Source of the DNA: a virus
Strand: one strand, 5' to 3'
DNA length: 64,000 nucleotides
IMG/VR virus record: IMGVR_UViG_3300042317_001497
Within the stretch, counting starts at the first letter, position 1, and each line of letters opens with the position of its first letter. The notes under the pieces were generated by a model. It was not told where the DNA came from. It saw only the letters and a list, made by a program, of their open reading frames with translations, and did no database searches. Shown piece after piece: positions 1 to 64,000 of the stretch. The translations under genes were made by a program, and so were the position numbers.

Positions 1-1
1 C

Positions 2-466
2 CACAGGCTGGCCTTTTATTTAAAAGACGGCTCTGTTCCCGAAGAATCTAAATACAGGTCTGTAAGTGGTGCTGCTGACGTTTACTGGGGAAATTGTGAT
101 AAGATCTATCGTAATCATCCAGTTGCCGTGGCCGAAACCAGAGCAGAGGGCAGAGCTTTGCGTAGAGGTCTAAAACTAAGAAAAGTAGTAGCGGCAGAAG
201 AGGTTGCCAAGGATATTGAGGACCATCCAGATGAAAGTACAGTCTCTAAGATTACAAATAATCAAATTAATTTTATTGACGTAATGGCAAAAAGACTTAA
301 TATAAATGTTAGCAAGTTATTGGAAACTAACAACTTGGAACATAAAAACATATATTTGCTGGGACATGAGGATGCTGTTTCTATCGTGAGACTACTATCC
401 AAATTCCAACAAAATATTAGTGATATACCACCAGAAACCCTAGGCTATAATACTGAATGGAAGTGA
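2..466 (+). CDS. 5'-truncated gene, possible single-strand annealing recombinase (Rad52/Sak/ERF-like)
   Basis: The frame is open from position 2 (HRLAFYLK...GAADVYWGNCDKIYRNHPVAVAETRAEGRALRR), so the true start lies left of the window. AETRAEGRALRR resembles the conserved A-x-T-x-A-x-x-R-A helix of phage annealing proteins. Confidence 0.5.
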   Translation, partial: HRLAFYLKDGSVPEESKYRSVSGAADVYWGNCDKIYRNHPVAVAETRAEGRALRRGLKLRKVVAAEEVAKDIEDHPDESTVSKITNNQINFIDVMAKRLNINVSKLLETNNLEHKNIYLLGHEDAVSIVRLLSKFQQNISDIPPETLGYNTEWK

Positions 467-470
467 TACA

Positions 471-797
471 ATGAAAGTAAATTATAAAGCAAATGATAAG
501 CTAGAATTTGAGCTAGAAGGATCAGGACAAAAGGAAATTTTTAAAGAACTAGCCTTGATACAAGAAATATTTAGTGAAACTAAGTGTGGCTTGTGTGGTA
601 GTACTAATATACGTTTTATAGTAAGAAATGTAGACGGTAATGACTACTACGAACTTAAGTGCAACGATTGCGGAGCTGTTCTGGCATTTGGTCAACACAA
701 AAAGGGTGGAACCTTATTCCCAAAAAGAAAAGATGATGACGGTAATTATTTGCCAAATAAAGGATGGTATAAATATCAGTCGAATAAAAAAGACTAA
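471..797 (+). CDS. Zinc-ribbon hypothetical protein
   Basis: 108 aa ORF 4 nt after the upstream stop; CGLC...CNDC pairs. Confidence 0.8.
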   Translation: MKVNYKANDKLEFELEGSGQKEIFKELALIQEIFSETKCGLCGSTNIRFIVRNVDGNDYYELKCNDCGAVLAFGQHKKGGTLFPKRKDDDGNYLPNKGWYKYQSNKKD

Positions 798-1160
798 TTA
801 CCATTTTTCTATCGGACAAGTACTATCTTTTTGAGTTAATTTGCCAGCAAATACTGTAGTATTCATAAGTATACATCCACATTTTGAACAGGTATTATTA
901 CTGTAAAACTCACAACTCTTACAGATACCCAATCTGCGAGATACCTCTGTATCTTCGCATAAAATAACATTATCGACTGTGGATGATGCTAGGTCTTTTA
1001 TCTCTTCAATTTTTTGTTCTATGAATAGAGACGAGCACGGGAATATAGGAGGTTCCGTATTCTGATCACTAATAGTTATTTTCATTTTGCATTTAGAGCA
1101 TATATAATTATTATTTCCTAAATATATATAATCACAAAAAATATTATTTATCTTGGTCAT
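798..1160 (-). CDS. Small Cys-rich protein (DUF6171-like C-terminus)
   Basis: C-terminal RLGICKSC-x6-CSKCGC-x17-CPIEKW pattern plus an N-terminal CxxC. The ATG at 1160 is preferred over 1181 because it overlaps the upstream gene less. Confidence 0.7.
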   Translation of the reverse strand: MTKINNIFCDYIYLGNNNYICSKCKMKITISDQNTEPPIFPCSSLFIEQKIEEIKDLASSTVDNVILCEDTEVSRRLGICKSCEFYSNNTCSKCGCILMNTTVFAGKLTQKDSTCPIEKW

Positions 1161-4100
1161 ATTCGTATGGTATCCATTCAAAGGGTTCGAGATTATTAAA
1201 CTGATTACTATTCTTATTCTCTATACCGTCTACACTACCAAAAAATGCTCGAAAGATCATCTCATTTTGTAATTTATAATAGTCTGGTATCTCTATAGAA
1301 GAACCTGTTTCTGAATCAACAGAATGCCACGCAACAAAATAGTTGTTAACTTCGGCACCAGAATTAACTCCAGATCTATAGTAGCTACCATCAGTACCAG
1401 GAATCATATTGCTATTATGCTGATCTATATTTCTTAATTTTCTTGGTATATTTCTAAATTGAACATAAAGCCTTTCTGTACTATCCAAGTTAAAAATATC
1501 TTGAACTTTATTCTTAACATTTCCATCTGGTTCTAAATTACTCTGATTAATTAGTTCTCTTGATGGCATCCAATATTTTTCATATGCTATTACTACTACA
1601 TCTCTGTTTGTGGAGGCACCGCCTACGTTATCTGCATTTAAAGCAAAAGTTCTTGTTGGACCCCCTGCTTTGGGACCGGACATGGTAATTTCTTCCCAAG
1701 AAGTTATCGAAGGATATTGTTGTTTTTGTGCATCTACAATATCTTTTGGTACAGTATATGTGAAGGTGGTGACTTTATTATCAAACTGCATATCTTTGCC
1801 TAAACCAGGAGGAAAAGATGGTGTCTCCGTCGCACAAACATGCTGAAAATTTACTGCCGCGATAGGAATTTGACCAAGTCCTCCGGCTGCGGTTTTTATG
1901 GTAGACACACACTCATATTCTATTTTACTTAAAATTTTTATCGTAGCGTCTCTTGCTAAAGAACATCCCTGATGAGGATCTATATTAATCCAGTAATTAT
2001 CATCATTTGTTTTATTTTTTATTATAACCGCTCCATATTCATCCAGAGTTATCTCTATAGTTTCATATGGTAATACTCCGTTTAGTGGCAAGGGTTCATA
2101 TGAAACAAGGTTGACTGATGCTGTTGGAGTTGGTGTTGGTGCTAGGGTTGATCCTGTGGTGGTTGGTGTCGGGGTCTTTGTATCCTTTGTAATTTTTTTA
2201 GCATAAGTGTTTAGTGTTTGAATTATCTTATTTTTTTCATTATATAAAGTATTTAATTTATTTTTAATTATTTTTTGTGGACATTCGGTTCTACCAGAAT
2301 TGGTATAGCACTCGGGAAGATCAGGTTCAAGTTTTTTAGATAAAGATATAAGATCAGGAATACTTAGAGTATTAATTTTATCTATAGTAATATTTTCTTC
2401 ATTAGATGATACCAGATCCAAATCCGACAGCCTACCTGTTAAAATGTCGATGTCTGATTTTGTTATTGCATTTATAGGAGTTTCAACTATATAGTCATTT
2501 TCAATTTCTATATCTCCATAATCTATAGTTGTAATAGAAGTATTGCCTTCTGCATCTGGTTCAGAAGTTTTTTCAAAAAACGATTTGGTAAATTGATCGC
2601 TTTTTAAGTCAATAAAAATAAAATTTTGTTGATTTTTAAAAGTAGTTTGATTTAGAATAATTTTATTAATTTCTTTAATAAGTAATTCTTTAGCAGTATC
2701 ATTTGTGTCGTTGGATACTAATTTAAAATTATTATGTATAAAATACGATAAATCTTCCATAGAGTATGCTTTACCAGAAATTTTAGCTCCGGTCAGAATC
2801 TTTTTTTTATCTCCAAGAGTAAAAGTTATTTTATTATATTTATATTTATCGTTTTCATGATTATTGAAAATATCATAAATATTATCCAAATGATTATATT
2901 TTTCTACGCTACTAAGAATATTTGGTCTTAGAAAACTAGAGCCAGTACCATACGACCCTTCTCCTAATAGTGAAAAAAACTGATCTGGCACTATTCTTGT
3001 CTGATTATTAACTACAGATTTTTCTAAACCCCATCTATTAAATGGTAAATTTTCTGTAGAAATAGTCTTTTCTGGTTTATATACTAATAATACATCCGAC
3101 TGGAAAGTGTTAAAAGCTATGACCCCAGAGGACGGAACGACTACACTATTTGTTGATGAAAGTGTTAATATTGTATATAATAAATTATTTTTTATAATAG
3201 TTCCTGTATTTTTTATCTTATATGTGTCTTTGTTTATAGAAACTGTATTATTCTTATTAAAAAAATGATACGCTCTTGATCCTTGTATTAGTACAGAAAA
3301 AACTTTTGATTCAGATGTTCCTAGATCCGGAGTGGCAAGAGTATTTAAATCTAAATCTATAATATTATAATCTATTAAATTTTTTATTAATAATGCTTTA
3401 GTAATTTTTTCCCAACTATTTTTAGATATAAAATAAAAACCATTATTAGCAGTATTAGACAAACCCCCAACAGGGGCATTGATCTCAACTATATCTCCTT
3501 CTCTAAGCTCATCAGTTTCTCCAGACATTTTTTCATCGGTAGTTAGAGTTGTTTTTATATCCAAAATATCTCTCAGAGAAGATATTGTTGTAAAATCAAA
3601 AGTAGACAAACCTTCGCATATGTCTTTGTGTAGTCGAATAAATTTATATTTATTATTATTTAATATGGGGGTATTCGTATATTTAAAGATACTGGCTTCT
3701 AATTTATACCATATTAGTTTGTCTTTACTAATATTGAGTAAAACTTTTTCTGGATTACCAAAACCCCAAGTATCATAATCTCCTTTATTAACAAGATATG
3801 CTAAACTATTTAATAGCTCCGTATTTCTTATATCACTAAGATAAGAAAGGATCTCATTATATCCTGCTGACATATCTGTACCCAGAGATCCTAACAATCC
3901 CATTAAACCACCGCCAGCCCCTCCTATGAGTAGTCCAGGCCCCGCTAGTATTTGTAGTATAGCATGGCTAGGGAATTCTGGTGGTCTTAGAAAACTAGTT
4001 CTAGTTATTATTGGGTCATCATATACACATAAATTAATATTGTTGAAATAGTTGTTTGGAGCATTGAGATTTACTGGAGGAATAAGATACTTCTTATCTT

Positions 4101-7100
4101 CAAAACTTGCAATAAAATTATATCCCGGTATTTTAGGAGAATTATCATAGTCTATTAATCCTAAAGCGTCTTTATCTATAAATTTAGGAGAGCTACTGGT
4201 GTGTAATATCAATTCCCAGCTACACAAAGAATTGTTTAATTGTGAAGACTGGCGAATTTCTTCTGTATTTTTATAATGACTCAAAATATCGTTATTAGAC
4301 AAGTTATCATACAGCCTCATCTCGTCTGTATCTTCAACGACTGCTACTTTAAGTGTGAATTTTGTAGCTCCATATGGCAGAGCATCTGTGTCTTGAAATA
4401 ATGGTAGTTCTTTAAATTGAGCAAATTTATTGTAATATAAATTAATATGATTATTTAATAAAATTTGTTTATGTTTAAAACTGTCTATGTCATTAAATCC
4501 AGGAGCTGTTATAGTCGGTTGGATATGTAATTCGTTACTTACAACATTTTGTGTCTTATTAATATTTTGAACTAAATTATGGTTTGTTAATACATTTATA
4601 TACGGAGCCCTATCAGAAAATTTTAGAGAAACATTATATTGATTATGTGATATATGGTCTTGATTTAATAAATATAGTTTTATTTTCACAGCTGGTGGAG
4701 TCTCGTCGTCTTCTAATGTCGGACATACAGTTTCTGGTTTATTCATATTATATATAGCTTCCAAATACCTATAAGTATCTTCTGGCAAACTATTTTTTAA
4801 AGAGTCTAAACCTAATTCATTATTATATAAATAATCATCTGCATTTATTTTATTTCTCCTACTAGCACAAAATATTTTAGCTGCTTCTGGAGCAAGATCT
4901 GCTTCTAACCAAACTATTAAATTTTTAGTATTAACATAATTTAAAAAATTTAGTTTAACTTCTATGTCTTCAATTTTTAAATTATTTATTTCACTAGATT
5001 GTAATACTCTAGGATAGTCTCTGGGAATTTTTTTAGGAAGTCTTGAGCCTCTCACAGTAAAGAAATAATCTACTGAAACTTCACTACCTATATTGGTAGA
5101 GATACTACTATTGTTAATGATAGGACAAGCAGGATCCACTAAGCTTTTATTTTCATCGTATATAAATTCATCAAAAAAAACATTTTGACTATTGCCATTG
5201 TTTAAATTTCTTATGCCTAGATGGGTATTAAGGTCTTGTATTTCTTTCTGTTCGTCTTTGTCTTGTTTTGCTTCCATTTGTTCAGCATCCGGTTCTCCAA
5301 CAGATTTTTCTGGTAATATTTCTTTAGTAATTCCTAAATTAATAGAACTAGAATAAATATTAGGAACATTAATTTCATCTATATAAAGAGATTCTAAATT
5401 AGTAAATCCAGAGCCTTTAAAAGTAAAAGTTTTTCTATGTGCTGTATTAAATTTCAATGAACTAGTTTTATTCTTAATAGTATCATACTCTTTTTGATCT
5501 ATACCAGAATACTTTTGCAAAACGCTATTAGTGGTGGCAGGATCAATAATCCATCCAGAATTAGGATGAAAAACACCTTTATGAAACTCTGATATATATT
5601 CAGAATCAGCTGAATAATTTATAGGTTGAAGATAGCATAAATGTTTTGTTTTTCCATTTCTTTCAGGAACTGTCATAGGATTACCAGTCACCAAGGGTAA
5701 AGCAACTCCTGGTGCTGGATGATTAGGCAAATTTATACCCAATTTATCTATAATTTCATTAGGATATCCGCCGTATGATAGAATATCCGGAGCATACTTA
5801 TTAGATACTTTTGGATAATCAAACTTCTCTTGACCAACTCGTCCTTGATTATTATATGTATTTAAATAAAAGTAGTCAGGATAAAAAAGTTCTCTATGAT
5901 AGTCAGCGGAATCTTTATCTTTAGCAAAAAGATTTTCGTAAAAGCTTTTACACTGAGCACAGTCTGGACAATCTTTACTATCCCTCATATTCTCTAGTAT
6001 AATCTGTCTAATTTGTATTTTAGTATTATTTGGAGTATATCCTAATACTAGATCGGCATCTTTTTGTTGTACTGACTGTACGTCAAAAGCAAAACGAAAT
6101 TTACCTTCTAGTCTTGATGATTTAAAATCGCCAGCTTCATATATATATGAGTTACTTTTTAGAGGCCAAAATAATCCATATTTACTAATAGCTATTTGAG
6201 ATAATGATGGACACATTATGTTCAAATTATCAGATGATAATCTAATAGGCTCCCTAGGAAAAATAACAGGCTGATTAATAATAGATGGTTGATTTTGAAT
6301 AGTAGTAGGAGTATCAACAACATTAATTGTTACAAAATCTTGCACAGATCCATTTTCTGTAGTAACCAAACAACTAATAACATATTTACCAATACCATAG
6401 ATATAGACTGTAGGTTGAAAGTATGTTGAATTTTTTAATCTATATACTCTGTTTTTGTCTTTATTAAAGTCGCTAAATCTCAAACATTTTCCAGATACTT
6501 GGTTCCATAGAAAAGAAGAATTTGGTATACCCGTTGTCACTCTGTCTAAATTTATCTCTATTTCTTTACCTTCTTTGTATGTTTTTTTATCTACCTGATA
6601 AAGAATATCCGGCCCTGCTGTAAAAATACTATTGTTAGTATTGGTATCTTTCTTTTTAGCTATATCATATAGAGGTATTGTTTTATTCTTATTTAGTATA
6701 ATTTTACTATCTTGACTATTGATAGTAGTAGCAATAGATATATTTCCTACCGTAAAAGATTGATTGTTAAAAACGTCTATATTTTCTAAGGTTTTATCAC
6801 ACACGTTTTGTAGATTTTGGTTAATAAAAACATGAGGGCCATTTTCGAGCTTATTCTTATAAGTTAGATTAGTATCAGCCTCAATAGAGAGATAACCACT
6901 ATATTTATTTGTGATTTTTCTGAATAAAGCTTCGCTAGATGTTATATAATTATCTGATAAATTACTTTTCGCAAGTCCGAAAGATAGGTCTTTTATAGCA
7001 GTAAAAATAATTTTACAAACATCTTTTAATGCAGATATTTCATTGTCTGTATCAGACAAAGAAGTATTTAAAAAAATAGCTACTGCTGATTGAATCTCTT

Positions 7101-8121
7101 CTTTTAATAGGTAGCTATGTGTGGTCCTATCCATCATAGGAGAGGTTGACAATATCTGACATAATTTTTTAAGAAGCCTTGCTTTTCTTAGATTTAAACC
7201 AGATCCCATACCTTTAATGTTTTTGATAGATAATAAATTATATATTTCCCTATAGTTATTATATAAACATGGCGACAGATAAGAGTTAGAAGCACTCGGG
7301 CTTTGTATAGAATATGAAGTATTTTTATCTTTAACATTATTAAAATAAGAAAACTGCTCTCCATTACTTATCCAAAGCTCAGTATACTTACTATTATTAT
7401 TTAAATTATATTTATCTAAATATTTACTAAAAACTGTGGATGTGGATTTTAGATTTTTAATCAAAATTGCAGTATTAGAACTATTCTTGGGATGAAAGTA
7501 ATATGTACTACGCTCCTGTGTAGATGATAATTCGCTATAGTCTACTCGACTTCTATTAGTAGAGATAAGGGTATCTTGATTATATTTTACCACTATAGAG
7601 TTTGTCTCAAGATAATCAGAACTAACAACTCTTAATATTGTACCATTTGGTACTTTAGGTAGGTTTTCTAACGAAATATTATCCTCTTTATCACTATTCC
7701 TATACCAACATAATAAGCCATATACTACATCAAATGGCACTATAGACGAATTTATGATCCAGTCATATTTAATTAATGTATTAGGATTGGACACTTTCCA
7801 AGTATTAAAAGAGGGAACAAATGATAGAAAATTTTCAATACCATATCTTTTATGTCTAAAAGAGGAATTTCTACCTAAAATTTTATTACTAACATGAGCA
7901 TCATCCTTGATAAATACAGGAAGCCAAATATCTAAATCTGTAGTATTATCTAGCAAAGTATTTAAAATATCATATTTAAGAAAAATTTCATTTTCGGTAT
8001 TACTCTCCTCATATTTAATTTTTATAGAGCTAGACGTTTCTATTAAACTATAAGGAGATAAATCATTTGCTAGAACACTATTATTTATAGTGCATTTTTT
8101 AAGATTATCTTTTAGGTACAT
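1144..8121 (-). CDS. Giant virion/tail-tip protein with PKD-like and proprotein-convertase P-like domains
   Basis: 2325 aa ORF at the end of the tail operon. PKD/K319L-like segment (AGPD...FLWNQVSG...GKYVISCLVT...DFVTINV, ~6310-6625), P-domain-like segment (KIEDIEVKLNF...FTLKV...SWELIL, ~4200-4985) and a Thr/Pro linker. Confidence 0.7.
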   Translation of the reverse strand: MYLKDNLKKCTINNSVLANDLSPYSLIETSSSIKIKYEESNTENEIFLKYDILNTLLDNTTDLDIWLPVFIKDDAHVSNKILGRNSSFRHKRYGIENFLSFVPSFNTWKVSNPNTLIKYDWIINSSIVPFDVVYGLLCWYRNSDKEDNISLENLPKVPNGTILRVVSSDYLETNSIVVKYNQDTLISTNRSRVDYSELSSTQERSTYYFHPKNSSNTAILIKNLKSTSTVFSKYLDKYNLNNNSKYTELWISNGEQFSYFNNVKDKNTSYSIQSPSASNSYLSPCLYNNYREIYNLLSIKNIKGMGSGLNLRKARLLKKLCQILSTSPMMDRTTHSYLLKEEIQSAVAIFLNTSLSDTDNEISALKDVCKIIFTAIKDLSFGLAKSNLSDNYITSSEALFRKITNKYSGYLSIEADTNLTYKNKLENGPHVFINQNLQNVCDKTLENIDVFNNQSFTVGNISIATTINSQDSKIILNKNKTIPLYDIAKKKDTNTNNSIFTAGPDILYQVDKKTYKEGKEIEINLDRVTTGIPNSSFLWNQVSGKCLRFSDFNKDKNRVYRLKNSTYFQPTVYIYGIGKYVISCLVTTENGSVQDFVTINVVDTPTTIQNQPSIINQPVIFPREPIRLSSDNLNIMCPSLSQIAISKYGLFWPLKSNSYIYEAGDFKSSRLEGKFRFAFDVQSVQQKDADLVLGYTPNNTKIQIRQIILENMRDSKDCPDCAQCKSFYENLFAKDKDSADYHRELFYPDYFYLNTYNNQGRVGQEKFDYPKVSNKYAPDILSYGGYPNEIIDKLGINLPNHPAPGVALPLVTGNPMTVPERNGKTKHLCYLQPINYSADSEYISEFHKGVFHPNSGWIIDPATTNSVLQKYSGIDQKEYDTIKNKTSSLKFNTAHRKTFTFKGSGFTNLESLYIDEINVPNIYSSSINLGITKEILPEKSVGEPDAEQMEAKQDKDEQKEIQDLNTHLGIRNLNNGNSQNVFFDEFIYDENKSLVDPACPIINNSSISTNIGSEVSVDYFFTVRGSRLPKKIPRDYPRVLQSSEINNLKIEDIEVKLNFLNYVNTKNLIVWLEADLAPEAAKIFCASRRNKINADDYLYNNELGLDSLKNSLPEDTYRYLEAIYNMNKPETVCPTLEDDETPPAVKIKLYLLNQDHISHNQYNVSLKFSDRAPYINVLTNHNLVQNINKTQNVVSNELHIQPTITAPGFNDIDSFKHKQILLNNHINLYYNKFAQFKELPLFQDTDALPYGATKFTLKVAVVEDTDEMRLYDNLSNNDILSHYKNTEEIRQSSQLNNSLCSWELILHTSSSPKFIDKDALGLIDYDNSPKIPGYNFIASFEDKKYLIPPVNLNAPNNYFNNINLCVYDDPIITRTSFLRPPEFPSHAILQILAGPGLLIGGAGGGLMGLLGSLGTDMSAGYNEILSYLSDIRNTELLNSLAYLVNKGDYDTWGFGNPEKVLLNISKDKLIWYKLEASIFKYTNTPILNNNKYKFIRLHKDICEGLSTFDFTTISSLRDILDIKTTLTTDEKMSGETDELREGDIVEINAPVGGLSNTANNGFYFISKNSWEKITKALLIKNLIDYNIIDLDLNTLATPDLGTSESKVFSVLIQGSRAYHFFNKNNTVSINKDTYKIKNTGTIIKNNLLYTILTLSSTNSVVVPSSGVIAFNTFQSDVLLVYKPEKTISTENLPFNRWGLEKSVVNNQTRIVPDQFFSLLGEGSYGTGSSFLRPNILSSVEKYNHLDNIYDIFNNHENDKYKYNKITFTLGDKKKILTGAKISGKAYSMEDLSYFIHNNFKLVSNDTNDTAKELLIKEINKIILNQTTFKNQQNFIFIDLKSDQFTKSFFEKTSEPDAEGNTSITTIDYGDIEIENDYIVETPINAITKSDIDILTGRLSDLDLVSSNEENITIDKINTLSIPDLISLSKKLEPDLPECYTNSGRTECPQKIIKNKLNTLYNEKNKIIQTLNTYAKKITKDTKTPTPTTTGSTLAPTPTPTASVNLVSYEPLPLNGVLPYETIEITLDEYGAVIIKNKTNDDNYWINIDPHQGCSLARDATIKILSKIEYECVSTIKTAAGGLGQIPIAAVNFQHVCATETPSFPPGLGKDMQFDNKVTTFTYTVPKDIVDAQKQQYPSITSWEEITMSGPKAGGPTRTFALNADNVGGASTNRDVVVIAYEKYWMPSRELINQSNLEPDGNVKNKVQDIFNLDSTERLYVQFRNIPRKLRNIDQHNSNMIPGTDGSYYRSGVNSGAEVNNYFVAWHSVDSETGSSIEIPDYYKLQNEMIFRAFFGSVDGIENKNSNQFNNLEPFEWIPYEYDQDK

Positions 8122-8127
8122 AATATA

Positions 8128-11100
8128 TTATTGCTCAACAGCGGTTATAGTCCAGTTACCATCCATAAAAGTAAACATTCCTTTTTTATCCTTTACTACT
8201 GTGTAATTAAAAGGATTACTAAAAGAAACCAACATTGTTGGTATTTCTCCTGCTTTTTTACCAGCAGCATAAGCCATTTGTATTACTGCTTTATTGCCAT
8301 TATCAATAATTCCTTTACAAATAAAAGAGGGCTTAGTAATCGGCTCATAGAAACCAGTGTCTGTATCATATCGACAGAGAAGTTTACACCCTCTAGGAGC
8401 TGTATATCCCGCTCTATCTTTAACATATACTAATCTTCTTTGTCCATTAGGTAAAGGTTCTGATGAATATTCTAAATCATCTAGAAACCCTCTTGCTACA
8501 TAGGTTTCATCATAGTTATATTCTTTAACTAAATCCTCTTCCAAAACCACATAAACCATTTTATAAATACTAGCTTGATCACTAGTAGTAGACCACACCC
8601 TTTTTTCTTCATCCCATCTTAAATCTATTGGTCCTACTGGCCATAAATCTGGCCTTTCCGCCCAGTTTAAATAAAACTGCTTTAGTTTTTTCTTTGATGT
8701 CCATTTACCCTCCTTAAATTCTTGTGTTTTACCAATGATATCTCCTAATATTGAGTTTTGAACCTGTAGAAAACCACCTGTCTCATCTGATAAATCATTA
8801 GTATATTCAACTTTAAAAACATCTCTATCATCAGCTATACTAGTGAAATCATCTAATAATAAAGATGGAGATTTAATAAGATCAATAGTATCTGTCTTAT
8901 TTAATACAAATAGATCTCCGTTTTTTAGTTTTGAATATTTTGTGGAACTGGTAGATACTGATCTAGTTAATTTAAATCTTTTAGGATTACCAAATTCATC
9001 AACCTCTTTCGGTTCATCAGCAGCATTGGGAATAGGATATCCCTCCTTATCATAACCCCATCCGTGGAGCATTATGGGTCCTCTAAGACCCAAAAATCTT
9101 TGATTATTTAAAAACTGGGGATTATCCTTATTCAAAATATCTTTTTGATAGTAATCGGCATTAAATCCTAAGCCACGTTCTGTTTGTTCTTTATTTGTTG
9201 CTGGATCTATATATTTTAATAAATTTTGAGATATTTCTAAAGACTGATTTTTTTTAGGAGCCACGGTTCCTTTAGCAACAACTCGTATGCTGTGCCGACA
9301 TCTGTCTACATATGTTCCATTGTTTTGTACATTAGGATTTCTAAACTCACCATAAGGAACAACGATTGGTTGTAAACTATATAAATTAACCGGTATTTCC
9401 TCTGAAGACGAAGAAGAGTCTGAACTACTAGCAGCTGAAGTTGATGAGGAGCTGCTAATAGCTGTATTAAAATTAATTAAAGTATCAATATCATTAGTAT
9501 CAGTAATAATATAAGGAGGTAATGTTTCTATACTGGATGATGTTTTGGTTGTTTTAGAAGAATACGATATGATTTTTCTTTTATTGGCGCAATAAGAACA
9601 ATAGAATGTTCCAGTAGCGTTTTGTCCTTGCTTATTAACATATGTGTCAGATATTGATTTTGTACCCTTACAATATGGACATGATGATGATGTATATGGA
9701 ACTAAAGGATATGTAGTATTAAAAAGCGTCGGATAAAAAGATACGGGGGAAAATAAACCATCTAAACTCATTAATGATTTATTAGCGTACTCAGCATTCA
9801 TCTCTACCGCGATTTCTTTTGTTGGATATATACCAACAAAGGTATTATACCTTAAGTTTTTTTTATTCTGATTGATACCATTAGAATCACCGGTTATACT
9901 GTCATTTTTCGAAGAGCCATCCCCCAAGTCTCTGCCATAAGGCAAACTCATTATATTATTGATTTCCTCCTCAAGTTGTTCTATTTTTTCTTGTATTTGT
10001 TTTTTTAGTTGATCATTATTCGTATTTTCTTCGGTGTTTTCAAGATTTTCTAAATTCTGCCGTAAATAACTTAATCTTTTTACATTAAATAATTTATCAT
10101 TAGGTAAAAATGGTCTTGCCACACCACACATTACTTCTACGGGACTAGTAGCATAAAATTTAGAAGTTACTTCCCTAGCGCCTAATTTTCTATTATCGCC
10201 AATATCATTTAATCTTCTTTGTTTTTCATTATTAACTCTACTAATAATACTACCAGACATTGATGCAAATTGTTTATTTCTTTTAATTCCCATCAAAGCA
10301 TTTTGTTTTAATCTATCACCGGTTTCCTTATTAAAAAATCCTAATTTTCTAATATATGTTCTAAAACCATAAGTTGTTGTGATAGATCCTCCTACACTTA
10401 CCTGAATGCTACTAATCAAAGGAGCAATAGGATTAGGATTTATTGATGATAGCTTTATAGTCTCATATGTAATAGGTGAACTTGTAGTAGAACTATTACT
10501 ATAGTCAAAACCCACAAGAACTTGTCCCGCTAACGGAGCATTAGGAACAGGATTTGAATTTGAAGTATTATATTTCACATCTGTATAGTTTAAAGTATCA
10601 ATTTCTACATTATATAATTGATTATTAAATTTAATTTGATTATTTCCTTGAACAGATGGGGTAAAATAGGTAAATCTAGAACCCAAACCAAAAATAGGCA
10701 AGCCAGGCATATCTATCTGTGCTGTTTCAAGAACTTGTTGGTAATTAACATTATTTTGTATTTCTGAAATCACTCTTTGATCTAAGAAACTCATTCCTCC
10801 ATAATTCCACGGAGCAAAATCTTGGTTTTGATCTATTTTTACTCCTCCTATAAGATTCTCTATAGCTTCATTAGGATTACTAGCATCTGGAAATATATCT
10901 GATGCTATAAGATTAGGATAATTAGTCCATGGACCATAGCAAAACTGATTACTCTTAATGGGTATTCCAGCAAAAAAAGGATGCGCCATTTTTGGAGCTA
11001 TTGTCATATATTTAGGACTATTATTTCCCATATTATTTCCTAACAATAAAGCATTATTTCCAATCATAGGAGAAATAAAACTCATCATATATCCTACAAA

Positions 11101-14100
11101 ATTAGGATCTTCAGAGCCTACTGGTATTTTTTTCAAATAAATTAATAAGTCTTCTAAGGCAACATTAGCTATTATCGTAATATTAGGATCTGTTTCGTAT
11201 GAATAGCTTGTAGTCGTTAAAGGAATACCGGGAGAATCTATAATAATACGGGGTTCTTGTAATGTTTTTGGAGAGAGAAAAATAATTTTATCTTCTACAT
11301 TTGTTTTACAATATAGTTTTTTTGATGCGGATAAAGGGATTTTATTTCTATTGAATGCACTTTTTACAGGATTTACACAAGGGGTTACAACATAACTACC
11401 CTCAGATAAAGCTGTTACATCCAAAGATGGAAAAATAAATTTTGAATCATCACAAGCTCCTGATAGATTAGCTTGAAATAAATAATCATAGTTGGTTTTT
11501 ATATAATCTTTTTTCCATTGATATCCCGCTTTTTGTTCCTCCGAAAGAGAATTATAATAATTGGCAGCGGCCGGGTCTACATAGATAGCTTTGTTTAAAA
11601 TATCCAGTCCACACATGGCCCTACTAACATAATCAAAAGAATCTGACGCATTATATCCTAATAGGGGAGGAATTTTACCATTATCATCAGCTAATACATA
11701 GTAATACGGACTACCAACAAAAATACTATCGTCTATAATATTTCCATATTCTTCCCATGCCCCATCATCAGCCGGCTCATAATTATAGTATATTTTACCA
11801 CTACCCTGAAATACTGATATAGTATCTGATCCTGCTGGTATTTGTATATCAGAATATTGGGTGTCTCTATAGCTTACCAATTCTGGAACTTTTACCATGT
11901 ATTTTCTGCCATAATATTTATTAGCTATTTTTTGAATATATGAATGAATTATCTCTAAGTCTTTTAGAAAATTAGGATTAATAAAAAAATCGCCGTTAAT
12001 ATTGGTAGATGTATTTTGAGCCACAAAACCAGAAGGATGACCAGTAGTAGAACGAGCAGCAATATTAGCGGGTGAATTATCCCAACAACTATCGAAATTA
12101 GAAATACCAAGAGATATACCAAGATTAGAATATGCTTCTACAAGCATTAGAAAAATGCCCGGCTTAAAAATCTTACCCAAACAATATAATAAGAAATTAT
12201 CAAATCCTGCTATAGCCGCTCTCATCTCTGTTTCAAACAGTAAAAAATATTTATCCTGATTAAAAGGATTCAAAGATACGCTAATTTTTGGCAAATCTGC
12301 TATATTTATACTTACTACTAATTGGCCAGTCCATGTGTCTAGAAATACTGGACGAACTAATCTATAAGTGTTGTTGTCAGGATTTGTATCAACGGTCAAA
12401 GTCTCTTCCATCTGAAATCCAAAAAATGGACAAATAACATCTTTATATAAAGGAAAAAATCTAGCTGTGGTGTCTCTGCTATTTGTAACAGCTTTTGCTG
12501 GGCCATAATTTCCAGATAAAACATTATTATTAGTTTTATCATCTGTAATTTCTTTATCATTCCATATATCATCTATATCCTCAAACCTATTTAATTCTAG
12601 AGTATTCTTTATATCTTCGTCATTATTAAATAAAGCAGTAATATCCGCTCCATTAATTCTTGTTGACAACGCTGGATTTCTTGTGGATAAACTGGTAGGA
12701 AGTCTCATTTTACCCAGATTTGCTTGTCCCTCATGCTGGAAAAAATTAACAAAAGTTTGCAAAACAGGGTGATAGACATATGATGTTTGATTATATGCTA
12801 GTCTATAATTTTTTGCTTGATATAATCTTTGTTGCTGTGGTCCAAAATACATTGCTCGTGGCGCAGTTTCATTTTTTTCTTTACCTATATTACTAGCAGA
12901 TATAGGCATATTATTCTTTTTAAATTCTTCTATAGTATTTACAACTTGATTAGGGATTGGTTGTTTAGCTCTAGAAACTGTTCTAACTTTTAAAATAGTA
13001 TAAGGTTGAGATAAATATGTTGCAGGAATCATATCGAAATAGAAGTCATATCCCGTATCATCTGTTATTCTTCTGATCAGATTCATTATGCTCATAACAG
13101 TCTCAGATATTCTATAGTCCATTGGAGGTCTAGGTAATTCAGACAGATCCAAAGCTATGTGACATCTTTCAATACCATTTATATCTAGTGATGGAGGTAT
13201 AACACCAAAACTATAAGAGCCAAACGCTGGTTTAATTCTAGTATAGGTTGTATTTTCTTGTACGGTTTTTAATAAGATTCTACCAAATGGAGAAAAGGCT
13301 CTTTTTTGAGAAGTATTTAGTGGTGCAGCGGGGTCGTTGGGGGAGTCTGATCTTGCTGATGTAAGCACAGACAGTGCATCTATGATAGATACAGCACTTA
13401 TACCCTCATCATTATACTTAGAACCACCGAAATAATTCAAACCCATAGACTCTAAAAAACCATAAACATTAAATACATTAGGAAGATTTCCTTGTTTTAG
13501 AGTTCCATAATTTAAAACGGCGTCATTGTCTCCAAGATAGTTGCTACCAGAACCATAAGTAGATGATGATAGTTTACTAAAAATAGAACCACCATATTGA
13601 CCCAGAATAATATGACACTGATCCAAAAAAGAATCGGCGCTTTCTATAGAAACCCTATAATTTCTACCACCACTACCATAATCTCTACTCCAGTCTCTAA
13701 CAATACCAGCAAACGAGAAATCCCCCATTTTGAAACAAACAGGGGTGTTTATTATATCAAAACCCTTGGACTGATCAATTATGCTCTGGTCATTGGAATA
13801 GGTTCCATCAACTGAAATTGCTGTTTTGTCTCCGAAAAAACCAGGGTCTTGATCATACCAGTATCGTGATACAAAACCGTTATTGTTGTCCCAAGCATAA
13901 TAAACTTTGCCTGGAACTATACGTTCTTTAGGAGCTGGATCGTTTTTAGAATCAAAAGGTCTGCCCAATTCATCTATATAACATTCATCATCAACACAAG
14001 TATAATGATGATTATCGGCATAAGATCTTCTTGATGTAAATTGAGATTGTCTAATAGTAGATTGATTAGAAAAACATGGGGAGGTATCTTCTATAAGATT

Positions 14101-14217
14101 CACAGTTAATTGAGATGGTTGTCCTCCCCATCCCATATTTGTTGTAAAATTTACAACACTAGCTCCTAGGAATAGTGTTTGAGCTGTTAGTTTAGAATTA
14201 GAGCATGATATTGTCAT
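8128..14217 (-). CDS. Giant tail protein, possible baseplate hub/tail tip
   Basis: 2029 aa ORF in the tail operon; beta-rich N-terminus, internal CPYC...CSYC motif, Ser-rich tract. Function inferred from position only. Confidence 0.6.
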   Translation of the reverse strand: MTISCSNSKLTAQTLFLGASVVNFTTNMGWGGQPSQLTVNLIEDTSPCFSNQSTIRQSQFTSRRSYADNHHYTCVDDECYIDELGRPFDSKNDPAPKERIVPGKVYYAWDNNNGFVSRYWYDQDPGFFGDKTAISVDGTYSNDQSIIDQSKGFDIINTPVCFKMGDFSFAGIVRDWSRDYGSGGRNYRVSIESADSFLDQCHIILGQYGGSIFSKLSSSTYGSGSNYLGDNDAVLNYGTLKQGNLPNVFNVYGFLESMGLNYFGGSKYNDEGISAVSIIDALSVLTSARSDSPNDPAAPLNTSQKRAFSPFGRILLKTVQENTTYTRIKPAFGSYSFGVIPPSLDINGIERCHIALDLSELPRPPMDYRISETVMSIMNLIRRITDDTGYDFYFDMIPATYLSQPYTILKVRTVSRAKQPIPNQVVNTIEEFKKNNMPISASNIGKEKNETAPRAMYFGPQQQRLYQAKNYRLAYNQTSYVYHPVLQTFVNFFQHEGQANLGKMRLPTSLSTRNPALSTRINGADITALFNNDEDIKNTLELNRFEDIDDIWNDKEITDDKTNNNVLSGNYGPAKAVTNSRDTTARFFPLYKDVICPFFGFQMEETLTVDTNPDNNTYRLVRPVFLDTWTGQLVVSINIADLPKISVSLNPFNQDKYFLLFETEMRAAIAGFDNFLLYCLGKIFKPGIFLMLVEAYSNLGISLGISNFDSCWDNSPANIAARSTTGHPSGFVAQNTSTNINGDFFINPNFLKDLEIIHSYIQKIANKYYGRKYMVKVPELVSYRDTQYSDIQIPAGSDTISVFQGSGKIYYNYEPADDGAWEEYGNIIDDSIFVGSPYYYVLADDNGKIPPLLGYNASDSFDYVSRAMCGLDILNKAIYVDPAAANYYNSLSEEQKAGYQWKKDYIKTNYDYLFQANLSGACDDSKFIFPSLDVTALSEGSYVVTPCVNPVKSAFNRNKIPLSASKKLYCKTNVEDKIIFLSPKTLQEPRIIIDSPGIPLTTTSYSYETDPNITIIANVALEDLLIYLKKIPVGSEDPNFVGYMMSFISPMIGNNALLLGNNMGNNSPKYMTIAPKMAHPFFAGIPIKSNQFCYGPWTNYPNLIASDIFPDASNPNEAIENLIGGVKIDQNQDFAPWNYGGMSFLDQRVISEIQNNVNYQQVLETAQIDMPGLPIFGLGSRFTYFTPSVQGNNQIKFNNQLYNVEIDTLNYTDVKYNTSNSNPVPNAPLAGQVLVGFDYSNSSTTSSPITYETIKLSSINPNPIAPLISSIQVSVGGSITTTYGFRTYIRKLGFFNKETGDRLKQNALMGIKRNKQFASMSGSIISRVNNEKQRRLNDIGDNRKLGAREVTSKFYATSPVEVMCGVARPFLPNDKLFNVKRLSYLRQNLENLENTEENTNNDQLKKQIQEKIEQLEEEINNIMSLPYGRDLGDGSSKNDSITGDSNGINQNKKNLRYNTFVGIYPTKEIAVEMNAEYANKSLMSLDGLFSPVSFYPTLFNTTYPLVPYTSSSCPYCKGTKSISDTYVNKQGQNATGTFYCSYCANKRKIISYSSKTTKTSSSIETLPPYIITDTNDIDTLINFNTAISSSSSTSAASSSDSSSSSEEIPVNLYSLQPIVVPYGEFRNPNVQNNGTYVDRCRHSIRVVAKGTVAPKKNQSLEISQNLLKYIDPATNKEQTERGLGFNADYYQKDILNKDNPQFLNNQRFLGLRGPIMLHGWGYDKEGYPIPNAADEPKEVDEFGNPKRFKLTRSVSTSSTKYSKLKNGDLFVLNKTDTIDLIKSPSLLLDDFTSIADDRDVFKVEYTNDLSDETGGFLQVQNSILGDIIGKTQEFKEGKWTSKKKLKQFYLNWAERPDLWPVGPIDLRWDEEKRVWSTTSDQASIYKMVYVVLEEDLVKEYNYDETYVARGFLDDLEYSSEPLPNGQRRLVYVKDRAGYTAPRGCKLLCRYDTDTGFYEPITKPSFICKGIIDNGNKAVIQMAYAAGKKAGEIPTMLVSFSNPFNYTVVKDKKGMFTFMDGNWTITAVEQ

Positions 14218-14222
14218 AAAAA

Positions 14223-16178
14223 CTATGTGTCCAGATAATTACTATAATTATTATCACAATGCTGATAAATCCATGTTACTTGTCTACTATATCGTCCATC
14301 AGCCGGATTCCATGATTGATTGTCTGTTGCTACATATGCCTGTCCAGGTATATTCCTACGACTTAAATTACCAAAAATAGATGCTGGCCTATCTCCGAAT
14401 GGTTTTAATCCTTCAACTATTTGATCTATAGTAGTATACACCATACCTCCTGTATATAATGGGCATGAACTATTGGTCATAAATAAGCCATTAACACTAG
14501 AAGGAGGAACTACCGTAACTTCTATAGAAATATCTTTGCGAGTAGACGTTTTTGTATTCAACGATTGAATAACAGGTCCTAATCTACGACCAATAACAAC
14601 AGTTTCGCTAATAGAATCTGTTGGTCCAGTATCGCTAATACTAATACTTTCTGATATTACTCCACTAATTAATTTAAACCTATTAGTAAACTCACAACTA
14701 TAAGAAATTGTACCTTTTCTTGGATCATGTCCTTCCGCTGTAGATACTGGAATAATATTAAGTAAATTTTCTTTACAATAAATAGGATTATTTGGTGGGG
14801 GCGGTGGAGATGCTGCTGGATTTATATAGTCTGATGTTCTATCCGGCGAATTTAGCACCAAAGAAGCTCTACGGTATAAATATGGTTTTATATCATTTAT
14901 CCATGCGTCAACAGCATTTTCATATTTATTTTTATGGATATTAGTACTGGATGATTGAGAGTTTACGTCTAATAAGCCCCCAACACCATTAAGAGGTCCA
15001 GATAATTGTCCACTAGAATATGTTAGATCTATCTTCCCGTCCTTATCTGGAACCATACCTCCAGATCCCATTATGTCGAATGATTCAATACTAAGTCCTT
15101 TGATATTCCCCTGAATTCTTACAGTTTTAACAAATTTATCATCTGTAGAAGAATCTATACTATAATCTTCTACATATTTGATACCTGTTGGCATAGCTAG
15201 CCATGTATCATTAATTTCATAACTTCCTTCACTAGCACTAAAATTAGTAGTTCTAATATGGTTATATAAAAATGTTTTGTCAAATCCTCCAATATTAGGA
15301 GAATTCATAAAATTAGGATAACCACTATAACTAGCATTTTGACTATACTGACCATAGTTTAAACTAATATCTGCTCTTTGTTGTACCCATTTTTTTGCTT
15401 CTAAATAAGCTGATGCTGGTCCTACGCTGGTATTATCAGTATTTGAGTAACATAAACCAGTAGCTGGTAAACCCACTGCTGATAATCTATGACTAATTCT
15501 AAATTGTGGAACATTAATAATATTTAATGTTGCAGAAGAGTTGGGTCCATTAAGACTACCCGCTGGCTGTGTGCTTCCGGCGGTTGGGGCGGTTGGTTTT
15601 AAATTAGGATTATTATATTCTGTTCTTTGTGATACTCCGGTGCTAAAAGAAGAATAAATATAATCATCCAACGGTTCTATAGACCAACTATCACTACTAT
15701 TAGATACTAAAGGAGATCCTGGTATTGGAGGTTCATAATACTCTAGCTCTACAGAGTAATCTGCTGTTAGTACCCAGTTATTTTCTGATCTTTCAGCATT
15801 AAAACTTTTAACCCTAGCTCCGCTAACGGCTAAAACAGTGTCAGCACCACAGGTAATTTCAAAAGGAGCAGTAGGACATGATGCAAAAAGCTGCTGAAGA
15901 TCAGCAATGGCTTTTGTTATACTTTTTATACCACTTCCATTAGGATCGCTGGTACTTTCTCCAGAGTATCTAACAATCTTACCGCTTAAATTAATGTTTG
16001 TAACTATATTATCTATCTGTCCCGATCCAGACCTGTTAATGCTCTTATTCAAAGAAACCATAGGAACAGGACCGGTTATAGAGTGTATGCCCGATCCGTT
16101 ATATTTAACTTGAACACTAGGACTAGCAGAATATTCTTGAATAGTGAATAAATTTTCTGACGGTTGAATATATGCCAT
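14223..16178 (-). CDS. Tail structural protein (distal-tail/hub-like)
   Basis: 651 aa, tightly packed with neighbours, with recurring D/E-S-(W/Y/I)-S-I beta motifs; position in the tail module. Confidence 0.6.
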   Translation of the reverse strand: MAYIQPSENLFTIQEYSASPSVQVKYNGSGIHSITGPVPMVSLNKSINRSGSGQIDNIVTNINLSGKIVRYSGESTSDPNGSGIKSITKAIADLQQLFASCPTAPFEITCGADTVLAVSGARVKSFNAERSENNWVLTADYSVELEYYEPPIPGSPLVSNSSDSWSIEPLDDYIYSSFSTGVSQRTEYNNPNLKPTAPTAGSTQPAGSLNGPNSSATLNIINVPQFRISHRLSAVGLPATGLCYSNTDNTSVGPASAYLEAKKWVQQRADISLNYGQYSQNASYSGYPNFMNSPNIGGFDKTFLYNHIRTTNFSASEGSYEINDTWLAMPTGIKYVEDYSIDSSTDDKFVKTVRIQGNIKGLSIESFDIMGSGGMVPDKDGKIDLTYSSGQLSGPLNGVGGLLDVNSQSSSTNIHKNKYENAVDAWINDIKPYLYRRASLVLNSPDRTSDYINPAASPPPPPNNPIYCKENLLNIIPVSTAEGHDPRKGTISYSCEFTNRFKLISGVISESISISDTGPTDSISETVVIGRRLGPVIQSLNTKTSTRKDISIEVTVVPPSSVNGLFMTNSSCPLYTGGMVYTTIDQIVEGLKPFGDRPASIFGNLSRRNIPGQAYVATDNQSWNPADGRYSRQVTWIYQHCDNNYSNYLDT

Positions 16179-16211
16179 GGTTTATCTATTTTCCTTAAAA
16201 TTATATTGAAT

Positions 16212-19200
16212 CTACCATTCTAATAATCCAAATAGATTCTTATCCTGGTCGTTATTAAGATCGTATACTACTGAGAATGCATTAGACTGTGTAGAATTTC
16301 TCCAATATCCTGCGCTAGTACCATTTCCTTTATAAAATGCTGCTTTGACCCATTCGTTTTCTGTTGGAATACTAAATCGAGGAGGCAAACCAGTATACGG
16401 ATTTATACTATTCGGTATATCTGTAGTACTCTGAAGATTATAAACTCCATTAATTATATTTTGAGGATTATTGGGCTTATTATTATCTAGCCAATTAATT
16501 ATACTAAATAAAGCTGTTCTATTTATACCAGTCATTGGTTTATGTTTTTTGTTAACAGCAGGCGTGTATACATATTGTCCTCGTATTCCTGTTACTACTA
16601 TATCCGAAGAAATGGGCAGATTTAGTATTGAAGAAGATCCCGCTTTATATACGCTATTGAGAAAAACACAATACTCTTCTACTGTTAAATTATATTTTTG
16701 TATATAGAAAATATATCCAACAGAACCGATAGACTCAGGCTTTATTACTACTTTATTATAGCCATATGTAATAATATTATCATAAAAATGAGTATTATTT
16801 ATATCTTCTACTTTCACAAAATTAGTAAATGTATTGTCGTTAAAAGACGATGCTATCCTAATACCTATGTTATTATTATTAAAATTAATTTCTTCTCTGA
16901 ATTGTAAAGAGGGCGTGTTCAAGAGATTATCATCTAAAAATTGTAAAGACTCTGGTAGAGATCCTTGTTTTTTAAATATATCTGGACTAGTGCCTCTATT
17001 AAAGAAAACTTTCTTAACCGGATCATATGTTATCTCATAGCAGTTACCTATTTGATCAAAAGTACCATAGTAACTACTGCCTCCAATTGAACCAACATTA
17101 GCTGTAATATGTGTGCGAGTTGATATAGCTCCGACAGGAATATATACAACTCTATTTAAATTTTGATTACTATATAAAGTTCTTGAAAAAGAAGTAGTAC
17201 TATTATTAAATAAATATGTTTCACCCTGTTTTAAACTTAAAAGACTATTAAATTTACTATTTTTTGACCAACTTTTTGGAGCATTATTTTCTATACTTAC
17301 AACACTATTAATAATATTAGATAAATTACCAGGTAATGTATAAGTATTACTAAGATCATTGTTTTTAGCTGATAGTTTAATCTTAATAATTTGTCTAGGA
17401 GATTCAGAACCCCCTATCCTTTGGTAATAGCTGTCAGGATTAAGAATTCCTGTATAAAAAACATATGGAGATATATCGCTTGTAATGAGATAACCTGGAT
17501 TTTTATAGTCATTCTGGGGCAAACGAGAATCATCCAACAACAACAAGCTATTGAAAGAGCTATTTTTTCTCCAAGATGTTAATTTATTACCATCAATGTT
17601 TATTATAGATAAAGTATTATTATTAATAACTCCGGGTAAATCATTTATATAGATCTGAGTTCCATTATATGATAAAAATTGTAAATTACTATCAATAGTA
17701 ATAGATCCTATATTCGGTGTAGGAGCAGGCTGTGTTGGTACTGGTGTAGGAGTAGGAGTAGGATCAGCCTGCGGTACAATTTCATATAAAATAGGACCCT
17801 CTGATAAAAATATAGTAGTACCATCTCCAGAGTAACATACGTTTTTATTAATAGAAGTATTTAATCTTTCCTCATAGAAAAACCAATTATAACCACCATC
17901 ATTAGATGTGTAGATAGTATCCCTATTATTTGGTCCTCCTTGCTGATTCGCATATAAAACTAATTTTTGACCATCTTTAGACATAGATAGTCTTTTACTA
18001 GAAATAGCACTATTGGTGCCTGATGTGGTTTCTCTAAAGTATAAAGTACTATTTTTATCTGATTCTCCCCTAAATTTGTCTCTTGAAATAGTTGTAAATG
18101 AATCTCCCCCATTAGCGGAAATAATTAATCTTTGATTTGTAAATGGATTATTGCTAATACCAACCCATGCGGCAATCTTAGAAGCATCACTTGAAATGGC
18201 TAGTTGACTATAAAAATCATTACCTGTTTTCTTGGTCCATGATGTTCCTTTGTCGGACGATACATAAATACCATCTCCACACACAGCAAGCACAATAGTA
18301 TTTCCGTCATCAGATACGCATATTTTAGAATATGGATAATAAGTGGATATAGTATCAAAACTTTTTGATACCACCCATGTTTGTCCAGTATCTGTAGAAA
18401 CATAAACTTTCATTTGCAGGTCGCCGCTAGGTATAGAAACTCTTAAAAATGCCATAGTTGTACCATCACTAGATACAGCAACATGACTTATATTTTGAAC
18501 AAAATTTTCTCCGTCTGGTAATAAAGGAGTCCAAGTAGACATAGAGTTTGTTGATAGGTATAGTCTATACGATAGCTGTGTAGTGGAACCAAGAGTAGGA
18601 CTGTGTTGACCTCCTGCTAGAGCACCGGTTCCATTATTAAATAATGCTATAGTATTAAATTTTATCGCTGATCCTAACGTAGAAGGAGTAGAAACTGCTG
18701 GTAATATGGTTCTATACCATGAACCATTCGGCGCTTTTTTGAAAATTTGATCATTATTAACAGCGTTTACAATAGTAGGATGACCTAATACAACTGCTAT
18801 ATCATCACTATTTGTAGGAGCACTTATATCTATTATATTATCCCCTATCGTATAGTAACCGCCACTCTGTTCGTCCCCAGCTGTACCATTAAATCTTTTT
18901 ACTTCAAAATCCATAAAACTTAATGGAGTAGCTGTGGGTGTTGGTGTTGGTGTAGCGCTAGCGGTTGGAGTTGGAGATTGAGTAGGAGTAGGAGATGGCA
19001 ATGGTGTCTGAGTATTTAACGCAAAATTAGTATATAAAGATACTAGATTATATGTATTTATACAAGCTATACTCGCTTCGTAAGTATTAATACTGAGTTC
19101 TGGATTAGTGAAAATATAAGACGGTACCCTGCTCGTAAATGTTGTATCGTTTAATGGATCGTTGGGGTTGGTGGGATTGTTTAGTTTTATAATATAAGAA

Positions 19201-21983
19201 ATAATTATAGCACCAGCACCTCCTGTATTAGACGGAGGATTCCAAGAAGCATTGACTCCACCAGCTACCGGTGTGGCAACAAAATCAGTAACAATACCGG
19301 GGTTGGTAGCGGTAGTAGTTGGGGTTGGTGACGGAGTTCTTGTTGGGGTAGGATAAGGTGTAGGGCTATTAGTAGGTGTAGGAGATAGTGTAGGAGTAGG
19401 AGGTGGCACTGTTGGTGTGGAAGAAGGCGTGGGGCTACTAGTAGGCGTAGGACTGCTAGTGGGCGTGGGGCTAGTAGTAGGAGTCGGCGGAGGAGGAGGA
19501 GGATCTCCTACTATAACAGGAACGCCAAAATAATAATCATTCCAACTATTTCTAGCTCCGGATTTAATGTAAAAAGTAAGATTGTCAATATTTAAATAAG
19601 TCAAAAAAATTGTAGATGATGTTGGTATTGGTCTTTGATTACCATCAAAATAAATATTTTTTATAGTACTGTTAGGAGATCGATTTAGATAATTAGATAG
19701 GGTCACTATAGAACTAGGAATAACCAGAGTGGTATACAAATCAGGATTTGTAATAGCTCCATCAGATATATTCTTTATGCTATAACCATTGATATTTTGT
19801 GGAATATTTAAAGTATTCTGATTAGTAGTTCCAAAAATTTGTACTATATTAGCCTCACTGGGGTTTGTAGCGAAACAAAGATAATTATTGTTATAAAATA
19901 GTATATTGTCTACCGGGGGAAATAAATAATTGTGGTGTGATGATCTGGTATTGATATTGCGTAAATTAGAACATCTATCTAGTATCCGGCCGGGAACGAC
20001 GTTACCAGCGGAGTATAGTGTGCCCCTTACAAATGCAGGTTCGTAAACACGGGTATAAGAATTCCCAACCGAATAATAGCTAGAACTAGAGTCGGAAACC
20101 TTTATATCATTATTAAATGAAATAGTTTCTAAATTCAAACAATCAGCAAAAGTTCTCTTTCCTAATACCGTAGTACTAACAGGGAGATCTATATTTTTTA
20201 GGTTAGTTCCAGCAAAAGCTTCTATACCAATATATCTGATCTGAGATGATCCAAAATTAACAGATTCCAAACTTTTACAATTAGTAAAACATCTATCGAG
20301 AATGGAAATAATATTAGGATTTAAAGCAATAGACTTTAATCTAGATGTTGGCGATGGAGCTATTTTATTAAGAGGAACTAAAACCTTATAAGATGAGTTT
20401 GGAGGATTTTGTATTATGCCATCAGAGGTATCAGGAGATAGCTGAGGAGAGCCTATGTATCTAACCGGCGCTCCATTTATTAGTATAGGAAAGGTTAGAG
20501 TCTCAGGTATACTATTCCTAACACTTTCCACAGATTCTCCTGCTATTCCAATTATCATAATCCCTGTTTCTATGGAAGAATTTGATGGCCATGTGGCGCC
20601 ATTGTTGCCGACATTCACATAAGCATATGTAATATTATTGACGCTCCATGTAAAATAATAAATAGTACTTATAGGAGTAGGTAGATAACTTGTTGCTCGA
20701 TCATTGTATCTTAAGTAATAATCTGTTATATAATTTGGTAGTGGTAATGATGTCGGACTAGGTGTGGGGGTTGGAGTTCCGGTAGGTGTGGATGTTGGAC
20801 TAGTTGTGGGTGTCGGTGTAGAAGTGCTTGTTGGTGTTGGAGTTCTGGTTGGTGTGGGTGTTGGGCTGGTCGTAGGTGTTGGGCTGGTCGTAGGTGTTGG
20901 GCTGGTCGTAGGTGTTGGGCTAGGGGTGGGAGTAGGTGTCCTAGTAGGGGTCGGTCCTATCGGAGTAGCTGTTGGAGTAGCTGTTGGAGTAGCTGTTGGA
21001 GTAGCTGTTGGACGTATTGTAGGAGTAGGAGTCGGAACAACCATACCAGCACAACTATAAGTCGAAACACCATAAGACCCATCACCAAAAGTATTACTTG
21101 TTAGACAACCTGGCGCAACATCACTTTTTGTAGCATATCTCCAATATTTTGGTCCGTTAAAAGTATCATGTTGATAGAATGCCGCTTTATACCATTCATT
21201 TTTATTTAGCAAAGAATATTTCGCATCAGAACTTCTACCAATATCGTACGGATTCAAATCACCATTTATATAATAAGCGCCTCCCTCAGTTATATATATA
21301 TTATAAAGATTTCCACTTAATTTTGTATCGGGCCTACCGTTATGTAGCCAATTACAATATCTAAGAGCGGATCCCCACGATAAAGAAGTCATCGGTTTAT
21401 TGCCATATGCACCAAGCACAGAGAAAGTATTGCCGTTCCTTGCAATATCTGGGCGTGGTTGCGTACCCCAATACGGATTATATAACTGATACGAATCTAC
21501 ATAATTTTGGCCACTAGCTCTATTATCTTGTACAGTATTGAGAAAAATTACATATTCACAAACAGTGACAGGATATCTACCTATTTTATAGGTATAATCA
21601 ACTCGTCCTATACCATTATTATCGGGAATATTAAAAGGACTACCAACATCAACAAGATTTGGTAAATTAGAAGGATTAGTGCGTGAACCTATACGAAACC
21701 CTTGCATGACACCTTCAAGGATCAAAGTTCTTCCTGGCGGCTGGGCGACTTCCTGCCAATTATATCCAGCAGAAGATATTTCATAATCATTAGAGTACCA
21801 ACTTCCTCCAAATATACCTGGTACTGCATCTGTGCCTACTCGAACCACATCTCCCATTTCCCATACATTTCCGGACTGGTCATAAGTGCCGTAATAAGAT
21901 GGTCCTCCATTGCTGCCTACTGTAGTTATGGAGGATGGTCCATTACAACCGCCTCCTACAAAATAATTGGCAAAATTTGTCAT
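16212..21983 (-). CDS. Mosaic adhesin/receptor-binding protein: FGE-sulfatase-like, PT linker, BspA-type LRR, FN3, Asp-box propeller, second FGE-like domain
   Basis: SYYGTYDQSGNVWE/GGSW/GFR and EWYKAAFY motifs; LRR_5-like CF.NC.SL repeats (~20100-20350); FN3-like SWNPPSNTGG (~19050-19300); S-x-D-x-G-x-(T/S)-W Asp boxes (~17900-18400); long PT tracts. Confidence 0.8.
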   Translation of the reverse strand: MTNFANYFVGGGCNGPSSITTVGSNGGPSYYGTYDQSGNVWEMGDVVRVGTDAVPGIFGGSWYSNDYEISSAGYNWQEVAQPPGRTLILEGVMQGFRIGSRTNPSNLPNLVDVGSPFNIPDNNGIGRVDYTYKIGRYPVTVCEYVIFLNTVQDNRASGQNYVDSYQLYNPYWGTQPRPDIARNGNTFSVLGAYGNKPMTSLSWGSALRYCNWLHNGRPDTKLSGNLYNIYITEGGAYYINGDLNPYDIGRSSDAKYSLLNKNEWYKAAFYQHDTFNGPKYWRYATKSDVAPGCLTSNTFGDGSYGVSTYSCAGMVVPTPTPTIRPTATPTATPTATPTATPIGPTPTRTPTPTPSPTPTTSPTPTTSPTPTTSPTPTPTRTPTPTSTSTPTPTTSPTSTPTGTPTPTPSPTSLPLPNYITDYYLRYNDRATSYLPTPISTIYYFTWSVNNITYAYVNVGNNGATWPSNSSIETGIMIIGIAGESVESVRNSIPETLTFPILINGAPVRYIGSPQLSPDTSDGIIQNPPNSSYKVLVPLNKIAPSPTSRLKSIALNPNIISILDRCFTNCKSLESVNFGSSQIRYIGIEAFAGTNLKNIDLPVSTTVLGKRTFADCLNLETISFNNDIKVSDSSSSYYSVGNSYTRVYEPAFVRGTLYSAGNVVPGRILDRCSNLRNINTRSSHHNYLFPPVDNILFYNNNYLCFATNPSEANIVQIFGTTNQNTLNIPQNINGYSIKNISDGAITNPDLYTTLVIPSSIVTLSNYLNRSPNSTIKNIYFDGNQRPIPTSSTIFLTYLNIDNLTFYIKSGARNSWNDYYFGVPVIVGDPPPPPPTPTTSPTPTSSPTPTSSPTPSSTPTVPPPTPTLSPTPTNSPTPYPTPTRTPSPTPTTTATNPGIVTDFVATPVAGGVNASWNPPSNTGGAGAIIISYIIKLNNPTNPNDPLNDTTFTSRVPSYIFTNPELSINTYEASIACINTYNLVSLYTNFALNTQTPLPSPTPTQSPTPTASATPTPTPTATPLSFMDFEVKRFNGTAGDEQSGGYYTIGDNIIDISAPTNSDDIAVVLGHPTIVNAVNNDQIFKKAPNGSWYRTILPAVSTPSTLGSAIKFNTIALFNNGTGALAGGQHSPTLGSTTQLSYRLYLSTNSMSTWTPLLPDGENFVQNISHVAVSSDGTTMAFLRVSIPSGDLQMKVYVSTDTGQTWVVSKSFDTISTYYPYSKICVSDDGNTIVLAVCGDGIYVSSDKGTSWTKKTGNDFYSQLAISSDASKIAAWVGISNNPFTNQRLIISANGGDSFTTISRDKFRGESDKNSTLYFRETTSGTNSAISSKRLSMSKDGQKLVLYANQQGGPNNRDTIYTSNDGGYNWFFYEERLNTSINKNVCYSGDGTTIFLSEGPILYEIVPQADPTPTPTPVPTQPAPTPNIGSITIDSNLQFLSYNGTQIYINDLPGVINNNTLSIINIDGNKLTSWRKNSSFNSLLLLDDSRLPQNDYKNPGYLITSDISPYVFYTGILNPDSYYQRIGGSESPRQIIKIKLSAKNNDLSNTYTLPGNLSNIINSVVSIENNAPKSWSKNSKFNSLLSLKQGETYLFNNSTTSFSRTLYSNQNLNRVVYIPVGAISTRTHITANVGSIGGSSYYGTFDQIGNCYEITYDPVKKVFFNRGTSPDIFKKQGSLPESLQFLDDNLLNTPSLQFREEINFNNNNIGIRIASSFNDNTFTNFVKVEDINNTHFYDNIITYGYNKVVIKPESIGSVGYIFYIQKYNLTVEEYCVFLNSVYKAGSSSILNLPISSDIVVTGIRGQYVYTPAVNKKHKPMTGINRTALFSIINWLDNNKPNNPQNIINGVYNLQSTTDIPNSINPYTGLPPRFSIPTENEWVKAAFYKGNGTSAGYWRNSTQSNAFSVVYDLNNDQDKNLFGLLEW
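20760..21040 (-). repeat. Pro/Thr linker with perfect 18-bp and 12-bp tandem repeats
   Basis: + strand GTTGGGCTGGTCGTAGGT x3 (20860-20913) and GGAGTAGCTGTT x4 (20962-21009). Confidence 0.9.
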
Positions 21984-21999
21984 AAAAAATTTATCCTAT

Positions 22000-24954
22000 T
22001 TATATATTAGCTATAGAGCCGAAAACAGTATTAATAGCACTAACCATAGTTCCATTTTTAATAAATATAGAACACGGAGTTCCAGCATAAGCAGAGAAAA
22101 ATTCTACTGCACCTACTTCAATACCATTTTTTCTAATACTCATAGTAGCAGGGAGAGATGTCCCAAAGTCATTGATAGCTATAAATCTAAATTCACTACC
22201 AATTTGATCAGTAATAAAAGTTATACCATTATTACTATCACTATAATTACCGTTTCCAGCAGAAGTATTAGCTACTAAAGTAACATTATATGGTATATTA
22301 CTAGGAGTAACAACCGGTACACTACTTGTTGGAGCCGGGGTTGCTCCTATGGAGGTTGGTGTGGATGTTGGCGTCTGGGTTGGTGTTGGAGTTGGGGTCG
22401 AAGAAGAAGTTGCTGTTGGTGTCATGGTTATATTGTCCTTATCATTAACACAAGTGATTGTTAAGAAATCCATACTACTCTTGTCCGTATCAGGATCTGT
22501 TAAAACCACCTTTAGAACACTGGGCGATTGTGCATTAACATTAATTAGTACAGAGATATTGCTTAATCCTCCATTGCCAACAGAAACTATACCTGTAGCT
22601 GGTGATATATCAACTTGCGGATTAAGGGATGTTACTTCATAATGGTAATTATATCCTGGTTTACCATTAGCTATATTGATAGTAATTGGATTATTCTTAT
22701 AACATCTACCATCGGGTATAACAACAGACTCAGAAGCAAAAGATACAGATGGAACAGTATTACAACAGCCCGGTAAGCAATCCTCACATAAAATATTAAT
22801 AGTTTCATTAATACCATAGCACAATGTACTCAAACCACTAGGGGCTCCGACATTAATATTTAGTAAAGCATATGGACTTATACTAGCTCCACAAAGACCA
22901 CCATCACAATTACCGAATAAATTTTGATTATTCTCATTATTTTCGAAATAAAATTTAGTATTAATGATATAATTTTTTTTGCTTGGTGAAAATACTCCGC
23001 TGGATGGAGAAATAACATAGTCAGCATTACTATCTACTTCACTCAATCCATATCTATAAGTACGTCCTGGTAACACGCCCGTTACCATTATAGATAAATT
23101 ATATTCATTATTGCCAGAGCCAGCCAGAGTTAGATTTCTAACATTGAAGCCATCAAAAACATAGGCCCCAGCCTGTTTACTAACATCTCCATTAATAGCT
23201 ATTTGCATACTACAATCTACAGGCGTTGGAGTTGGAGTTGGAGTAACACCAGGAATAATATTATCTTGATCGTTTTCACAAGTTAAAACTAAAAAGTCCA
23301 TGCTGCTTCTGTTGGTACTAGGATCTGTTAATATAACTTGAATTACAGCAGGAGACTGTCCATTCAGATCCACAAGAGTTGTGATAGTACCAGACCCTCC
23401 ATCTCCTCCAGCATATAGTCCTTCAAATGGAGATATTTCAACTTGAGGATTGGTACAAGAAAAAGCGTATTGATAATTATATCCGGCTTGACTATTAGTA
23501 ACATTTACACTAATAGGATTAGTTTTATAACATCTGCCATCCTGAATAGTAATATTTTTAGGATAAAAATCTACAGCGGCCACAGAAGCTGTGGATGTAG
23601 GAGTAGGAGTACTGGTGGGAACTGGTGTGCTGGTGGGCGTAGGTGTTCTTGTTGGAAATGGTGCCACATTATCTTGTGGATTTTCGCAAGTGAGTACTAA
23701 GAAGTCCATACTACTACGATTGGTGGCAGGATCAGTGAGTTCTACTTGTATGACCGCTGGGGATGCTCCATCAGTATCTATTAAAGTTACTATAGTACCG
23801 GATCCTGTTTCTCCGACAGAAAAAATACCACTAGAAGGATAAAATTTTATATCTGTATTAGCCGAAGAAAAATAATAATTATAATCATATCCAGCATTGC
23901 TATTTGTTACATTCACACTAATAGGATTAGTCTCAAAACATCTTCCATCGGGTATGATTATATCATTAGGATCAAAAGATACTGTAGCAACAGATGCTGT
24001 AGAGGTAGGCGTCGGAGACATCGACGGTGTTGGCGTAGGAGTTCTTGTTGGGGTGCTTGTTGGTGTGTTGGTAGGAGTAGGAGAAGGAGTAGGTGTTGGA
24101 GATGCTGTAGGACTAGGAGTTGGTGTTCTGGTTGGTGTGGATGTTATGGCTGGTAGGCAACCACTACATATCAAATTGATATCTTGTGTAAAAACATTAC
24201 ATCCTTCATATGAAGGAGTTATACTAAGATCAAAAATATTATAAATAACAGGAGGCGGATTATTAATATTTATATTTCCACTAACATATAATGGATCAAA
24301 ATAAAATTGAGACTCTATTAAACAACGATCTGAAGTTGGTTTTAAAATTCCTGTAACAGGAGACATTATACCGTTCCAGTTGCCAGCATTTTTAACCAAT
24401 GAATAAGTATATTCTTCCTGAGGAATTAAACCACTAACTAAAATTGAAAGACTATGACGATTACTCGCCATTGTGACCTGATAAGCTCCTAGACCATCAT
24501 TAGAAAATTTCTTATTCGCTAAACTCAAATCTCCATTGATAAAACAAGAAATAGGAGGACAGCAGTTAATATCTTTTACACATGGTCCTACTGAATTCTC
24601 ATCTGGTAATGATCCTCCTATAGATGGTACTGTAAGTGGTAATACATAAGACGATCTTGCTATAAAATAATACGACTCATTGGAAAGCAATTGTGTTAAT
24701 GATGAATCACTACTAGGAACATATCTTTCACCACTAGGTATAGTCCAGAAAACCGGTATAGAACCATTAACAGTCTGATTACTATAAATAGTAGAAATAC
24801 CATTGATAAATTCATTATACTGAACAAATAATGGATTTACTATATTAGAGGAAGGATTATTAGGATCTGGTATATATCCACTAGGAGCCACCATTAAATT
24901 AAAAGGTAGCTTTCCATTATACTTTTCTATAGAAAATTCCGATATAATATTCAT
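22000..24954 (-). CDS. Repeat-built virion protein with Ig-like modules and PT linkers
   Basis: Three copies of a ~103-aa module and two of a ~130-aa module separated by PT tracts. ATG 24954 (MNIISEF) is preferred over 25005 because a GGTGTA motif lies 36 nt upstream. Confidence 0.75.
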   Translation of the reverse strand: MNIISEFSIEKYNGKLPFNLMVAPSGYIPDPNNPSSNIVNPLFVQYNEFINGISTIYSNQTVNGSIPVFWTIPSGERYVPSSDSSLTQLLSNESYYFIARSSYVLPLTVPSIGGSLPDENSVGPCVKDINCCPPISCFINGDLSLANKKFSNDGLGAYQVTMASNRHSLSILVSGLIPQEEYTYSLVKNAGNWNGIMSPVTGILKPTSDRCLIESQFYFDPLYVSGNININNPPPVIYNIFDLSITPSYEGCNVFTQDINLICSGCLPAITSTPTRTPTPSPTASPTPTPSPTPTNTPTSTPTRTPTPTPSMSPTPTSTASVATVSFDPNDIIIPDGRCFETNPISVNVTNSNAGYDYNYYFSSANTDIKFYPSSGIFSVGETGSGTIVTLIDTDGASPAVIQVELTDPATNRSSMDFLVLTCENPQDNVAPFPTRTPTPTSTPVPTSTPTPTSTASVAAVDFYPKNITIQDGRCYKTNPISVNVTNSQAGYNYQYAFSCTNPQVEISPFEGLYAGGDGGSGTITTLVDLNGQSPAVIQVILTDPSTNRSSMDFLVLTCENDQDNIIPGVTPTPTPTPVDCSMQIAINGDVSKQAGAYVFDGFNVRNLTLAGSGNNEYNLSIMVTGVLPGRTYRYGLSEVDSNADYVISPSSGVFSPSKKNYIINTKFYFENNENNQNLFGNCDGGLCGASISPYALLNINVGAPSGLSTLCYGINETINILCEDCLPGCCNTVPSVSFASESVVIPDGRCYKNNPITINIANGKPGYNYHYEVTSLNPQVDISPATGIVSVGNGGLSNISVLINVNAQSPSVLKVVLTDPDTDKSSMDFLTITCVNDKDNITMTPTATSSSTPTPTPTQTPTSTPTSIGATPAPTSSVPVVTPSNIPYNVTLVANTSAGNGNYSDSNNGITFITDQIGSEFRFIAINDFGTSLPATMSIRKNGIEVGAVEFFSAYAGTPCSIFIKNGTMVSAINTVFGSIANI

Positions 24955-24989
24955 TTTATAGCCTTCAGGTTTACTTTTATAATAAGATA

Positions 24990-24995
24990 TACACC
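24990..24995 (-). promoter_or_regulatory. GGTGTA motif, candidate late promoter element
   Basis: GGTGTA-TATCT-TATTAT, 36 nt upstream of ATG 24954. Confidence 0.45.
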
Positions 24996-25006
24996 ACAAT
25001 TTCAAA

Positions 25007-25996
25007 TCAGGAATTTAGCAATAATAGGGGACTTTGTAGTACTCCATTAATAGTATCTGTATTATAAATAACTATTATTTTATCATTTAATAAGTAGGTC
25101 TGTGGATTATATATTAATTGTCCTAAATAAGTTTGACTACTATTATTTCGTAAGTTTATAATACTAATACCAGGAATTGGGGAAGCTTTAGAGGAATTAT
25201 AGCCTATATTTTTAGAAACTTGTTTTAGTGATATTGGCGAGATTGATGTTTGTCCACCGGTATTAGTGTTAGTAATAGATCCTATCTGTAGATTAACCAT
25301 AAGCTCTAATGAACGATTTAAAGCATCTACAATAATAATCTGGTTTCCAGCACTATCTGAACTTAAAGAAGCATTACCTCCAACGGTACCTCTTATAGAA
25401 GTTGCTGTAATATTATACTGTAATAGTTTGGAAGTGTCTAAAACAATTTTAAATTGGTCATTTTGTCCTTTTGGTGGTAAATATGCAATATCTTTACGAG
25501 GCAATTTTATCTTTATAGTCGATGGTACAGATGCTGGTACAAATTTAGCAATTGAATATCCATTATATTTATACTCCCAATCATTTTGAGCATTAAGTTC
25601 TATATATAAATTAGTAATGGGCTCGTCTTCTGGTTTAATACAAACTGAAGAAGAGGTTGAGGAACATACCAATTTTTTATACTCTGTTTTTAAAGTATTT
25701 TCGTATAGATCTTTGATAATTAATTTTATTAAGGTTTGACTACCTTCTTGATATTTTGATTGAATATTAACAGCACACATAGGCACAAATGATTTGGTAG
25801 AAAAGATTGTATAACCAGAAGGTGATATATTAACGATATTTCCAGAAGGAATTGTCGTTTCTGTATAAAATTCTATCAGATAAATATCTGCTGGTTTAAT
25901 ATTTGCTCCTGATCCTGTGCATGACACCGGAGAAAATTTGATCAGTGTACCATCTGTACAAATATTAATAGGTATATTAGATTCATTTAAAAACAT
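25007..25996 (-). CDS. Hypothetical virion protein
   Basis: 329 aa ORF abutting its neighbours; beta-rich composition. Confidence 0.7.
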   Translation of the reverse strand: MFLNESNIPINICTDGTLIKFSPVSCTGSGANIKPADIYLIEFYTETTIPSGNIVNISPSGYTIFSTKSFVPMCAVNIQSKYQEGSQTLIKLIIKDLYENTLKTEYKKLVCSSTSSSVCIKPEDEPITNLYIELNAQNDWEYKYNGYSIAKFVPASVPSTIKIKLPRKDIAYLPPKGQNDQFKIVLDTSKLLQYNITATSIRGTVGGNASLSSDSAGNQIIIVDALNRSLELMVNLQIGSITNTNTGGQTSISPISLKQVSKNIGYNSSKASPIPGISIINLRNNSSQTYLGQLIYNPQTYLLNDKIIVIYNTDTINGVLQSPLLLLNS

Positions 25997-25997
25997 A

Positions 25998-26519
25998 TTA
26001 TGTAGTCCCGCAATTCTTACAACAGATAGATATTGTTTTTTCTGTTAGTGGAATATTACCAGATAATACAGTAAACTTAAAAATACTAATTGGATTATTA
26101 CCATTTATCTCTACGTCTATAGGAATAATAGCTTCTCTAAGAGCTACAGGATTAGAACCAGCCACGGAGGATCCTGTATAATTAGAGTATACCGGTGTTC
26201 TAACAGTAGTTGTTGAATCATTATTCGTTAGTTCTTGTATTTCAAAAGAATAAGTTGTTGGAGAAGGCTGTAATCCTCTGATTTTTACAGTTAGAACATC
26301 ACCATAACAACAAAAATCAGAAACATTATCGAACTCTATATCTGGTACTGCTATATAGCATACTTGTTGTCCTACAAACTCTACAATTGCTCCTGACACT
26401 AGTTTGGTATAAAGTTTACCAGTGACACTATTCATTACAAGTTCCCCTACTTCCAATTGATTAGAGGCTGGTGCAGAGGTTGATGTCTCGTCTCTTTTAG
26501 GTTTAAATTTCATGAACAA
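25998..26519 (-). CDS. Small fibre-associated protein
   Basis: N-terminus KFKPKRDETSTSAPASNQLEVGELVMNSVTGKLY matches the common tail-fibre N-terminal motif (KR...P...L..GEL..N...GKLY); Cys-terminated Ig-like C-terminus. Confidence 0.7.
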   Translation of the reverse strand: MFMKFKPKRDETSTSAPASNQLEVGELVMNSVTGKLYTKLVSGAIVEFVGQQVCYIAVPDIEFDNVSDFCCYGDVLTVKIRGLQPSPTTYSFEIQELTNNDSTTTVRTPVYSNYTGSSVAGSNPVALREAIIPIDVEINGNNPISIFKFTVLSGNIPLTEKTISICCKNCGTT

Positions 26520-29500
26520 ACTCCTGTGAACGATACTTTGCCGAAATCCCAGACATTATTATCTACTGGTTCTGGAGGATTGTATGGGTCTGTGCCTATA
26601 CTAGCTATACTAGCATACATTCCTCCTCCACTGCTATTAATAGCTCTTATTCTAAATATATATCTAGAGTTATTATTTAGTCCAGTTAAAATTTTTGGAG
26701 ATGCGGCTACTATATTATTAATTTCTGAAGTAGCATTAATCCAGGTATTTCCGCCATCAGAAGATCTTTGTATAAAGTATCCCGTTACGCTAGAACTACC
26801 AACATTAGAGGGACTATTCCAACTTAAAGTTGCTTGTAAATTTTGTCTAGTAATTTGTAAATTAGTTGGCGCCCCAGGAACATCAGTATCCGGTGTAACT
26901 TGATTAGAAATTTCTGAAGCAGCTCCATTCCCGATTTCGTTTATTGCAGAAACTCTGAAGTAATAATCTATACCATTAGTTAAACCTGTAATATTGGCGA
27001 ATGTATCAGTTGATGGAGCTTTGTTATATACTGTCCATGTTCCGCCATCATTAGCACTATATTCTATTAGATAATTAGTTATAGGAGATCCTCCGTCATC
27101 AGCTGGAGAGGTCCATGTTAATGATGCAGAAGAATTGCCTTCTACTCCTACTAGCGATGTTGGAGAATCTGGGATGGACGCTGGCGCAGTGGGTACTTGT
27201 GATACCAAATAACCAGAAGCATTAATAGTTAAAGGAGCATTTGGAACAAAAGTATTTACTCCTTGTTTCAATACGATGCTCTGAGTTATCAGACCCTCTG
27301 CGTATATATATTTGTTAACAGTCAAATCTGCATATAGAGCTAATGTTGAAGATCCACTAGGTATACTATTAATGATATAAGGAGTTTTTGTATTGATACA
27401 GGTTTTAGCTGATTCGTCTTTATTAAAACCTATTGGTAAAGTTTTACCTATATCCGAATATCCAGATAAATAAACTCCAGAAATTAAACTTCCAGAAACA
27501 GCATTAGATGTATGAGAATCAACCTTGAATGCTGGGATCAAACCACTAGGCAATCCATAAGAATCTTTACCAAAAATATTCTCTTCATATCTGTTGTATT
27601 GGGTGGGTTTATGTCCATATATGGCAAAGTCTATTCTTTCAGCTAGAGTATTAAATGTGGTAGCCGTATCTGGACGAATACTAATAGTATTTAATGTACT
27701 AGGTTTAAATTTATATGGACTATTCGGATCATCATCAGATTCACATGAAAATCCGCCAACCGCAGAAGGCTCTAACTGCATAGATAAATATCCGCCTCTA
27801 TTAACAGCAAAAGCTACACCAGATACTCCAGAAGCTGTAGACCAAGGAATAACAGGACAGAATCTCATTCCTAGTCCATCGGTTGTTGTGTAGAAAGTGT
27901 CTGTAGACGGAGTAACCGACCCAACACCATCTATAATAAAATCTCCATCAGCCGCTTTAACATAACTAATTTCTCTAGTTTCATTATTTACTACAGCGAT
28001 AGTATCAGTATATGGAAACTCTTTTCGTAAAGTTGCCAAATCTCCTTCTGTAAAAACTATCTCATTATTTTTAACTAAAACTGATCGTTTGAGATATCTA
28101 GTCCATTTAACACCGTCTGCATTTAAATAAGTAGCTGGTTGCCAAAGGGCATCTCCTTCACCATTATGGGTAAGTATACTTCCAGAAAAAAATGGATTAT
28201 CCTCACCTATCTGTATAGAAGCAGTTTTAAAAGAGGTTTTTATTTCTACGCCAGATGGATCCAAAACAATATCTTCATACTGTCTGATAAATTTTTCTGA
28301 ATCCAAATATAAAGGACTTAAAATAGAACCATCAGGGATCTGAATACCAGAACCATCAGATGCTGCTTTGATAAGAAGATTCTGATAAGTATTAGTTTGT
28401 CCCGTATTCTCATCACTATAGAATACTCCGCCAGGATAGTTAGTTACAGGATTACCATCCGGTTTTAAATTAATAATATTCTTTACGCTTAAAGTATCTA
28501 CTATTATCCCGCTAATATTTAATGGTTGTGGAGTTTTAATTAAGACAGCTCCACTAGTAGCTAGTATAATACCAGTAGTACTAATTGTTGTTGTATATGT
28601 TGAACCTCCTAGAGGTATAGAAGGACCTATAGATAATATGCCACTATTCTTAATTAAAGAAACCTTTTTATTATCAGCATCTATTAGATTACTAATTTTT
28701 AAACTATCAGAATATACACAACCGCTTACGCTTAAAGAAGCATAGTTGCCGCTAGATAAAGAATAAGGTAGGTTTCTTTTAACTGTTACTGCAGAGTGGC
28801 CTACTGAAGGAATAGTTTCAACAGGCTGATAATAAGCAGACTTATACCATTCATTCAAAGATGGAAGTCCATATTTTTGAAATCTTTTCTTTTGAACGGA
28901 TGAGTCCTCAACAGATATAGTATATGCCCCGTCATTTAATAAATCTGGATCATATGAGGATCCGGACGGAGCGCCTTGGTCTATCCAATTGATAAATCTT
29001 AGAGCAGACAAATAATCTACATATACAACCGGCTTGTATACCATTCCTGATACTGTAGAGTAGCTATATGGGCCAGAGCCAGATCTTGCTATACCTCCTA
29101 ATAAACCAGACGAAGCCATATTGGAGTTATATAAAGAGTATGGATCCCCAGACAAAGCAACAGAATTTAAAAATTTACAATATTGATTATTAGTTATTTC
29201 TGATTCGGTCATGCCGAAACTATAAGGAACAGAGCCAAGATTAGGAATAGTTAATAGTTCGGGAGAGGATGTATAATCATATAGTCCTGATGTATCCTCA
29301 GGATTATTCACATCATCTACTGATATAAATTTAAGATCTAGTAAATTGGATATATATGCACTACCAGCAGCGTCTAGATTATTACGAACTCTAAATCCTA
29401 TCTTATTATTTTCTGTATTATTTGGGAAGGCTCTGATACTCTTATACTCATTAGCATTAGTGGAATTCCAAGAACCACCAGCTACATATTCTATATTATC

Positions 29501-31699
29501 AGTAGAGTATATTTTATCATTCTCTATCCATTCAGAAACATTATCTCCTTGATCATATGTTCCATAATAACTTTTTGTAATATCATCCCCAACAATCCTT
29601 AATACTCCTGTGGTGCTAGGATTATAGGATGTATATACTCCTTTAGAAGATGATGACTGATTAATATTTGCAAATACCTCTAGAGCTGGAATATTATCTA
29701 TCCCATAAACTAGAAAATTAATATCTTTATGCAGATTATTGAATACCGTATCTGTTTGGGGTCTGATGCTCAGAATATTTGCTGTTGAATCTGAAACATT
29801 GCCGCTTTTAACATATCTGGTATTTTTAAGATACCCGCCCTGAGTTATAGAATAGACCTTAACATTTGCTACAGTATTTACTGTGATATTACTATCTACT
29901 AAAATTGAAATAATATTATTATTTTCTATTTCGATGTCTTTTACTATTCTATAAAAAACATCAGTATCTGTTTCTATAGCAACTTGATCTCCTATAGCAA
30001 ATTCTTTTACAGGAATAGGGTCTATGGGGGCGATTTGTTTCAAACAGACATTTGCTGTTCTTGCGGGATACTGATTCCATGATAGTGATTTTTCAGTAAT
30101 AAAAAACTGTTCCGGAGTTAATGACCCAACTATTAATCCACTAGCACTTGTTGTTAGTATTCTACCAGAAGGAATAGATCCTATAGTAAAAGAAGAATCA
30201 TTTGTAGTTAAAACTCCTGAAGAATTTACCATCAATAACTTATTAGGAGAAATATTTGGTAATGAAAGTGTAGAGATAGAGCCTGAACCAATATTAATTT
30301 TAGTAGCATTGAAAATTCCGGTCATGCTAATATTATTAGTATTAATATTGATAGCATTATTAGTTACAGTAATATTATTATTAGAGTATCCTAAAACACT
30401 AGCTCCTTGATTATTAATTACCAGAGCATTGCCACTAGTATATCCAACAGTTACGGCATTAGGATTTGCTTGTAATACAGAAACTCCGGATCCTGAGCTA
30501 TCCACTAATAATTCAATTTGTCCTTTCGTAGAACCTTCTGTTAAAACCAGGGCTTTAGATTGTAATTTTCCATATTCTACTTTATTTCCCAAATTATTTT
30601 TAGCAGCAAGGGAAAGTGATGAAACAACCGAGTTGGCGTCGATAGAAGATGCTGGTTTATGATATAGAGTTATATTAGCAGGATAGCAAGAACTTCTATT
30701 TTCTAATCTTATACCCTCTTTACAATTATTATTAATTAGATGTAAAACTGTTTGAGGTGTGGCACCAGAAGGAATATTAAGACCAAGTTTACCATCATAT
30801 GTAAAAAATAAACTATTATTAAGTCCTGAGCCCTTAACTAAAAAGTTAGAATCTGTACCATCATTATTTATTATTGTTGGGGAATTGCCAGATGATGGTA
30901 TAATAGAATGTGCAGATGATGATGATGATGATCCAAATAGTAGTTGTCCGTTACTGGACCAATATACATCTGTACCATCTATGGTTCCATCATTATTAAA
31001 TTGTAATGAGCGGTCGTCTCCTGCTCCTTCTACACTGGATATTGTGTATGACCCGTCTGAAAGTCCCATAGCTTTTATGTTTGGTGCGTCTATTTGGTCT
31101 TTAAGTTCTACCCAATCTGTGCCAGTAGAAATAACTTGTGTAAATTTATCGCTACCTGTTAATGTTGTAAGAATTTCATTATTAGATTTTTTAATGATTA
31201 AGTCATTAGATCCAGAACCAACTGTTTTGAATTTAAGTTCTAATCCGGCACATTTTGAAGGATCTGGTAATGAGGCTTCTGAAGCATTATTACTAGTGTC
31301 CACAATATAAACACATCGAATAGAATCAGCAATAAAATTATTGTTTTTTAATACTACATTATTAAAGCCCGTATTAAAATTATATTCGTTTGCGAATATG
31401 TAAAAACTTTTGGTTCCGCCAGCTGAAAAATCAACAAGTTGATCATTATTAGAAGATTTTACAACCTGTACTCTTTCAACACATATAGAAGAATTTACTA
31501 CAACAACCTTACCTATACCAATCTCCCACAATACTTTGCTATTATTAACGTTACGAACCAGATATGGGATATGAGCATTAATATGGTCAATATTTAAAGA
31601 CTTATAACCAGGAAGGGAAGAGCCTATTAAAAACTTATCATTTTGATAAGAAAAATATGAACCGATATTATCAAATATATATATTGGTGAATTAATCAT
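26510..31699 (-). CDS. Tail fibre/adhesin with FGE-sulfatase-like domain and two C-terminal fibronectin type III domains
   Basis: N-terminal fibre motif WEIGIG...SSNN..LVDFSAG.K; FGE motifs at ~28820-29590; two FN3 units (PDSPT.L...LTWTSPADDGGSPITNY.IEYS and PGAPTNL...LSWNSPSNVGSSSVTGY) at ~26560-27190. Confidence 0.8.
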   Translation of the reverse strand: MINSPIYIFDNIGSYFSYQNDKFLIGSSLPGYKSLNIDHINAHIPYLVRNVNNSKVLWEIGIGKVVVVNSSICVERVQVVKSSNNDQLVDFSAGGTKSFYIFANEYNFNTGFNNVVLKNNNFIADSIRCVYIVDTSNNASEASLPDPSKCAGLELKFKTVGSGSNDLIIKKSNNEILTTLTGSDKFTQVISTGTDWVELKDQIDAPNIKAMGLSDGSYTISSVEGAGDDRSLQFNNDGTIDGTDVYWSSNGQLLFGSSSSSSAHSIIPSSGNSPTIINNDGTDSNFLVKGSGLNNSLFFTYDGKLGLNIPSGATPQTVLHLINNNCKEGIRLENRSSCYPANITLYHKPASSIDANSVVSSLSLAAKNNLGNKVEYGKLQSKALVLTEGSTKGQIELLVDSSGSGVSVLQANPNAVTVGYTSGNALVINNQGASVLGYSNNNITVTNNAININTNNISMTGIFNATKINIGSGSISTLSLPNISPNKLLMVNSSGVLTTNDSSFTIGSIPSGRILTTSASGLIVGSLTPEQFFITEKSLSWNQYPARTANVCLKQIAPIDPIPVKEFAIGDQVAIETDTDVFYRIVKDIEIENNNIISILVDSNITVNTVANVKVYSITQGGYLKNTRYVKSGNVSDSTANILSIRPQTDTVFNNLHKDINFLVYGIDNIPALEVFANINQSSSSKGVYTSYNPSTTGVLRIVGDDITKSYYGTYDQGDNVSEWIENDKIYSTDNIEYVAGGSWNSTNANEYKSIRAFPNNTENNKIGFRVRNNLDAAGSAYISNLLDLKFISVDDVNNPEDTSGLYDYTSSPELLTIPNLGSVPYSFGMTESEITNNQYCKFLNSVALSGDPYSLYNSNMASSGLLGGIARSGSGPYSYSTVSGMVYKPVVYVDYLSALRFINWIDQGAPSGSSYDPDLLNDGAYTISVEDSSVQKKRFQKYGLPSLNEWYKSAYYQPVETIPSVGHSAVTVKRNLPYSLSSGNYASLSVSGCVYSDSLKISNLIDADNKKVSLIKNSGILSIGPSIPLGGSTYTTTISTTGIILATSGAVLIKTPQPLNISGIIVDTLSVKNIINLKPDGNPVTNYPGGVFYSDENTGQTNTYQNLLIKAASDGSGIQIPDGSILSPLYLDSEKFIRQYEDIVLDPSGVEIKTSFKTASIQIGEDNPFFSGSILTHNGEGDALWQPATYLNADGVKWTRYLKRSVLVKNNEIVFTEGDLATLRKEFPYTDTIAVVNNETREISYVKAADGDFIIDGVGSVTPSTDTFYTTTDGLGMRFCPVIPWSTASGVSGVAFAVNRGGYLSMQLEPSAVGGFSCESDDDPNSPYKFKPSTLNTISIRPDTATTFNTLAERIDFAIYGHKPTQYNRYEENIFGKDSYGLPSGLIPAFKVDSHTSNAVSGSLISGVYLSGYSDIGKTLPIGFNKDESAKTCINTKTPYIINSIPSGSSTLALYADLTVNKYIYAEGLITQSIVLKQGVNTFVPNAPLTINASGYLVSQVPTAPASIPDSPTSLVGVEGNSSASLTWTSPADDGGSPITNYLIEYSANDGGTWTVYNKAPSTDTFANITGLTNGIDYYFRVSAINEIGNGAASEISNQVTPDTDVPGAPTNLQITRQNLQATLSWNSPSNVGSSSVTGYFIQRSSDGGNTWINATSEINNIVAASPKILTGLNNNSRYIFRIRAINSSGGGMYASIASIGTDPYNPPEPVDNNVWDFGKVSFTGVCS

Positions 31700-31729
31700 G
31701 GGTTTTCCTTGAAAGAATATGTAAGTTTA

Positions 31730-31735
31730 TACACC
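31730..31735 (-). promoter_or_regulatory. GGTGTA motif, candidate late promoter element
   Basis: Intergenic after the TMP, 31 nt upstream of ATG 31699. Confidence 0.5.
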
Positions 31736-31792
31736 TTTAAAAATTTAGTTTGGATTGATTGTGTCATATTGATTTACTGGCCAAATATAGGT

Positions 31793-34700
31793 TTATGGTT
31801 TGCCTGCTGGTTTGGAAGGACTTCCTAACTCCACGGCCCCGTCGTTATTTTTTGTTATCACTTTTCTTAATTCGTCTATCTGTCTACCAACTTCTGCTAC
31901 TACGCTAGACGCTATAGTCTGCTCAATACTTTGTAATATACTAGCTCCTTCTTTAAGATTAATATTTACTTCATGAGTAGCACTAATATTAATGGTGGGA
32001 GGAATATCTATAGAAGATAATTGTTTAGTTAATGAATTTAAGCTAGAAACAAAGTCCCCCATTACCTTTTGTCCAAAATCAAATTTAATAGTTGATAATG
32101 ATTTTACATTTCGACTAAAACTCTTACTAAAAGAGCTTAGAACTGTAGAGGAAACAGAATCTAATCCTAGTAGGCTAGATATACCAGCAGATACAGCATT
32201 CCCTATGTTTAGTCCTCCTCTATCAAAGTACTTCGGCTGAACAACTACTCCTCCTGTACTATAATTACCACTATTAATACTTTTTAATAATGGAAGATTA
32301 TTCTGAGTAGCTCGTCTATTAACAACAAACTCTCCAGGGGTTAACATAGCAGGAACAGTATCGGTACCACGAGGAGCAAAGTTTACAAGTGTTCCATTAC
32401 TAGCATAAATAAGACCACCATTAGCTCTGGTCTGTGGTTTCTGAAATTCTGGCGCCTTTTGATCCCTGCTCTCTTTAGCTTTTTTCATCTCGTCTAATTT
32501 AATACGACTTGGTAAGAGTCCAAAAAATCCAGCAGTTAAATTTTGTAAACTTGTATTAGCTGTATTATAATTATCATCAAGATATTTATTATCATCTGGT
32601 GTAGGATCTTTTGATGATAAATATGAATCTTGAAAGAGATACCAATTTTTAAGTGCAGTTATATCAGTTTTAACTTTATCTAAATTTTTATTTTTATTAT
32701 CAGCAGGGAAAAATGATAATAATTGATCTATAAGACTTTGTCTAGCTTGTACGGGAAAAAAGCTATAGGGATTTAGAGATAGTGCTCCTAGCTCTCTTAT
32801 GCTTTTAGGAGTATCTTTATCTGTTAATTTTTTATATGTTATAATGCCAGTTTTGTTATCAACGGTGGCTGTTTCACCAGTGCCAACAGTATCTCGAATA
32901 GCCTTATCTACTGCTTTCTGTTCTGCTTCTGGAATTTTCTTATCCGCAGCCACCCCTTTCTCATTAGTCTCTGCTAAAATCATTTCTGCAGCTATTTTGC
33001 TTTTTCCAGCATTTTTTAACATTTGACCATAGGATTTAATTTTTTCAAAAAGTGGTGTGACATTTTTCACTTTCTCTAAATCAAATTCTCCAGCCCCTAA
33101 TATAGATCCTAGTTCTTTGGAAGGATCTGATAGGGATAGGGCTCCAATAAATTTCGATACTGCCCCAACATTTCCCCAGGCTGATCCTAACTGGTCATTA
33201 AGAAAATCTCCTTTATTATTGGTTATTCTTTTTCCAAATTCTTTTTGTAGTTTATTTAAGCCTTCTGAGTATGATTTAAATTGATTAGAACTATCAAGTT
33301 TAGTTAAACCAAAATTAGGAATAAATTTTTTGAATACTCCTATAGATGGTAGAATAATATTTTTAATTGCTTCATTGGCATAATCAAGATAAGATTTTCT
33401 AAGCCATGAAGCTTTTGCTTTTTTTCCTTTTCTATCCACACTGGTAGCAAGTTTAGCAGAAGGCTGGAGTGTTGTTTCTCCTCTCTGTTCCATCATTCTA
33501 TTTTTGGCATCTTCTAATTGCTGGAATAAGAAAATCTCTGGTTTGGGATCGGGAATTAACGTATATGCTTTACTTATATCTGATGGGTCTATACCTCCCT
33601 GTATTCCTTCTTCTTGTGTAAGAAGTCTTACTAAGTCTATATTATCTAATTTTAAAGGTTCTTTTGTATTATAGGATCCTGATAATAACTGTGCTATTAA
33701 TGCGGGGTCTTGTGATGTAAATAGTTGCTGTTTAGCCTCTAAAAATGGATTTAGTAGAGGAGCTTCTTTGGATGAGGATAATAAGAATCCATCTAGAAAT
33801 TCATCTGTTGGCGGAATATATCCTTTTTCTTCTGTTAACTTGGGTATCTTTATTTTTTGAGTATTAAATTTGCCTTCATATTTTTCTGATCCTATAGCTA
33901 CTTCGAAAGCATGAGATGTTACTGCTTCATCCAATTGAAAAAGACTTTCTCTTTTCTTGTTTTTTTCTTCTATATCAGATACAATATCTTTGATACGATC
34001 AAGATCTATTGGCTTATTACTCCAATTAAAAGACTGCGCAGTACTATCCTTAACTATATTTAGCTTATTACTATCGCTAGAAAATACATGATCTTTATTA
34101 TCTTTATAAGAATCAACAATTCTATTCCACTTATCATTAAATTGTTTTCTATATATATAAGCAAAATCAGTAATTTTCCCGTAATCTCCCCAGCTTGATG
34201 ATAATTGATTTTTAGGAATAGAAACAAATAAACCACTTAAGTTATCGTCGTACAATGATTCTAATAAAGTATTCATTTTATTATTAGAAGCTTTACTGCT
34301 ATTAATAATAGTAAAATTATTAATATTTTCATATTGATTTTTTAACTCTTCGAAATATTTTAATCTTTCCTTTATATATTTTTGTTTACTCTCAACATCA
34401 GTACCTTTTGCTGTGTTCTCAAGAACACCAGGGCGCAAAATGTCTGTATTAGCTGCTCCTAATTGTTTTCTACCTTTTAGATCCGTTCCCATGAAAGAGG
34501 TAGTTTTTTGAACAGTTGTTAAAGCATTACCATTACCGGTAACTAATCCTTGAGGCTTGGAGTTTGTCCATTGTGCATTATAATATTTATCTTTTACTGG
34601 TTTGGTTGTAATAAATAGTGATCTTTCTAGTATTTTGTCCAGAGACTGTTTATTGCCGTTTTTATATTCTCTATCCCCTGTGTATTTGTCTTCTGCTGAA

Positions 34701-37700
34701 AGTATTTTTTTACCAAGTGTATCGTCATTATTTATCGTAGAGCCGGCCAATTTAGTTACTAAAGTATTCAATAGATCAAGCTGTGTTTGTTTAGATAGAA
34801 ATGAGCTATCTGGATCCTCAATCTTATAGTTTTTAAAATCTTTACCCCCTGTGGTATTATTACTTATTCTATACTTTTTACTATGAGTTTCTAATGCATT
34901 AGTCTGCTGTATTGCCTGATAAGGTAATAAAATATTAGCTAATTCTTCTTCTCTGCTCATACCAACGCCTGTAGTATTATATTTTTCAAATGTTGGCAGA
35001 TTACTTCCCTCCATAACGGTTCCCCAAAGGTATCCTTTTTTTTCTTCTCTATCAATACCGATAGCAATAGGATTAGATGCTCCTAACTCCCAATTGTCCG
35101 GTGTTAGATCAAAAGAGGTGTTAAAAGTCTTTAGATATCTTCTAATCTCATTAATGCCCAGACCATCAGTTTTGGCTTTAAATGCTTCTTTGTCTAATTT
35201 AGCAATAATAGGTCCTGTAAAATCTTGGTCAGTATTATATGATCCATAAACAGTTGCTGGAGTACCGTATAAACGAGAAACCTCATCTGTTTTGGTTAGA
35301 ATATTTTTAACTAAATTCTCCGATAAAACAGGATATTCTTCTTTGGTTAGTCGTACGTCATCAGTAGCAGTCGCTGATTCGGATAGGATACTTTTTCCGG
35401 CTGAAGCCCCAGACCCAGAATCTCTAACATCAACCATGCCTCCAGAAGCATAATATTTGACAGCTCCTCCTGAACTATAGCTATTGATACTCTTCAGTAA
35501 TGGCAGATTTCTTTGAGTAGCACTCCTATTAACAACAAATTCTCCAGGAGTCAACATTGCTGGTACAGTATCTGTTCCTTTTGGTTGAAAAATATTCCCC
35601 CCAACTGATTTATATACTACTCCTCCCGTAGCCATTGTTGGTACTTTATTTATACCCTTTTGTTCATCAGAAGTTTGCATCTGACTAAAATTAAGAGGAG
35701 TATTTTTTATAGCAGCAGCTACAGCGTCTGCCGTACTCCTTGCGATATTCCCGGCCAAATCAGTATTAATTTTAGCCAACTGAATATTAGCCTCTGATTG
35801 TGTTGTAATTGCTTCTCGATAAGTATCTGTAGCAGCTTTCATCTCAGGATCAGCTTCTGGATTTCTTAAAGAGCCTAGTACTTGATCAATAAAAGGATTG
35901 CTTTGTATACCAGATTCTTGTAATTGAGATTGTAAAATATTAGCTTTAACTCCTCCTTGTTTATCTCCTAAAAATGGCATAATCATATTAAGAACATCTA
36001 ATGATTCTTTTCTCTGATCAGCACTAGTGCCAAAATTAGCTTTTCCTTGCATATTATTGGTGAGTCTATTAAATGCTTGATTAAGATTATTAAGTTCACC
36101 AGGAGTGCTAGTCACCAATCTTTCAACAATAGATACTCCAGCTGCTTGCTTTGCTTGTATTTTACTAACTTGATCTAATGCAGCAGATGCTAAATCTCCA
36201 TTCTGTGCTAGTTGCTCTAATGCTGCGACGTTCTCTCTAATAGCGCTATTAGTTTTTACCAAACCATCACTGAAAGCTAGAACTCCTCCCATATCAGTAG
36301 AAGCTTTAGCCTGATCTAGTCCTGTTTGTTGTTGATTTCTTTGTGTTTCTAGATTTTGAATATTTCTTCTAATAGCAGAAGGGTCAGTGGCTCCGCCGGT
36401 GAAACTTCTTGTTTGATTATTGAAATCTGTTTTAGTATCAGATAATTTTATGTCTTTGCCTAATGCTCTATCTAAATTTCTTGTGCCTGTTACTAAAATA
36501 TTTTGAGCATTTCTAAGCCTACTATTGTTTTGTACTTGTATATCTGTTATCTGATTAGTAGCGTCAGATAGTTGATCAAAAGAATTCTTTATAAATTCTA
36601 AGGCCCTGATTGCTGAATCTGAGGCTCCTTTAAGACTCTCTATACTATTAGCTAGTGCTGGTATTTCCTCCATTAGCTGAGAAAAGTCAAGCTTCTCGTC
36701 TCCTCTAGTTCTCATCTTACTAACAGCGGCTTGTACTTGTCCTGTTAATTTATTGGCCAGATCTGGTGGAAAGTTCAAACTCTTTAATTTATCTTTAACA
36801 GCAGATTCTACTTTGGCTCCAATTTCTTCATTATTAGCTCCACCATTGGCTTGTAACGTACTATTAATAGTTGACATTAAAGTGTCTTCAATATTTGCTC
36901 CCAAATTCAACATTTTTTCCATATTACCAGATTGTGCTCCAAATACTGATGAGGCTCCCTTCATAGCAGTAGATCTTTGAGAGTCAGAATAACCTCTTGG
37001 ATTTTTTAATACATCTATCATACTCTGTATTTCACTAGATTTGCCAACTTTGGCATTGCCACTAGCAGAAGCGGCACTTAATTCTAGTTTTTCTGATAAA
37101 GATTGTAATGAATTAGATGATGCTGCTATAGCAATATCCATATTATTGAACATTCTTTTTAAACTAAAACTAAAGTTTCTAGCTGATTTACCAAGAGCTT
37201 CTATTGCCATTTGAGTCTCAGTTGTTTTAATAGCTTTCATGGCAGCAGCATTTCCATATGCAGCTATGATATTTTCTCTTCTGGCTCTTTTGTCCTGTTC
37301 ACTTAATCTTGTGTCTGCTTGTATAAGTTGTAATTGTTTTTCTGCTTCTGGATTTGATCTTGCTAAAATCTCTGCTTGTTTAGCAAATTCTGGTGATGAT
37401 GTTATACTCGCTGACGATTCTCCAGAACGAGTTCTTTGTTCAAAAGCTTTCTTAATATTATCAGCTGGTATAGCAAAGCTTTTAGATATATCGTTTGCCA
37501 TGTCAGGAATAAGATCACGAATATTTGATAGTTCTGTATCTTTATCTCCAGCAGATGCCAAATAGGCAAATATGCCTTTTTTGTCTAGAATTTGAGATCT
37601 ATTAATAGCTCCTTGAGCATCATTATTATCTGTAGCTCCTTCTAATGATCCTAGTAATGCTCCCAAATTACTATTTCCAACTATATCTTGTACAAAACTA

Positions 37701-40700
37701 CCTTTTTTGGTTCCGCTCTTTTCGGCAAATGTTAAAGCGGCTGAGGTGCTAGAATCTAGAGCCGTTTTAAGTTGCTCAAGGGCAGCTGGTGTTGCGGCGC
37801 CTGCGTTGCTAATTTCTGTTAAAATATTAGATATTTTTTCGCTACTCTGTTCCATTTGTTTTGCTGCTTTATTTTTTCCAAACTCATTAACAGCATTCTC
37901 AGCAGTTACAAAGGCTGTTGCTATACCAGCCGCAGCGGTTCCTAATCCTGCAATAATTCCTATTGGTCCTCCCATAGTAGCCATTGCTAAAGCTCCTCCA
38001 ACAGCGTTTGAAGATTGTTCAACAAAAGAATTATTAGAAGCTTGAGTCTCTGTTTGGGCTTCTTGAGTACCAAACATTTGAGCGGCCATAGGTATTCCCA
38101 TGCTTAGTCCATACATACCCATACCACCTCCCATACCTCCTCCTCCTCTACCCCCTCTTCCTCCTCCCCCTCCACCAAAACCTCTAGCTCTTCTACCGCT
38201 AGCATCTCTGGTAACACCATCTGCTCCCATAGTAGCAGCAGCACTTCTCCATCCTTGTTTACCCCCTCCAATATCTACTTTCTTTAATCCCATTAAACGA
38301 CCAGCAGCAGAATCTACTCCTTTGATTAATCCAAAAAAGGAGTTTTTAGTCAGAGAACCCACATCTGACATAACTTTCTTAAAACCTCCCATAAATGTTC
38401 CGGCATTTTTTATACTAGAACTCCATGAGGCTACTGCCATTCCTCCTTTATTAAGAGAAGAAGATAATTGTGAGGCTCCTAAATGCAATTTTGACATGCC
38501 ACTACTAACTTTAGCTGCTCCGGATACCAATGGAGACATAGCTTTATTAAATACTGATAGCAGAGCAGATCCGGATGTTCCTCCTTGAGCTAAATTACTA
38601 GCTCTGGCTTTAAGCTTGTCTGCTCCTGCTTCGTACTGCATAGATCTTATACGGTTGCCTCTTTCAGAGCCTGCTACGGCTCCTCCAACAGCTCCAATAA
38701 CTCCTCCTAGCGGAGCCCCAGCTAATCCACCGATAGCTCCACCAGCCGCAAAACCAGCCCACCCACCTATGGTGGCTCCTTGAAACATACCGAATCTATC
38801 ATCCGCTCTGTTCTGCTTTTTCCTGGCTAGTCTTTGCTCAGGAGTGGTAGATCTTTTCTCAGGAGTGGCAGCTTTCTCTATTGTCATACCAGAAACAGTA
38901 GCACCAACTCCCGTCCGACCTACCATAGTCATAGAATCCTTGCCGCTCTGAACAGCGGCTCTAAATGCTTGGTTTGCATCCCCGGTTTGTCTAACCTGTG
39001 TATTAAAAACTAGAAGTGCTTTTTCTGTAGCTTCAGTAGTAAAGCCTAATCTATTAAATCTAGCAGTAATTTTTGGGGCTATCCTATCTAAAGTAGCTTG
39101 AACATCACCGGGCCCATTGACTTTAAGCGGCTGGCCTTTACTGTTACTTAGTCCCGTTATTTGTTTAAAATCTCCTGTTCTACCAACCGTCCCGGCATTT
39201 CTAGTATCTGGTGTTCCTCCTAAAATATTTGGACCTCTAGCTTTGGATGGTTGTCTAGCAGCACTAGTAGTACCAGCAACCATGCTTTGTGCTAAAGCAT
39301 CTGCTTGAGACACACCTTTTTCTAAAGAGCGATCTAATCTTTTCATCGCCATTCCAACATCTTCAACTTTCCAGCCAGAAACTAATTTAGCTAATTGTTC
39401 AAAAGCTTGAGAGTTTTTTTGTATACTAGCTCTTAATCTAATAGCGTCTTTATTAGACATTCCAGATAATGCATTATCTATCTCTCCGCCAACAGCTAAT
39501 TTCTGTACGGATCCCCCTTTATTATATCTAACTATGCCTCCGGTATGATACTTTGGCAAGTTATCTAGTCCTACCCTGCCTCCAATATTTAGTTTATCTA
39601 GATTGTGGCGTCCTATCTGATTAGCCGATGTTCTATTTATAACATATTCACCCTCTTGGGCTAATATTGGTATGTCTCCACCTTTGGCTTTTTTGATAAA
39701 TTTTGTACCAACATTTTCTTGGTTCCATGTGGATATAGTAGGAGCCTCTTGTAGTTCTTTAAAAAAGCCGGAATATCTCCCGCTTTTTCTATTTTTCCTT
39801 ATCCTATTTAGTTGTTCTTCATTTAAATCATCAGCAACTATTCTACCATCTTCTACTAATTGGTATTTACCAGGATATACTTTGGAGCTACCCACATGAG
39901 TTGGTTTTTGATTAGGGCCGAGCTGTACTCTTTGACCTAGTGTTTTTGGTTTTACAGACCCCCCTACTGCATATCCCTTTAATAATTCTTCATAATTAGG
40001 CTTACTAATAGCTGATGAACTAGAATCTTTTAATCGTTCTGCTAAGTCTATTGCTTTATTGCTAGTTGGAGTTTGTGCTCCTAGAAAAGCTGCTAATTTT
40101 TTAGGATCAAATCGTTTATCTTTAGAAGATCTGCTAAGGTCCATAGGAGATGGAATTGATCCACCAAGTGCTTTTCTGGTTGCTTTTTTCTTTTTTGCTT
40201 GTTCTATATCTCTTTTATATCTTGTCGCTTGAATTAATTTTGATCTGGCAGTACTAGTATCACGAGTAGCATCAACCATAGCCCTGGGATCTATGCCTAC
40301 TAGCTTTGAGATTTCTGGACCCAAACCTTTTGGAAAGTCTAAGGCTTGTTTTTTAGGATTGTATGGTGCTCCTGCTGCTGCAAGCCCAGCTTCTAATCCA
40401 TATCCCTCAACATCTGGTAATATTTTTCCTACAATATCTCTAATACGTTTTTTATCTGTTACTGATTGACTGCCTGCTGATTTGCCTATTATTTTTCCTA
40501 GTCTAAGTGTAAGCTGTTCCATACTTCGTCTAATAACTGCTCTGACTCTTTTTGAATCTCTTTCAGGCAATACTCCTGTCTCTAATGTAGCAGGAAAGCC
40601 CTTAGTGGTTTTTTCTCCCCTTTTCTTTCTTCCTTTAACATCCGGAGTAACAACTTCTTCTGATGTTGGCTTATAATCGCCAGCGGAATTAAATAATCCA

Positions 40701-43700
40701 ACAACACCTATTTTTCTTTTCTTAGCTCTGGTTGAAGTTTTTTCTTCTTCAGCCTTTCTAATAATTCTTTGGTCTTCTAGTTCTTTTATGACTTTGGCTC
40801 TAATTTCTTCTGATCCTTTTGCTCTTTGGTCTAATAATCGACGAGAATCCATAGGAATAAAAACTCCTAATTTTTCCGCTTCTCTTAACAGGTCTGCTTT
40901 ACCCATATCGCTCAAAGACTTGATGGGTTTATCTGTGCCTTCGGCAAATCTTTGTCTTCGTTGCTCTAGTCTAGATAGCATCTTTGATGGAAATCTACCC
41001 AATTTAGTAGATAAAGAGTCTCTTTCTTTTCTTAAGAGACCTATCTTCTCTGCGTCCTCTAGTGGAGTAGTCTTGGTAACTCTAGCAGGAAGTTCTGATA
41101 GTTGTGCTTGAATTTTAGATAATCTTCCAGCAGTTCCTTTTCCAGATGAGCTATTAGCTTGAATCTTAGCCAAGATACTATCTAGTAGTTTTGGTCTTTT
41201 TTGTAGTGTGTCCATGTGTTTCTGAACATAGTCAAAACCTTCTGGGGTCAATAATTTTTTAAGTGATGCTGTGTCATTAGCCATTATAGCATCTCTGGCT
41301 TTGGTACCGCTAATTCCACCTAATCTGGGAGTAACAAAAGGAGCATATCCTGCTCTTGTATATTTATCTAAATCTTTTGGATTCTTCTCATCTCCGACTA
41401 TTGCAACATTACCTTTCGCTTTAGGTACAATATAGTCATCGTCTCCTACCTTAAAAGCAGAAGGGATGCTTCCAGGGCCACTACCGCTTGGCATAGCAGA
41501 CACATTGGTTCCTGTGGCTCCAAATACAGCTTTCGCCATACCCATTCTTGACGGTTTGTCGTCTGGACCTTTTAGTGGCATAAACGCAGATCTTTTATCG
41601 TGAGGATCTTTACTAAAAGGATCTATAGGAACATCACCACTAAGCAAGGCGACAGAATCTTTTGTTGGTATACCTGTCTTTTTTGATGCTGCTGAGATAG
41701 CTGCTGGATATCCGGCATGAACAGGTCCCATATTACCATAAAATAAAAGTGTTTTATCTGGCGTTCTAACATTGGGTTGATTAGTCCGAGTTTTCTTAAA
41801 GTTTTCTTCTAATTTAAGTGTTGCTACTTTTTTAGGGTCAACTCCAGATACCTCACTAGCAGCAATATACGCCTCGCCTACTCCACTATCTAAAGGAGCA
41901 CTCTTGGTGGCTCCGGCTTTTCTACCAAAAAGATTTTTACCAGTAGAGTCTCTAAGCTTTCTATTTTTCTTTAGAACCTCCTGAGACTCTTTAGTTCTAG
42001 AAGATAAAGCAATAACTCTATCAGCAGAGCTTAAAGCATTTCTTTGAGATGGTCCAGCAACAGAGGTGGTGTCTACTACCTGGTCAGATTTAAGAAGATC
42101 CGCTTCTGTTAATATAGGATATCTTGTAGTTTTTCTTAGTTTAGCATTATCTACTTCTTGTCCTCTAGCTCCTCCTTGAGCCATAGTACTTTTGGTAGAT
42201 CCTGCAACACCAAATATATTGGTTAATCTTTTTAGATCTCCTGATTGGCGACGAGATGCTGCAAGATTAGATAGGTGGTCTTTAAACTCTGCCACCCCTT
42301 TGATCCCTAGTCTTTTCATTTCTGCATCAATGATTGGGCCTTTAATAGGATCTTTTAGCAATCCAGATATCTCATCACTATCTATATATCCTACGCTTCT
42401 TGTTGCTGATCCTCCTTTGCCAAACTTTTGAACAATACCACCTATAGCATATGGCATCATGCTAATAGCGTTTTCTAAAGCATTATCATAGTATCTATCA
42501 GCTCTACGTTTAGCATTTCTCTTCTTTTTGTTTTTTTGTTCTTTTATTTTTAGTTTAGTTTTCAATAATCTATCTACTTCTACTCCTGAAATTTTAGAAA
42601 CTATAGCAGAATCCATTGGGGATAGTGATACTACTCCAACAGAAACGGGTTTCTTAGGAAGTCTATTAGAAGCCATGTCATTTGCTATTTTATTAGCAAT
42701 ATTGGATTTCAGAGCAGCATTTGCAGCTGCTGTTCTTTTAACATCAGTAGATATATCAGGTGGCATACCACTAAAAATAGGAGATAAAGCTGACCCTATA
42801 CCTCTTGGAAAATCAAAAGCTTGATTATTATCTTTTTTATCTTTTGACCGACCACTAATTTTTAATAAAGCTGTCTCGAATAATCCTCCATAAATACTTT
42901 CTTTATTTTGAATATTAATATTACCGGTTGGTATAGTTATATTTCCTTGTGTTTTATCAACAATAGCTTTAGAGAGATCGTTTACTCCTTGGTTTAGGTA
43001 CCCCTTTAATATTGCTTCTTCATTGATTTTTTGCTTCGTACCTTTTCTATTTAATCCTCTGATAATAAAAGGAAAATCCGTTTTAAATCTTCCTTTTCTA
43101 TCGTATGTTGTAGATTCTATTTTTTCTACAGCCTGTCCTACTGTACTCTTAGTTTTAGACGGTCTCCCTCTGCCAGATCGTACCTGTGCTCTCACCTCTC
43201 TCCACGAACCATTTTCAAATTTTTGTACATCTCCGCCAAATGCATGATTTCTAGCAGCATCCATTACTCCATCTGGTCCCCCAAGAGATCTTGTAGCATC
43301 TGTTCTTATAACAAAACTTCCTTCTGGTAATTGAGTATAAAAACTATCTGTGCGACCAGACCCAGGAACCTCAGCATATCCTCCTTTAGAAAATTTAGAG
43401 ACTCTTCCTCCTCTTCTTTTGCCCGCTATTCCATTTTTATCCGCATGATTTAATTGTCTTAATCTAGATACTCCAATCCTACTAACAGCATCAGGATATA
43501 CTACAGTTTCTCCCGGCATTAATGCAACATCCACATCCACAGGCCCGCCAGCAGCATATCTATTGATGGGTCCACCACTAGCTCGTCTTCTACCAGTAGA
43601 GCCTTGTCTCATAGCTCCTACGAATCCTAATCCAAATTGTGTAGCAGCCTGTGCTCCCTTAAATGCTAAAAGCATACCTAATACCGGCAACACACCCTTA

Positions 43701-45145
43701 GCACCATCGGCTAATTTAATAAGACCACTTGCAAGACCAAGCGCTCCTTTAGTTAAAAGCTGAAAACTATCAGAGCCCCCGATATCTCTAAATAAAGCTA
43801 AAAATTCTTCTCTTACTTTGGATATTTGATTTGCTAAAGATAATTGTGCTTTAATAGAATCCTCAGCCAAAGAACCTTGTCCTTGTTGAGCTACTGCTAA
43901 AGCTTCTTGTGCAGTGCCGAATTGCTGAATAAGGGGAATAACTTTGCCTATCTGACGAAAACCACCAAGCTCCTCAACGATCTGAGAAAACTTTAAATCT
44001 CTAGGATCTATGCTACTCAAACCTTTGGATAGTAGTTCAATAGCTTTGTAAGCTCCAACAAATTTACCCTGAGCATCAGTAAGATTAACATTGAACTCTT
44101 TCAACGCTTCAATAGTACTGCCTCTCTGGATACGAGTAAAGATAGTTCTTAAGCCAGTAGCAATAGTTTCTGCACTTTCACGAGTGGTGGCTCGAACACT
44201 AGTAAATACAGCAATAAATTCATTTAAAGCCTGTTTACCTTCACTTACTCCTCTACTAGCAGCAGCAAACACACCACCAGTACGCTGAATAGCAGCAATA
44301 ATATCACTAGATTCTACTGCAAATTTTGCTGCAACAGAATTTATAGAGCCTAATGAAGCCTCTAAATCTTTGGCACTAATATCAAACTGTCTCATTAAAG
44401 CAATAGAACCTTCTACCGTTCTATTCATATCATCAAAAGACGGAGCTAATGAGCTTAGAGCCAAAGCCTTAAGTGCTCTTTCAGTATCTCTAGCACTCAA
44501 TCCTGCCTGAGCCAAAGTAGACGAAATCTTTGTTAACTCTCCAGAAGAAACTCCTAAGTTTGTTGATAAGCCCGTAATCTCTTTTTCCAAACCCTTCAAA
44601 GATTCTGCGGATCCTCCGGTAACCTGTTGTAGTTTAACCAGTTCTTGATTATAATCTACATAAGCAGAAATACCTCCTTTAATAGCATTGGTTAATGCAA
44701 AAACACCTCCTGTTACTATACTAAATGCAGCAAATCTTCTAATAGCTAGATAAGATTGTCTACCGAACTCTGCCATTTCTGAATGAGCCATCTGAATTTG
44801 TCTAGAAGTATTAGAAGTGGCTCTAGATAAATTATTAGTAGTATTTACAGCAGCATTAAGCTGTTGTGTGGTTCTACCTACAGCATTGGTATTAAATGCT
44901 TGAGCAAAATTAGCAATTGCTGATGCTGCGGCATTTGCTGATGTTTGTGTCTGGGCTAATGTGGTATTTAATGTTACCAATGAAGCATTAAGTCTTCCAA
45001 CTCCGGTAACGGCGTTTGGATTAACTGTTAAATTAACAGTGCTATTGATAGTACCAAGCTGTCTACGAATATTAGAAACTATATTTCCAATATTAGATGG
45101 TCCTCTAAGATTTAGCTGTGCGGTTAAATTAAAAGCTGATGACAT
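31793..45145 (-). CDS. Tape measure protein with inserted cargo domains (4450 aa)
   Basis: Ala/Ser/Gly-rich helical N-terminus with a TP901-type TMP core (ELVKLQQVTG...LAQAGLSA...LIQQF); position after tail tube and chaperone-like genes; repeated A.GG...TDTVPAMLTPGEFVVN modules typical of TMP C-termini. Confidence 0.9.
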   Translation of the reverse strand: MSSAFNLTAQLNLRGPSNIGNIVSNIRRQLGTINSTVNLTVNPNAVTGVGRLNASLVTLNTTLAQTQTSANAAASAIANFAQAFNTNAVGRTTQQLNAAVNTTNNLSRATSNTSRQIQMAHSEMAEFGRQSYLAIRRFAAFSIVTGGVFALTNAIKGGISAYVDYNQELVKLQQVTGGSAESLKGLEKEITGLSTNLGVSSGELTKISSTLAQAGLSARDTERALKALALSSLAPSFDDMNRTVEGSIALMRQFDISAKDLEASLGSINSVAAKFAVESSDIIAAIQRTGGVFAAASRGVSEGKQALNEFIAVFTSVRATTRESAETIATGLRTIFTRIQRGSTIEALKEFNVNLTDAQGKFVGAYKAIELLSKGLSSIDPRDLKFSQIVEELGGFRQIGKVIPLIQQFGTAQEALAVAQQGQGSLAEDSIKAQLSLANQISKVREEFLALFRDIGGSDSFQLLTKGALGLASGLIKLADGAKGVLPVLGMLLAFKGAQAATQFGLGFVGAMRQGSTGRRRASGGPINRYAAGGPVDVDVALMPGETVVYPDAVSRIGVSRLRQLNHADKNGIAGKRRGGRVSKFSKGGYAEVPGSGRTDSFYTQLPEGSFVIRTDATRSLGGPDGVMDAARNHAFGGDVQKFENGSWREVRAQVRSGRGRPSKTKSTVGQAVEKIESTTYDRKGRFKTDFPFIIRGLNRKGTKQKINEEAILKGYLNQGVNDLSKAIVDKTQGNITIPTGNINIQNKESIYGGLFETALLKISGRSKDKKDNNQAFDFPRGIGSALSPIFSGMPPDISTDVKRTAAANAALKSNIANKIANDMASNRLPKKPVSVGVVSLSPMDSAIVSKISGVEVDRLLKTKLKIKEQKNKKKRNAKRRADRYYDNALENAISMMPYAIGGIVQKFGKGGSATRSVGYIDSDEISGLLKDPIKGPIIDAEMKRLGIKGVAEFKDHLSNLAASRRQSGDLKRLTNIFGVAGSTKSTMAQGGARGQEVDNAKLRKTTRYPILTEADLLKSDQVVDTTSVAGPSQRNALSSADRVIALSSRTKESQEVLKKNRKLRDSTGKNLFGRKAGATKSAPLDSGVGEAYIAASEVSGVDPKKVATLKLEENFKKTRTNQPNVRTPDKTLLFYGNMGPVHAGYPAAISAASKKTGIPTKDSVALLSGDVPIDPFSKDPHDKRSAFMPLKGPDDKPSRMGMAKAVFGATGTNVSAMPSGSGPGSIPSAFKVGDDDYIVPKAKGNVAIVGDEKNPKDLDKYTRAGYAPFVTPRLGGISGTKARDAIMANDTASLKKLLTPEGFDYVQKHMDTLQKRPKLLDSILAKIQANSSSGKGTAGRLSKIQAQLSELPARVTKTTPLEDAEKIGLLRKERDSLSTKLGRFPSKMLSRLEQRRQRFAEGTDKPIKSLSDMGKADLLREAEKLGVFIPMDSRRLLDQRAKGSEEIRAKVIKELEDQRIIRKAEEEKTSTRAKKRKIGVVGLFNSAGDYKPTSEEVVTPDVKGRKKRGEKTTKGFPATLETGVLPERDSKRVRAVIRRSMEQLTLRLGKIIGKSAGSQSVTDKKRIRDIVGKILPDVEGYGLEAGLAAAGAPYNPKKQALDFPKGLGPEISKLVGIDPRAMVDATRDTSTARSKLIQATRYKRDIEQAKKKKATRKALGGSIPSPMDLSRSSKDKRFDPKKLAAFLGAQTPTSNKAIDLAERLKDSSSSAISKPNYEELLKGYAVGGSVKPKTLGQRVQLGPNQKPTHVGSSKVYPGKYQLVEDGRIVADDLNEEQLNRIRKNRKSGRYSGFFKELQEAPTISTWNQENVGTKFIKKAKGGDIPILAQEGEYVINRTSANQIGRHNLDKLNIGGRVGLDNLPKYHTGGIVRYNKGGSVQKLAVGGEIDNALSGMSNKDAIRLRASIQKNSQAFEQLAKLVSGWKVEDVGMAMKRLDRSLEKGVSQADALAQSMVAGTTSAARQPSKARGPNILGGTPDTRNAGTVGRTGDFKQITGLSNSKGQPLKVNGPGDVQATLDRIAPKITARFNRLGFTTEATEKALLVFNTQVRQTGDANQAFRAAVQSGKDSMTMVGRTGVGATVSGMTIEKAATPEKRSTTPEQRLARKKQNRADDRFGMFQGATIGGWAGFAAGGAIGGLAGAPLGGVIGAVGGAVAGSERGNRIRSMQYEAGADKLKARASNLAQGGTSGSALLSVFNKAMSPLVSGAAKVSSGMSKLHLGASQLSSSLNKGGMAVASWSSSIKNAGTFMGGFKKVMSDVGSLTKNSFFGLIKGVDSAAGRLMGLKKVDIGGGKQGWRSAAATMGADGVTRDASGRRARGFGGGGGGRGGRGGGGMGGGMGMYGLSMGIPMAAQMFGTQEAQTETQASNNSFVEQSSNAVGGALAMATMGGPIGIIAGLGTAAAGIATAFVTAENAVNEFGKNKAAKQMEQSSEKISNILTEISNAGAATPAALEQLKTALDSSTSAALTFAEKSGTKKGSFVQDIVGNSNLGALLGSLEGATDNNDAQGAINRSQILDKKGIFAYLASAGDKDTELSNIRDLIPDMANDISKSFAIPADNIKKAFEQRTRSGESSASITSSPEFAKQAEILARSNPEAEKQLQLIQADTRLSEQDKRARRENIIAAYGNAAAMKAIKTTETQMAIEALGKSARNFSFSLKRMFNNMDIAIAASSNSLQSLSEKLELSAASASGNAKVGKSSEIQSMIDVLKNPRGYSDSQRSTAMKGASSVFGAQSGNMEKMLNLGANIEDTLMSTINSTLQANGGANNEEIGAKVESAVKDKLKSLNFPPDLANKLTGQVQAAVSKMRTRGDEKLDFSQLMEEIPALANSIESLKGASDSAIRALEFIKNSFDQLSDATNQITDIQVQNNSRLRNAQNILVTGTRNLDRALGKDIKLSDTKTDFNNQTRSFTGGATDPSAIRRNIQNLETQRNQQQTGLDQAKASTDMGGVLAFSDGLVKTNSAIRENVAALEQLAQNGDLASAALDQVSKIQAKQAAGVSIVERLVTSTPGELNNLNQAFNRLTNNMQGKANFGTSADQRKESLDVLNMIMPFLGDKQGGVKANILQSQLQESGIQSNPFIDQVLGSLRNPEADPEMKAATDTYREAITTQSEANIQLAKINTDLAGNIARSTADAVAAAIKNTPLNFSQMQTSDEQKGINKVPTMATGGVVYKSVGGNIFQPKGTDTVPAMLTPGEFVVNRSATQRNLPLLKSINSYSSGGAVKYYASGGMVDVRDSGSGASAGKSILSESATATDDVRLTKEEYPVLSENLVKNILTKTDEVSRLYGTPATVYGSYNTDQDFTGPIIAKLDKEAFKAKTDGLGINEIRRYLKTFNTSFDLTPDNWELGASNPIAIGIDREEKKGYLWGTVMEGSNLPTFEKYNTTGVGMSREEELANILLPYQAIQQTNALETHSKKYRISNNTTGGKDFKNYKIEDPDSSFLSKQTQLDLLNTLVTKLAGSTINNDDTLGKKILSAEDKYTGDREYKNGNKQSLDKILERSLFITTKPVKDKYYNAQWTNSKPQGLVTGNGNALTTVQKTTSFMGTDLKGRKQLGAANTDILRPGVLENTAKGTDVESKQKYIKERLKYFEELKNQYENINNFTIINSSKASNNKMNTLLESLYDDNLSGLFVSIPKNQLSSSWGDYGKITDFAYIYRKQFNDKWNRIVDSYKDNKDHVFSSDSNKLNIVKDSTAQSFNWSNKPIDLDRIKDIVSDIEEKNKKRESLFQLDEAVTSHAFEVAIGSEKYEGKFNTQKIKIPKLTEEKGYIPPTDEFLDGFLLSSSKEAPLLNPFLEAKQQLFTSQDPALIAQLLSGSYNTKEPLKLDNIDLVRLLTQEEGIQGGIDPSDISKAYTLIPDPKPEIFLFQQLEDAKNRMMEQRGETTLQPSAKLATSVDRKGKKAKASWLRKSYLDYANEAIKNIILPSIGVFKKFIPNFGLTKLDSSNQFKSYSEGLNKLQKEFGKRITNNKGDFLNDQLGSAWGNVGAVSKFIGALSLSDPSKELGSILGAGEFDLEKVKNVTPLFEKIKSYGQMLKNAGKSKIAAEMILAETNEKGVAADKKIPEAEQKAVDKAIRDTVGTGETATVDNKTGIITYKKLTDKDTPKSIRELGALSLNPYSFFPVQARQSLIDQLLSFFPADNKNKNLDKVKTDITALKNWYLFQDSYLSSKDPTPDDNKYLDDNYNTANTSLQNLTAGFFGLLPSRIKLDEMKKAKESRDQKAPEFQKPQTRANGGLIYASNGTLVNFAPRGTDTVPAMLTPGEFVVNRRATQNNLPLLKSINSGNYSTGGVVVQPKYFDRGGLNIGNAVSAGISSLLGLDSVSSTVLSSFSKSFSRNVKSLSTIKFDFGQKVMGDFVSSLNSLTKQLSSIDIPPTINISATHEVNINLKEGASILQSIEQTIASSVVAEVGRQIDELRKVITKNNDGAVELGSPSKPAGKP

Positions 45146-45173
45146 ATATAATTTCTCTTAAAATTTAAATGTA

Positions 45174-45213
45174 TAAAAACAAATCCCTATGCACAATAAT
45201 AGCGCACAGGGAT
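45174..45213 (-). terminator. Probable intrinsic terminator upstream of the TMP gene
   Basis: - strand ATCCCTGTGCGC-TATTATT-GTGCATAGGGAT (12-bp stem with 2 G-U pairs) followed by TTGTTTTT. Confidence 0.6.
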
Positions 45214-45248
45214 CTGTATATAATCGATATAATAAAAAATAAATATTA

Positions 45249-46115
45249 TCAGCCAGTCTTGTTTTCCTCTGAAGTATTTTCAGATACTGATTGATTTGAT
45301 TCTGGTTTATCACTAGTGTCTTCATCAATAATAGGCTTTCCATTTTCGTCTAAAAACGGTTGTGTCTCAACAATATACTCTCCGTCTGCATCTACTCTGT
45401 TACCAAACTTATCAATAAAATTACCCTGATCATCAATGAATCTACCATTTTCATCCACCAGTCTTCCTTCTGAATCAATCAGTCTTCCTTTTTTATCAAT
45501 CATTCTTAATTTGTCATCAATAAATTTATATTTCTTTAGAAACTTATTTTCAGGCAAATTACTTTCATAATCATTATCCAAACCGTAAAGCATATTAGCC
45601 AAATTCTGAGCTGCAAGTGCTGCTACTTGTTCTGAGCCCCTATTTAGATAATCTTCCATATTACTAAAAACTGGCTCTTTAGTATCGTTATACACCACAC
45701 AGGCTGATACTAAGTAGTTAAATCTAGCATTATCTGCTTGTCCTTCAGCACTATGATTATCCAAAGAAGTTTTGACACTAATAAGATCTCTAATTTGATC
45801 TCTAGTATCTTTCATCTCAATAGCCAAGTCTTTGGCCTCATTTAAACCAAAGCCTCCCTTTGCTAGTCTTTTTTCTCCGTCTAGTAGTTTTCTTTGTAGT
45901 TCAGAAAACTTAGCCTGTTTTTCATCATTCCATAGTCCCTGATCTTGTAGCAGATCATCTAGCTTGGCTCGTACAACGCTCTTTGATTTGATAGCGTCGG
46001 TAAAAGCCTGATTATATATCTTCTGGGCCTCTCTCTGATCATTTAAAGACGGAGATTTAACTAGTATCTCTCTTTCCTTGGTATCTACTTCTACTTTAAA
46101 AGTCTTAGTCTTCAT
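45249..46115 (-). CDS. Probable tail assembly chaperone
   Basis: 288 aa, helical/coiled-coil, immediately upstream of the TMP; GGAG RBS; C-terminal 7-aa repeats. Confidence 0.65.
   Translation of the reverse strand: MKTKTFKVEVDTKEREILVKSPSLNDQREAQKIYNQAFTDAIKSKSVVRAKLDDLLQDQGLWNDEKQAKFSELQRKLLDGEKRLAKGGFGLNEAKDLAIEMKDTRDQIRDLISVKTSLDNHSAEGQADNARFNYLVSACVVYNDTKEPVFSNMEDYLNRGSEQVAALAAQNLANMLYGLDNDYESNLPENKFLKKYKFIDDKLRMIDKKGRLIDSEGRLVDENGRFIDDQGNFIDKFGNRVDADGEYIVETQPFLDENGKPIIDEDTSDKPESNQSVSENTSEENKTG
45367..45505 (-). repeat. 21-bp/7-aa coding tandem repeat
   Basis: IDKKGRL-IDSEGRL-VDENGRF-IDDQGNF-IDKFGNR-VDADGEY. Confidence 0.85.
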
Positions 46116-46444
46116 TCTCTGTCTCCTTTATTATTTTTATGGTCCGGATTATTAAAAAACAACTTATAATGATACTTATTTTCAAATTTAGGCTTATTGT
46201 TAGGAACCCTCACATTATTATAAAGATAATCTGATAATTCATCAATGGCCGCTCTTAATTGATTATTGCCATTATTTAAAATATTATTTCTGGTTTGTTC
46301 CCATAAGTTATAATACATAGCAGCTTTTTCAGTATCTTCTTCCCATAAGTGATCAAAAGATTCTTCAAATCTAGCTAATGAACCTATCATAGTAGTTTTA
46401 ATTCTGGTCTCAATATTAGATAATAATCTTTCTATATTATTCAT
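46112..46444 (-). CDS. Hypothetical protein (tail assembly region)
   Basis: 110 aa, overlaps the downstream start by 4 nt. Confidence 0.75.
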   Translation of the reverse strand: MNNIERLLSNIETRIKTTMIGSLARFEESFDHLWEEDTEKAAMYYNLWEQTRNNILNNGNNQLRAAIDELSDYLYNNVRVPNNKPKFENKYHYKLFFNNPDHKNNKGDRE

Positions 46445-46447
46445 AAT

Positions 46448-47488
46448 TTATTTCCTATTTTTAAGCATATCATTTCGTTGTTGTAATAGTTCTCTTTGTA
46501 CGTCTGGGAGTTTGCTATCATCTACGGTTCCCGCTGTTTTAATATAATTCATCTTTTCCTTAAGTCTAGCGCTAGCTTCAGCACTATTCAAAGAAGTAAT
46601 TTCTTCATAAGACTCATTATTATTAGCAAATAAGAAAACCTCATTAGCGTTTTTAAGATTAGGATTAAGCTCATCTATGCTTTGCTGAGTCTTCTCTTTT
46701 TCTCTTTTTCTTCTTTGCAGAATCATCCAACCATCAAGCATATCATCGTCATTAATAATAGAATCTGGGGGACAATGTTCATTTTCATATATATTATCAT
46801 ACATTTTTGTAATATTAACTAAATTTCTTTGGTCATCTGTCCAATCTATAACCTGAGTACTAAAAACATTATTTTTATTAGCATTCCAGTAAGATCTCCA
46901 CATAGAACTGCGAGCCAAAAATTTAAGTTGATCCATATTAATAGTATTATGATTTATTTCATTAACTATATCATTAAAGTCTGTATAAGATGAAGTATTT
47001 CTATTGGTACTATCAAAAACTTTTTTATTATTTTTGAATATAGTATTACATATAATATATTCGTTCTTTATAGCCATTGCATATCCTTCTAAAGTATGAT
47101 TCATAAATTCATTCTTTTTTGATAGAATATTATTCATACTTTCTCTGGTTTCTGTCAGATTTTTCCTAATTTTCTTAAGATTATCTTTTTGTGTTGAATT
47201 CTTATATAGTTCCACTTTAGAGTCTTCTATTTTTTTTTCTAATTTAGTTATTAGCTTATCAGTATCCTTTTGCCACAATCCTAGGTTTATCATTACGGGA
47301 ATTAAATTTTCTTCTCTTATCCATTCGTTGTATTTTTCTTCATTGATAATATTATTATATATTAAACTTCCTTGATATTTGATATGATTAGGAGCCGATC
47401 TTAATTCATATTGTTCATTCTTAAAATAAAAATATAGAATTCCTGTAAAAATCCTGTTAAGATAAAGCTCCACATCTTGATCATTCAT
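46448..47488 (-). CDS. Hypothetical coiled-coil protein, possible tail chaperone
   Basis: 346 aa, charged and helical, between tail tube and TMP. Confidence 0.7.
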   Translation of the reverse strand: MNDQDVELYLNRIFTGILYFYFKNEQYELRSAPNHIKYQGSLIYNNIINEEKYNEWIREENLIPVMINLGLWQKDTDKLITKLEKKIEDSKVELYKNSTQKDNLKKIRKNLTETRESMNNILSKKNEFMNHTLEGYAMAIKNEYIICNTIFKNNKKVFDSTNRNTSSYTDFNDIVNEINHNTINMDQLKFLARSSMWRSYWNANKNNVFSTQVIDWTDDQRNLVNITKMYDNIYENEHCPPDSIINDDDMLDGWMILQRRKREKEKTQQSIDELNPNLKNANEVFLFANNNESYEEITSLNSAEASARLKEKMNYIKTAGTVDDSKLPDVQRELLQQRNDMLKNRK

Positions 47489-47624
47489 CTTTTACTTTGG
47501 GCTTCTTAAGCTCCAGAATTTCCTGATTTTTGTCCCTGAGCTGCTGTTGTAGCATCTCTATATATTTTTGACTATTAGATAAATCAGTATATAATTTACC
47601 TATTACTATAAATAAATCGTCCAT
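47481..47624 (-). CDS. Small coiled-coil protein absent from the ORF track (47 aa)
   Basis: Translated by hand: MDDLFIVIGKLYTDLSNSQKYIEMLQQQLRDKNQEILELKKPKVKDE*. AGGA upstream; the stop overlaps the next ATG (ATGAATGA); fills most of the intergenic gap. Confidence 0.7.
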   Translation of the reverse strand: MDDLFIVIGKLYTDLSNSQKYIEMLQQQLRDKNQEILELKKPKVKDE

Positions 47625-47665
47625 CCTTTTGTTCCTATATTATGTATCTACTTATTTAATAACTA

Positions 47666-48733
47666 TCAATTCTCTGGCCATACAAGATTTACATCGTCAA
47701 ACGAGCCAGCTCCGGTCATTACGAAGTGGTTAAATGTCTGGAAACTATAAGTAATAGTAGCATTAGCTCCTCCAGTATCACCACCACTATAGTTAACACT
47801 AGTTAGCTTGTTCTTGGCCCCAAGATCTAGTGTTAAATTATCTCCAGATTCACCACCACAAACCTGTACAATTACAGTTTTGTCTTGAACATTTTTGTAA
47901 ACATTACCACAACCTGTAAGACCATCGAAATCGCTAGCATTCATTTGATCGCCGTCGTTAGCAATAATTTCGAATTCTGATGTTACTTCAAGAGGGAACT
48001 TAACATAACGATGATAAGGAGCCATAGCACCTAGTTCGAATATAGCTTCACGACCAAGGTCAGCACTAATCTTAACACTCTGTAGATAAGGCTTAGTTCT
48101 ACCTGATGGTACTGGAATACCAGCTGTACCAGTTGGTAGGGTAGAGCCGCTATAATTTAGATTATATCTTCTAATTGTTTGAGAAGAAGATTGTTCGGTA
48201 TCGAACTGTGTTACACTCATGCTGGTGCCAGAGTTCCATACTTTATTATTACCTACTAAGGTGACATCTTCTGTAGCATTACCTTCTACTGGAATAGTAT
48301 AGCTAAAGTTAGATAGATACATACCGCTGCAATCAACATAATTTTGAACTGTGCCGCTAGCAGCGCCCTGATTATCGGGCCATATACCAAGTCTAAAATT
48401 AACTCTATTATTAGCTAGTTCTACAATATTTTTACCACTAGCATCAAGAGCAGATCCACCCATGCAAATTAAATATAGTGGCATTGTGCCATCTAATACT
48501 TTATTTAGTGTTACCTGAACTTCGGGAACATTCTCAATGTTATCATATAGTTCTAGTTGACCTAGTGTAAAAACTTGCTCTAAATTAAAGTTTGTGGTCA
48601 TACCAGCGCTCTGGATACCTAGTGGGGTAATCCAATCGCTTCCGCCTTGCCATTTTGTGCCGTCTCTGTCTTGGGGCTGTAATTGAATAGCTTGTGTGGC
48701 GTAAAAAATTCTGTTATTTGCTGTGGCTGGCAT
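47666..48733 (-). CDS. Major tail (tube) protein
   Basis: 355 aa beta-rich protein after the neck genes; strong GGAG RBS; codon choice like the capsid genes; internal two-fold motif (EQVFTLGQLELY / EAIFELGAMAPY). Confidence 0.75.
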   Translation of the reverse strand: MPATANNRIFYATQAIQLQPQDRDGTKWQGGSDWITPLGIQSAGMTTNFNLEQVFTLGQLELYDNIENVPEVQVTLNKVLDGTMPLYLICMGGSALDASGKNIVELANNRVNFRLGIWPDNQGAASGTVQNYVDCSGMYLSNFSYTIPVEGNATEDVTLVGNNKVWNSGTSMSVTQFDTEQSSSQTIRRYNLNYSGSTLPTGTAGIPVPSGRTKPYLQSVKISADLGREAIFELGAMAPYHRYVKFPLEVTSEFEIIANDGDQMNASDFDGLTGCGNVYKNVQDKTVIVQVCGGESGDNLTLDLGAKNKLTSVNYSGGDTGGANATITYSFQTFNHFVMTGAGSFDDVNLVWPEN

Positions 48734-48811
48734 ATTAATTTCTCCTAGACATTGATTTTTTTAAAGAAATTTTAAGAGTCTTGATCAATCATATTGTAGA
48801 CTAATACTAGT

Positions 48812-48817
48812 TACACC
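48812..48817 (-). promoter_or_regulatory. GGTGTA motif, candidate late promoter element
   Basis: Intergenic, 79 nt upstream of the tail tube ATG. Confidence 0.5.
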
Positions 48818-48829
48818 ATATATACGGAA

Positions 48830-49774
48830 TCATGGAAAAATTTCCAAACTCAGTCTTAAGATACCATTATATAAGCTAGAGGTTATAGTATTTAGCTCAG
48901 AAATAGAAATGTTTCTAATATTAAAATAATTAGCTCTATATAATATATCATTTATAAGTTGATCATAATTTAATCTATTAGGATTGGGTTGTCCCAGGTT
49001 ATCTACCGGATTAACTTTTGCTTTGACCACCTTATTAATATCATATAGTCTTAAAGACTTATCTTTTTGTAATAATAAAATACTAATAATATTATCTCTT
49101 TGTACAGGATTATTTGTAAAAATATGCAATAATACGTCCTGAGTAATAATATTAGCTCTTGTTCCAAGCTCATGAGGAGTAAGTACTACTCTAGGGGTAG
49201 ATTCTATCATTATAGCAGGCATTTCTATTCTATGAACAGATGTTATATCTTTTATATTGTTGGCTTTAGAATTAGATGGATTATAAAATATGTTCTCTAG
49301 AGTCTTCCACCAAACTGATTCATTAGATTTATATACTTGTATATATCTAGAAGAATAATTTAACTCAATTTGACTATTAGTATTAATATTGTTATTAAAA
49401 ATAATTCTACCAAGAGGATAATCTAAAGTATATGAATATTGACTATTTCCTGTGGGGGCCGGTAAAAATGTTTGATTAACATAAATACCAGAGATAGGAA
49501 TCGGGGAAATATTATTATGAACAACACCAGTTTCATAAACCCAATCTTTTCTTGCTGTTTCCCATACTCGACCAGGAGAGTATCCAGTTTCGGTAGATGG
49601 TCTTAGTTTATGCAGGCTTTGCTGGGTGGCGGGGGATCCGCTTGGTGGAATATTGATATTTATAAATCCTCCAATATTCAGAAAAGACCAGTCCAGAAAA
49701 CTTTTAAGATTATCTTCTAAATTAGCTGTTGGTCCTCTAGAACCAATATCTTCTACAAAATCAAAAGTACTCAT
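48830..49774 (-). CDS. Tail terminator/completion-like protein
   Basis: 314 aa directly upstream of the tail tube; MPAIMIE...DVLLHIF pattern resembles tail terminators; positional inference. Confidence 0.5.
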   Translation of the reverse strand: MSTFDFVEDIGSRGPTANLEDNLKSFLDWSFLNIGGFININIPPSGSPATQQSLHKLRPSTETGYSPGRVWETARKDWVYETGVVHNNISPIPISGIYVNQTFLPAPTGNSQYSYTLDYPLGRIIFNNNINTNSQIELNYSSRYIQVYKSNESVWWKTLENIFYNPSNSKANNIKDITSVHRIEMPAIMIESTPRVVLTPHELGTRANIITQDVLLHIFTNNPVQRDNIISILLLQKDKSLRLYDINKVVKAKVNPVDNLGQPNPNRLNYDQLINDILYRANYFNIRNISISELNTITSSLYNGILRLSLEIFP

Positions 49775-50415
49775 ATAATTTTTTCAACTTCCTTAAGTAT
49801 AATATTCTCTACTTCTTTTTGAATTCGTTGTATTGCTCTGGTTGTCCAGTTATTAGTTTTTGTACCAGCAAAAGAGGGAGGCACTCTCCAATTTCTATCA
49901 GACTCAACCATAATAGCCATGCCTGTTCTAGAATTTGGATTAGGACCAACCTTCATAGTATAGTCAGTAATAATGGTTTTATTTCCTTGCAACAATAACC
50001 AATCAAGCCACGGTAAAGAGTAACCTTTTTCTGTATCAACAACCACAGCGCTGTCGTCTGTTAACAAGCCATTAAAATTTTCTGAATGTATAGCTGTGAT
50101 CACAAATCCACCCAACAATCCATTTGAGCCAATTGTGATTGGTTTATTTTCTATACTAATAGTAGAAGCTAATTTTTCAATAATATCATCTACTTTAGAG
50201 CTATCTGCTATTCCCATCCCTAATCTTAGATCTCCGCCAACTAAAGACTGATATTCTGGTTCTTCTTTTAATCCTTTTATAATTAATGGATGGATTTTAT
50301 CTGTAGCCGCTTTAGAAGCTTTGGGTAGTTTAGATTCTATATGATTTTTTATAGCTACTAGTATCTGATCTTTAATATCAGCACTGCTTTCTAAGAGACT
50401 AACAGTGATATTCAT
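49771..50415 (-). CDS. Neck/tail completion protein
   Basis: 214 aa with 4-nt overlaps on both sides; C-terminal PPSFAGT..NNW.TRAI resembles HK97 gp10-like ends. Confidence 0.5.
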   Translation of the reverse strand: MNITVSLLESSADIKDQILVAIKNHIESKLPKASKAATDKIHPLIIKGLKEEPEYQSLVGGDLRLGMGIADSSKVDDIIEKLASTISIENKPITIGSNGLLGGFVITAIHSENFNGLLTDDSAVVVDTEKGYSLPWLDWLLLQGNKTIITDYTMKVGPNPNSRTGMAIMVESDRNWRVPPSFAGTKTNNWTTRAIQRIQKEVENIILKEVEKII

Positions 50416-50939
50416 TTATTTTTCCACATTGTTATAATATATCTATTATCTCCAAAACCACAAGGCTCTGGATGTCCTGCTCTTTCATAAGAAACATAAT
50501 TTATATTATTATTTGAATTATCAAAAATAATTTCATTAGCATCTAAAATTTTAGACATTAAATTAATATTACAAATAGTTTGAACTAGACCACTACTTAT
50601 CTGTACGGATTTAGATGACCAATTCATAAAATATTTACTATCAAAAATTACAGCCATATGCACTATTTCTGTAAAATCATTCTGAAATAATCCTGCTCCT
50701 AAACATATTGGACAAATAGTATTATCTGGAAAAGGTTGTGGGCCGGTATTATTATATAAATTAGAAGATAATTTAGAAATATTATCATAAAAACAATTAT
50801 TGCATAAATTATTATTAGTAGTATTGCTATAAACTAGTTTACACGGTATGGTCAATGCCCCTTGTTGCAGTAAGCTGTCTATGGCCTGATTAAACGTATT
50901 TTTAAGATGTTGAGATATGGTGTCAGAAAATGGATTCAT
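50412..50939 (-). CDS. Head closure/stopper-like protein
   Basis: 175 aa in the neck cluster; CNNC and CPIC motifs; ends ...GFGDNRYIITMWK. Confidence 0.5.
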   Translation of the reverse strand: MNPFSDTISQHLKNTFNQAIDSLLQQGALTIPCKLVYSNTTNNNLCNNCFYDNISKLSSNLYNNTGPQPFPDNTICPICLGAGLFQNDFTEIVHMAVIFDSKYFMNWSSKSVQISSGLVQTICNINLMSKILDANEIIFDNSNNNINYVSYERAGHPEPCGFGDNRYIITMWKNK

Positions 50940-50941
50940 TA

Positions 50942-51142
50942 TTATCTCTCTTGAATTAATAGTATAATAGGCTGTTCTTTTTGTATAGATATTTTATTAT
51001 CAATAAGTAAATTAACAGATCCTGAACCTATATTCTTTTTTATTCTAATAGTATTAGTATCAGTATTAATACTATCAATACTCAAATAATATGTAGATGC
51101 CGATAATATATAAGATCTATTTAGTATTTGAATAATATTCAT
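50942..51142 (-). CDS. Small hypothetical protein
   Basis: 66 aa filling the gap with 2-3 nt spacing on each side. Confidence 0.65.
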   Translation of the reverse strand: MNIIQILNRSYILSASTYYLSIDSINTDTNTIRIKKNIGSGSVNLLIDNKISIQKEQPIILLIQER

Positions 51143-51145
51143 GTT

Positions 51146-52153
51146 TTACTCTGGTAAGTATGTAATAATAAGCTTCCATGAATCTATAGAACCAGAAACT
51201 CCAGGATCATCATCTTTTATATATAAAGTCCAATTTCCTGTTGTTGAAGACCCAAATAGATGATTAAATCCTGGTTCTAAAGAGCTATTCTGAAACTTAA
51301 TACTACTGGTTTTATCCAAAATAGAACAGACGCCACCAGAATATATGTTATTTAAATAATTCCCTGCTGTAGCTTTATTAGAAAACATAAAACTAAATCC
51401 AGGATTATAGTTTCCTATTTTATTATGAGAAGATAATAGAATTTTATTTCCATTGGGCGGGGCCAAAATAAATGTTAGATCTTGAGGAGAATTATGTCTT
51501 AAACCATTAATTGCTACTTCTACATTTTCTATACTTCTAGAATCCGAAGTACTAATAATACCGCTACAAATATTATTATCTGGTATATTCATAGACGATC
51601 CGGTATATACTACTGAATATACGTCTAAATCTATACACTCAGGAAAACACAGGTCCGTGGAATAAGCTGGTGTTGGTGTTGGAGTAGGAGATGATCCGGC
51701 TGGTGTAGGGGTAGGAGTAATATTTAATTCACCAGATGATATATCACATCCTATTATAGATGGAAAATATTTTTTAACAATTGTTATTGTGCCAGTCGCT
51801 ACCCTAGTATTACTAATTCTAGTTCCATTGATATCTGTTATGTCAAACTGTACATCTAAATCATAAACAGCATTATCAAAAGTATAAGTAGACGTAAGAG
51901 CAGAAGCTAGTCTTAATATAATAAATCCAGTATTAGTTGTGGTAAGTTCATAACCATTAGTGATAAGATTAGGACTAAGACCATCAACTAAACCATTCGT
52001 AAATATACCCCGTATTTGGTTGTTAGTCAAATATCTTAATTTAACACAACTATCTGTAAGATCTACCGAGACTCCGTTTTCATCGGTATACTGAAAAGTA
52101 ATAATAAAATCTGAACTTTGTTCAATTAAAAAATTATAATTCGCTGCTGGCAT
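51146..52153 (-). CDS. BppU/LtfC-like beta-sandwich, PT linker and proprotein-convertase P-domain protein
   Basis: The N-terminus is paralogous to 57872-58276 (Y.F.IEQ...F.....Y.D..G..V.LT...A.YDL). The C-terminus has the P-domain signature IENVEVAINGLRHNSPQDLTFILAPPNG...GNWTLYIKDDDPGVSGSIDSWKL. Confidence 0.8.
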   Translation of the reverse strand: MPAANYNFLIEQSSDFIITFQYTDENGVSVDLTDSCVKLRYLTNNQIRGIFTNGLVDGLSPNLITNGYELTTTNTGFIILRLASALTSTYTFDNAVYDLDVQFDITDINGTRISNTRVATGTITIVKKYFPSIIGCDISSGELNITPTPTPAGSSPTPTPTPAYSTDLCFPECIDLDVYSVVYTGSSMNIPDNNICSGIISTSDSRSIENVEVAINGLRHNSPQDLTFILAPPNGNKILLSSHNKIGNYNPGFSFMFSNKATAGNYLNNIYSGGVCSILDKTSSIKFQNSSLEPGFNHLFGSSTTGNWTLYIKDDDPGVSGSIDSWKLIITYLPE

Positions 52154-52181
52154 ATAATACTTTCTGATTAATTAAAATTTA

Positions 52182-52718
52182 CTAAGAGTAAATATCTCTG
52201 CTTCTAAAAGGATTGAGTTGAATAGCTCTGGGATCAAACTTGTTACCAACGAATGGGCTCATCATAGCCCTAATAGCGTTAGCGTTTCCAAACTCATATT
52301 GACTACGCAATTCTTGATATGTTGAGCATGGGCCTTGCTCAAGCAAAATCTGATAAGCTCTTATGTTTCCTGCAACACTAATAGCTGCTGGTCCTAAACT
52401 TGCTCTAATTCCTTCCATCAAAGCTTTTGTTCTTAGTGTGCTTTGATCTAATAAACAGGCCGATTTTAAAGCAATAAAACCGATATAATCATTGTCTCTA
52501 GCTAATGGATTACCAGGATCAGGATTTGTAGGATCAGGACTAATAATTTGATTAACAATATCTATATTATATGTTCTACCAAGATTAATTTCGCTCTTAA
52601 CATATTGAGCAGCTATAGTTACTAGCTGTATTATTCTTTCATCGCTATATTGTGGCTGATCTGATAAATCATTAATTAGAGTTCTAGTAATCAATGGAAT
52701 TTCTATTTGCCAAGACAT
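52182..52718 (-). CDS. Head-tail adaptor/head completion protein
   Basis: 178 aa helical protein; R.LIND......YSDE.I.QL pattern as in gp15/gp6-type adaptors; first gene of the neck cluster. Confidence 0.6.
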   Translation of the reverse strand: MSWQIEIPLITRTLINDLSDQPQYSDERIIQLVTIAAQYVKSEINLGRTYNIDIVNQIISPDPTNPDPGNPLARDNDYIGFIALKSACLLDQSTLRTKALMEGIRASLGPAAISVAGNIRAYQILLEQGPCSTYQELRSQYEFGNANAIRAMMSPFVGNKFDPRAIQLNPFRSRDIYS

Positions 52719-52776
52719 TATTAATATTCCTAAAAAGTATAGGGATGGATAAAATTAAGACAATATATTAAAGAAA

Positions 52777-52782
52777 TACACC
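52777..52782 (-). promoter_or_regulatory. GGTGTA motif, candidate late promoter element
   Basis: Intergenic, 59 nt upstream of ATG 52718. Confidence 0.5.
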
Positions 52783-52830
52783 TTATAGCAATATCTGTAA
52801 CATTATTGGTTATTAGCCGATATTCTAAAA

Positions 52831-52977
52831 TTATGATAAGATCCAAGTAAATGTGTTGGTATCTAGAGTAGCTGTTTCACTTGGTTTAGGTGGAATAAAA
52901 GCGTCTAAATTAGCATCATAATAATAACCTATTCCAGCATAATTACCCCTATAAGGAATTAAAATTCTATTGTATAA
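52831..52977 (-). pseudogene. Decapitated 3' remnant of a small fibre-associated phage gene
   Basis: The reading frame ...PYRGNYAGIGYYYDANLDAFIPPKPSETATLDTNTFTWILS* has no start codon. NYAGIG..YD...DAFI.PKP is a conserved C-terminal motif of small genes found beside phage fibre genes. Confidence 0.7.
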
Positions 52978-53163
52978 TTATTCAATACTAAAAAAAGATC
53001 TACATTCTTCTTCGCTATCAAACCAATACCAGCCGTCTTGCGGATACTCATACTCGGCGTGGATTTCTTTCAGAAGCGTAAATGTCGGCGCATAGACGGC
53101 ATTTGGCGCGTATAGCAGTTCGTTACCGTCGTGGTCAAACTTGTAAAAGCCGCTTGTGTCCAT
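52978..53163 (-). CDS. Small hypothetical protein (fibre chaperone-like)
   Basis: 61 aa, GFYK...LLYAPN.V...YP.DGWYWFDSEEE; follows the LRR gene by 7 nt. Confidence 0.75.
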   Translation of the reverse strand: MDTSGFYKFDHDGNELLYAPNAVYAPTFTLLKEIHAEYEYPQDGWYWFDSEEECRSFFSIE

Positions 53164-53170
53164 GCGTGTT

Positions 53171-54811
53171 TTAGACCGTTACGGTCCACCCCTTTGCTGT
53201 GGCGATTGATGGTGTATGCGATGCCGTTCCCCAGTTGCCGGTGACCGTGATGGTCTTCCCGCTGCCGGTCGCGGACAGTCCCGTATAGATGGCGTTGAGC
53301 GCGGCCGGAGACAACTTGCACGCTGCGTAGCTGATGTTCTGATTTGTTCCAGACAGCGGAGCAGCGGATAGCGACGAGCAGCCGCTGAACATTCCCGAGA
53401 AATTGCCCGAAGTAACAGCGGAAGTGTTCAAAGCCGGGGCGTTTACCAGAGAGATGCAACTGGAGAACATGCTCTGCATATTAGCGACGGCTGCTGTGTT
53501 GAAAAGCGGTACTGACTGAAGCGCGGTGCAACCCGTGAACATATTCACTGTACTTAGAGCCGCTGCTGTATTGAAAAGCGGAACCGTGGTAAGCGCGGTG
53601 CAACTAGAAAAAAAGTTCAGAAAAGTAGTAACGGCTGCTGTGTTGAAAAGAGGAACAGTGGTAAGGGCTTCGCAAAGCCGAAACATGGTACTCATGTTTG
53701 TGACCGACGCTGTGTTGAATAGCGGAACGCTGGTGAGTGCGCGGCACTCGTTAAACATATCGGACATATTTGTGACAAGAGCCGTATTGAAAAGAGGCAC
53801 AGTAGTTAACTGCGCACAAGCGAAAAACATACTGCTCATGTTTGTGGCCGCTGCCGTGTTGAAAAACGGCACTGACTGAAGCGCGGTGCAGCCGTTGAAC
53901 ATACTGCTCATGTTTTGGCAGGCCGCCATATTGAAAAGCGGCACTGACTGAAGCGAGCTACAGCCGCTGAACATTGAACTCATGTTCGTGACCGCTGCTG
54001 TATTGAGAAGCGGCACATACTGGAGACTTCTACAGCCCGAGAACATACTGAACATGGCCGTTGCCGATACTGTGTTGAAGAGAGGTATCGATCTCAGCGA
54101 GCGGCAATCAGCGAACATAGCGCCCATGCTTGTGACCGATGCCGTATTGAATTGTGGAACTATCTGAAGCGTGCGGCAGGCTTGGAACATATTGCTCATG
54201 TTCGTCACGCTGCCGGTTGAAAACAGCGGCACGGACTGAAGCACCAAGCAGTTTTGAAATTGGCTCGCCATACTGGTGAGGTTGTGCTGGCCGATTGTGA
54301 CTTGCTGGAGATACGGCATCGCAAGGCTGGCGCTGCCAATCGTGAGCGATGTCAGGCTTTGGCCGTTCACGGCAATGTCCAGCCATCCGGCGTAATAAGC
54401 GCTGTTGAGGCCGCTTTGGTTGTGGCGGGATTGCAAATTTAGCGATGTCAGGTTTGCCGCTCCTTGCGGATAGACCTGAATGACGACTTGGCGATATCCC
54501 AGCGTCGATTCGCCCGCGCTGCTAATCGTGGCGTAATCGTACTGCTTGTAGGCGGTCGTTCCGGTTGCGTGGTTCGTCGTGGTGCCGTCGCCCCAATCGA
54601 CCGTGTACGCGGCAGCCGCAGAGAGCGCGACGAAATTGCTTTCGGGGTCAATGCGATACAGACCCGCGAATCGCTGCTGGCCGGTAACGTCTGGCAGGGC
54701 GAGCCAATCGGCAGGTCGTACCCATGTTGTTAGGTTTGATGTGACAGCCGTGGCTGATCGCAAATTGCGATTGCTTGCCAACCGCGGCCGTGATTCAGTT
54801 GTAATAGCCAT
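53171..54811 (-). CDS. BspA/DUF285-type leucine-rich-repeat surface/receptor-binding protein
   Basis: 546 aa; about 12 tandem 24-aa units L.SVPLFNTAAVTNMSSMF..C.. after a W.RPADWL.LP N-terminal motif. Confidence 0.85.
   Translation of the reverse strand: MAITTESRPRLASNRNLRSATAVTSNLTTWVRPADWLALPDVTGQQRFAGLYRIDPESNFVALSAAAAYTVDWGDGTTTNHATGTTAYKQYDYATISSAGESTLGYRQVVIQVYPQGAANLTSLNLQSRHNQSGLNSAYYAGWLDIAVNGQSLTSLTIGSASLAMPYLQQVTIGQHNLTSMASQFQNCLVLQSVPLFSTGSVTNMSNMFQACRTLQIVPQFNTASVTSMGAMFADCRSLRSIPLFNTVSATAMFSMFSGCRSLQYVPLLNTAAVTNMSSMFSGCSSLQSVPLFNMAACQNMSSMFNGCTALQSVPFFNTAAATNMSSMFFACAQLTTVPLFNTALVTNMSDMFNECRALTSVPLFNTASVTNMSTMFRLCEALTTVPLFNTAAVTTFLNFFSSCTALTTVPLFNTAAALSTVNMFTGCTALQSVPLFNTAAVANMQSMFSSCISLVNAPALNTSAVTSGNFSGMFSGCSSLSAAPLSGTNQNISYAACKLSPAALNAIYTGLSATGSGKTITVTGNWGTASHTPSIATAKGWTVTV
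53372..54241 (-). repeat. 72-bp coding tandem repeat (~12 units)
   Basis: Recurrent + strand GTGTTGAAAAGCGG...ACATACTGCTCATGTT blocks with 72-nt period. Confidence 0.9.
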
Positions 54812-55137
54812 TAGGTGATCTCCGCCCCGAACAAAGAAAACGCCACGTTGGCGGTCCCGGCGAATACCGACACAACGTCGGTTGCCGCCAGTGAGATTCC
54901 AAGCGTCAAATAAAACGAATCATTCGCGTTTACGGAAGTATCATAAACGATGTAATGTTTGTTGCTTATTGACTCACCGGCCGGACGGACCGCGATACGA
55001 AAAGTCGTTGACACGCCCAAATTGCAGATGCTTACGGTGCTGACTACGGCCTGCGTAGCTGATGGAACCGTGTAAAGCGTTGTCAGTGTGCTGGCAGCCG
55101 GATTGGATTGCCCGAGTACTTTGTATGTTTGCGGCAT
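54811..55137 (-). CDS. Small virion/fibre-associated protein
   Basis: 108 aa MPQTYKVLGQSNPAA.T.T.LYTVP...VVST..ICN...FSLFGAEIT, a motif common in aquatic phages; stop overlaps the next start. Confidence 0.8.
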   Translation of the reverse strand: MPQTYKVLGQSNPAASTLTTLYTVPSATQAVVSTVSICNLGVSTTFRIAVRPAGESISNKHYIVYDTSVNANDSFYLTLGISLAATDVVSVFAGTANVAFSLFGAEIT

Positions 55138-56166
55138 TTACATACCTCCTAAAAGAAATGGATGAATTATAATATTATTAACAGCATCAATGAAATCACT
55201 AATATTAGAACTAGTATGAAAATGACCACTAACACTAACATCAATATTATTAACTTTTAAACTAGTTCCATCAAAAGTTAAATTAGTCTCAGCATTTATT
55301 CCTGTTGATGTTCCATCAGATGTTAATATTCTATTATTAGCATAATTAGTTATGCTAACTCCACCGCCGCCACCTGTTCCACTACTACTAATAGTTAAAG
55401 TATTAGCACTATCATTATAATCAAGAGTTATTCCACTACCAGCAATTAAAAATCCAGAACCAACAACATCTTGAACACTCTCATCAAAATTATTAATATA
55501 TGAACTATCAAGAGTTTTATTCAACCAAAGCCCACTCGCACTATTATAAATTAATGTTTGATTATTACTAACTCCACTAATAGCTACATTATGTAATTCT
55601 TCTAACTCAAAACCATTTTGTACTTTGATATATACTTTACCATTATTAGATTGTTTTCTTAATACATATCCTATAAACACCATATGATTTGGTGCGGATG
55701 GTTTGTTTGATGTGCCGTACACTACACCGCCAGAAACCGTGGGAGACAACCAGATAGTATCTCCAGCTACTGCTGCAGAATTGGTGTCTATTCCTTCTAG
55801 CAGTCCTTCTACTGTAACATACCCAAATTCATTATTTGATAAATTCTGCTGTAATAATCCTAATGTTTTGCTAGAAGAACTTTCTCCAGAAGCTATAGCT
55901 AATTGTATTGTTGGATTATCTCCTTGGGCGCCATTGATATAAACAGCTTGACCCTTAGTCATCGGGGATCCTGTTGTATTTTTTACATATAAAGGGACAT
56001 TGGATGTTAGGGGGGTTAGAGATGACCAATTATTAACGCCATCTCCAATTTTTAAGATACTATGTGATATATCAAATCCCGGTTCTCCACTTCCTAGAAC
56101 TGAGTTGGTGCTAGACCATTCAGAGAATGATCCTTTTCTAATTTGTATTAAATTATTAACTGGCAT
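55138..56166 (-). CDS. Fibre protein with Mtd-like N-terminal domain
   Basis: IQIRKGSFSEWSSTNSVLGSGEPGFD.....LKIGDGVNNWSSL matches the major tropism determinant N-terminal pattern. Confidence 0.8.
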   Translation of the reverse strand: MPVNNLIQIRKGSFSEWSSTNSVLGSGEPGFDISHSILKIGDGVNNWSSLTPLTSNVPLYVKNTTGSPMTKGQAVYINGAQGDNPTIQLAIASGESSSSKTLGLLQQNLSNNEFGYVTVEGLLEGIDTNSAAVAGDTIWLSPTVSGGVVYGTSNKPSAPNHMVFIGYVLRKQSNNGKVYIKVQNGFELEELHNVAISGVSNNQTLIYNSASGLWLNKTLDSSYINNFDESVQDVVGSGFLIAGSGITLDYNDSANTLTISSSGTGGGGGVSITNYANNRILTSDGTSTGINAETNLTFDGTSLKVNNIDVSVSGHFHTSSNISDFIDAVNNIIIHPFLLGGM

Positions 56167-56184
56167 AGCTCTAAATTCCTAATA

Positions 56185-57591
56185 TCAGGGAGTTCCACCA
56201 TCTATAGCACAATAGTAAAGAATTGTTGGACTACCAGCACTAACTCCACTTATACTAGTTAAACCATTAATACTTGTCAAAGTGTCACCCAATGAAACGG
56301 AACTTGAGCCAACTGTTATGCTACTATTAACCAATTGACTATTATCTACTCCACTAGCTTTAATAGTTACTGCTCCCGAACTTACACTAAAATCTCCACT
56401 ATCAAAAGATGCTATTCCTTTAACAGATGTTGAGGCGTCTTGAAAAACTCCTGATACTGAGCTTGTTACTCGACCATAAGAATCTGTGGTCACAGACTGT
56501 AGAAATGTGCTTCCTGCTGAACCGCTACTATCAGATCTACTTACTGTTGCTAAATCTATACTATCAGCATTAACAACAATTCTAGAAGAACTAGCGGTAC
56601 CAATATCTATTGTATTACCAGTTTTAGTTAAACCAGATCCGGCAGTAGTTTGACCAGCACCACTAAATTGAGCAAAGGTTAGGCTTGTGGATTCTAGTGT
56701 AATAGTATCGTTGGTTGTTAAAACCCAACCGCTATCACTATTTGTAGAACCCTCTGTTACGAAAGTAAACATGCCTGCGGTGACTTCAGTATCACTATCA
56801 GCATCAGATGAGCGACTCCAGCTTCCAACAGCAGCAGTATAAATACCATTTTGACTACCAACACTTTGATCTTTTACTAATACTCTATCACCAGACACAA
56901 TATTTACACCATCAATAGTTTGAGCGCCACTCAACGTTATATTCTCTGTGGTGGCCGCCCTAACGCTCTGTTTAACGTCTAATCCGCTACGAGCAGCATC
57001 AACATAAGCTTTAGTAGCAGCATCACTATCAGATGTTGGGGTAGCTAATGATGTAATTTTTTGACTATTTAAAGATACTGATCCTGATGGGGCAGCCATT
57101 TGATCCAAACGATTAGTTCTTACAACAGTGTTAAAATCATTAATATTACTAGCAAGTAAACCGCTACCACCAACGGTTAAATTACCAGTAACACTAATAT
57201 TAGCAGCATTTAGCGTAAAATTAGCAGCGCCAGTTCCGCTGCTCGTTATACTGTTGATTCCTGTGAGATCTCTATTAAGACCAACCATAAGCTGATCATT
57301 GAAAACATTATCGTCCTCATAGGAAAATACGATATTGCTATCATATGCTCCGTTTCCGGGAGCACCTGCCCCGGTTAGTAAGTTTGCTACTCTATCATCA
57401 ATAATTTCATTTAATTCTGTTGGTAATGTTGTGGCCCAATCTAAACTGCTCCATACTGTTGATCCGTCTCCAATTTTAAATTTCTTTAGTGTTGTATCAT
57501 ATCCTATTTCTCCTGCTGATAAAGCATCAGAAGATAAGGCCCATTGAACTGACGAACCTCTTCTTAATTGTACTTTTGTTTGAACTGGCAT
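56185..57591 (-). CDS. Fibre protein with Mtd-like N-terminal domain
   Basis: VQLRRG...W......L.AGEIGYDT..KKFKIGDG...W..L; common fibre block DAATKAYVD...GLDVKQSVRAATT...GDRVLVKDQ...QNGIY; ends IDGGTP. Confidence 0.8.
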   Translation of the reverse strand: MPVQTKVQLRRGSSVQWALSSDALSAGEIGYDTTLKKFKIGDGSTVWSSLDWATTLPTELNEIIDDRVANLLTGAGAPGNGAYDSNIVFSYEDDNVFNDQLMVGLNRDLTGINSITSSGTGAANFTLNAANISVTGNLTVGGSGLLASNINDFNTVVRTNRLDQMAAPSGSVSLNSQKITSLATPTSDSDAATKAYVDAARSGLDVKQSVRAATTENITLSGAQTIDGVNIVSGDRVLVKDQSVGSQNGIYTAAVGSWSRSSDADSDTEVTAGMFTFVTEGSTNSDSGWVLTTNDTITLESTSLTFAQFSGAGQTTAGSGLTKTGNTIDIGTASSSRIVVNADSIDLATVSRSDSSGSAGSTFLQSVTTDSYGRVTSSVSGVFQDASTSVKGIASFDSGDFSVSSGAVTIKASGVDNSQLVNSSITVGSSSVSLGDTLTSINGLTSISGVSAGSPTILYYCAIDGGTP

Positions 57592-57614
57592 TTTATTTCT
57601 CCATTATTTCATAA

Positions 57615-57875
57615 TCAGGGCGAGCCACAATCAAAATGATAATTATCTAAATATTCTGCTAATCCACTAATTCTTGCTACTGGAAAATCACCAATTATTC
57701 TATTAACTGGATAGTCTGGTAAATCACTAGGAAGTATTCTTTCAACATTAATTACATCAATATTATATTGATCATATCTTTGTATTTCAATATTATTAAT
57801 ATTATCAACAAAACTAGTCTCAATATCTATTGTATACACTTGAGGATCAGTAATTTCAACTATAAAATTGCTCAT
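57615..57875 (-). CDS. Small hypothetical virion protein
   Basis: 86 aa; overlaps the upstream stop by 4 nt; ends FDCGSP, like the IDGGTP terminus of the next gene. Confidence 0.7.
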   Translation of the reverse strand: MSNFIVEITDPQVYTIDIETSFVDNINNIEIQRYDQYNIDVINVERILPSDLPDYPVNRIIGDFPVARISGLAEYLDNYHFDCGSP

Positions 57876-58276
57876 ATATTACAATCCATATTGGATGAAA
57901 TTTGACTAAATCTTTTTACAATAGTTATAACTCCATAAAGAATTCTAGTAGTATATTTCCCTCCTCCATTATATAGATCGTCTGGACTTTGTAGTTCAAG
58001 ATCGTATTTAGCTGTACTAAAATTAAAACTATTAGTAGTTGTTGAGGGGAATAAAAGTGTTAACTTTCCATTTGGTTCATCTATCTCGAATCTATAAACA
58101 TCATGATTATTATTATTAGATGAAAATATTTGAGTAGTAGTACTATTTGTTTTCCAAATAACTCTTGCACACCAACCAGTCAAATTCACAGGAGCTCCAC
58201 TAGCATCTTTATATATCAAAGATAGTCTAAAAGACGTACCTTGCTCTATAGCGAAATCATATTTGGCCGCTGCCAT
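57872..58276 (-). CDS. BppU/LtfC-like beta-sandwich virion protein
   Basis: 134 aa; YDFAIEQG.SF...L.YKD..G.PVNLTG..AR...YDLEL...RIL.G pattern. Confidence 0.7.
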   Translation of the reverse strand: MAAAKYDFAIEQGTSFRLSLIYKDASGAPVNLTGWCARVIWKTNSTTTQIFSSNNNNHDVYRFEIDEPNGKLTLLFPSTTTNSFNFSTAKYDLELQSPDDLYNGGGKYTTRILYGVITIVKRFSQISSNMDCNI

Positions 58277-58325
58277 AGTTGTCGCCCTATATTTAAAAAG
58301 TTATTTTGATCGATCTATAATAAGA

Positions 58326-58331
58326 TACACC
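58326..58331 (-). promoter_or_regulatory. GGTGTA motif, candidate late promoter element
   Basis: Immediately after the MCP terminator, 50 nt upstream of ATG 58276. Confidence 0.5.
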
Positions 58332-58332
58332 C

Positions 58333-58362
58333 AAAAAAAAAGGCCGGCGCAAAGCCAGCCTT
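58333..58362 (-). terminator. Intrinsic terminator after the major capsid gene
   Basis: - strand AAGGCTGGC-TTTGC-GCCGGCCTT hairpin followed by a run of T, ~30 nt after the MCP stop. Confidence 0.85.
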
Positions 58363-58394
58363 CTTTTATTTCGCTATTAATATAGCTAATTAAA

Positions 58395-59405
58395 TTATAG
58401 AGCGCCAAGAACAACTCTACGGTTGTCGAGAACAGCAAAACCGTGCTCTGACCAACCATAGAAACCGGCTCTCTTCTGACGATGTAGTGTATCATCTTCG
58501 AAGATTTGAACCTCTTGACGAACTGGCATAATAAATGTATCGTTCTTGCTCTGATCAAGACCAACAACGATTTCACTCTTAGTACCGGGTAGTGCGCCAG
58601 AAAGAATATTACTATAGAATAGCTGATATTCTTGACCAACGCCTAGTTCATCTAGATCATGAAGATTAACACCGAACACACGATTAAGAGTACCGTCAGC
58701 AGCTGTATAGATCTCACGACGAGTAATTTCGTCGATCTGATCGATACCCCAGTTACGAATATCTTCCATAGATTCTGGAGAAACGTAAAGGTCTGTTAGG
58801 ATAGCTCTGTTATTAGATGCTGAGTTACCACCACCGTTACGACGCATAACGGTCTTCATGAGGCTAACAAGTCTCTTTGTAAACTGATTTGTATTAGCAT
58901 CACTATCATAAACTACGATGTTACGATCAACACCAGCAGCTAGAACAGTATGCCAACCGTCATCGTTCATCTTCTTAACAAAGGAGCCTTCTAGAACCTC
59001 CATAGCACGACCCACAACGTCCCAGCGGGCATCTCTGGCATACTTTAAGAGATAGTCGATTGAAGAGCCAACGTCGTAGGTTGGTACCATGACGTAATCG
59101 CTCTCAACATGACGCTCTGGAATATAGCCATGATTAGGAACAGTATAGGCAACAAAGTCCTTTTCTGTACCTGGAGCTAGGAAGTCTAATGGAAATTCTG
59201 GAGTAGCATTTTGAGCTAATTGAATTGGCTCGAAAATACCATTTAAAATATCACCACTGAGTAGACCCTTTCTCAATGGAAGCTCTAGTGCTTTAGCAAT
59301 TTCTGCATTAGCAGCTAGGGCTACTTCTCTATTTGGTGAACCAGAACGAACTAAAAGTTCAGTTAATTCTGGAGCGGGCTGAAATTTTTGCGTTTTCGAT
59401 GACAT
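58395..59405 (-). CDS. Major capsid protein (HK97 fold)
   Basis: 336 aa after the decoration gene; GGAG RBS; followed by a terminator; HK97-like motifs (A.YTVP..G.IP, ...GFYGWSEHGFAVLDNRRV). Confidence 0.85.
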   Translation of the reverse strand: MSSKTQKFQPAPELTELLVRSGSPNREVALAANAEIAKALELPLRKGLLSGDILNGIFEPIQLAQNATPEFPLDFLAPGTEKDFVAYTVPNHGYIPERHVESDYVMVPTYDVGSSIDYLLKYARDARWDVVGRAMEVLEGSFVKKMNDDGWHTVLAAGVDRNIVVYDSDANTNQFTKRLVSLMKTVMRRNGGGNSASNNRAILTDLYVSPESMEDIRNWGIDQIDEITRREIYTAADGTLNRVFGVNLHDLDELGVGQEYQLFYSNILSGALPGTKSEIVVGLDQSKNDTFIMPVRQEVQIFEDDTLHRQKRAGFYGWSEHGFAVLDNRRVVLGAL

Positions 59406-59419
59406 TGCTTTCTCCCTTA

Positions 59420-59878
59420 TCAGGTAATGTTGATATCTACTTTAACGTAACCGTCTGCATCAAGGACACTAAGGAATCTACCGACCTTAACACTATTAGT
59501 GCTTGTGGTTGTTAAATAACCACTGCCATCATAGTAAGCGTCAGCCCCAGCAGTTGGAGTAACACCATTGGCAACAAGGTTAGTTGTTACTTGACCTTGA
59601 CGCAAGACTGTAGCTTTGCCACCAACTGGAACCTCGTCTCTGTACCAGTTAAGATGCTGTCTAGTTAGATCATAACTAACAACATCATTTAGTAGCAAGC
59701 CTGCTGGTTTTGTGCCACTAGGAGTGCCAGTAGGATATGCTACTAGACTTAGAGCATCATCTAGGGCTACGCCGCTACCAGAAGAAACGTGTACTACAAT
59801 ACCGCCTCTTTCTGATGCAGTGTTAATGAAATTGGATACGTCTGTGTATGATTCAACACGATGTGGTTTAAGAGCCAT
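59420..59878 (-). CDS. Capsid decoration/cement protein
   Basis: 152 aa between scaffold and MCP; G.K.TVL..G.V.T...G..P.AG..AY...G.L pattern typical of beta-tulip cement proteins. Confidence 0.7.
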   Translation of the reverse strand: MALKPHRVESYTDVSNFINTASERGGIVVHVSSGSGVALDDALSLVAYPTGTPSGTKPAGLLLNDVVSYDLTRQHLNWYRDEVPVGGKATVLRQGQVTTNLVANGVTPTAGADAYYDGSGYLTTTSTNSVKVGRFLSVLDADGYVKVDINIT

Positions 59879-59898
59879 TTGATTTCTCCCTATTAATT

Positions 59899-61434
59899 TT
59901 AGAGTTTTTTACCGAGTCTACTAGAAATAAATTCAACCAAGGCGGCGCGTGTTGTTTCAACGGCTGATTCAACCTGACCACCAATACTGAGACTAACGCT
60001 ATCTTCAACTTCAACAGTGTCGAGAGCTTCAATATCTACTGAGGATTTAGTGCTTTTACCTGAATCAGCATCTTCTTGATCTTTTGAATCTTCGTCTGCT
60101 GGTTTATCTTTTTTTGAAGCAGTCTTCTCTTCTTCTTTATCTTCTTCTTTATCTTTTTCTTTATCTTTTTTCTTAAGAAAAGGAGGAAGAGTTTTAGCAA
60201 AAACAGAGGTCATAGTAGCGAAAGTTTCGTCGTCTAATGACTCAAACTTATCAGCTGTTGATGTTGCTGTCTCAGAATCGATACCAAGTTCAACTAGAGC
60301 AGCAACTCTCTTCATTTTCTTTTCTTTCTTAGCCATCTCTTGTTCTTTGTTCTTATATGCTGTTATAATTTCTGAGGCACCTTCAAGATCTTGGCCTAAT
60401 TTTTCATTGGCCTGAATAAGATCTTCGTTTTGCTTTTTGAGATCTTCGAGACTGGCAAATGTTGTATTTGCTGATTCTGTTTTGGTATTAACTTCAGCTT
60501 CTAGAGCAACAACCTTGTTCTGTAGTTCTACAATTTGAGCGTGAGCTTCTGAACAATCTGATGCTTGTACTGTTGCTGTAGTATCTTCTGAATTCATAGT
60601 AATGTTCTCCGCATTAAGGTTGGACACTTTATTTGATACACCCATATCTTGTAAAACTGTATTTTTTTCGTTAGAAAAATTTTCATTAGCTTTAGTTACA
60701 AGATTATTCGATAAAATTATACTATCTGGATTAGCTGGTTTGTCAACAAATCCTTTACCAGAAAAATTAATATTTCTTAGAACTCTACCAATTTTATAGT
60801 CTTGATGTTCTCCTACTCCACCATATGCTCTAAGGTATTTTGTTAAAAATGCTGTTTCTTCATTTCTAGCTAAAACTTTATACTCTCCAGTACTTTTATT
60901 AACTAATCCATAATCAAAACCAGTAAATAAACACTCCATACTAACGTATTTAGTACCTTCTTCTATTTCTGATATTAGTTTATGTGTTCTTTCTTGTAGT
61001 TCTGGTATAGAAAACCCTTTATAGATAACGGATCCTGTTAAAATATGATATTTTGCAGGTAGTTCTGACGCTGGGGTTTCCTCACTGATGAGCTCTCCAT
61101 TTTCTGTTATTGGCCAATTTGATGTAATATGACCGATAATGGTACTCTCGTCGTGTTCTAGATTTGTTGGTTTGTCCTCTGGGCTATTTCTAGCCGCCCA
61201 GACCTCTTCTTTATCAAAAATATCATCATTTTTATTCCATGATGTAGTAACTAAAATAGATTGTAAATAGTATAAATCGCCATCATTAATAGATGCTAAA
61301 CTTTTATTCATATTTTTAATATGTTTTTTATCTATTATAGAAGAAGGAGAAACAGCAGAAGCATAACAAATTGATGCAGATGTTTGGAGTTTATGCTCAA
61401 GACCATCCGAAATTTCTTGCTGAAAAATTTTCAT
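59899..61434 (-). CDS. Prohead protease fused to scaffold
   Basis: N-terminal domain with NKNDD.F, N.EHD...IIGH, VSME, F.G.G.V..PA motifs; C-terminal coiled coil with acidic/Lys-rich tail; directly after the portal. Confidence 0.75.
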   Translation of the reverse strand: MKIFQQEISDGLEHKLQTSASICYASAVSPSSIIDKKHIKNMNKSLASINDGDLYYLQSILVTTSWNKNDDIFDKEEVWAARNSPEDKPTNLEHDESTIIGHITSNWPITENGELISEETPASELPAKYHILTGSVIYKGFSIPELQERTHKLISEIEEGTKYVSMECLFTGFDYGLVNKSTGEYKVLARNEETAFLTKYLRAYGGVGEHQDYKIGRVLRNINFSGKGFVDKPANPDSIILSNNLVTKANENFSNEKNTVLQDMGVSNKVSNLNAENITMNSEDTTATVQASDCSEAHAQIVELQNKVVALEAEVNTKTESANTTFASLEDLKKQNEDLIQANEKLGQDLEGASEIITAYKNKEQEMAKKEKKMKRVAALVELGIDSETATSTADKFESLDDETFATMTSVFAKTLPPFLKKKDKEKDKEEDKEEEKTASKKDKPADEDSKDQEDADSGKSTKSSVDIEALDTVEVEDSVSLSIGGQVESAVETTRAALVEFISSRLGKKL

Positions 61435-61458
61435 TATTTATACCTTATTTGATGATGT

Positions 61459-63666
61459 TTATGCGTTGCTAATATACACCGTAGAGTAAAATGATGCTTT
61501 AGCTTGTTTTTGTTCATCCACAGTTAAGCTATAGTTTAAATCATTTTCTATGTTTTTTAGCCATAATTTATAAGCAACTACTAGGTGTGTTTGGTTCTCA
61601 GAGTCTATCTTTGCAAAAGATTCAAAGATCGTGTCTTGACCAACTTTTGAAAATGGATCTAGTCCAAATAATACTTTTGTTTTTATATTTTCTATCTCTT
61701 GGGATTCTACTGAAGAAAGACTTCTTAAATTTTTCTTATTATAAAATTCTAATAAAATAGGATTAAGTATCTCGCTAACTTTATCTTGAGCTTTATTCGC
61801 CCAAATCATTAAACCTGCGCCTGTTTGAGGTTTGAAAACTTTAGTTTTTCGCTTTTCTTGATCTTTGCTAGTTTTTGGTCTTCCCTGTCCTGGTTGCCCA
61901 GGCAACGATTCAGGAGAATCGTTTGCCAACTTGGTTGGTGAACTTGGTACTTTCATTTGAAGAGCACTTTGTTCACCAGATTTCTTTTTCTCTAATTCAA
62001 GACCTACCTGACTAGGAGCCACTACCCCTGTCTGTAAAGCAATCTTTTTAAGACTATTTTCTGGAGTAGGATCGAACCAAGGACCGGCTTTTTGAACCAT
62101 TCTCTCGCTATCTCTTTCTCTGTTTTCTCTATTAAGTCTACTCTTCTCCATATCAGGATCCATGCCAAATTTAGTTTGTAATAATTCGTCGGATATAAGA
62201 TTTCTATCAGCTAGTTGTATTAGTAGTGCTTTTTCTGAATCTTCGTTAGATAAATCCATTCTATCAAATTCTATCTTAGCTGGATACTTAAAACCCATTG
62301 CTTTTTGTACTAACATAATTTCATTTTCCCAAAATTTTGTTAATACTTCTCTACCATATTGTAATCTTTGTGTTAATGTTTTTAATGAAATAAAATTATT
62401 CGTTGTACCACCGGAAGCAAAAGTTCCTGTTAATGTGGGAGGAATACCTAAGCCAGCATAAACATTATTCATATGGGGTATATATTTGGCTTCTCCTAAA
62501 AATTGATGAACAGTGGTCTTAGACTCTAACATTTCTATATCTGGACCCCAAATAATATCCATAGTACCACCACCAACATTATTTCCTAGTATTTGTGCTA
62601 ATTTAGATGTTGCTGCTTTAGTAGGAATAATTCTATGTTCTAGATTACCTAATTTAAAAATCCTAATATTAGAAATAGCTCCGTCAAGAGCCGCCATATC
62701 TGCTAATTTAAGTTTTTCTACAATAGTTATATCGTCCATAATGGAATATATCATAGGAAAAGCCCAAGACTGCCAATCGTCTTTTTTATAGTGGCAAACT
62801 ATAGTTTTATCAGGATCCAAAGGAAATGGTTTTTTAGTTTTTGCCGCGTCTATAATTTGCTGAGGTAATGATTCTACAACTAATTTTTCTTCTGGTGTTT
62901 TAGGAGTATTTATAGCCTTACTCAAAGACGCCGGTAGTTGTAAGACATAATTTTTCTTATTAGAAAATGACGATAAAGACCCTCCAGCAACATCAACAAA
63001 TACAGGATCTATAAAAGTATATTTCCAAGGAATTTCTCTTTTCTCAACAGAGGGAGAGTTCTGATCAATATCGCTAACGATAGTATCAGCAGTACCTAGA
63101 CTTTGATATAGTTGTACTCCAGATTTTAAAGTTAATTTTGCTGTTCTTCTATCTATAACAACATTACCAGATCTGTATAAATTATTTATTAGTCTTTCAG
63201 ATCTATCTTTTCCTTCTATTTTTTTAAACCAGCGACGATAAAATCTTTCTGTTCTTTTGTTCTTGTGAACTATTCTGATTCCTTGAGTAGCAAAATCTCC
63301 CATAAGATCAACCACGTTTTTGACTAAACCAACTCTTTGATAAATATCGTCAGCTCTTTTTAGAATTTCCTTTACTCTTTGTGGAACCGCTTCATCTGGT
63401 CTAAAATAATCATAGTCAGATTTGGTAAATCCGGGTCTGCTACCAGTAAGACCATCTAAATTAGAATAGTCCAATCCGTATCTTCTCATACTTACTGCTT
63501 TTTCTGAAGATGATGCTAAACCAACAAATTCTTCTAAAGATTCTCCAGATTTTTTAAAAGCTTCTTGTTTACTGGCTAAATCCTCTCCCCATGTAACATA
63601 AGCATCTGATTGGGGAATGGCCGCATTATTAATAGCATTTTGTTTAGAATTTTTTTTATTAGCCAT
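61459..63666 (-). CDS. Portal protein
   Basis: 735 aa immediately after the terminase; N.YR.GNV motif, 'I..GLGIP..L' stem helix and charged C-terminal tail. Confidence 0.8.
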   Translation of the reverse strand: MANKKNSKQNAINNAAIPQSDAYVTWGEDLASKQEAFKKSGESLEEFVGLASSSEKAVSMRRYGLDYSNLDGLTGSRPGFTKSDYDYFRPDEAVPQRVKEILKRADDIYQRVGLVKNVVDLMGDFATQGIRIVHKNKRTERFYRRWFKKIEGKDRSERLINNLYRSGNVVIDRRTAKLTLKSGVQLYQSLGTADTIVSDIDQNSPSVEKREIPWKYTFIDPVFVDVAGGSLSSFSNKKNYVLQLPASLSKAINTPKTPEEKLVVESLPQQIIDAAKTKKPFPLDPDKTIVCHYKKDDWQSWAFPMIYSIMDDITIVEKLKLADMAALDGAISNIRIFKLGNLEHRIIPTKAATSKLAQILGNNVGGGTMDIIWGPDIEMLESKTTVHQFLGEAKYIPHMNNVYAGLGIPPTLTGTFASGGTTNNFISLKTLTQRLQYGREVLTKFWENEIMLVQKAMGFKYPAKIEFDRMDLSNEDSEKALLIQLADRNLISDELLQTKFGMDPDMEKSRLNRENRERDSERMVQKAGPWFDPTPENSLKKIALQTGVVAPSQVGLELEKKKSGEQSALQMKVPSSPTKLANDSPESLPGQPGQGRPKTSKDQEKRKTKVFKPQTGAGLMIWANKAQDKVSEILNPILLEFYNKKNLRSLSSVESQEIENIKTKVLFGLDPFSKVGQDTIFESFAKIDSENQTHLVVAYKLWLKNIENDLNYSLTVDEQKQAKASFYSTVYISNA
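61475..61480 (-). promoter_or_regulatory. GGTGTA motif, candidate late promoter element
   Basis: In the last codons of the portal gene, ~40 nt upstream of ATG 61434. A TGTGTA variant (63723-63728) precedes the portal. Confidence 0.4.
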
Positions 63667-63737
63667 AATTATTTATAATTGTATTGTGATTAGATTATAT
63701 TTGAATCGAGAATACTGTAATATACACACTTTATTCT

Positions 63738-64000
63738 TTATTCTTTATATAGTCCTAAATAAATGTCAGAATTAGCATTGTTAGTGAACCATTCTGGTCC
63801 TCTATACATATTTCCGTCTGCTTTTATATTAGAATTTCGAGCATTATCTCCTATAATCTCATATTCTATATTTTTTAAACTTCTATTCATTTGTCTAGCC
63901 AGCATATTTGCTATTACTAATGAACTATAGCGGTCTTTTCTCAATCTTCCTTTTCTACCATTAGGTAATTTAATTTCAGGAGTATCCCATCGATCTCTAG
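63738..64000 (-). CDS. Terminase large subunit, C-terminal fragment (5' end outside the window)
   Basis: The frame is open to the window edge: RDRWDTPEIKLPNGRKGRLRKDRYSSLVIANM. KDRYS(S/A)L resembles the last acidic motif of the TerL nuclease; directly upstream of the portal. Confidence 0.7.
   Translation of the reverse strand, partial: RDRWDTPEIKLPNGRKGRLRKDRYSSLVIANMLARQMNRSLKNIEYEIIGDNARNSNIKADGNMYRGPEWFTNNANSDIYLGLYKE

Follow-up and report, generated by a model that had tools for sequence, protein, structure and literature searches.

Hypervariable binding proteins of bacteria and phages are built mainly on C-type-lectin (CLec) fold domains of the formylglycine-generating enzyme (FGE) type. 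FGE/SUMF1 (1Y1E) and pFGE/SUMF2 (1Y4J), the founding members of PF03781, are both canonical in chain order, and FGE carries two catalytic cysteines after its GGSW motif. TvpA (Treponema denticola variable protein 1, PDB 2Y3C) is a bacterial lipoprotein of canonical order that is diversified by a diversity-generating retroelement (DGR). Mtd of Bordetella phage BPP-1, a trimeric tail-fibre receptor-binding head of CLec fold and canonical order, lies outside the FGE-sulfatase sequence family and is DGR-diversified in a C-terminal variable region. The closest canonical-order sequence relatives of the domain reported here (34-41% identity) are single or tandem FGE-sulfatase surface proteins encoded in Planctomycetota and Verrucomicrobiota MAGs (L001, L013, L024), which are often DGR-linked. 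A search of the open-access literature found no published description of a permuted FGE/CLec domain.

The window analysed in this study is a 64-kb stretch of viral DNA. Positions 21069-21983 of its minus strand probably encode one complete, circularly permuted FGE-type CLec-fold domain that would act as the non-enzymatic binding head of a phage fibre-like protein.

Motif order, boundaries and predicted fold of the first copy

This domain (copy 1) comprises aa 1-305 of a 1923-aa ORF (16212-21983, minus strand), and the coordinates given in an earlier note on this DNA (21070-21983) proved correct to within one base. The ORF starts with the equivalent of the canonical back half (aa 1-103; 21675-21983, minus strand), which reads MTNFANY...SYYGTYDQSGNVWE...GGSW...GFRIGS and contains the ANY motif, the YGTYDQSGNVWE hairpin, GGSW, a variable segment and the GFR strand. 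The front-half equivalent follows (aa 109-305; 21069-21659, minus strand), with the LVDVG strand, the YKIGRYPVT..EY..FLN (Y.IG.Y.VT..EY..FLN), YCNWLHNG and NEWYKAAFY helices, and the YATKSDVAP loop. A Pro/Thr-rich (PT) linker directly C-terminal of the unit (about aa 317-415; 20739-21035, minus strand), recognized in translation and as a member of the PT-coding repeat family D1, marks the C-terminal domain boundary. Because copy 1 starts at its back half and the linker comes after its front half, the unit has no spare halves on either side. We considered whether the residues after YATKSD (GDG...SYGVSTY) might be left over from a duplicated hairpin, and rejected this because the GDG motif is retained throughout the permuted family and forms the continuation of the canonical loop.

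Profile comparisons gave the outcome that the earlier note had expected, namely two partial PF03781 matches in swapped order. Copy 1 passed the gathering threshold (41.0 bits, cut-off 23.3), with aa 20-43 aligning to profile positions 166-188 and aa 131-272 to positions 36-126. The canonical architecture is characterized by a single colinear match to most of the 255 profile positions, a result that the note had named as evidence against permutation; copy 1 gave no such match. Canonical relatives covered PF03781 positions 34-254 in one stretch, whereas permuted relatives reached only about 35-135. A canonical-unit HMM, built from canonical-order relatives, matched each of the three copies in the window as two swapped fragments, and matched the doubled sequence of each as one colinear full-length stretch. 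For copy 1, the back half corresponds to HMM positions 193-285 and the front half to positions 6-190, and doubling yielded positions 6-288 at aa 109-420 with 223 bits; this HMM is not fully independent, because its relatives were retrieved with copy 1 as the query, and both Pfam and PDB sequences give the same answer. The stretches were likewise swapped when the family profile was aligned to the PDB sequences of pFGE, CarF and TvpA, and the A3 profile placed the back half at pFGE 198-266 and TvpA 183-292. A phmmer search of the copy 1 domain against PDB sequences gave no match, the PDB matches arising through the family profile only.

The swapped match is not due to chance, since the whole 305-aa unit recurs in 245 cluster representatives at E<=1e-30, many of them in one colinear stretch over query residues of about 3-303. 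Relatives such as P0006 begin at the same MsNFAN residue as copy 1, and a permuted-unit HMM matched aa 2-308 colinearly with 278 bits.

The permuted unit is also predicted to form a single compact fold of the FGE-subtype C-type-lectin type. An AlphaFold2 monomer built with 104 relatives gave one compact rigid domain (pLDDT 86.4, pTM 0.89); the single-sequence model was discarded (pLDDT 30.6). Among 48,161 chains compared with VIA, 14 reached Z>=2 and all 14 were FGE-fold proteins, including CarF (6.0), PorK (5.8), TvpA (5.3), ToxD (5.3) and pFGE (4.7); these values are moderate (4-6) because a sequential alignment takes in one half at a time. In all 14 chains the front part aligned to model residues 105-311 (CarF 2-195, TvpA 64-245, pFGE 27-220) and the back part to residues 1-101, the latter superposing on the C-terminal part of EgtB-IV (8vig, residues 335-442) with an rmsd of 2.6 A over 87 residues. 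Foldseek searches of PDB and BFVD returned no match at E<=0.001, the best relevant rows being FGE-family alignments of 60-87 columns.

These results bear on the reading in which each half is what remains of a separate, truncated FGE domain in a tandem pair. The halves would then have decayed, or would complement those of adjacent chains by domain swapping within an oligomeric fibre. Tight tandem canonical arrays do exist among close relatives (35 NCNC proteins, and zero-linker arrays such as L001), and an oligomeric state is usual for fibre proteins. However, copy 1 is bounded by an initiator Met and the PT linker, the unit is conserved in hundreds of clusters that include single-unit proteins of about 300 aa, both halves are similarly conserved in a 104-sequence alignment, and the monomer model is one confident rigid body. 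This reading, which the earlier note had raised as the other way in which permutation could fail, is thus improbable, and a circular permutation of one FGE-sulfatase domain is supported by the swapped Pfam stretches, the colinear match on doubling, the unit boundaries and the single AlphaFold2 domain.

Under the permuted arrangement, the chain of copy 1 would start at the ANY motif, a site that the canonical fold places in its long loop, and run through the YGxYDxxGNVxEW hairpin, GGSW, the variable segment and the GFR strand. A 13-residue hairpin would then join the back half to LVDVG, normally the first strand, and the front half would follow up to the YATKSD loop. With the old termini joined and new termini opened in a loop, the same compact domain is predicted to result.

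Fibre context, variable segment and probable binding role

The earlier note had counted three copies of the domain in the window, and two further copies were indeed located with the HMMs, both on the minus strand and in the same permuted order. Copy 2 is a divergent domain at the C-terminus of the 1923-aa ORF (about aa 1626-1908; 16260-17108) that has lost GGSW and is 27% identical to copy 1 (permuted-unit HMM 191 bits, colinear; PF03781 34.8 bits). Copy 3 lies inside a 1729-aa ORF (26510-31699, minus strand) at about aa 690-961 (28817-29632), with 194 bits for a colinear permuted-unit match and 29.8 bits for PF03781. From translation and a Pfam scan, the 1923-aa ORF is laid out as permuted FGE, PT, BspA-type LRR, PT, (FN3-like), PT, Sortilin/BNR-like propeller, PT and permuted FGE, with domain matches to LRR_5 (1.5e-15) and to Sortilin-Vps10 (1.5e-07, below the cut-off). 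A tape measure gene (31793-45145) and a portal gene (61459-63666) provide the tail context, and Mtd_N domains were observed in two other ORFs of the window. Copy 1 forms the N-terminal head of this tail-fibre-like protein, in which several lectin modules are joined by PT linkers and whose gene lies downstream of the tape measure gene in an uncultured phage.

Within the family, variability peaks between GGSW and GFR (aa 61-94; 21702-21803, minus strand), where column entropy in the 104-sequence alignment is highest (2.6-2.9 bits), gaps are most frequent and the pLDDT of the AlphaFold2 model is lowest (55-74). The earlier note had correctly described the GGSW...GFR segment as shifted towards the N-terminus, and this segment corresponds to the variable region of DGR variable proteins. 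The domain is likely a non-enzymatic receptor-binding head, or host-surface binding module, whose putative ligand is probably a glycan or a protein. Its binding specificity would reside in the GGSW-to-GFR segment, as in variable proteins of the TvpA/Mtd type, and would be achieved without mutagenic retrohoming.

The alternative that the domain is itself a DGR target, its variable region relocated within the gene by the permutation, draws on this high variability and on the bacterial canonical relatives, which are DGR targets with adenine-specific TR/VR pairs (L028, L044). Neither a template repeat nor a nearby reverse transcriptase, the marks of a DGR variable protein, was detected in the window: TR/VR-like repeats with adenine-specific mismatches were absent from the 64 kb and from 79 viral loci with 3-kb flanks, and no reverse transcriptase was found among the scanned window ORFs. 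Additionally, the three copies are only 27-31% identical. A DGR link of the permuted domain would therefore be one by analogy only, and this alternative is highly improbable. Least likely is that the domain is catalytically active on the virion as a member of the FGE/EgtB/PvdO superfamily, with an oxidase or sulfoxide-synthase-like activity. This reading could appeal to PF03781 homology and to structural matches to CarF, ToxD, EgtB and PvdO, but copy 1 lacks the FGE catalytic cysteine pair sought after GGSW, has no Cys between GGSW and GFR (nor does the family profile at the aligned positions), has no DinB domain (unlike EgtB), reaches no NCBIfam enzyme model and stands in a PT-linked multi-adhesin fibre.

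Distribution and possible origin

The permuted form is common in uncultured phages and apparently phage-restricted. We compared the best 80 loci of each collection; because a permuted query set the ranking, the viral side is biased towards permuted forms. Permuted ORFs accounted for 85 of the 92 that matched in 79 viral loci (70 CN, 14 CNCN and 1 CNCNCN) and for none of 94 in 79 bacterial loci, which held 72 single and 8 tandem canonical ORFs. The bacterial loci are mostly from Planctomycetota and Verrucomicrobiota, with canonical units single or in tight tandem; one canonical FGE-sulfatase relative (P0250) was also seen to carry a PEP-CTERM domain (PF07589). Of 114 newly retrieved short homologues, 87 were stand-alone permuted proteins of about 300-330 aa. 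The junction from back to front half was always tight (median 0 aa) in proteins of permuted phase, whose front-to-back junction held linkers of 10-757 aa; the opposite pattern was seen in proteins of canonical phase. No match appeared in 50,697 GenBank phage records, either for 19 kb of the window by megablast or for the domain by tblastn.

The permuted domain probably derives from tight tandem arrays of canonical units like those of Planctomycetota/Verrucomicrobiota-type surface proteins. Such arrays would have been truncated at both ends through duplication and deletion, and the resulting domain would have diversified in phages. A further, tentative account, which we regard as possible but would not yet favour, is that the permuted module is a phage-specific invention that arose from these arrays a single time and went on to diversify as a portable receptor-binding head. 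A tree constrained to one permuted clade was not rejected (p-AU 0.90), and the free trees were poorly resolved. These trees used single-unit proteins only: within arrays the phase is ambiguous, and units cut from them inflated the number of inferred changes. If the single-invention account holds, the chain ends, once at the base strands, would now lie on the long-loop side, altering the presentation of the variable face relative to the fibre, and the module could sit N-terminal, internal or C-terminal in giant fibres, as the three window copies do. The permuted family would then merit a model of its own, and a second cut point (at about canonical-unit HMM position 140) would mean that re-phasing took place more than once.

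Comparison with known systems

Under existing profile models, permuted proteins receive no more than a half-length 'FGE-sulfatase' annotation or, mistakenly, the name 'formylglycine-generating enzyme', and the permuted form allows the receptor-binding heads of many uncultured large phages to be recognized and delimited correctly. The family is likewise a naturally occurring circular permutation whose tandem intermediates still exist, which makes it of value for work on how folds evolve and for the design of lectin-fold binders attached at new points.

Compared with TvpA, the window domain belongs to the same fold family (VIA Z 5.3 over 145 residues, with a profile match). Judging from its residues, it appears to be non-catalytic, as are TvpA and other DGR variable proteins with an FGE-type CLec fold (TaqVP, 5VF4), and it shares with them a variable segment between GGSW and GFR, here the putative ligand-binding part. 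Unlike TvpA, it is permuted, forms part of a phage fibre protein and shows no DGR in the 64-kb window. With pFGE and FGE it shares the homologous motifs Y.I..Y.VT..EY..F, VSW.dA.aYC.W, EWe.AA, YGlYD..GNVWEW, GGSW and GFR; in contrast to both, its chain is cut near canonical-unit HMM position 190. The Planctomycetota and Verrucomicrobiota surface proteins differ in being canonical and bacterial, and their tight tandem arrays are a possible substrate for permutation by duplication and deletion. Finally, the domain resembles Mtd in its CLec fold and in its presumed position as a phage tail-fibre receptor-binding head, whereas Mtd stands apart in sequence family, chain order, placement of the variable region and diversification by a DGR.

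Swapped order of the two domain halves

The motif order that an earlier note had read for copy 1, with the back half (ANY...GGSW...GFR) ahead of the front half (LVDVG...YATKSD), was found exactly as claimed in the translation of the 1923-aa ORF at 16212-21983 (minus strand), of which the N-terminal 305 aa (21069-21983) form the domain studied here. Pfam PF03781 matched copy 1 above threshold (41 bits) as a split match, with residues 20-43 corresponding to profile positions 166-188 and residues 131-272 to positions 36-126. A canonical HMM was built from 79 canonical-order units of close relatives, themselves colinear on PF03781 (positions 34-254). On each of the three copies in the window, this HMM matched as two fragments in swapped order; for copy 1, hmm 193-285 covered aa 3-103 and hmm 6-190 covered aa 109-299. 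When each copy was doubled, a single full-length colinear match was obtained across the artificial junction (hmm 6-288 at 223 bits for copy 1), and an HMM of the permuted unit gave a single colinear match on all three copies. The permuted-family profile also matched the sequence of a solved structure, pFGE 1Y4J, in swapped order (profile 164-241 to chain 35-132; profile 72-133 to chain 198-266), with the same swap seen for the CarF and TvpA sequences.

AlphaFold2, run with the 104-sequence family alignment, modelled copy 1 as one confident body (pLDDT 86.4, pTM 0.89) in which the GFR strand (94-96) leads through a short confident loop into the LVDV strand (110-113), and the fold's three expected helices are all formed. 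A structural search of 48,161 chains returned only FGE-fold proteins at Z>=2 (CarF, PorK, TvpA, ToxD, EgtB, pFGE, CalU17, PvdO, OvsA, SenA, OvoA and TaqVP). Alignments with FGE-fold chains placed model residues 105-311 on their N-terminal parts and residues 1-101 on their C-terminal parts; Foldseek, with sequential local alignment against PDB and BFVD, gave no significant match. The three-dimensional packing is predicted to be identical to that of the canonical fold. No description of a permuted FGE/CLec domain was found in open-access papers, and such proteins are named 'formylglycine-generating enzyme' or 'hypothetical' at source.

Unit boundaries, cut points and origin

The boundaries of the units bear on whether the halves are one domain or two truncated stumps. 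Copy 1 is delimited by the initiator Met and by a Pro/Thr linker, roughly 100 aa long, that directly follows it, and relatives including the homologous protein P0006 share its starting point (MsNFAN). Among the best 150 cluster representatives, back-front units occurred once in 34, twice in 29 and three times in 5, and 35 carried tandem canonical units. In permuted-phase proteins the back-to-front junction was always tight (median 0 aa), whereas the front-to-back junction was occupied by linkers or other domains spanning 10-757 aa; canonical-phase proteins displayed the opposite pattern. Single permuted units made up 87 of 114 newly retrieved homologues (247-530 aa), many with just 10-35 residues extra.

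About a dozen relatives were cut elsewhere, near canonical HMM positions 140-160, and constitute a second circular-permutation class of the same domain (cut at ~138-163 vs ~190). The cut lies at ~140 in P0162, P0201, P0206, P0208, P0220, P0227, P0234 and P0255, and at ~160 in P0212 and P0215; in P0162, aa 4-158 match hmm 138-287 and aa 164-297 match hmm 6-142. In the tree, these units fall among the permuted units cut at ~190. Copy 2 (16260-17108, minus strand), at the C-terminus of the 1923-aa ORF, is highly divergent, with the longest tree branch, loss of GGSW and a long insert that separates the hairpin from the GFR equivalent. Because the canonical HMM additionally aligns ~50 upstream residues (aa 1572-1625) to its positions 154-190, this copy may be cut elsewhere or may contain a remnant of a duplication.

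The 305-aa query retrieved 4993 representatives at E<=1e-3, of which 245 also passed the stricter cut-off of E<=1e-30. Relatives are encoded by 305 stretches in IMG/VR, and in the best 79 of these loci, 70 ORFs held one permuted unit, 14 held two and 1 held three. A prokaryotic set of one genome per species yielded 503 stretches that encode relatives. In its best 79 loci, predominantly from Planctomycetota and Verrucomicrobiota MAGs, 72 canonical ORFs have a single unit and 8 have tandem units; none of the ORFs is permuted. In some tandem arrays the units abut directly; one bacterial ORF (L001, Deltaproteobacteria MAG), for example, holds three canonical FGE units with zero linker (aa 108-376, 376-637 and 637-904). 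Permutation by duplication and deletion would be expected to pass through arrays of this type, from which a permuted unit could be cut. Free trees restricted to single-unit proteins, computed after the cut-point columns had been taken out of the alignment, were poorly resolved. A tree constrained to hold all permuted units together had a likelihood above that of the free quick tree and was not rejected (p-AU 0.90), which is compatible with one origin, short of proof.

The surrounding phage structural module

The window is a structural module of an uncultured phage, encoding a portal-like gene (61459-63666), a cement protein and a 4450-aa tape measure protein (31793-45145, PF10145). No match was found among 50,697 GenBank phage records by megablast of 19 kb of the window or tblastn of the domain. 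A series of giant minus-strand ORFs follows the tape measure gene (1729, 173, 329, 1001, 1923, 651, 2029 and 2325 aa), the first of which adjoins it and contains copy 3 (28817-29632, minus strand). Besides copies 1 and 2, the 1923-aa ORF includes a BspA-type LRR block and a Sortilin/BNR-like propeller, all joined by Pro/Thr linkers. The 1001-aa ORF (22000-25005, minus strand), for which Pfam has no family, carries a ~120-aa module (...VNVTNS.AGY.Y.Y...TDP.T.RSSMDFL..TCEN) three times, the copies set apart by Pro/Thr linkers (DNA repeat family D3).

Further minus-strand genes encode a 335-aa proprotein-convertase P-domain protein in the tail-gene region (51146-52153; PF01483, 2.9e-09), a 546-aa DUF285 repeat protein (53171-54811; PF03382, E 1e-74) and two adjoining proteins with N-terminal Mtd_N (PF18454; 55138-56166 and 56185-57591). 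The larger Mtd_N protein has further matches to head-decoration and tail-fibre families in PHROG. In the DUF285 gene a repeat of family D2 recurs nine times with a 72-nt period, and G+C around it is raised to 0.42-0.45 vs ~0.33 elsewhere.

Function and diversification

Copy 1 lacks the FGE catalytic cysteine pair after GGSW, and the domain reached no NCBIfam enzyme-level model; a putative non-enzymatic receptor-binding head is the best reading. No adenine-specific template/variable repeat pair, of the type belonging to diversity-generating retroelements, was detected in the 64-kb window or in 79 viral loci, and no reverse transcriptase was present among the window ORFs scanned. Such repeats were found in two canonical bacterial relatives, whose FGE-domain genes carry the variable copy at their 3' end: an Akkermansia muciniphila MAG (L028; 6792-6922 vs 8554-8684, 21 of 23 mismatches at adenines of one copy) and a Planctomycetota MAG (L044; 6720-6851 vs 8483-8614, 15 of 16). 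Within the permuted domain, variability and indels reach their family maximum in the segment from GGSW to GFR (aa 61-94), the equivalent of the variable region in TvpA-type proteins.

Follow-up and report, generated by a model that had tools for sequence, protein, structure and literature searches.

The window, a stretch of 64,000 nucleotides of viral DNA (IMG/VR record IMGVR_UViG_3300042317_001497), holds a tape measure protein (TMP) gene that encodes, inside the same reading frame, a conserved cassette made up of a predicted P-loop kinase-like domain followed by a predicted nucleotidyltransferase (NTase) of the HIGH family. We consider it fairly probable that the cassette family is an active two-step enzyme carried in tape measure proteins and that the copy in the window is a catalytically dead, still folded ex-enzyme. 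What is new for the window is the GSTKST/HAGY form of the two ATP-site motifs together with an acceleration in evolutionary rate restricted to the cassette. An earlier note on this DNA had placed the two domains in this order within the TMP, and fold, profile and family conservation all agree with it. The coordinates of the features are given in Table 1.

Table 1. Tape measure gene and cassette features in the window
Feature	Position	Strand	Protein residues	Remarks
Tape measure protein ORF, cassette inside	31793-45145	-	4450 aa	single ORF; uncultured large phage
Conserved cassette	40946..42448	-	aa ~900-1400 (~500 aa)	family-wide; flanks variable
N-terminal cassette extension, SVGYID...	42299..42397	-	aa 917-949	directly after a GG linker
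P-loop kinase-like domain (predicted)	41765..42298	-	aa 950-1127	model pLDDT 90.0
Degenerate Walker A, GVAGSTKST	42185..42211	-	aa 979-987	family GVAGSGKST; within NIFGVAGSTKSTMA
HIGH-family Rossmann nucleotidyltransferase domain (predicted) and C-terminal helices	41156..41764	-	aa 1128-1330	
Degenerate HIGH motif, GNMGPVHAGY	41708..41737	-	aa 1137-1146	nearest relatives GNFGPTTAGH; within LLFYGNMGPVHAGY
Retained ISGTKAR (ISxTxxR signature)	41294..41314	-	aa 1278-1284	GISGTKARDAI spans 41285-41317
Helical C-terminal cassette extension	40946..41155	-	aa 1331-1400	family coverage 0.75-0.96

As judged from its sequence matches, the amino terminus of the 4450-residue product is a genuine tape measure domain: residues 188-393 match PF10145 (PhageMin_Tail) with 80.4 bits (cutoff 33.2), and residues 51-506 match phrog_28 (TMP) with an E value of 5e-30. 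The tail genes upstream of the TMP form the same syntenic set in relatives. An identical protein is encoded on three contigs, the longest of 196,971 nt, and close relatives of the locus were found among viral contigs (three) and metagenome contigs (four). The embedded TMP domains known to us are cell-wall hydrolases.

The limits of the cassette were set by a phmmer comparison of residues 800-1600 with 89 family proteins, in which coverage was at least 0.75 over residues ~900-1400 and 0.1-0.2 outside them. Homologous cassettes occur in 87 protein clusters, practically all of which are giant TMPs or TMP fragments; the proteins in these clusters are almost all 2000-7000 aa long or are fragments at contig ends, with the full 381 aa matched. 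A search for a stand-alone form of 196-671 aa gave only one contig fragment. The N-terminal extension carries the family consensus block RxVGYIDxDVLxDPxN, and the C-terminal extension has a conserved family consensus block after LQNR. The whole two-domain module was modelled by AlphaFold with a mean pLDDT of 92.1 and a pTM of 0.89. No match to the cassette was found by tblastn in 50,697 phage records, by single-sequence phmmer in the PDB, or in PHROGs; the window copy falls below every curated Pfam and NCBIfam threshold, and its relatives gave only sub-threshold matches in NCBIfam. The cassette is undescribed in the literature searched for tape measure together with adenylyl- or cytidylyltransferase.

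Family TMPs also carry other modules elsewhere, ART-like and HHH modules among them. An HHH_3 domain (26.9 bits) lies just upstream of the cassette in other family TMPs, and a weak SNase-like stretch is found elsewhere in such proteins. The ART-like module is absent from the window; about 12 of the examined clusters have it, in many cases immediately upstream of the cassette. Most matches to the ART query were linker matches, because the query included the GG linker, and with these dominating, the link from ART to NAD+ was set aside as too weak to support NAD+ as a substrate.

The motifs listed in the earlier note are real and lie in frame in one ORF on the minus strand. NIFGVAGSTKSTMA corresponds to residues 976-989 at 42179-42220 (corrected from 42182-42220) and LLFYGNMGPVHAGY to residues 1133-1146 at 41708-41749, with 157 aa between the Walker A and HIGH motifs. 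VAIVGDEK (41384-41407), DLDKY (41360-41374) and LKKLLTP (41243-41263) are likewise in frame. Structural comparison of the AlphaFold models recovered a Rossmann-like HIGH fold by Foldseek and VIA and a P-loop fold by VIA, the structural outcome that the note had anticipated.

According to the model, the carboxy-terminal half is a HIGH-type Rossmann nucleotidyltransferase, nearest to NadD, NMNAT and PPAT. Its best VIA match is NadD (4rpi; Z 14.4, rmsd 2.6 over 155 aa), followed by NadM (Z 13.6), NMNAT (Z 13.5) and PPAT (Z 13.4); cytidylyltransferases score only about Z 8, against 12.5-14.4 for the NadD/NadM/NMNAT/PPAT group, and TmcAL, a HIGH NTase acting on tRNA, scores Z 10.1. All 22 Foldseek matches in the PDB with E<=1e-3 belong to the HIGH-type NTase superfamily (probability 1.0). 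When a profile of the family was compared with PDB sequences, it matched MJ0951 (E 4e-8), the phage protein Bas30_86 (9X6F; E 4e-5, over the full NMNAT domain at profile positions 180-330) and TagD (5e-4), with higher E values for L. lactis NadR (0.037) and PPAT (0.2). In the profile alignment ISGTKAR lies opposite RLEGISGTKIREAI of MJ0951 and the same motif in TagD; within the family S330 and R335 of this motif are invariant and T332 is nearly so. The homologue P0064 passes the Pfam CTP_transf_like model (PF01467) with 26.6 bits (cutoff 21), and among 14 family members tested CTP_transf_like was detected in 8 (E<=1) and PF16581 in 12. The window copy gave no match at all to PF01467 and matched PF16581 with an E value of 2e-4 over residues 1273-1313. 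As a member of the superfamily it has the Rossmann fold and the ISxTxxR signature; the (H/T)xGH motif and a PF01467 score are absent. The NadR-type model TIGR01526 scored 14.6 bits, far below its cutoff of 341, and the NTase is therefore not a NadR equivalog.

The amino-terminal half is predicted to be a small kinase-type P-loop fold, for which the match is middling. Zeta toxin is the best VIA match (6epg; Z 7.1, rmsd 3.6 over 138 aa), in an alignment that covers residues 1-176 and so almost the whole domain; UMP kinase (Z 7.0), adenylate kinase (Z 6.8), PNK (Z 6.3) and DPCK (Z 6.0) also match. Nearly all of the top 50 matches are P-loop proteins, mostly kinases, along with related sulfotransferases and a few GTPases. 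The kinase Z scores do not discriminate, as all fall within 2 units; human NRK1 reaches Z 5.1, against 6-7 for other kinases, and the RNK domain of NadR is outside the top 50. The domain alone gave nothing below E 1e-3 in Foldseek and no match to Zeta_toxin or CoaE in Pfam. With a fold match of Z ~7, fold class and Walker A are the grounds for calling the domain a kinase; on this basis kinase activity is predicted for the family. In the numbering of the fragment, K36, R59, D67, D93 and R126 are invariant in the family.

In the reaction we propose for the family, the P-loop kinase would phosphorylate a small molecule, which the NTase would then adenylylate, by the logic of NadR and of Bas30_86, a NARP3 NadR-like phage enzyme (PDB 9X6F/9X6H; PMC13464706). 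Conservation of both ATP-binding signatures makes it most likely that the family cassette is active. NadR, Bas30_86 and the cassette all join a P-loop kinase to an NMNAT-type (T/H)xGH NTase on one polypeptide, and Bas30_86 is also phage-encoded, with a T-x-G-H of its own (GKFAPLTRGH). However, in both enzymes NMNAT precedes RNK, whereas the kinase comes first in the cassette; NadR structures score Z ~10, against 14 for NadD; Bas30_86 is a free early enzyme, whereas the cassette sits in a virion structural protein; and the window copy, unlike either, is without the ATP-binding Gly and His. No PnuC partner of the cassette was seen. The comparison with NadR in the earlier note is a fitting one, since the family profile matches Bas30_86; the domain order is reversed, and the kinase may or may not be an RNK.

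Other known enzymes resemble the cassette in part. NadD, NMNAT, NadM and PPAT (CoaD) share the GxFxPx(T/H)xGH and ISxTxxR signatures with the NTase half and align over 146-175 residues with rmsd 2.6-3.2, but they are free, single-domain cytoplasmic enzymes with 10-18% identity and no equivalog match. Zeta toxin, adenylate kinase, UMP kinase, PNK and DPCK have fold class and Walker A in common with the kinase half, but with middling Z scores, no sequence-family match and substrate-binding elements that may not be comparable. PAPS synthase (APS kinase, then ATP sulfurylase) likewise has the kinase first and a HIGH-like Rossmann NTase second, and an alignment with 1x6v extends across the two domains (Z 6.7, but rmsd 19.7); however, ATP sulfurylase scores Z 7-9 and has another type of motif, and the orientation of the domains differs. 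The polyvalent proteins of Iyer et al. (2017) are also virion proteins with enzyme modules that are expected to enter the host before or with the DNA; neither tape measures nor HIGH-type NTases are mentioned in that paper (PMC5512222).

NAD+ is the leading guess for the substrate of the family, and a weakly supported one: PPAT and NMNAT match the NTase half about equally well, the TxGH of the family is of the kind usual in PPAT, and many other kinases are at least as close to the kinase half as NRK (Z 5.1). With the few TMP copies per virion estimated from other tailed phages, a metabolite pool would be rebuilt only slowly. There is an appreciable, if minority, chance that the family is not an NAD+ enzyme and catalyses a PPAT/DPCK-like step towards CoA, or that it is an injected toxin-like effector in the manner of zeta toxin or AvrRxo1, the kinase phosphorylating a nucleotide-sugar or dinucleotide handled by the NTase, and not a salvage enzyme. 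The tie between PPAT and NMNAT (Z 13.4 and 13.5) and the PPAT-like TxGH of the family fit such a reading, as do the neighbours of the kinase, with zeta toxin at the top, DPCK, and AvrRxo1 at Z 5.4; zeta-like kinases are also known in virion-delivered polyvalent proteins (PMC5512222). Against it, profile E values favour the NadR-type NMNAT of Bas30_86 over PPAT, Pfam found neither Zeta_toxin nor CoaE, and the kinase Z scores are too close together to discriminate.

The motifs of the window copy were then set against those of the family. Across 73 homologous segments the motif columns are 88-100% conserved. The Gly before the Lys of Walker A (Gly35) is found in 72 of the 73 segments, as is the His of the HIGH motif (His197), and in both cases the window copy is the sole exception; the Thr of the HIGH motif is found in 68. 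A further 17 relatives all have canonical motifs. In the 90 members compared, only two lineages depart from GxxxxGK[ST] and TxGH, and the combination of GSTKST and HAGY is unique to the window. Conservation of the motifs among homologs holds nearly family-wide, with the key Gly and His lost in the window copy. The substitutions of T for G in Walker A and Y for the last H had been recognized in the earlier note and are real, and alongside them is a third, H for the family T. The Walker A Thr codon is ACC in the window, where relatives have GGT, GGG or GGA. In the HIGH region there are five substitutions, F to M, T to V, T to H, H to Y and, three residues upstream, G to L, all at positions that are invariant in the four nearest relatives. 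Since the motif codon changes are multi-nucleotide and the identical protein occurs on three contigs, sequencing error does not account for them.

The window copy has also evolved unusually fast in the cassette. In a relative-rate test, in which lineage-specific changes in the window protein and a sister were counted with an outgroup, the cassette showed 36 versus 13, 46 versus 16 and 44 versus 16 changes (p 0.0014 to 0.0002), about 2.8 times the rate of the sister lineages; in these proteins the N-terminal TMP domain gave counts of 20 versus 19, 24 versus 22 and 22 versus 21, with no such acceleration. Pairwise dN/dS is ~0.13, with dS saturated; together with the high pLDDT this indicates a fold that is still constrained. 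The window copy retains 34 of 38 highly conserved columns. K36, S/T37-38, R59, D67, D93, R126, G188, P192, G196, S330, T332 and R335 are all kept, and this retention, with the low dN/dS (dS saturated), means that some function may have been preserved.

Mutants in other families lead one to expect severe damage when the P-loop Gly is replaced by Thr or the His of (T/H)xGH by Tyr. With key residues lost from both ATP sites and the cassette accelerated, the window copy is most likely catalytically inactive. That the substitutions might make it non-catalytic was one option in the earlier note, and their uniqueness, their presence in both ATP sites and the cassette-only acceleration make it the better supported one. 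It is unlikely, in our estimation, that the copy is still active through variant motifs, with the H of H-A-G-Y and the Tyr hydroxyl replacing the lost His, a P-loop that tolerates Thr, and faster evolution that is adaptive for altered specificity or regulation. Such an enzyme would account for the conserved sites kept from K36 to R335, the confident model and the low dN/dS; the change of T to H supplies the first His expected in a canonical HxGH, and the resulting H-x-G-Y might partly compensate for the loss. However, 72 of 73 members, and the 17 further relatives as well, share the family residue at each of the changed positions, the CTP_transf_like match is lost, and both ATP sites are altered together, as they are in P0010/P0011. 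In this second, unrelated and independently degenerate lineage the Walker A is AVAAAGKT and TxGH is TPAH, and this joint change of both motifs speaks for a single functional unit made up of the two domains.

We return to an active family enzyme with a dead copy in the window as the favoured reading. As part of the TMP, the cassette would ride in the virion and would be set free in the host as the TMP exits the tail, before the DNA does; this delivery is surmised from the behaviour of TMPs in general. In the phage of the window, loss of the Walker A Gly and of the catalytic His of TxGH would have been followed by the ~2.8-fold acceleration, with the fold and most conserved residues kept, and the cassette may persist because it is folded and in frame within a structural protein that the phage needs or, perhaps, because it binds a ligand. 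We give little credence to a more specific version, in which TMPs inject a working, obligately coupled kinase-adenylyltransferase that might, for example, rebuild or alter a pyridine-nucleotide or other nucleotide cofactor or signal before phage gene expression begins, the window copy being a dead version kept as a nucleotide-binding pseudoenzyme or decoy and not as mere filler; obligate coupling is suggested there by the joint loss in two independent lineages.

It is very doubtful that the cassette acts on nucleic acid, as a PNK-like or DNA-base kinase joined to an adenylyltransferase that would modify DNA or RNA, at ends or bases, in the entering phage genome or in host nucleic acids. Fold neighbours include 4gp6 (Z 6.3), 3zvl (Z 5.7) and the Trl1 kinase (Z 5.6), a weak match to Ploopntkinase3 (E 0.004) was obtained for one member, TmcAL is among the neighbours of the NTase, and the HHH_3 domain and weak SNase-like stretch of other family TMPs would suit such an activity. 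However, small-molecule adenylyltransferases match the NTase better by 3-4 Z units, and the conserved cassette is without a nucleic-acid-binding domain, the neighbouring modules being variable. Chance resemblance in a non-globular tape measure segment, to which only the sub-threshold Pfam and NCBIfam scores of the window copy alone could point, is refuted by the confident model (pLDDT 92), the Z of 14.4 to NadD, the profile matches (to 4e-8) and the conserved motif columns kept across 87 clusters; the motifs are not of chance origin.

That a conserved, cytoplasmic-type two-enzyme nucleotide cassette recurs in ~90 giant-TMP clusters suggests that tape measures carry effector cargo in their middle part, which would extend the polyvalent-protein idea to tails and would tie the cassette to the current NAD+-centred conflict between phages and their hosts' defences (NARP1-3). 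The joint alteration of both ATP sites and the acceleration restricted to the cassette are evidence of the two domains operating together as a unit. The window copy, as a presumed natural loss-of-function allele, could serve directly as a negative control in biochemical work, and it suggests that the cassette can persist as a folded segment of the tape measure after catalysis has apparently been lost.

The region 41200-42240 lies within a single minus-strand ORF of 4450 codons (31793-45145), whose N-terminus is a tape measure domain (PF10145, 80.4 bits, cutoff 33.2; phrog_28, E 5e-30). The gene for this tail tape measure protein (TMP) is located downstream of small tail genes, in an order that matches that of relatives. 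An identical TMP was recorded on three contigs, the longest of 196,971 nt; thus the TMP sequence is reproducible and comes from an uncultured tailed phage of large size. The motifs from which the earlier note had proposed a P-loop kinase and a HIGH-type nucleotidyltransferase (NTase) inside the TMP were all found in frame in this one ORF, at essentially the positions it had quoted. Elsewhere in the AT-rich window (GC ~33%), giant fibre-like genes carry FGE-sulfatase, LRR, fn3, DUF285 and Mtd_N domains, and the Mtd_N pair hints at receptor-binding proteins of the diversity-generating-retroelement type.

Coordinates of cassette motifs, TMP repeats and other features in the window
Feature	Nucleotides	Strand	TMP residues	Remarks
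Walker-A-like NIFGVAGSTKSTMA	42179-42220	minus	976-989	
HIGH-like LLFYGNMGPVHAGY	41708-41749	minus	1133-1146	
GISGTKARDAI	41285-41317	minus	1277-1287	
Weak internal repeat	42710-42823 / 40235-40348		775-812 / 1600-1637	38% identity, E 0.004; DFPRG/DFPKG; brackets cassette region
Duplicated 100-aa module	35384-35677 / 32171-32476		3157-3254 / 4224-4325	56% identical, E 3e-26; contains TDTVPAMLTPGEFVVN; weaker copies near aa 483-538 and 1817-1890
Giant fibre-like proteins	16212-21983 and 26510-31699			FGE-sulfatase-like, BspA-LRR, sortilin-Vps10, fn3 domains
DUF285 repeat protein	53171-54811			248 bits; local GC 41-45% vs window ~33%
Mtd_N proteins, two adjacent	55138-56166 and 56185-57591			N-terminal Mtd_N (major tropism determinant), E 3e-8 and 4e-13

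An exhaustive phmmer search of 1.84 billion representatives with aa 950-1330 as query matched 87 proteins; for 56 of these the E-value was below 1e-30. With few exceptions the 87 have lengths of 2000-7000 residues and aligned across the whole 381 residues, the short ones being contig-end fragments. The only name given to any of them is 'tape measure protein', carried among others by one NCBI MAG entry in a Sphingobacteriia bin. No stand-alone cassette of 196-671 aa was found in a size-restricted homologue search. When aa 800-1600 were mapped on 89 family proteins, a sharply bounded conserved block (~aa 900-1400) stood between variable flanks; judged by these alignments, the cassette therefore forms a module of its own in a variable TMP mid-region. 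In P0039 and about 12 other family TMPs, an ADP-ribosyltransferase-like module is often directly upstream of the cassette (P0039 aa 1088-1201; PF03496, 22.7 bits, below the cutoff of 23.4), with STS and ExE-like motifs and the first Arg apparently replaced. The window TMP lacks it and, as modules are shuffled, it is given little weight as a clue to the substrate. Related TMPs hold further cargo-like modules: HHH_3 immediately before the cassette (26.9 bits, cutoff 27), a stretch weakly similar to SNase and, in P0009, precomputed EF-hand Pfam matches; sites of this group are P0082 aa 2701-2751 and P0063 aa 702-792.

The AlphaFold2 model of aa 950-1330, built from an alignment of 38 homologues, had a mean pLDDT of 92.1 and a pTM of 0.89. 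Its C-half (model residues ~180-367) is a HIGH-type Rossmann NTase: all 22 Foldseek matches of the cassette model in the PDB at E<=1e-3 (prob 1.0) belong to that superfamily. The structural comparison bore out the fold proposed in the earlier note, and the motifs are conserved among homologues. In VIA-align the C-half was closest to NadD (Z 14.4, rmsd 2.6, 155 aa), NadM (13.6), NMNAT (13.5) and PPAT (13.4), with TmcAL and NadR (~10), ATP sulfurylase (~9) and cytidylyltransferases (~8) lower. A compact 14-sequence family profile (A6) searched against PDB sequences found MJ0951 (E 4e-8), 9X6F, a 357-aa 'nicotinamide-nucleotide adenylyltransferase' (E 4e-5 across the whole NMNAT domain), TagD (E 5e-4) and the MJ0541 NMNAT (E 1e-3). 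9X6F/9X6H is Bas30_86, a phage NadR-like NMNAT-RNK enzyme of the NAD+-restoring pathway NARP3 (PMC13464706), which has T-x-G-H as does the cassette family. Homologue P0064 exceeded the Pfam threshold for CTP_transf_like (26.6 bits, threshold 21); of 14 family members, 8 matched CTP_transf_like and 12 matched PF16581; in BFVD, many phage 'cytidyltransferase-like' proteins share the fold.

The N-half modelled alone had a pLDDT of 90.0. Foldseek gave no match below E 1e-3 for it, and nearly all of its top 50 structural neighbours were P-loop proteins, in the main kinases: zeta toxin (Z 7.1, 138 aa, rmsd 3.6), UMP kinase (7.0), adenylate kinase (6.8), PNK (6.3), DPCK (6.0), AvrRxo1 (5.4) and NRK1 (5.1). 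With these neighbours, a conserved Walker A and the family-invariant K36, R59, D67, D93 and R126 (numbered within the modelled segment), we read the N-half as a small divergent P-loop kinase. The interpretation in the earlier note was upheld in part, namely in the order of the two folds and, by family profile, in the comparison with NadR.

The window copy itself is exceptional. In an alignment of 73 full-length cassette segments it departs from four of the 38 columns that are >=88% conserved: Y5F, G35T in Walker A, and T194H and H197Y in the HIGH motif. All segments but one (72/73) have Gly35 and all but one (72/73) have His197, and in both cases the exception is the window; 17 additional relatives from a 90%-clustered collection are without exception canonical. 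GVAGSGKST and GNFGPTTxGH are intact in every one of its nearest relatives (59-76% identity). Sequencing error is excluded, since the codon changes (GGT to ACC, TTY to ATG, ACN to GTT, ACN to CAT, CAT to TAT) are mostly of two nucleotides and three contigs carry the identical protein. The window copy had no detectable match to CTP_transf_like or to NCBIfam models. In P0010/P0011, an unrelated lineage ~47% identical to the window cassette, Walker A reads AVAAAGKT and TxGH reads TPAH; that both signatures were lost together, independently in two lineages, is an argument for a single coupled function of the two domains.

Tajima-type relative-rate tests with five outgroup sequences compared the window with each of three sister lineages. 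In the cassette, lineage-specific substitutions (window vs sister) numbered 36 vs 13, 46 vs 16 and 44 vs 16 (p 0.0014 to 0.0002). The N-terminal TMP domain of the same proteins gave 20 vs 19, 24 vs 22 and 22 vs 21 (Fisher p 0.02-0.045 for cassette against this domain), and the control pair P0002/P0003 was symmetric. By these counts the window cassette is evolving ~2.8x faster, yet with a pairwise dN/dS of ~0.13 (dS saturated) it is not drifting freely.

Both ATP-binding signatures are kept down to ~30% identity, which would mean that catalysis is under selection in the family. The order of the domains, kinase and then NMNAT/PPAT-type adenylyltransferase, points to phosphorylation with subsequent adenylylation, as in NadR and Bas30_86. 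For the substrate, profile E-values favour a NadR-type NMNAT and the modelled structures leave NMNAT, NadD and PPAT tied; the family TxGH is typical of PPAT, and the kinase half is no closer to any nucleoside kinase than to zeta toxin. Judging by TMP biology, the cassette would be delivered into the host. We estimate few TMP copies per virion, so bulk metabolite rebuilding would be slow; late-phase unassembled TMP or a scarce target are possible alternative settings for activity.

The window copy is most simply interpreted as a former enzyme that has lost catalysis and is retained as a folded segment, in frame within an essential protein. It may instead have residual or altered activity via H-x-G-Y, or a binding or decoy role, which the earlier note had raised from the motif substitutions; those changes are real, and the copy is probably inactive.

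Zeta-like kinases in injected proteins have been described in a paper on polyvalent proteins, in which tape measures and HIGH NTases do not feature (PMC5512222), and our literature searches turned up no account of the present cassette. The pairing of enzymes is of a known kind, placed in a TMP setting without description in the literature searched; to this the window adds a unique degeneration of both motifs, together with its rate signature.
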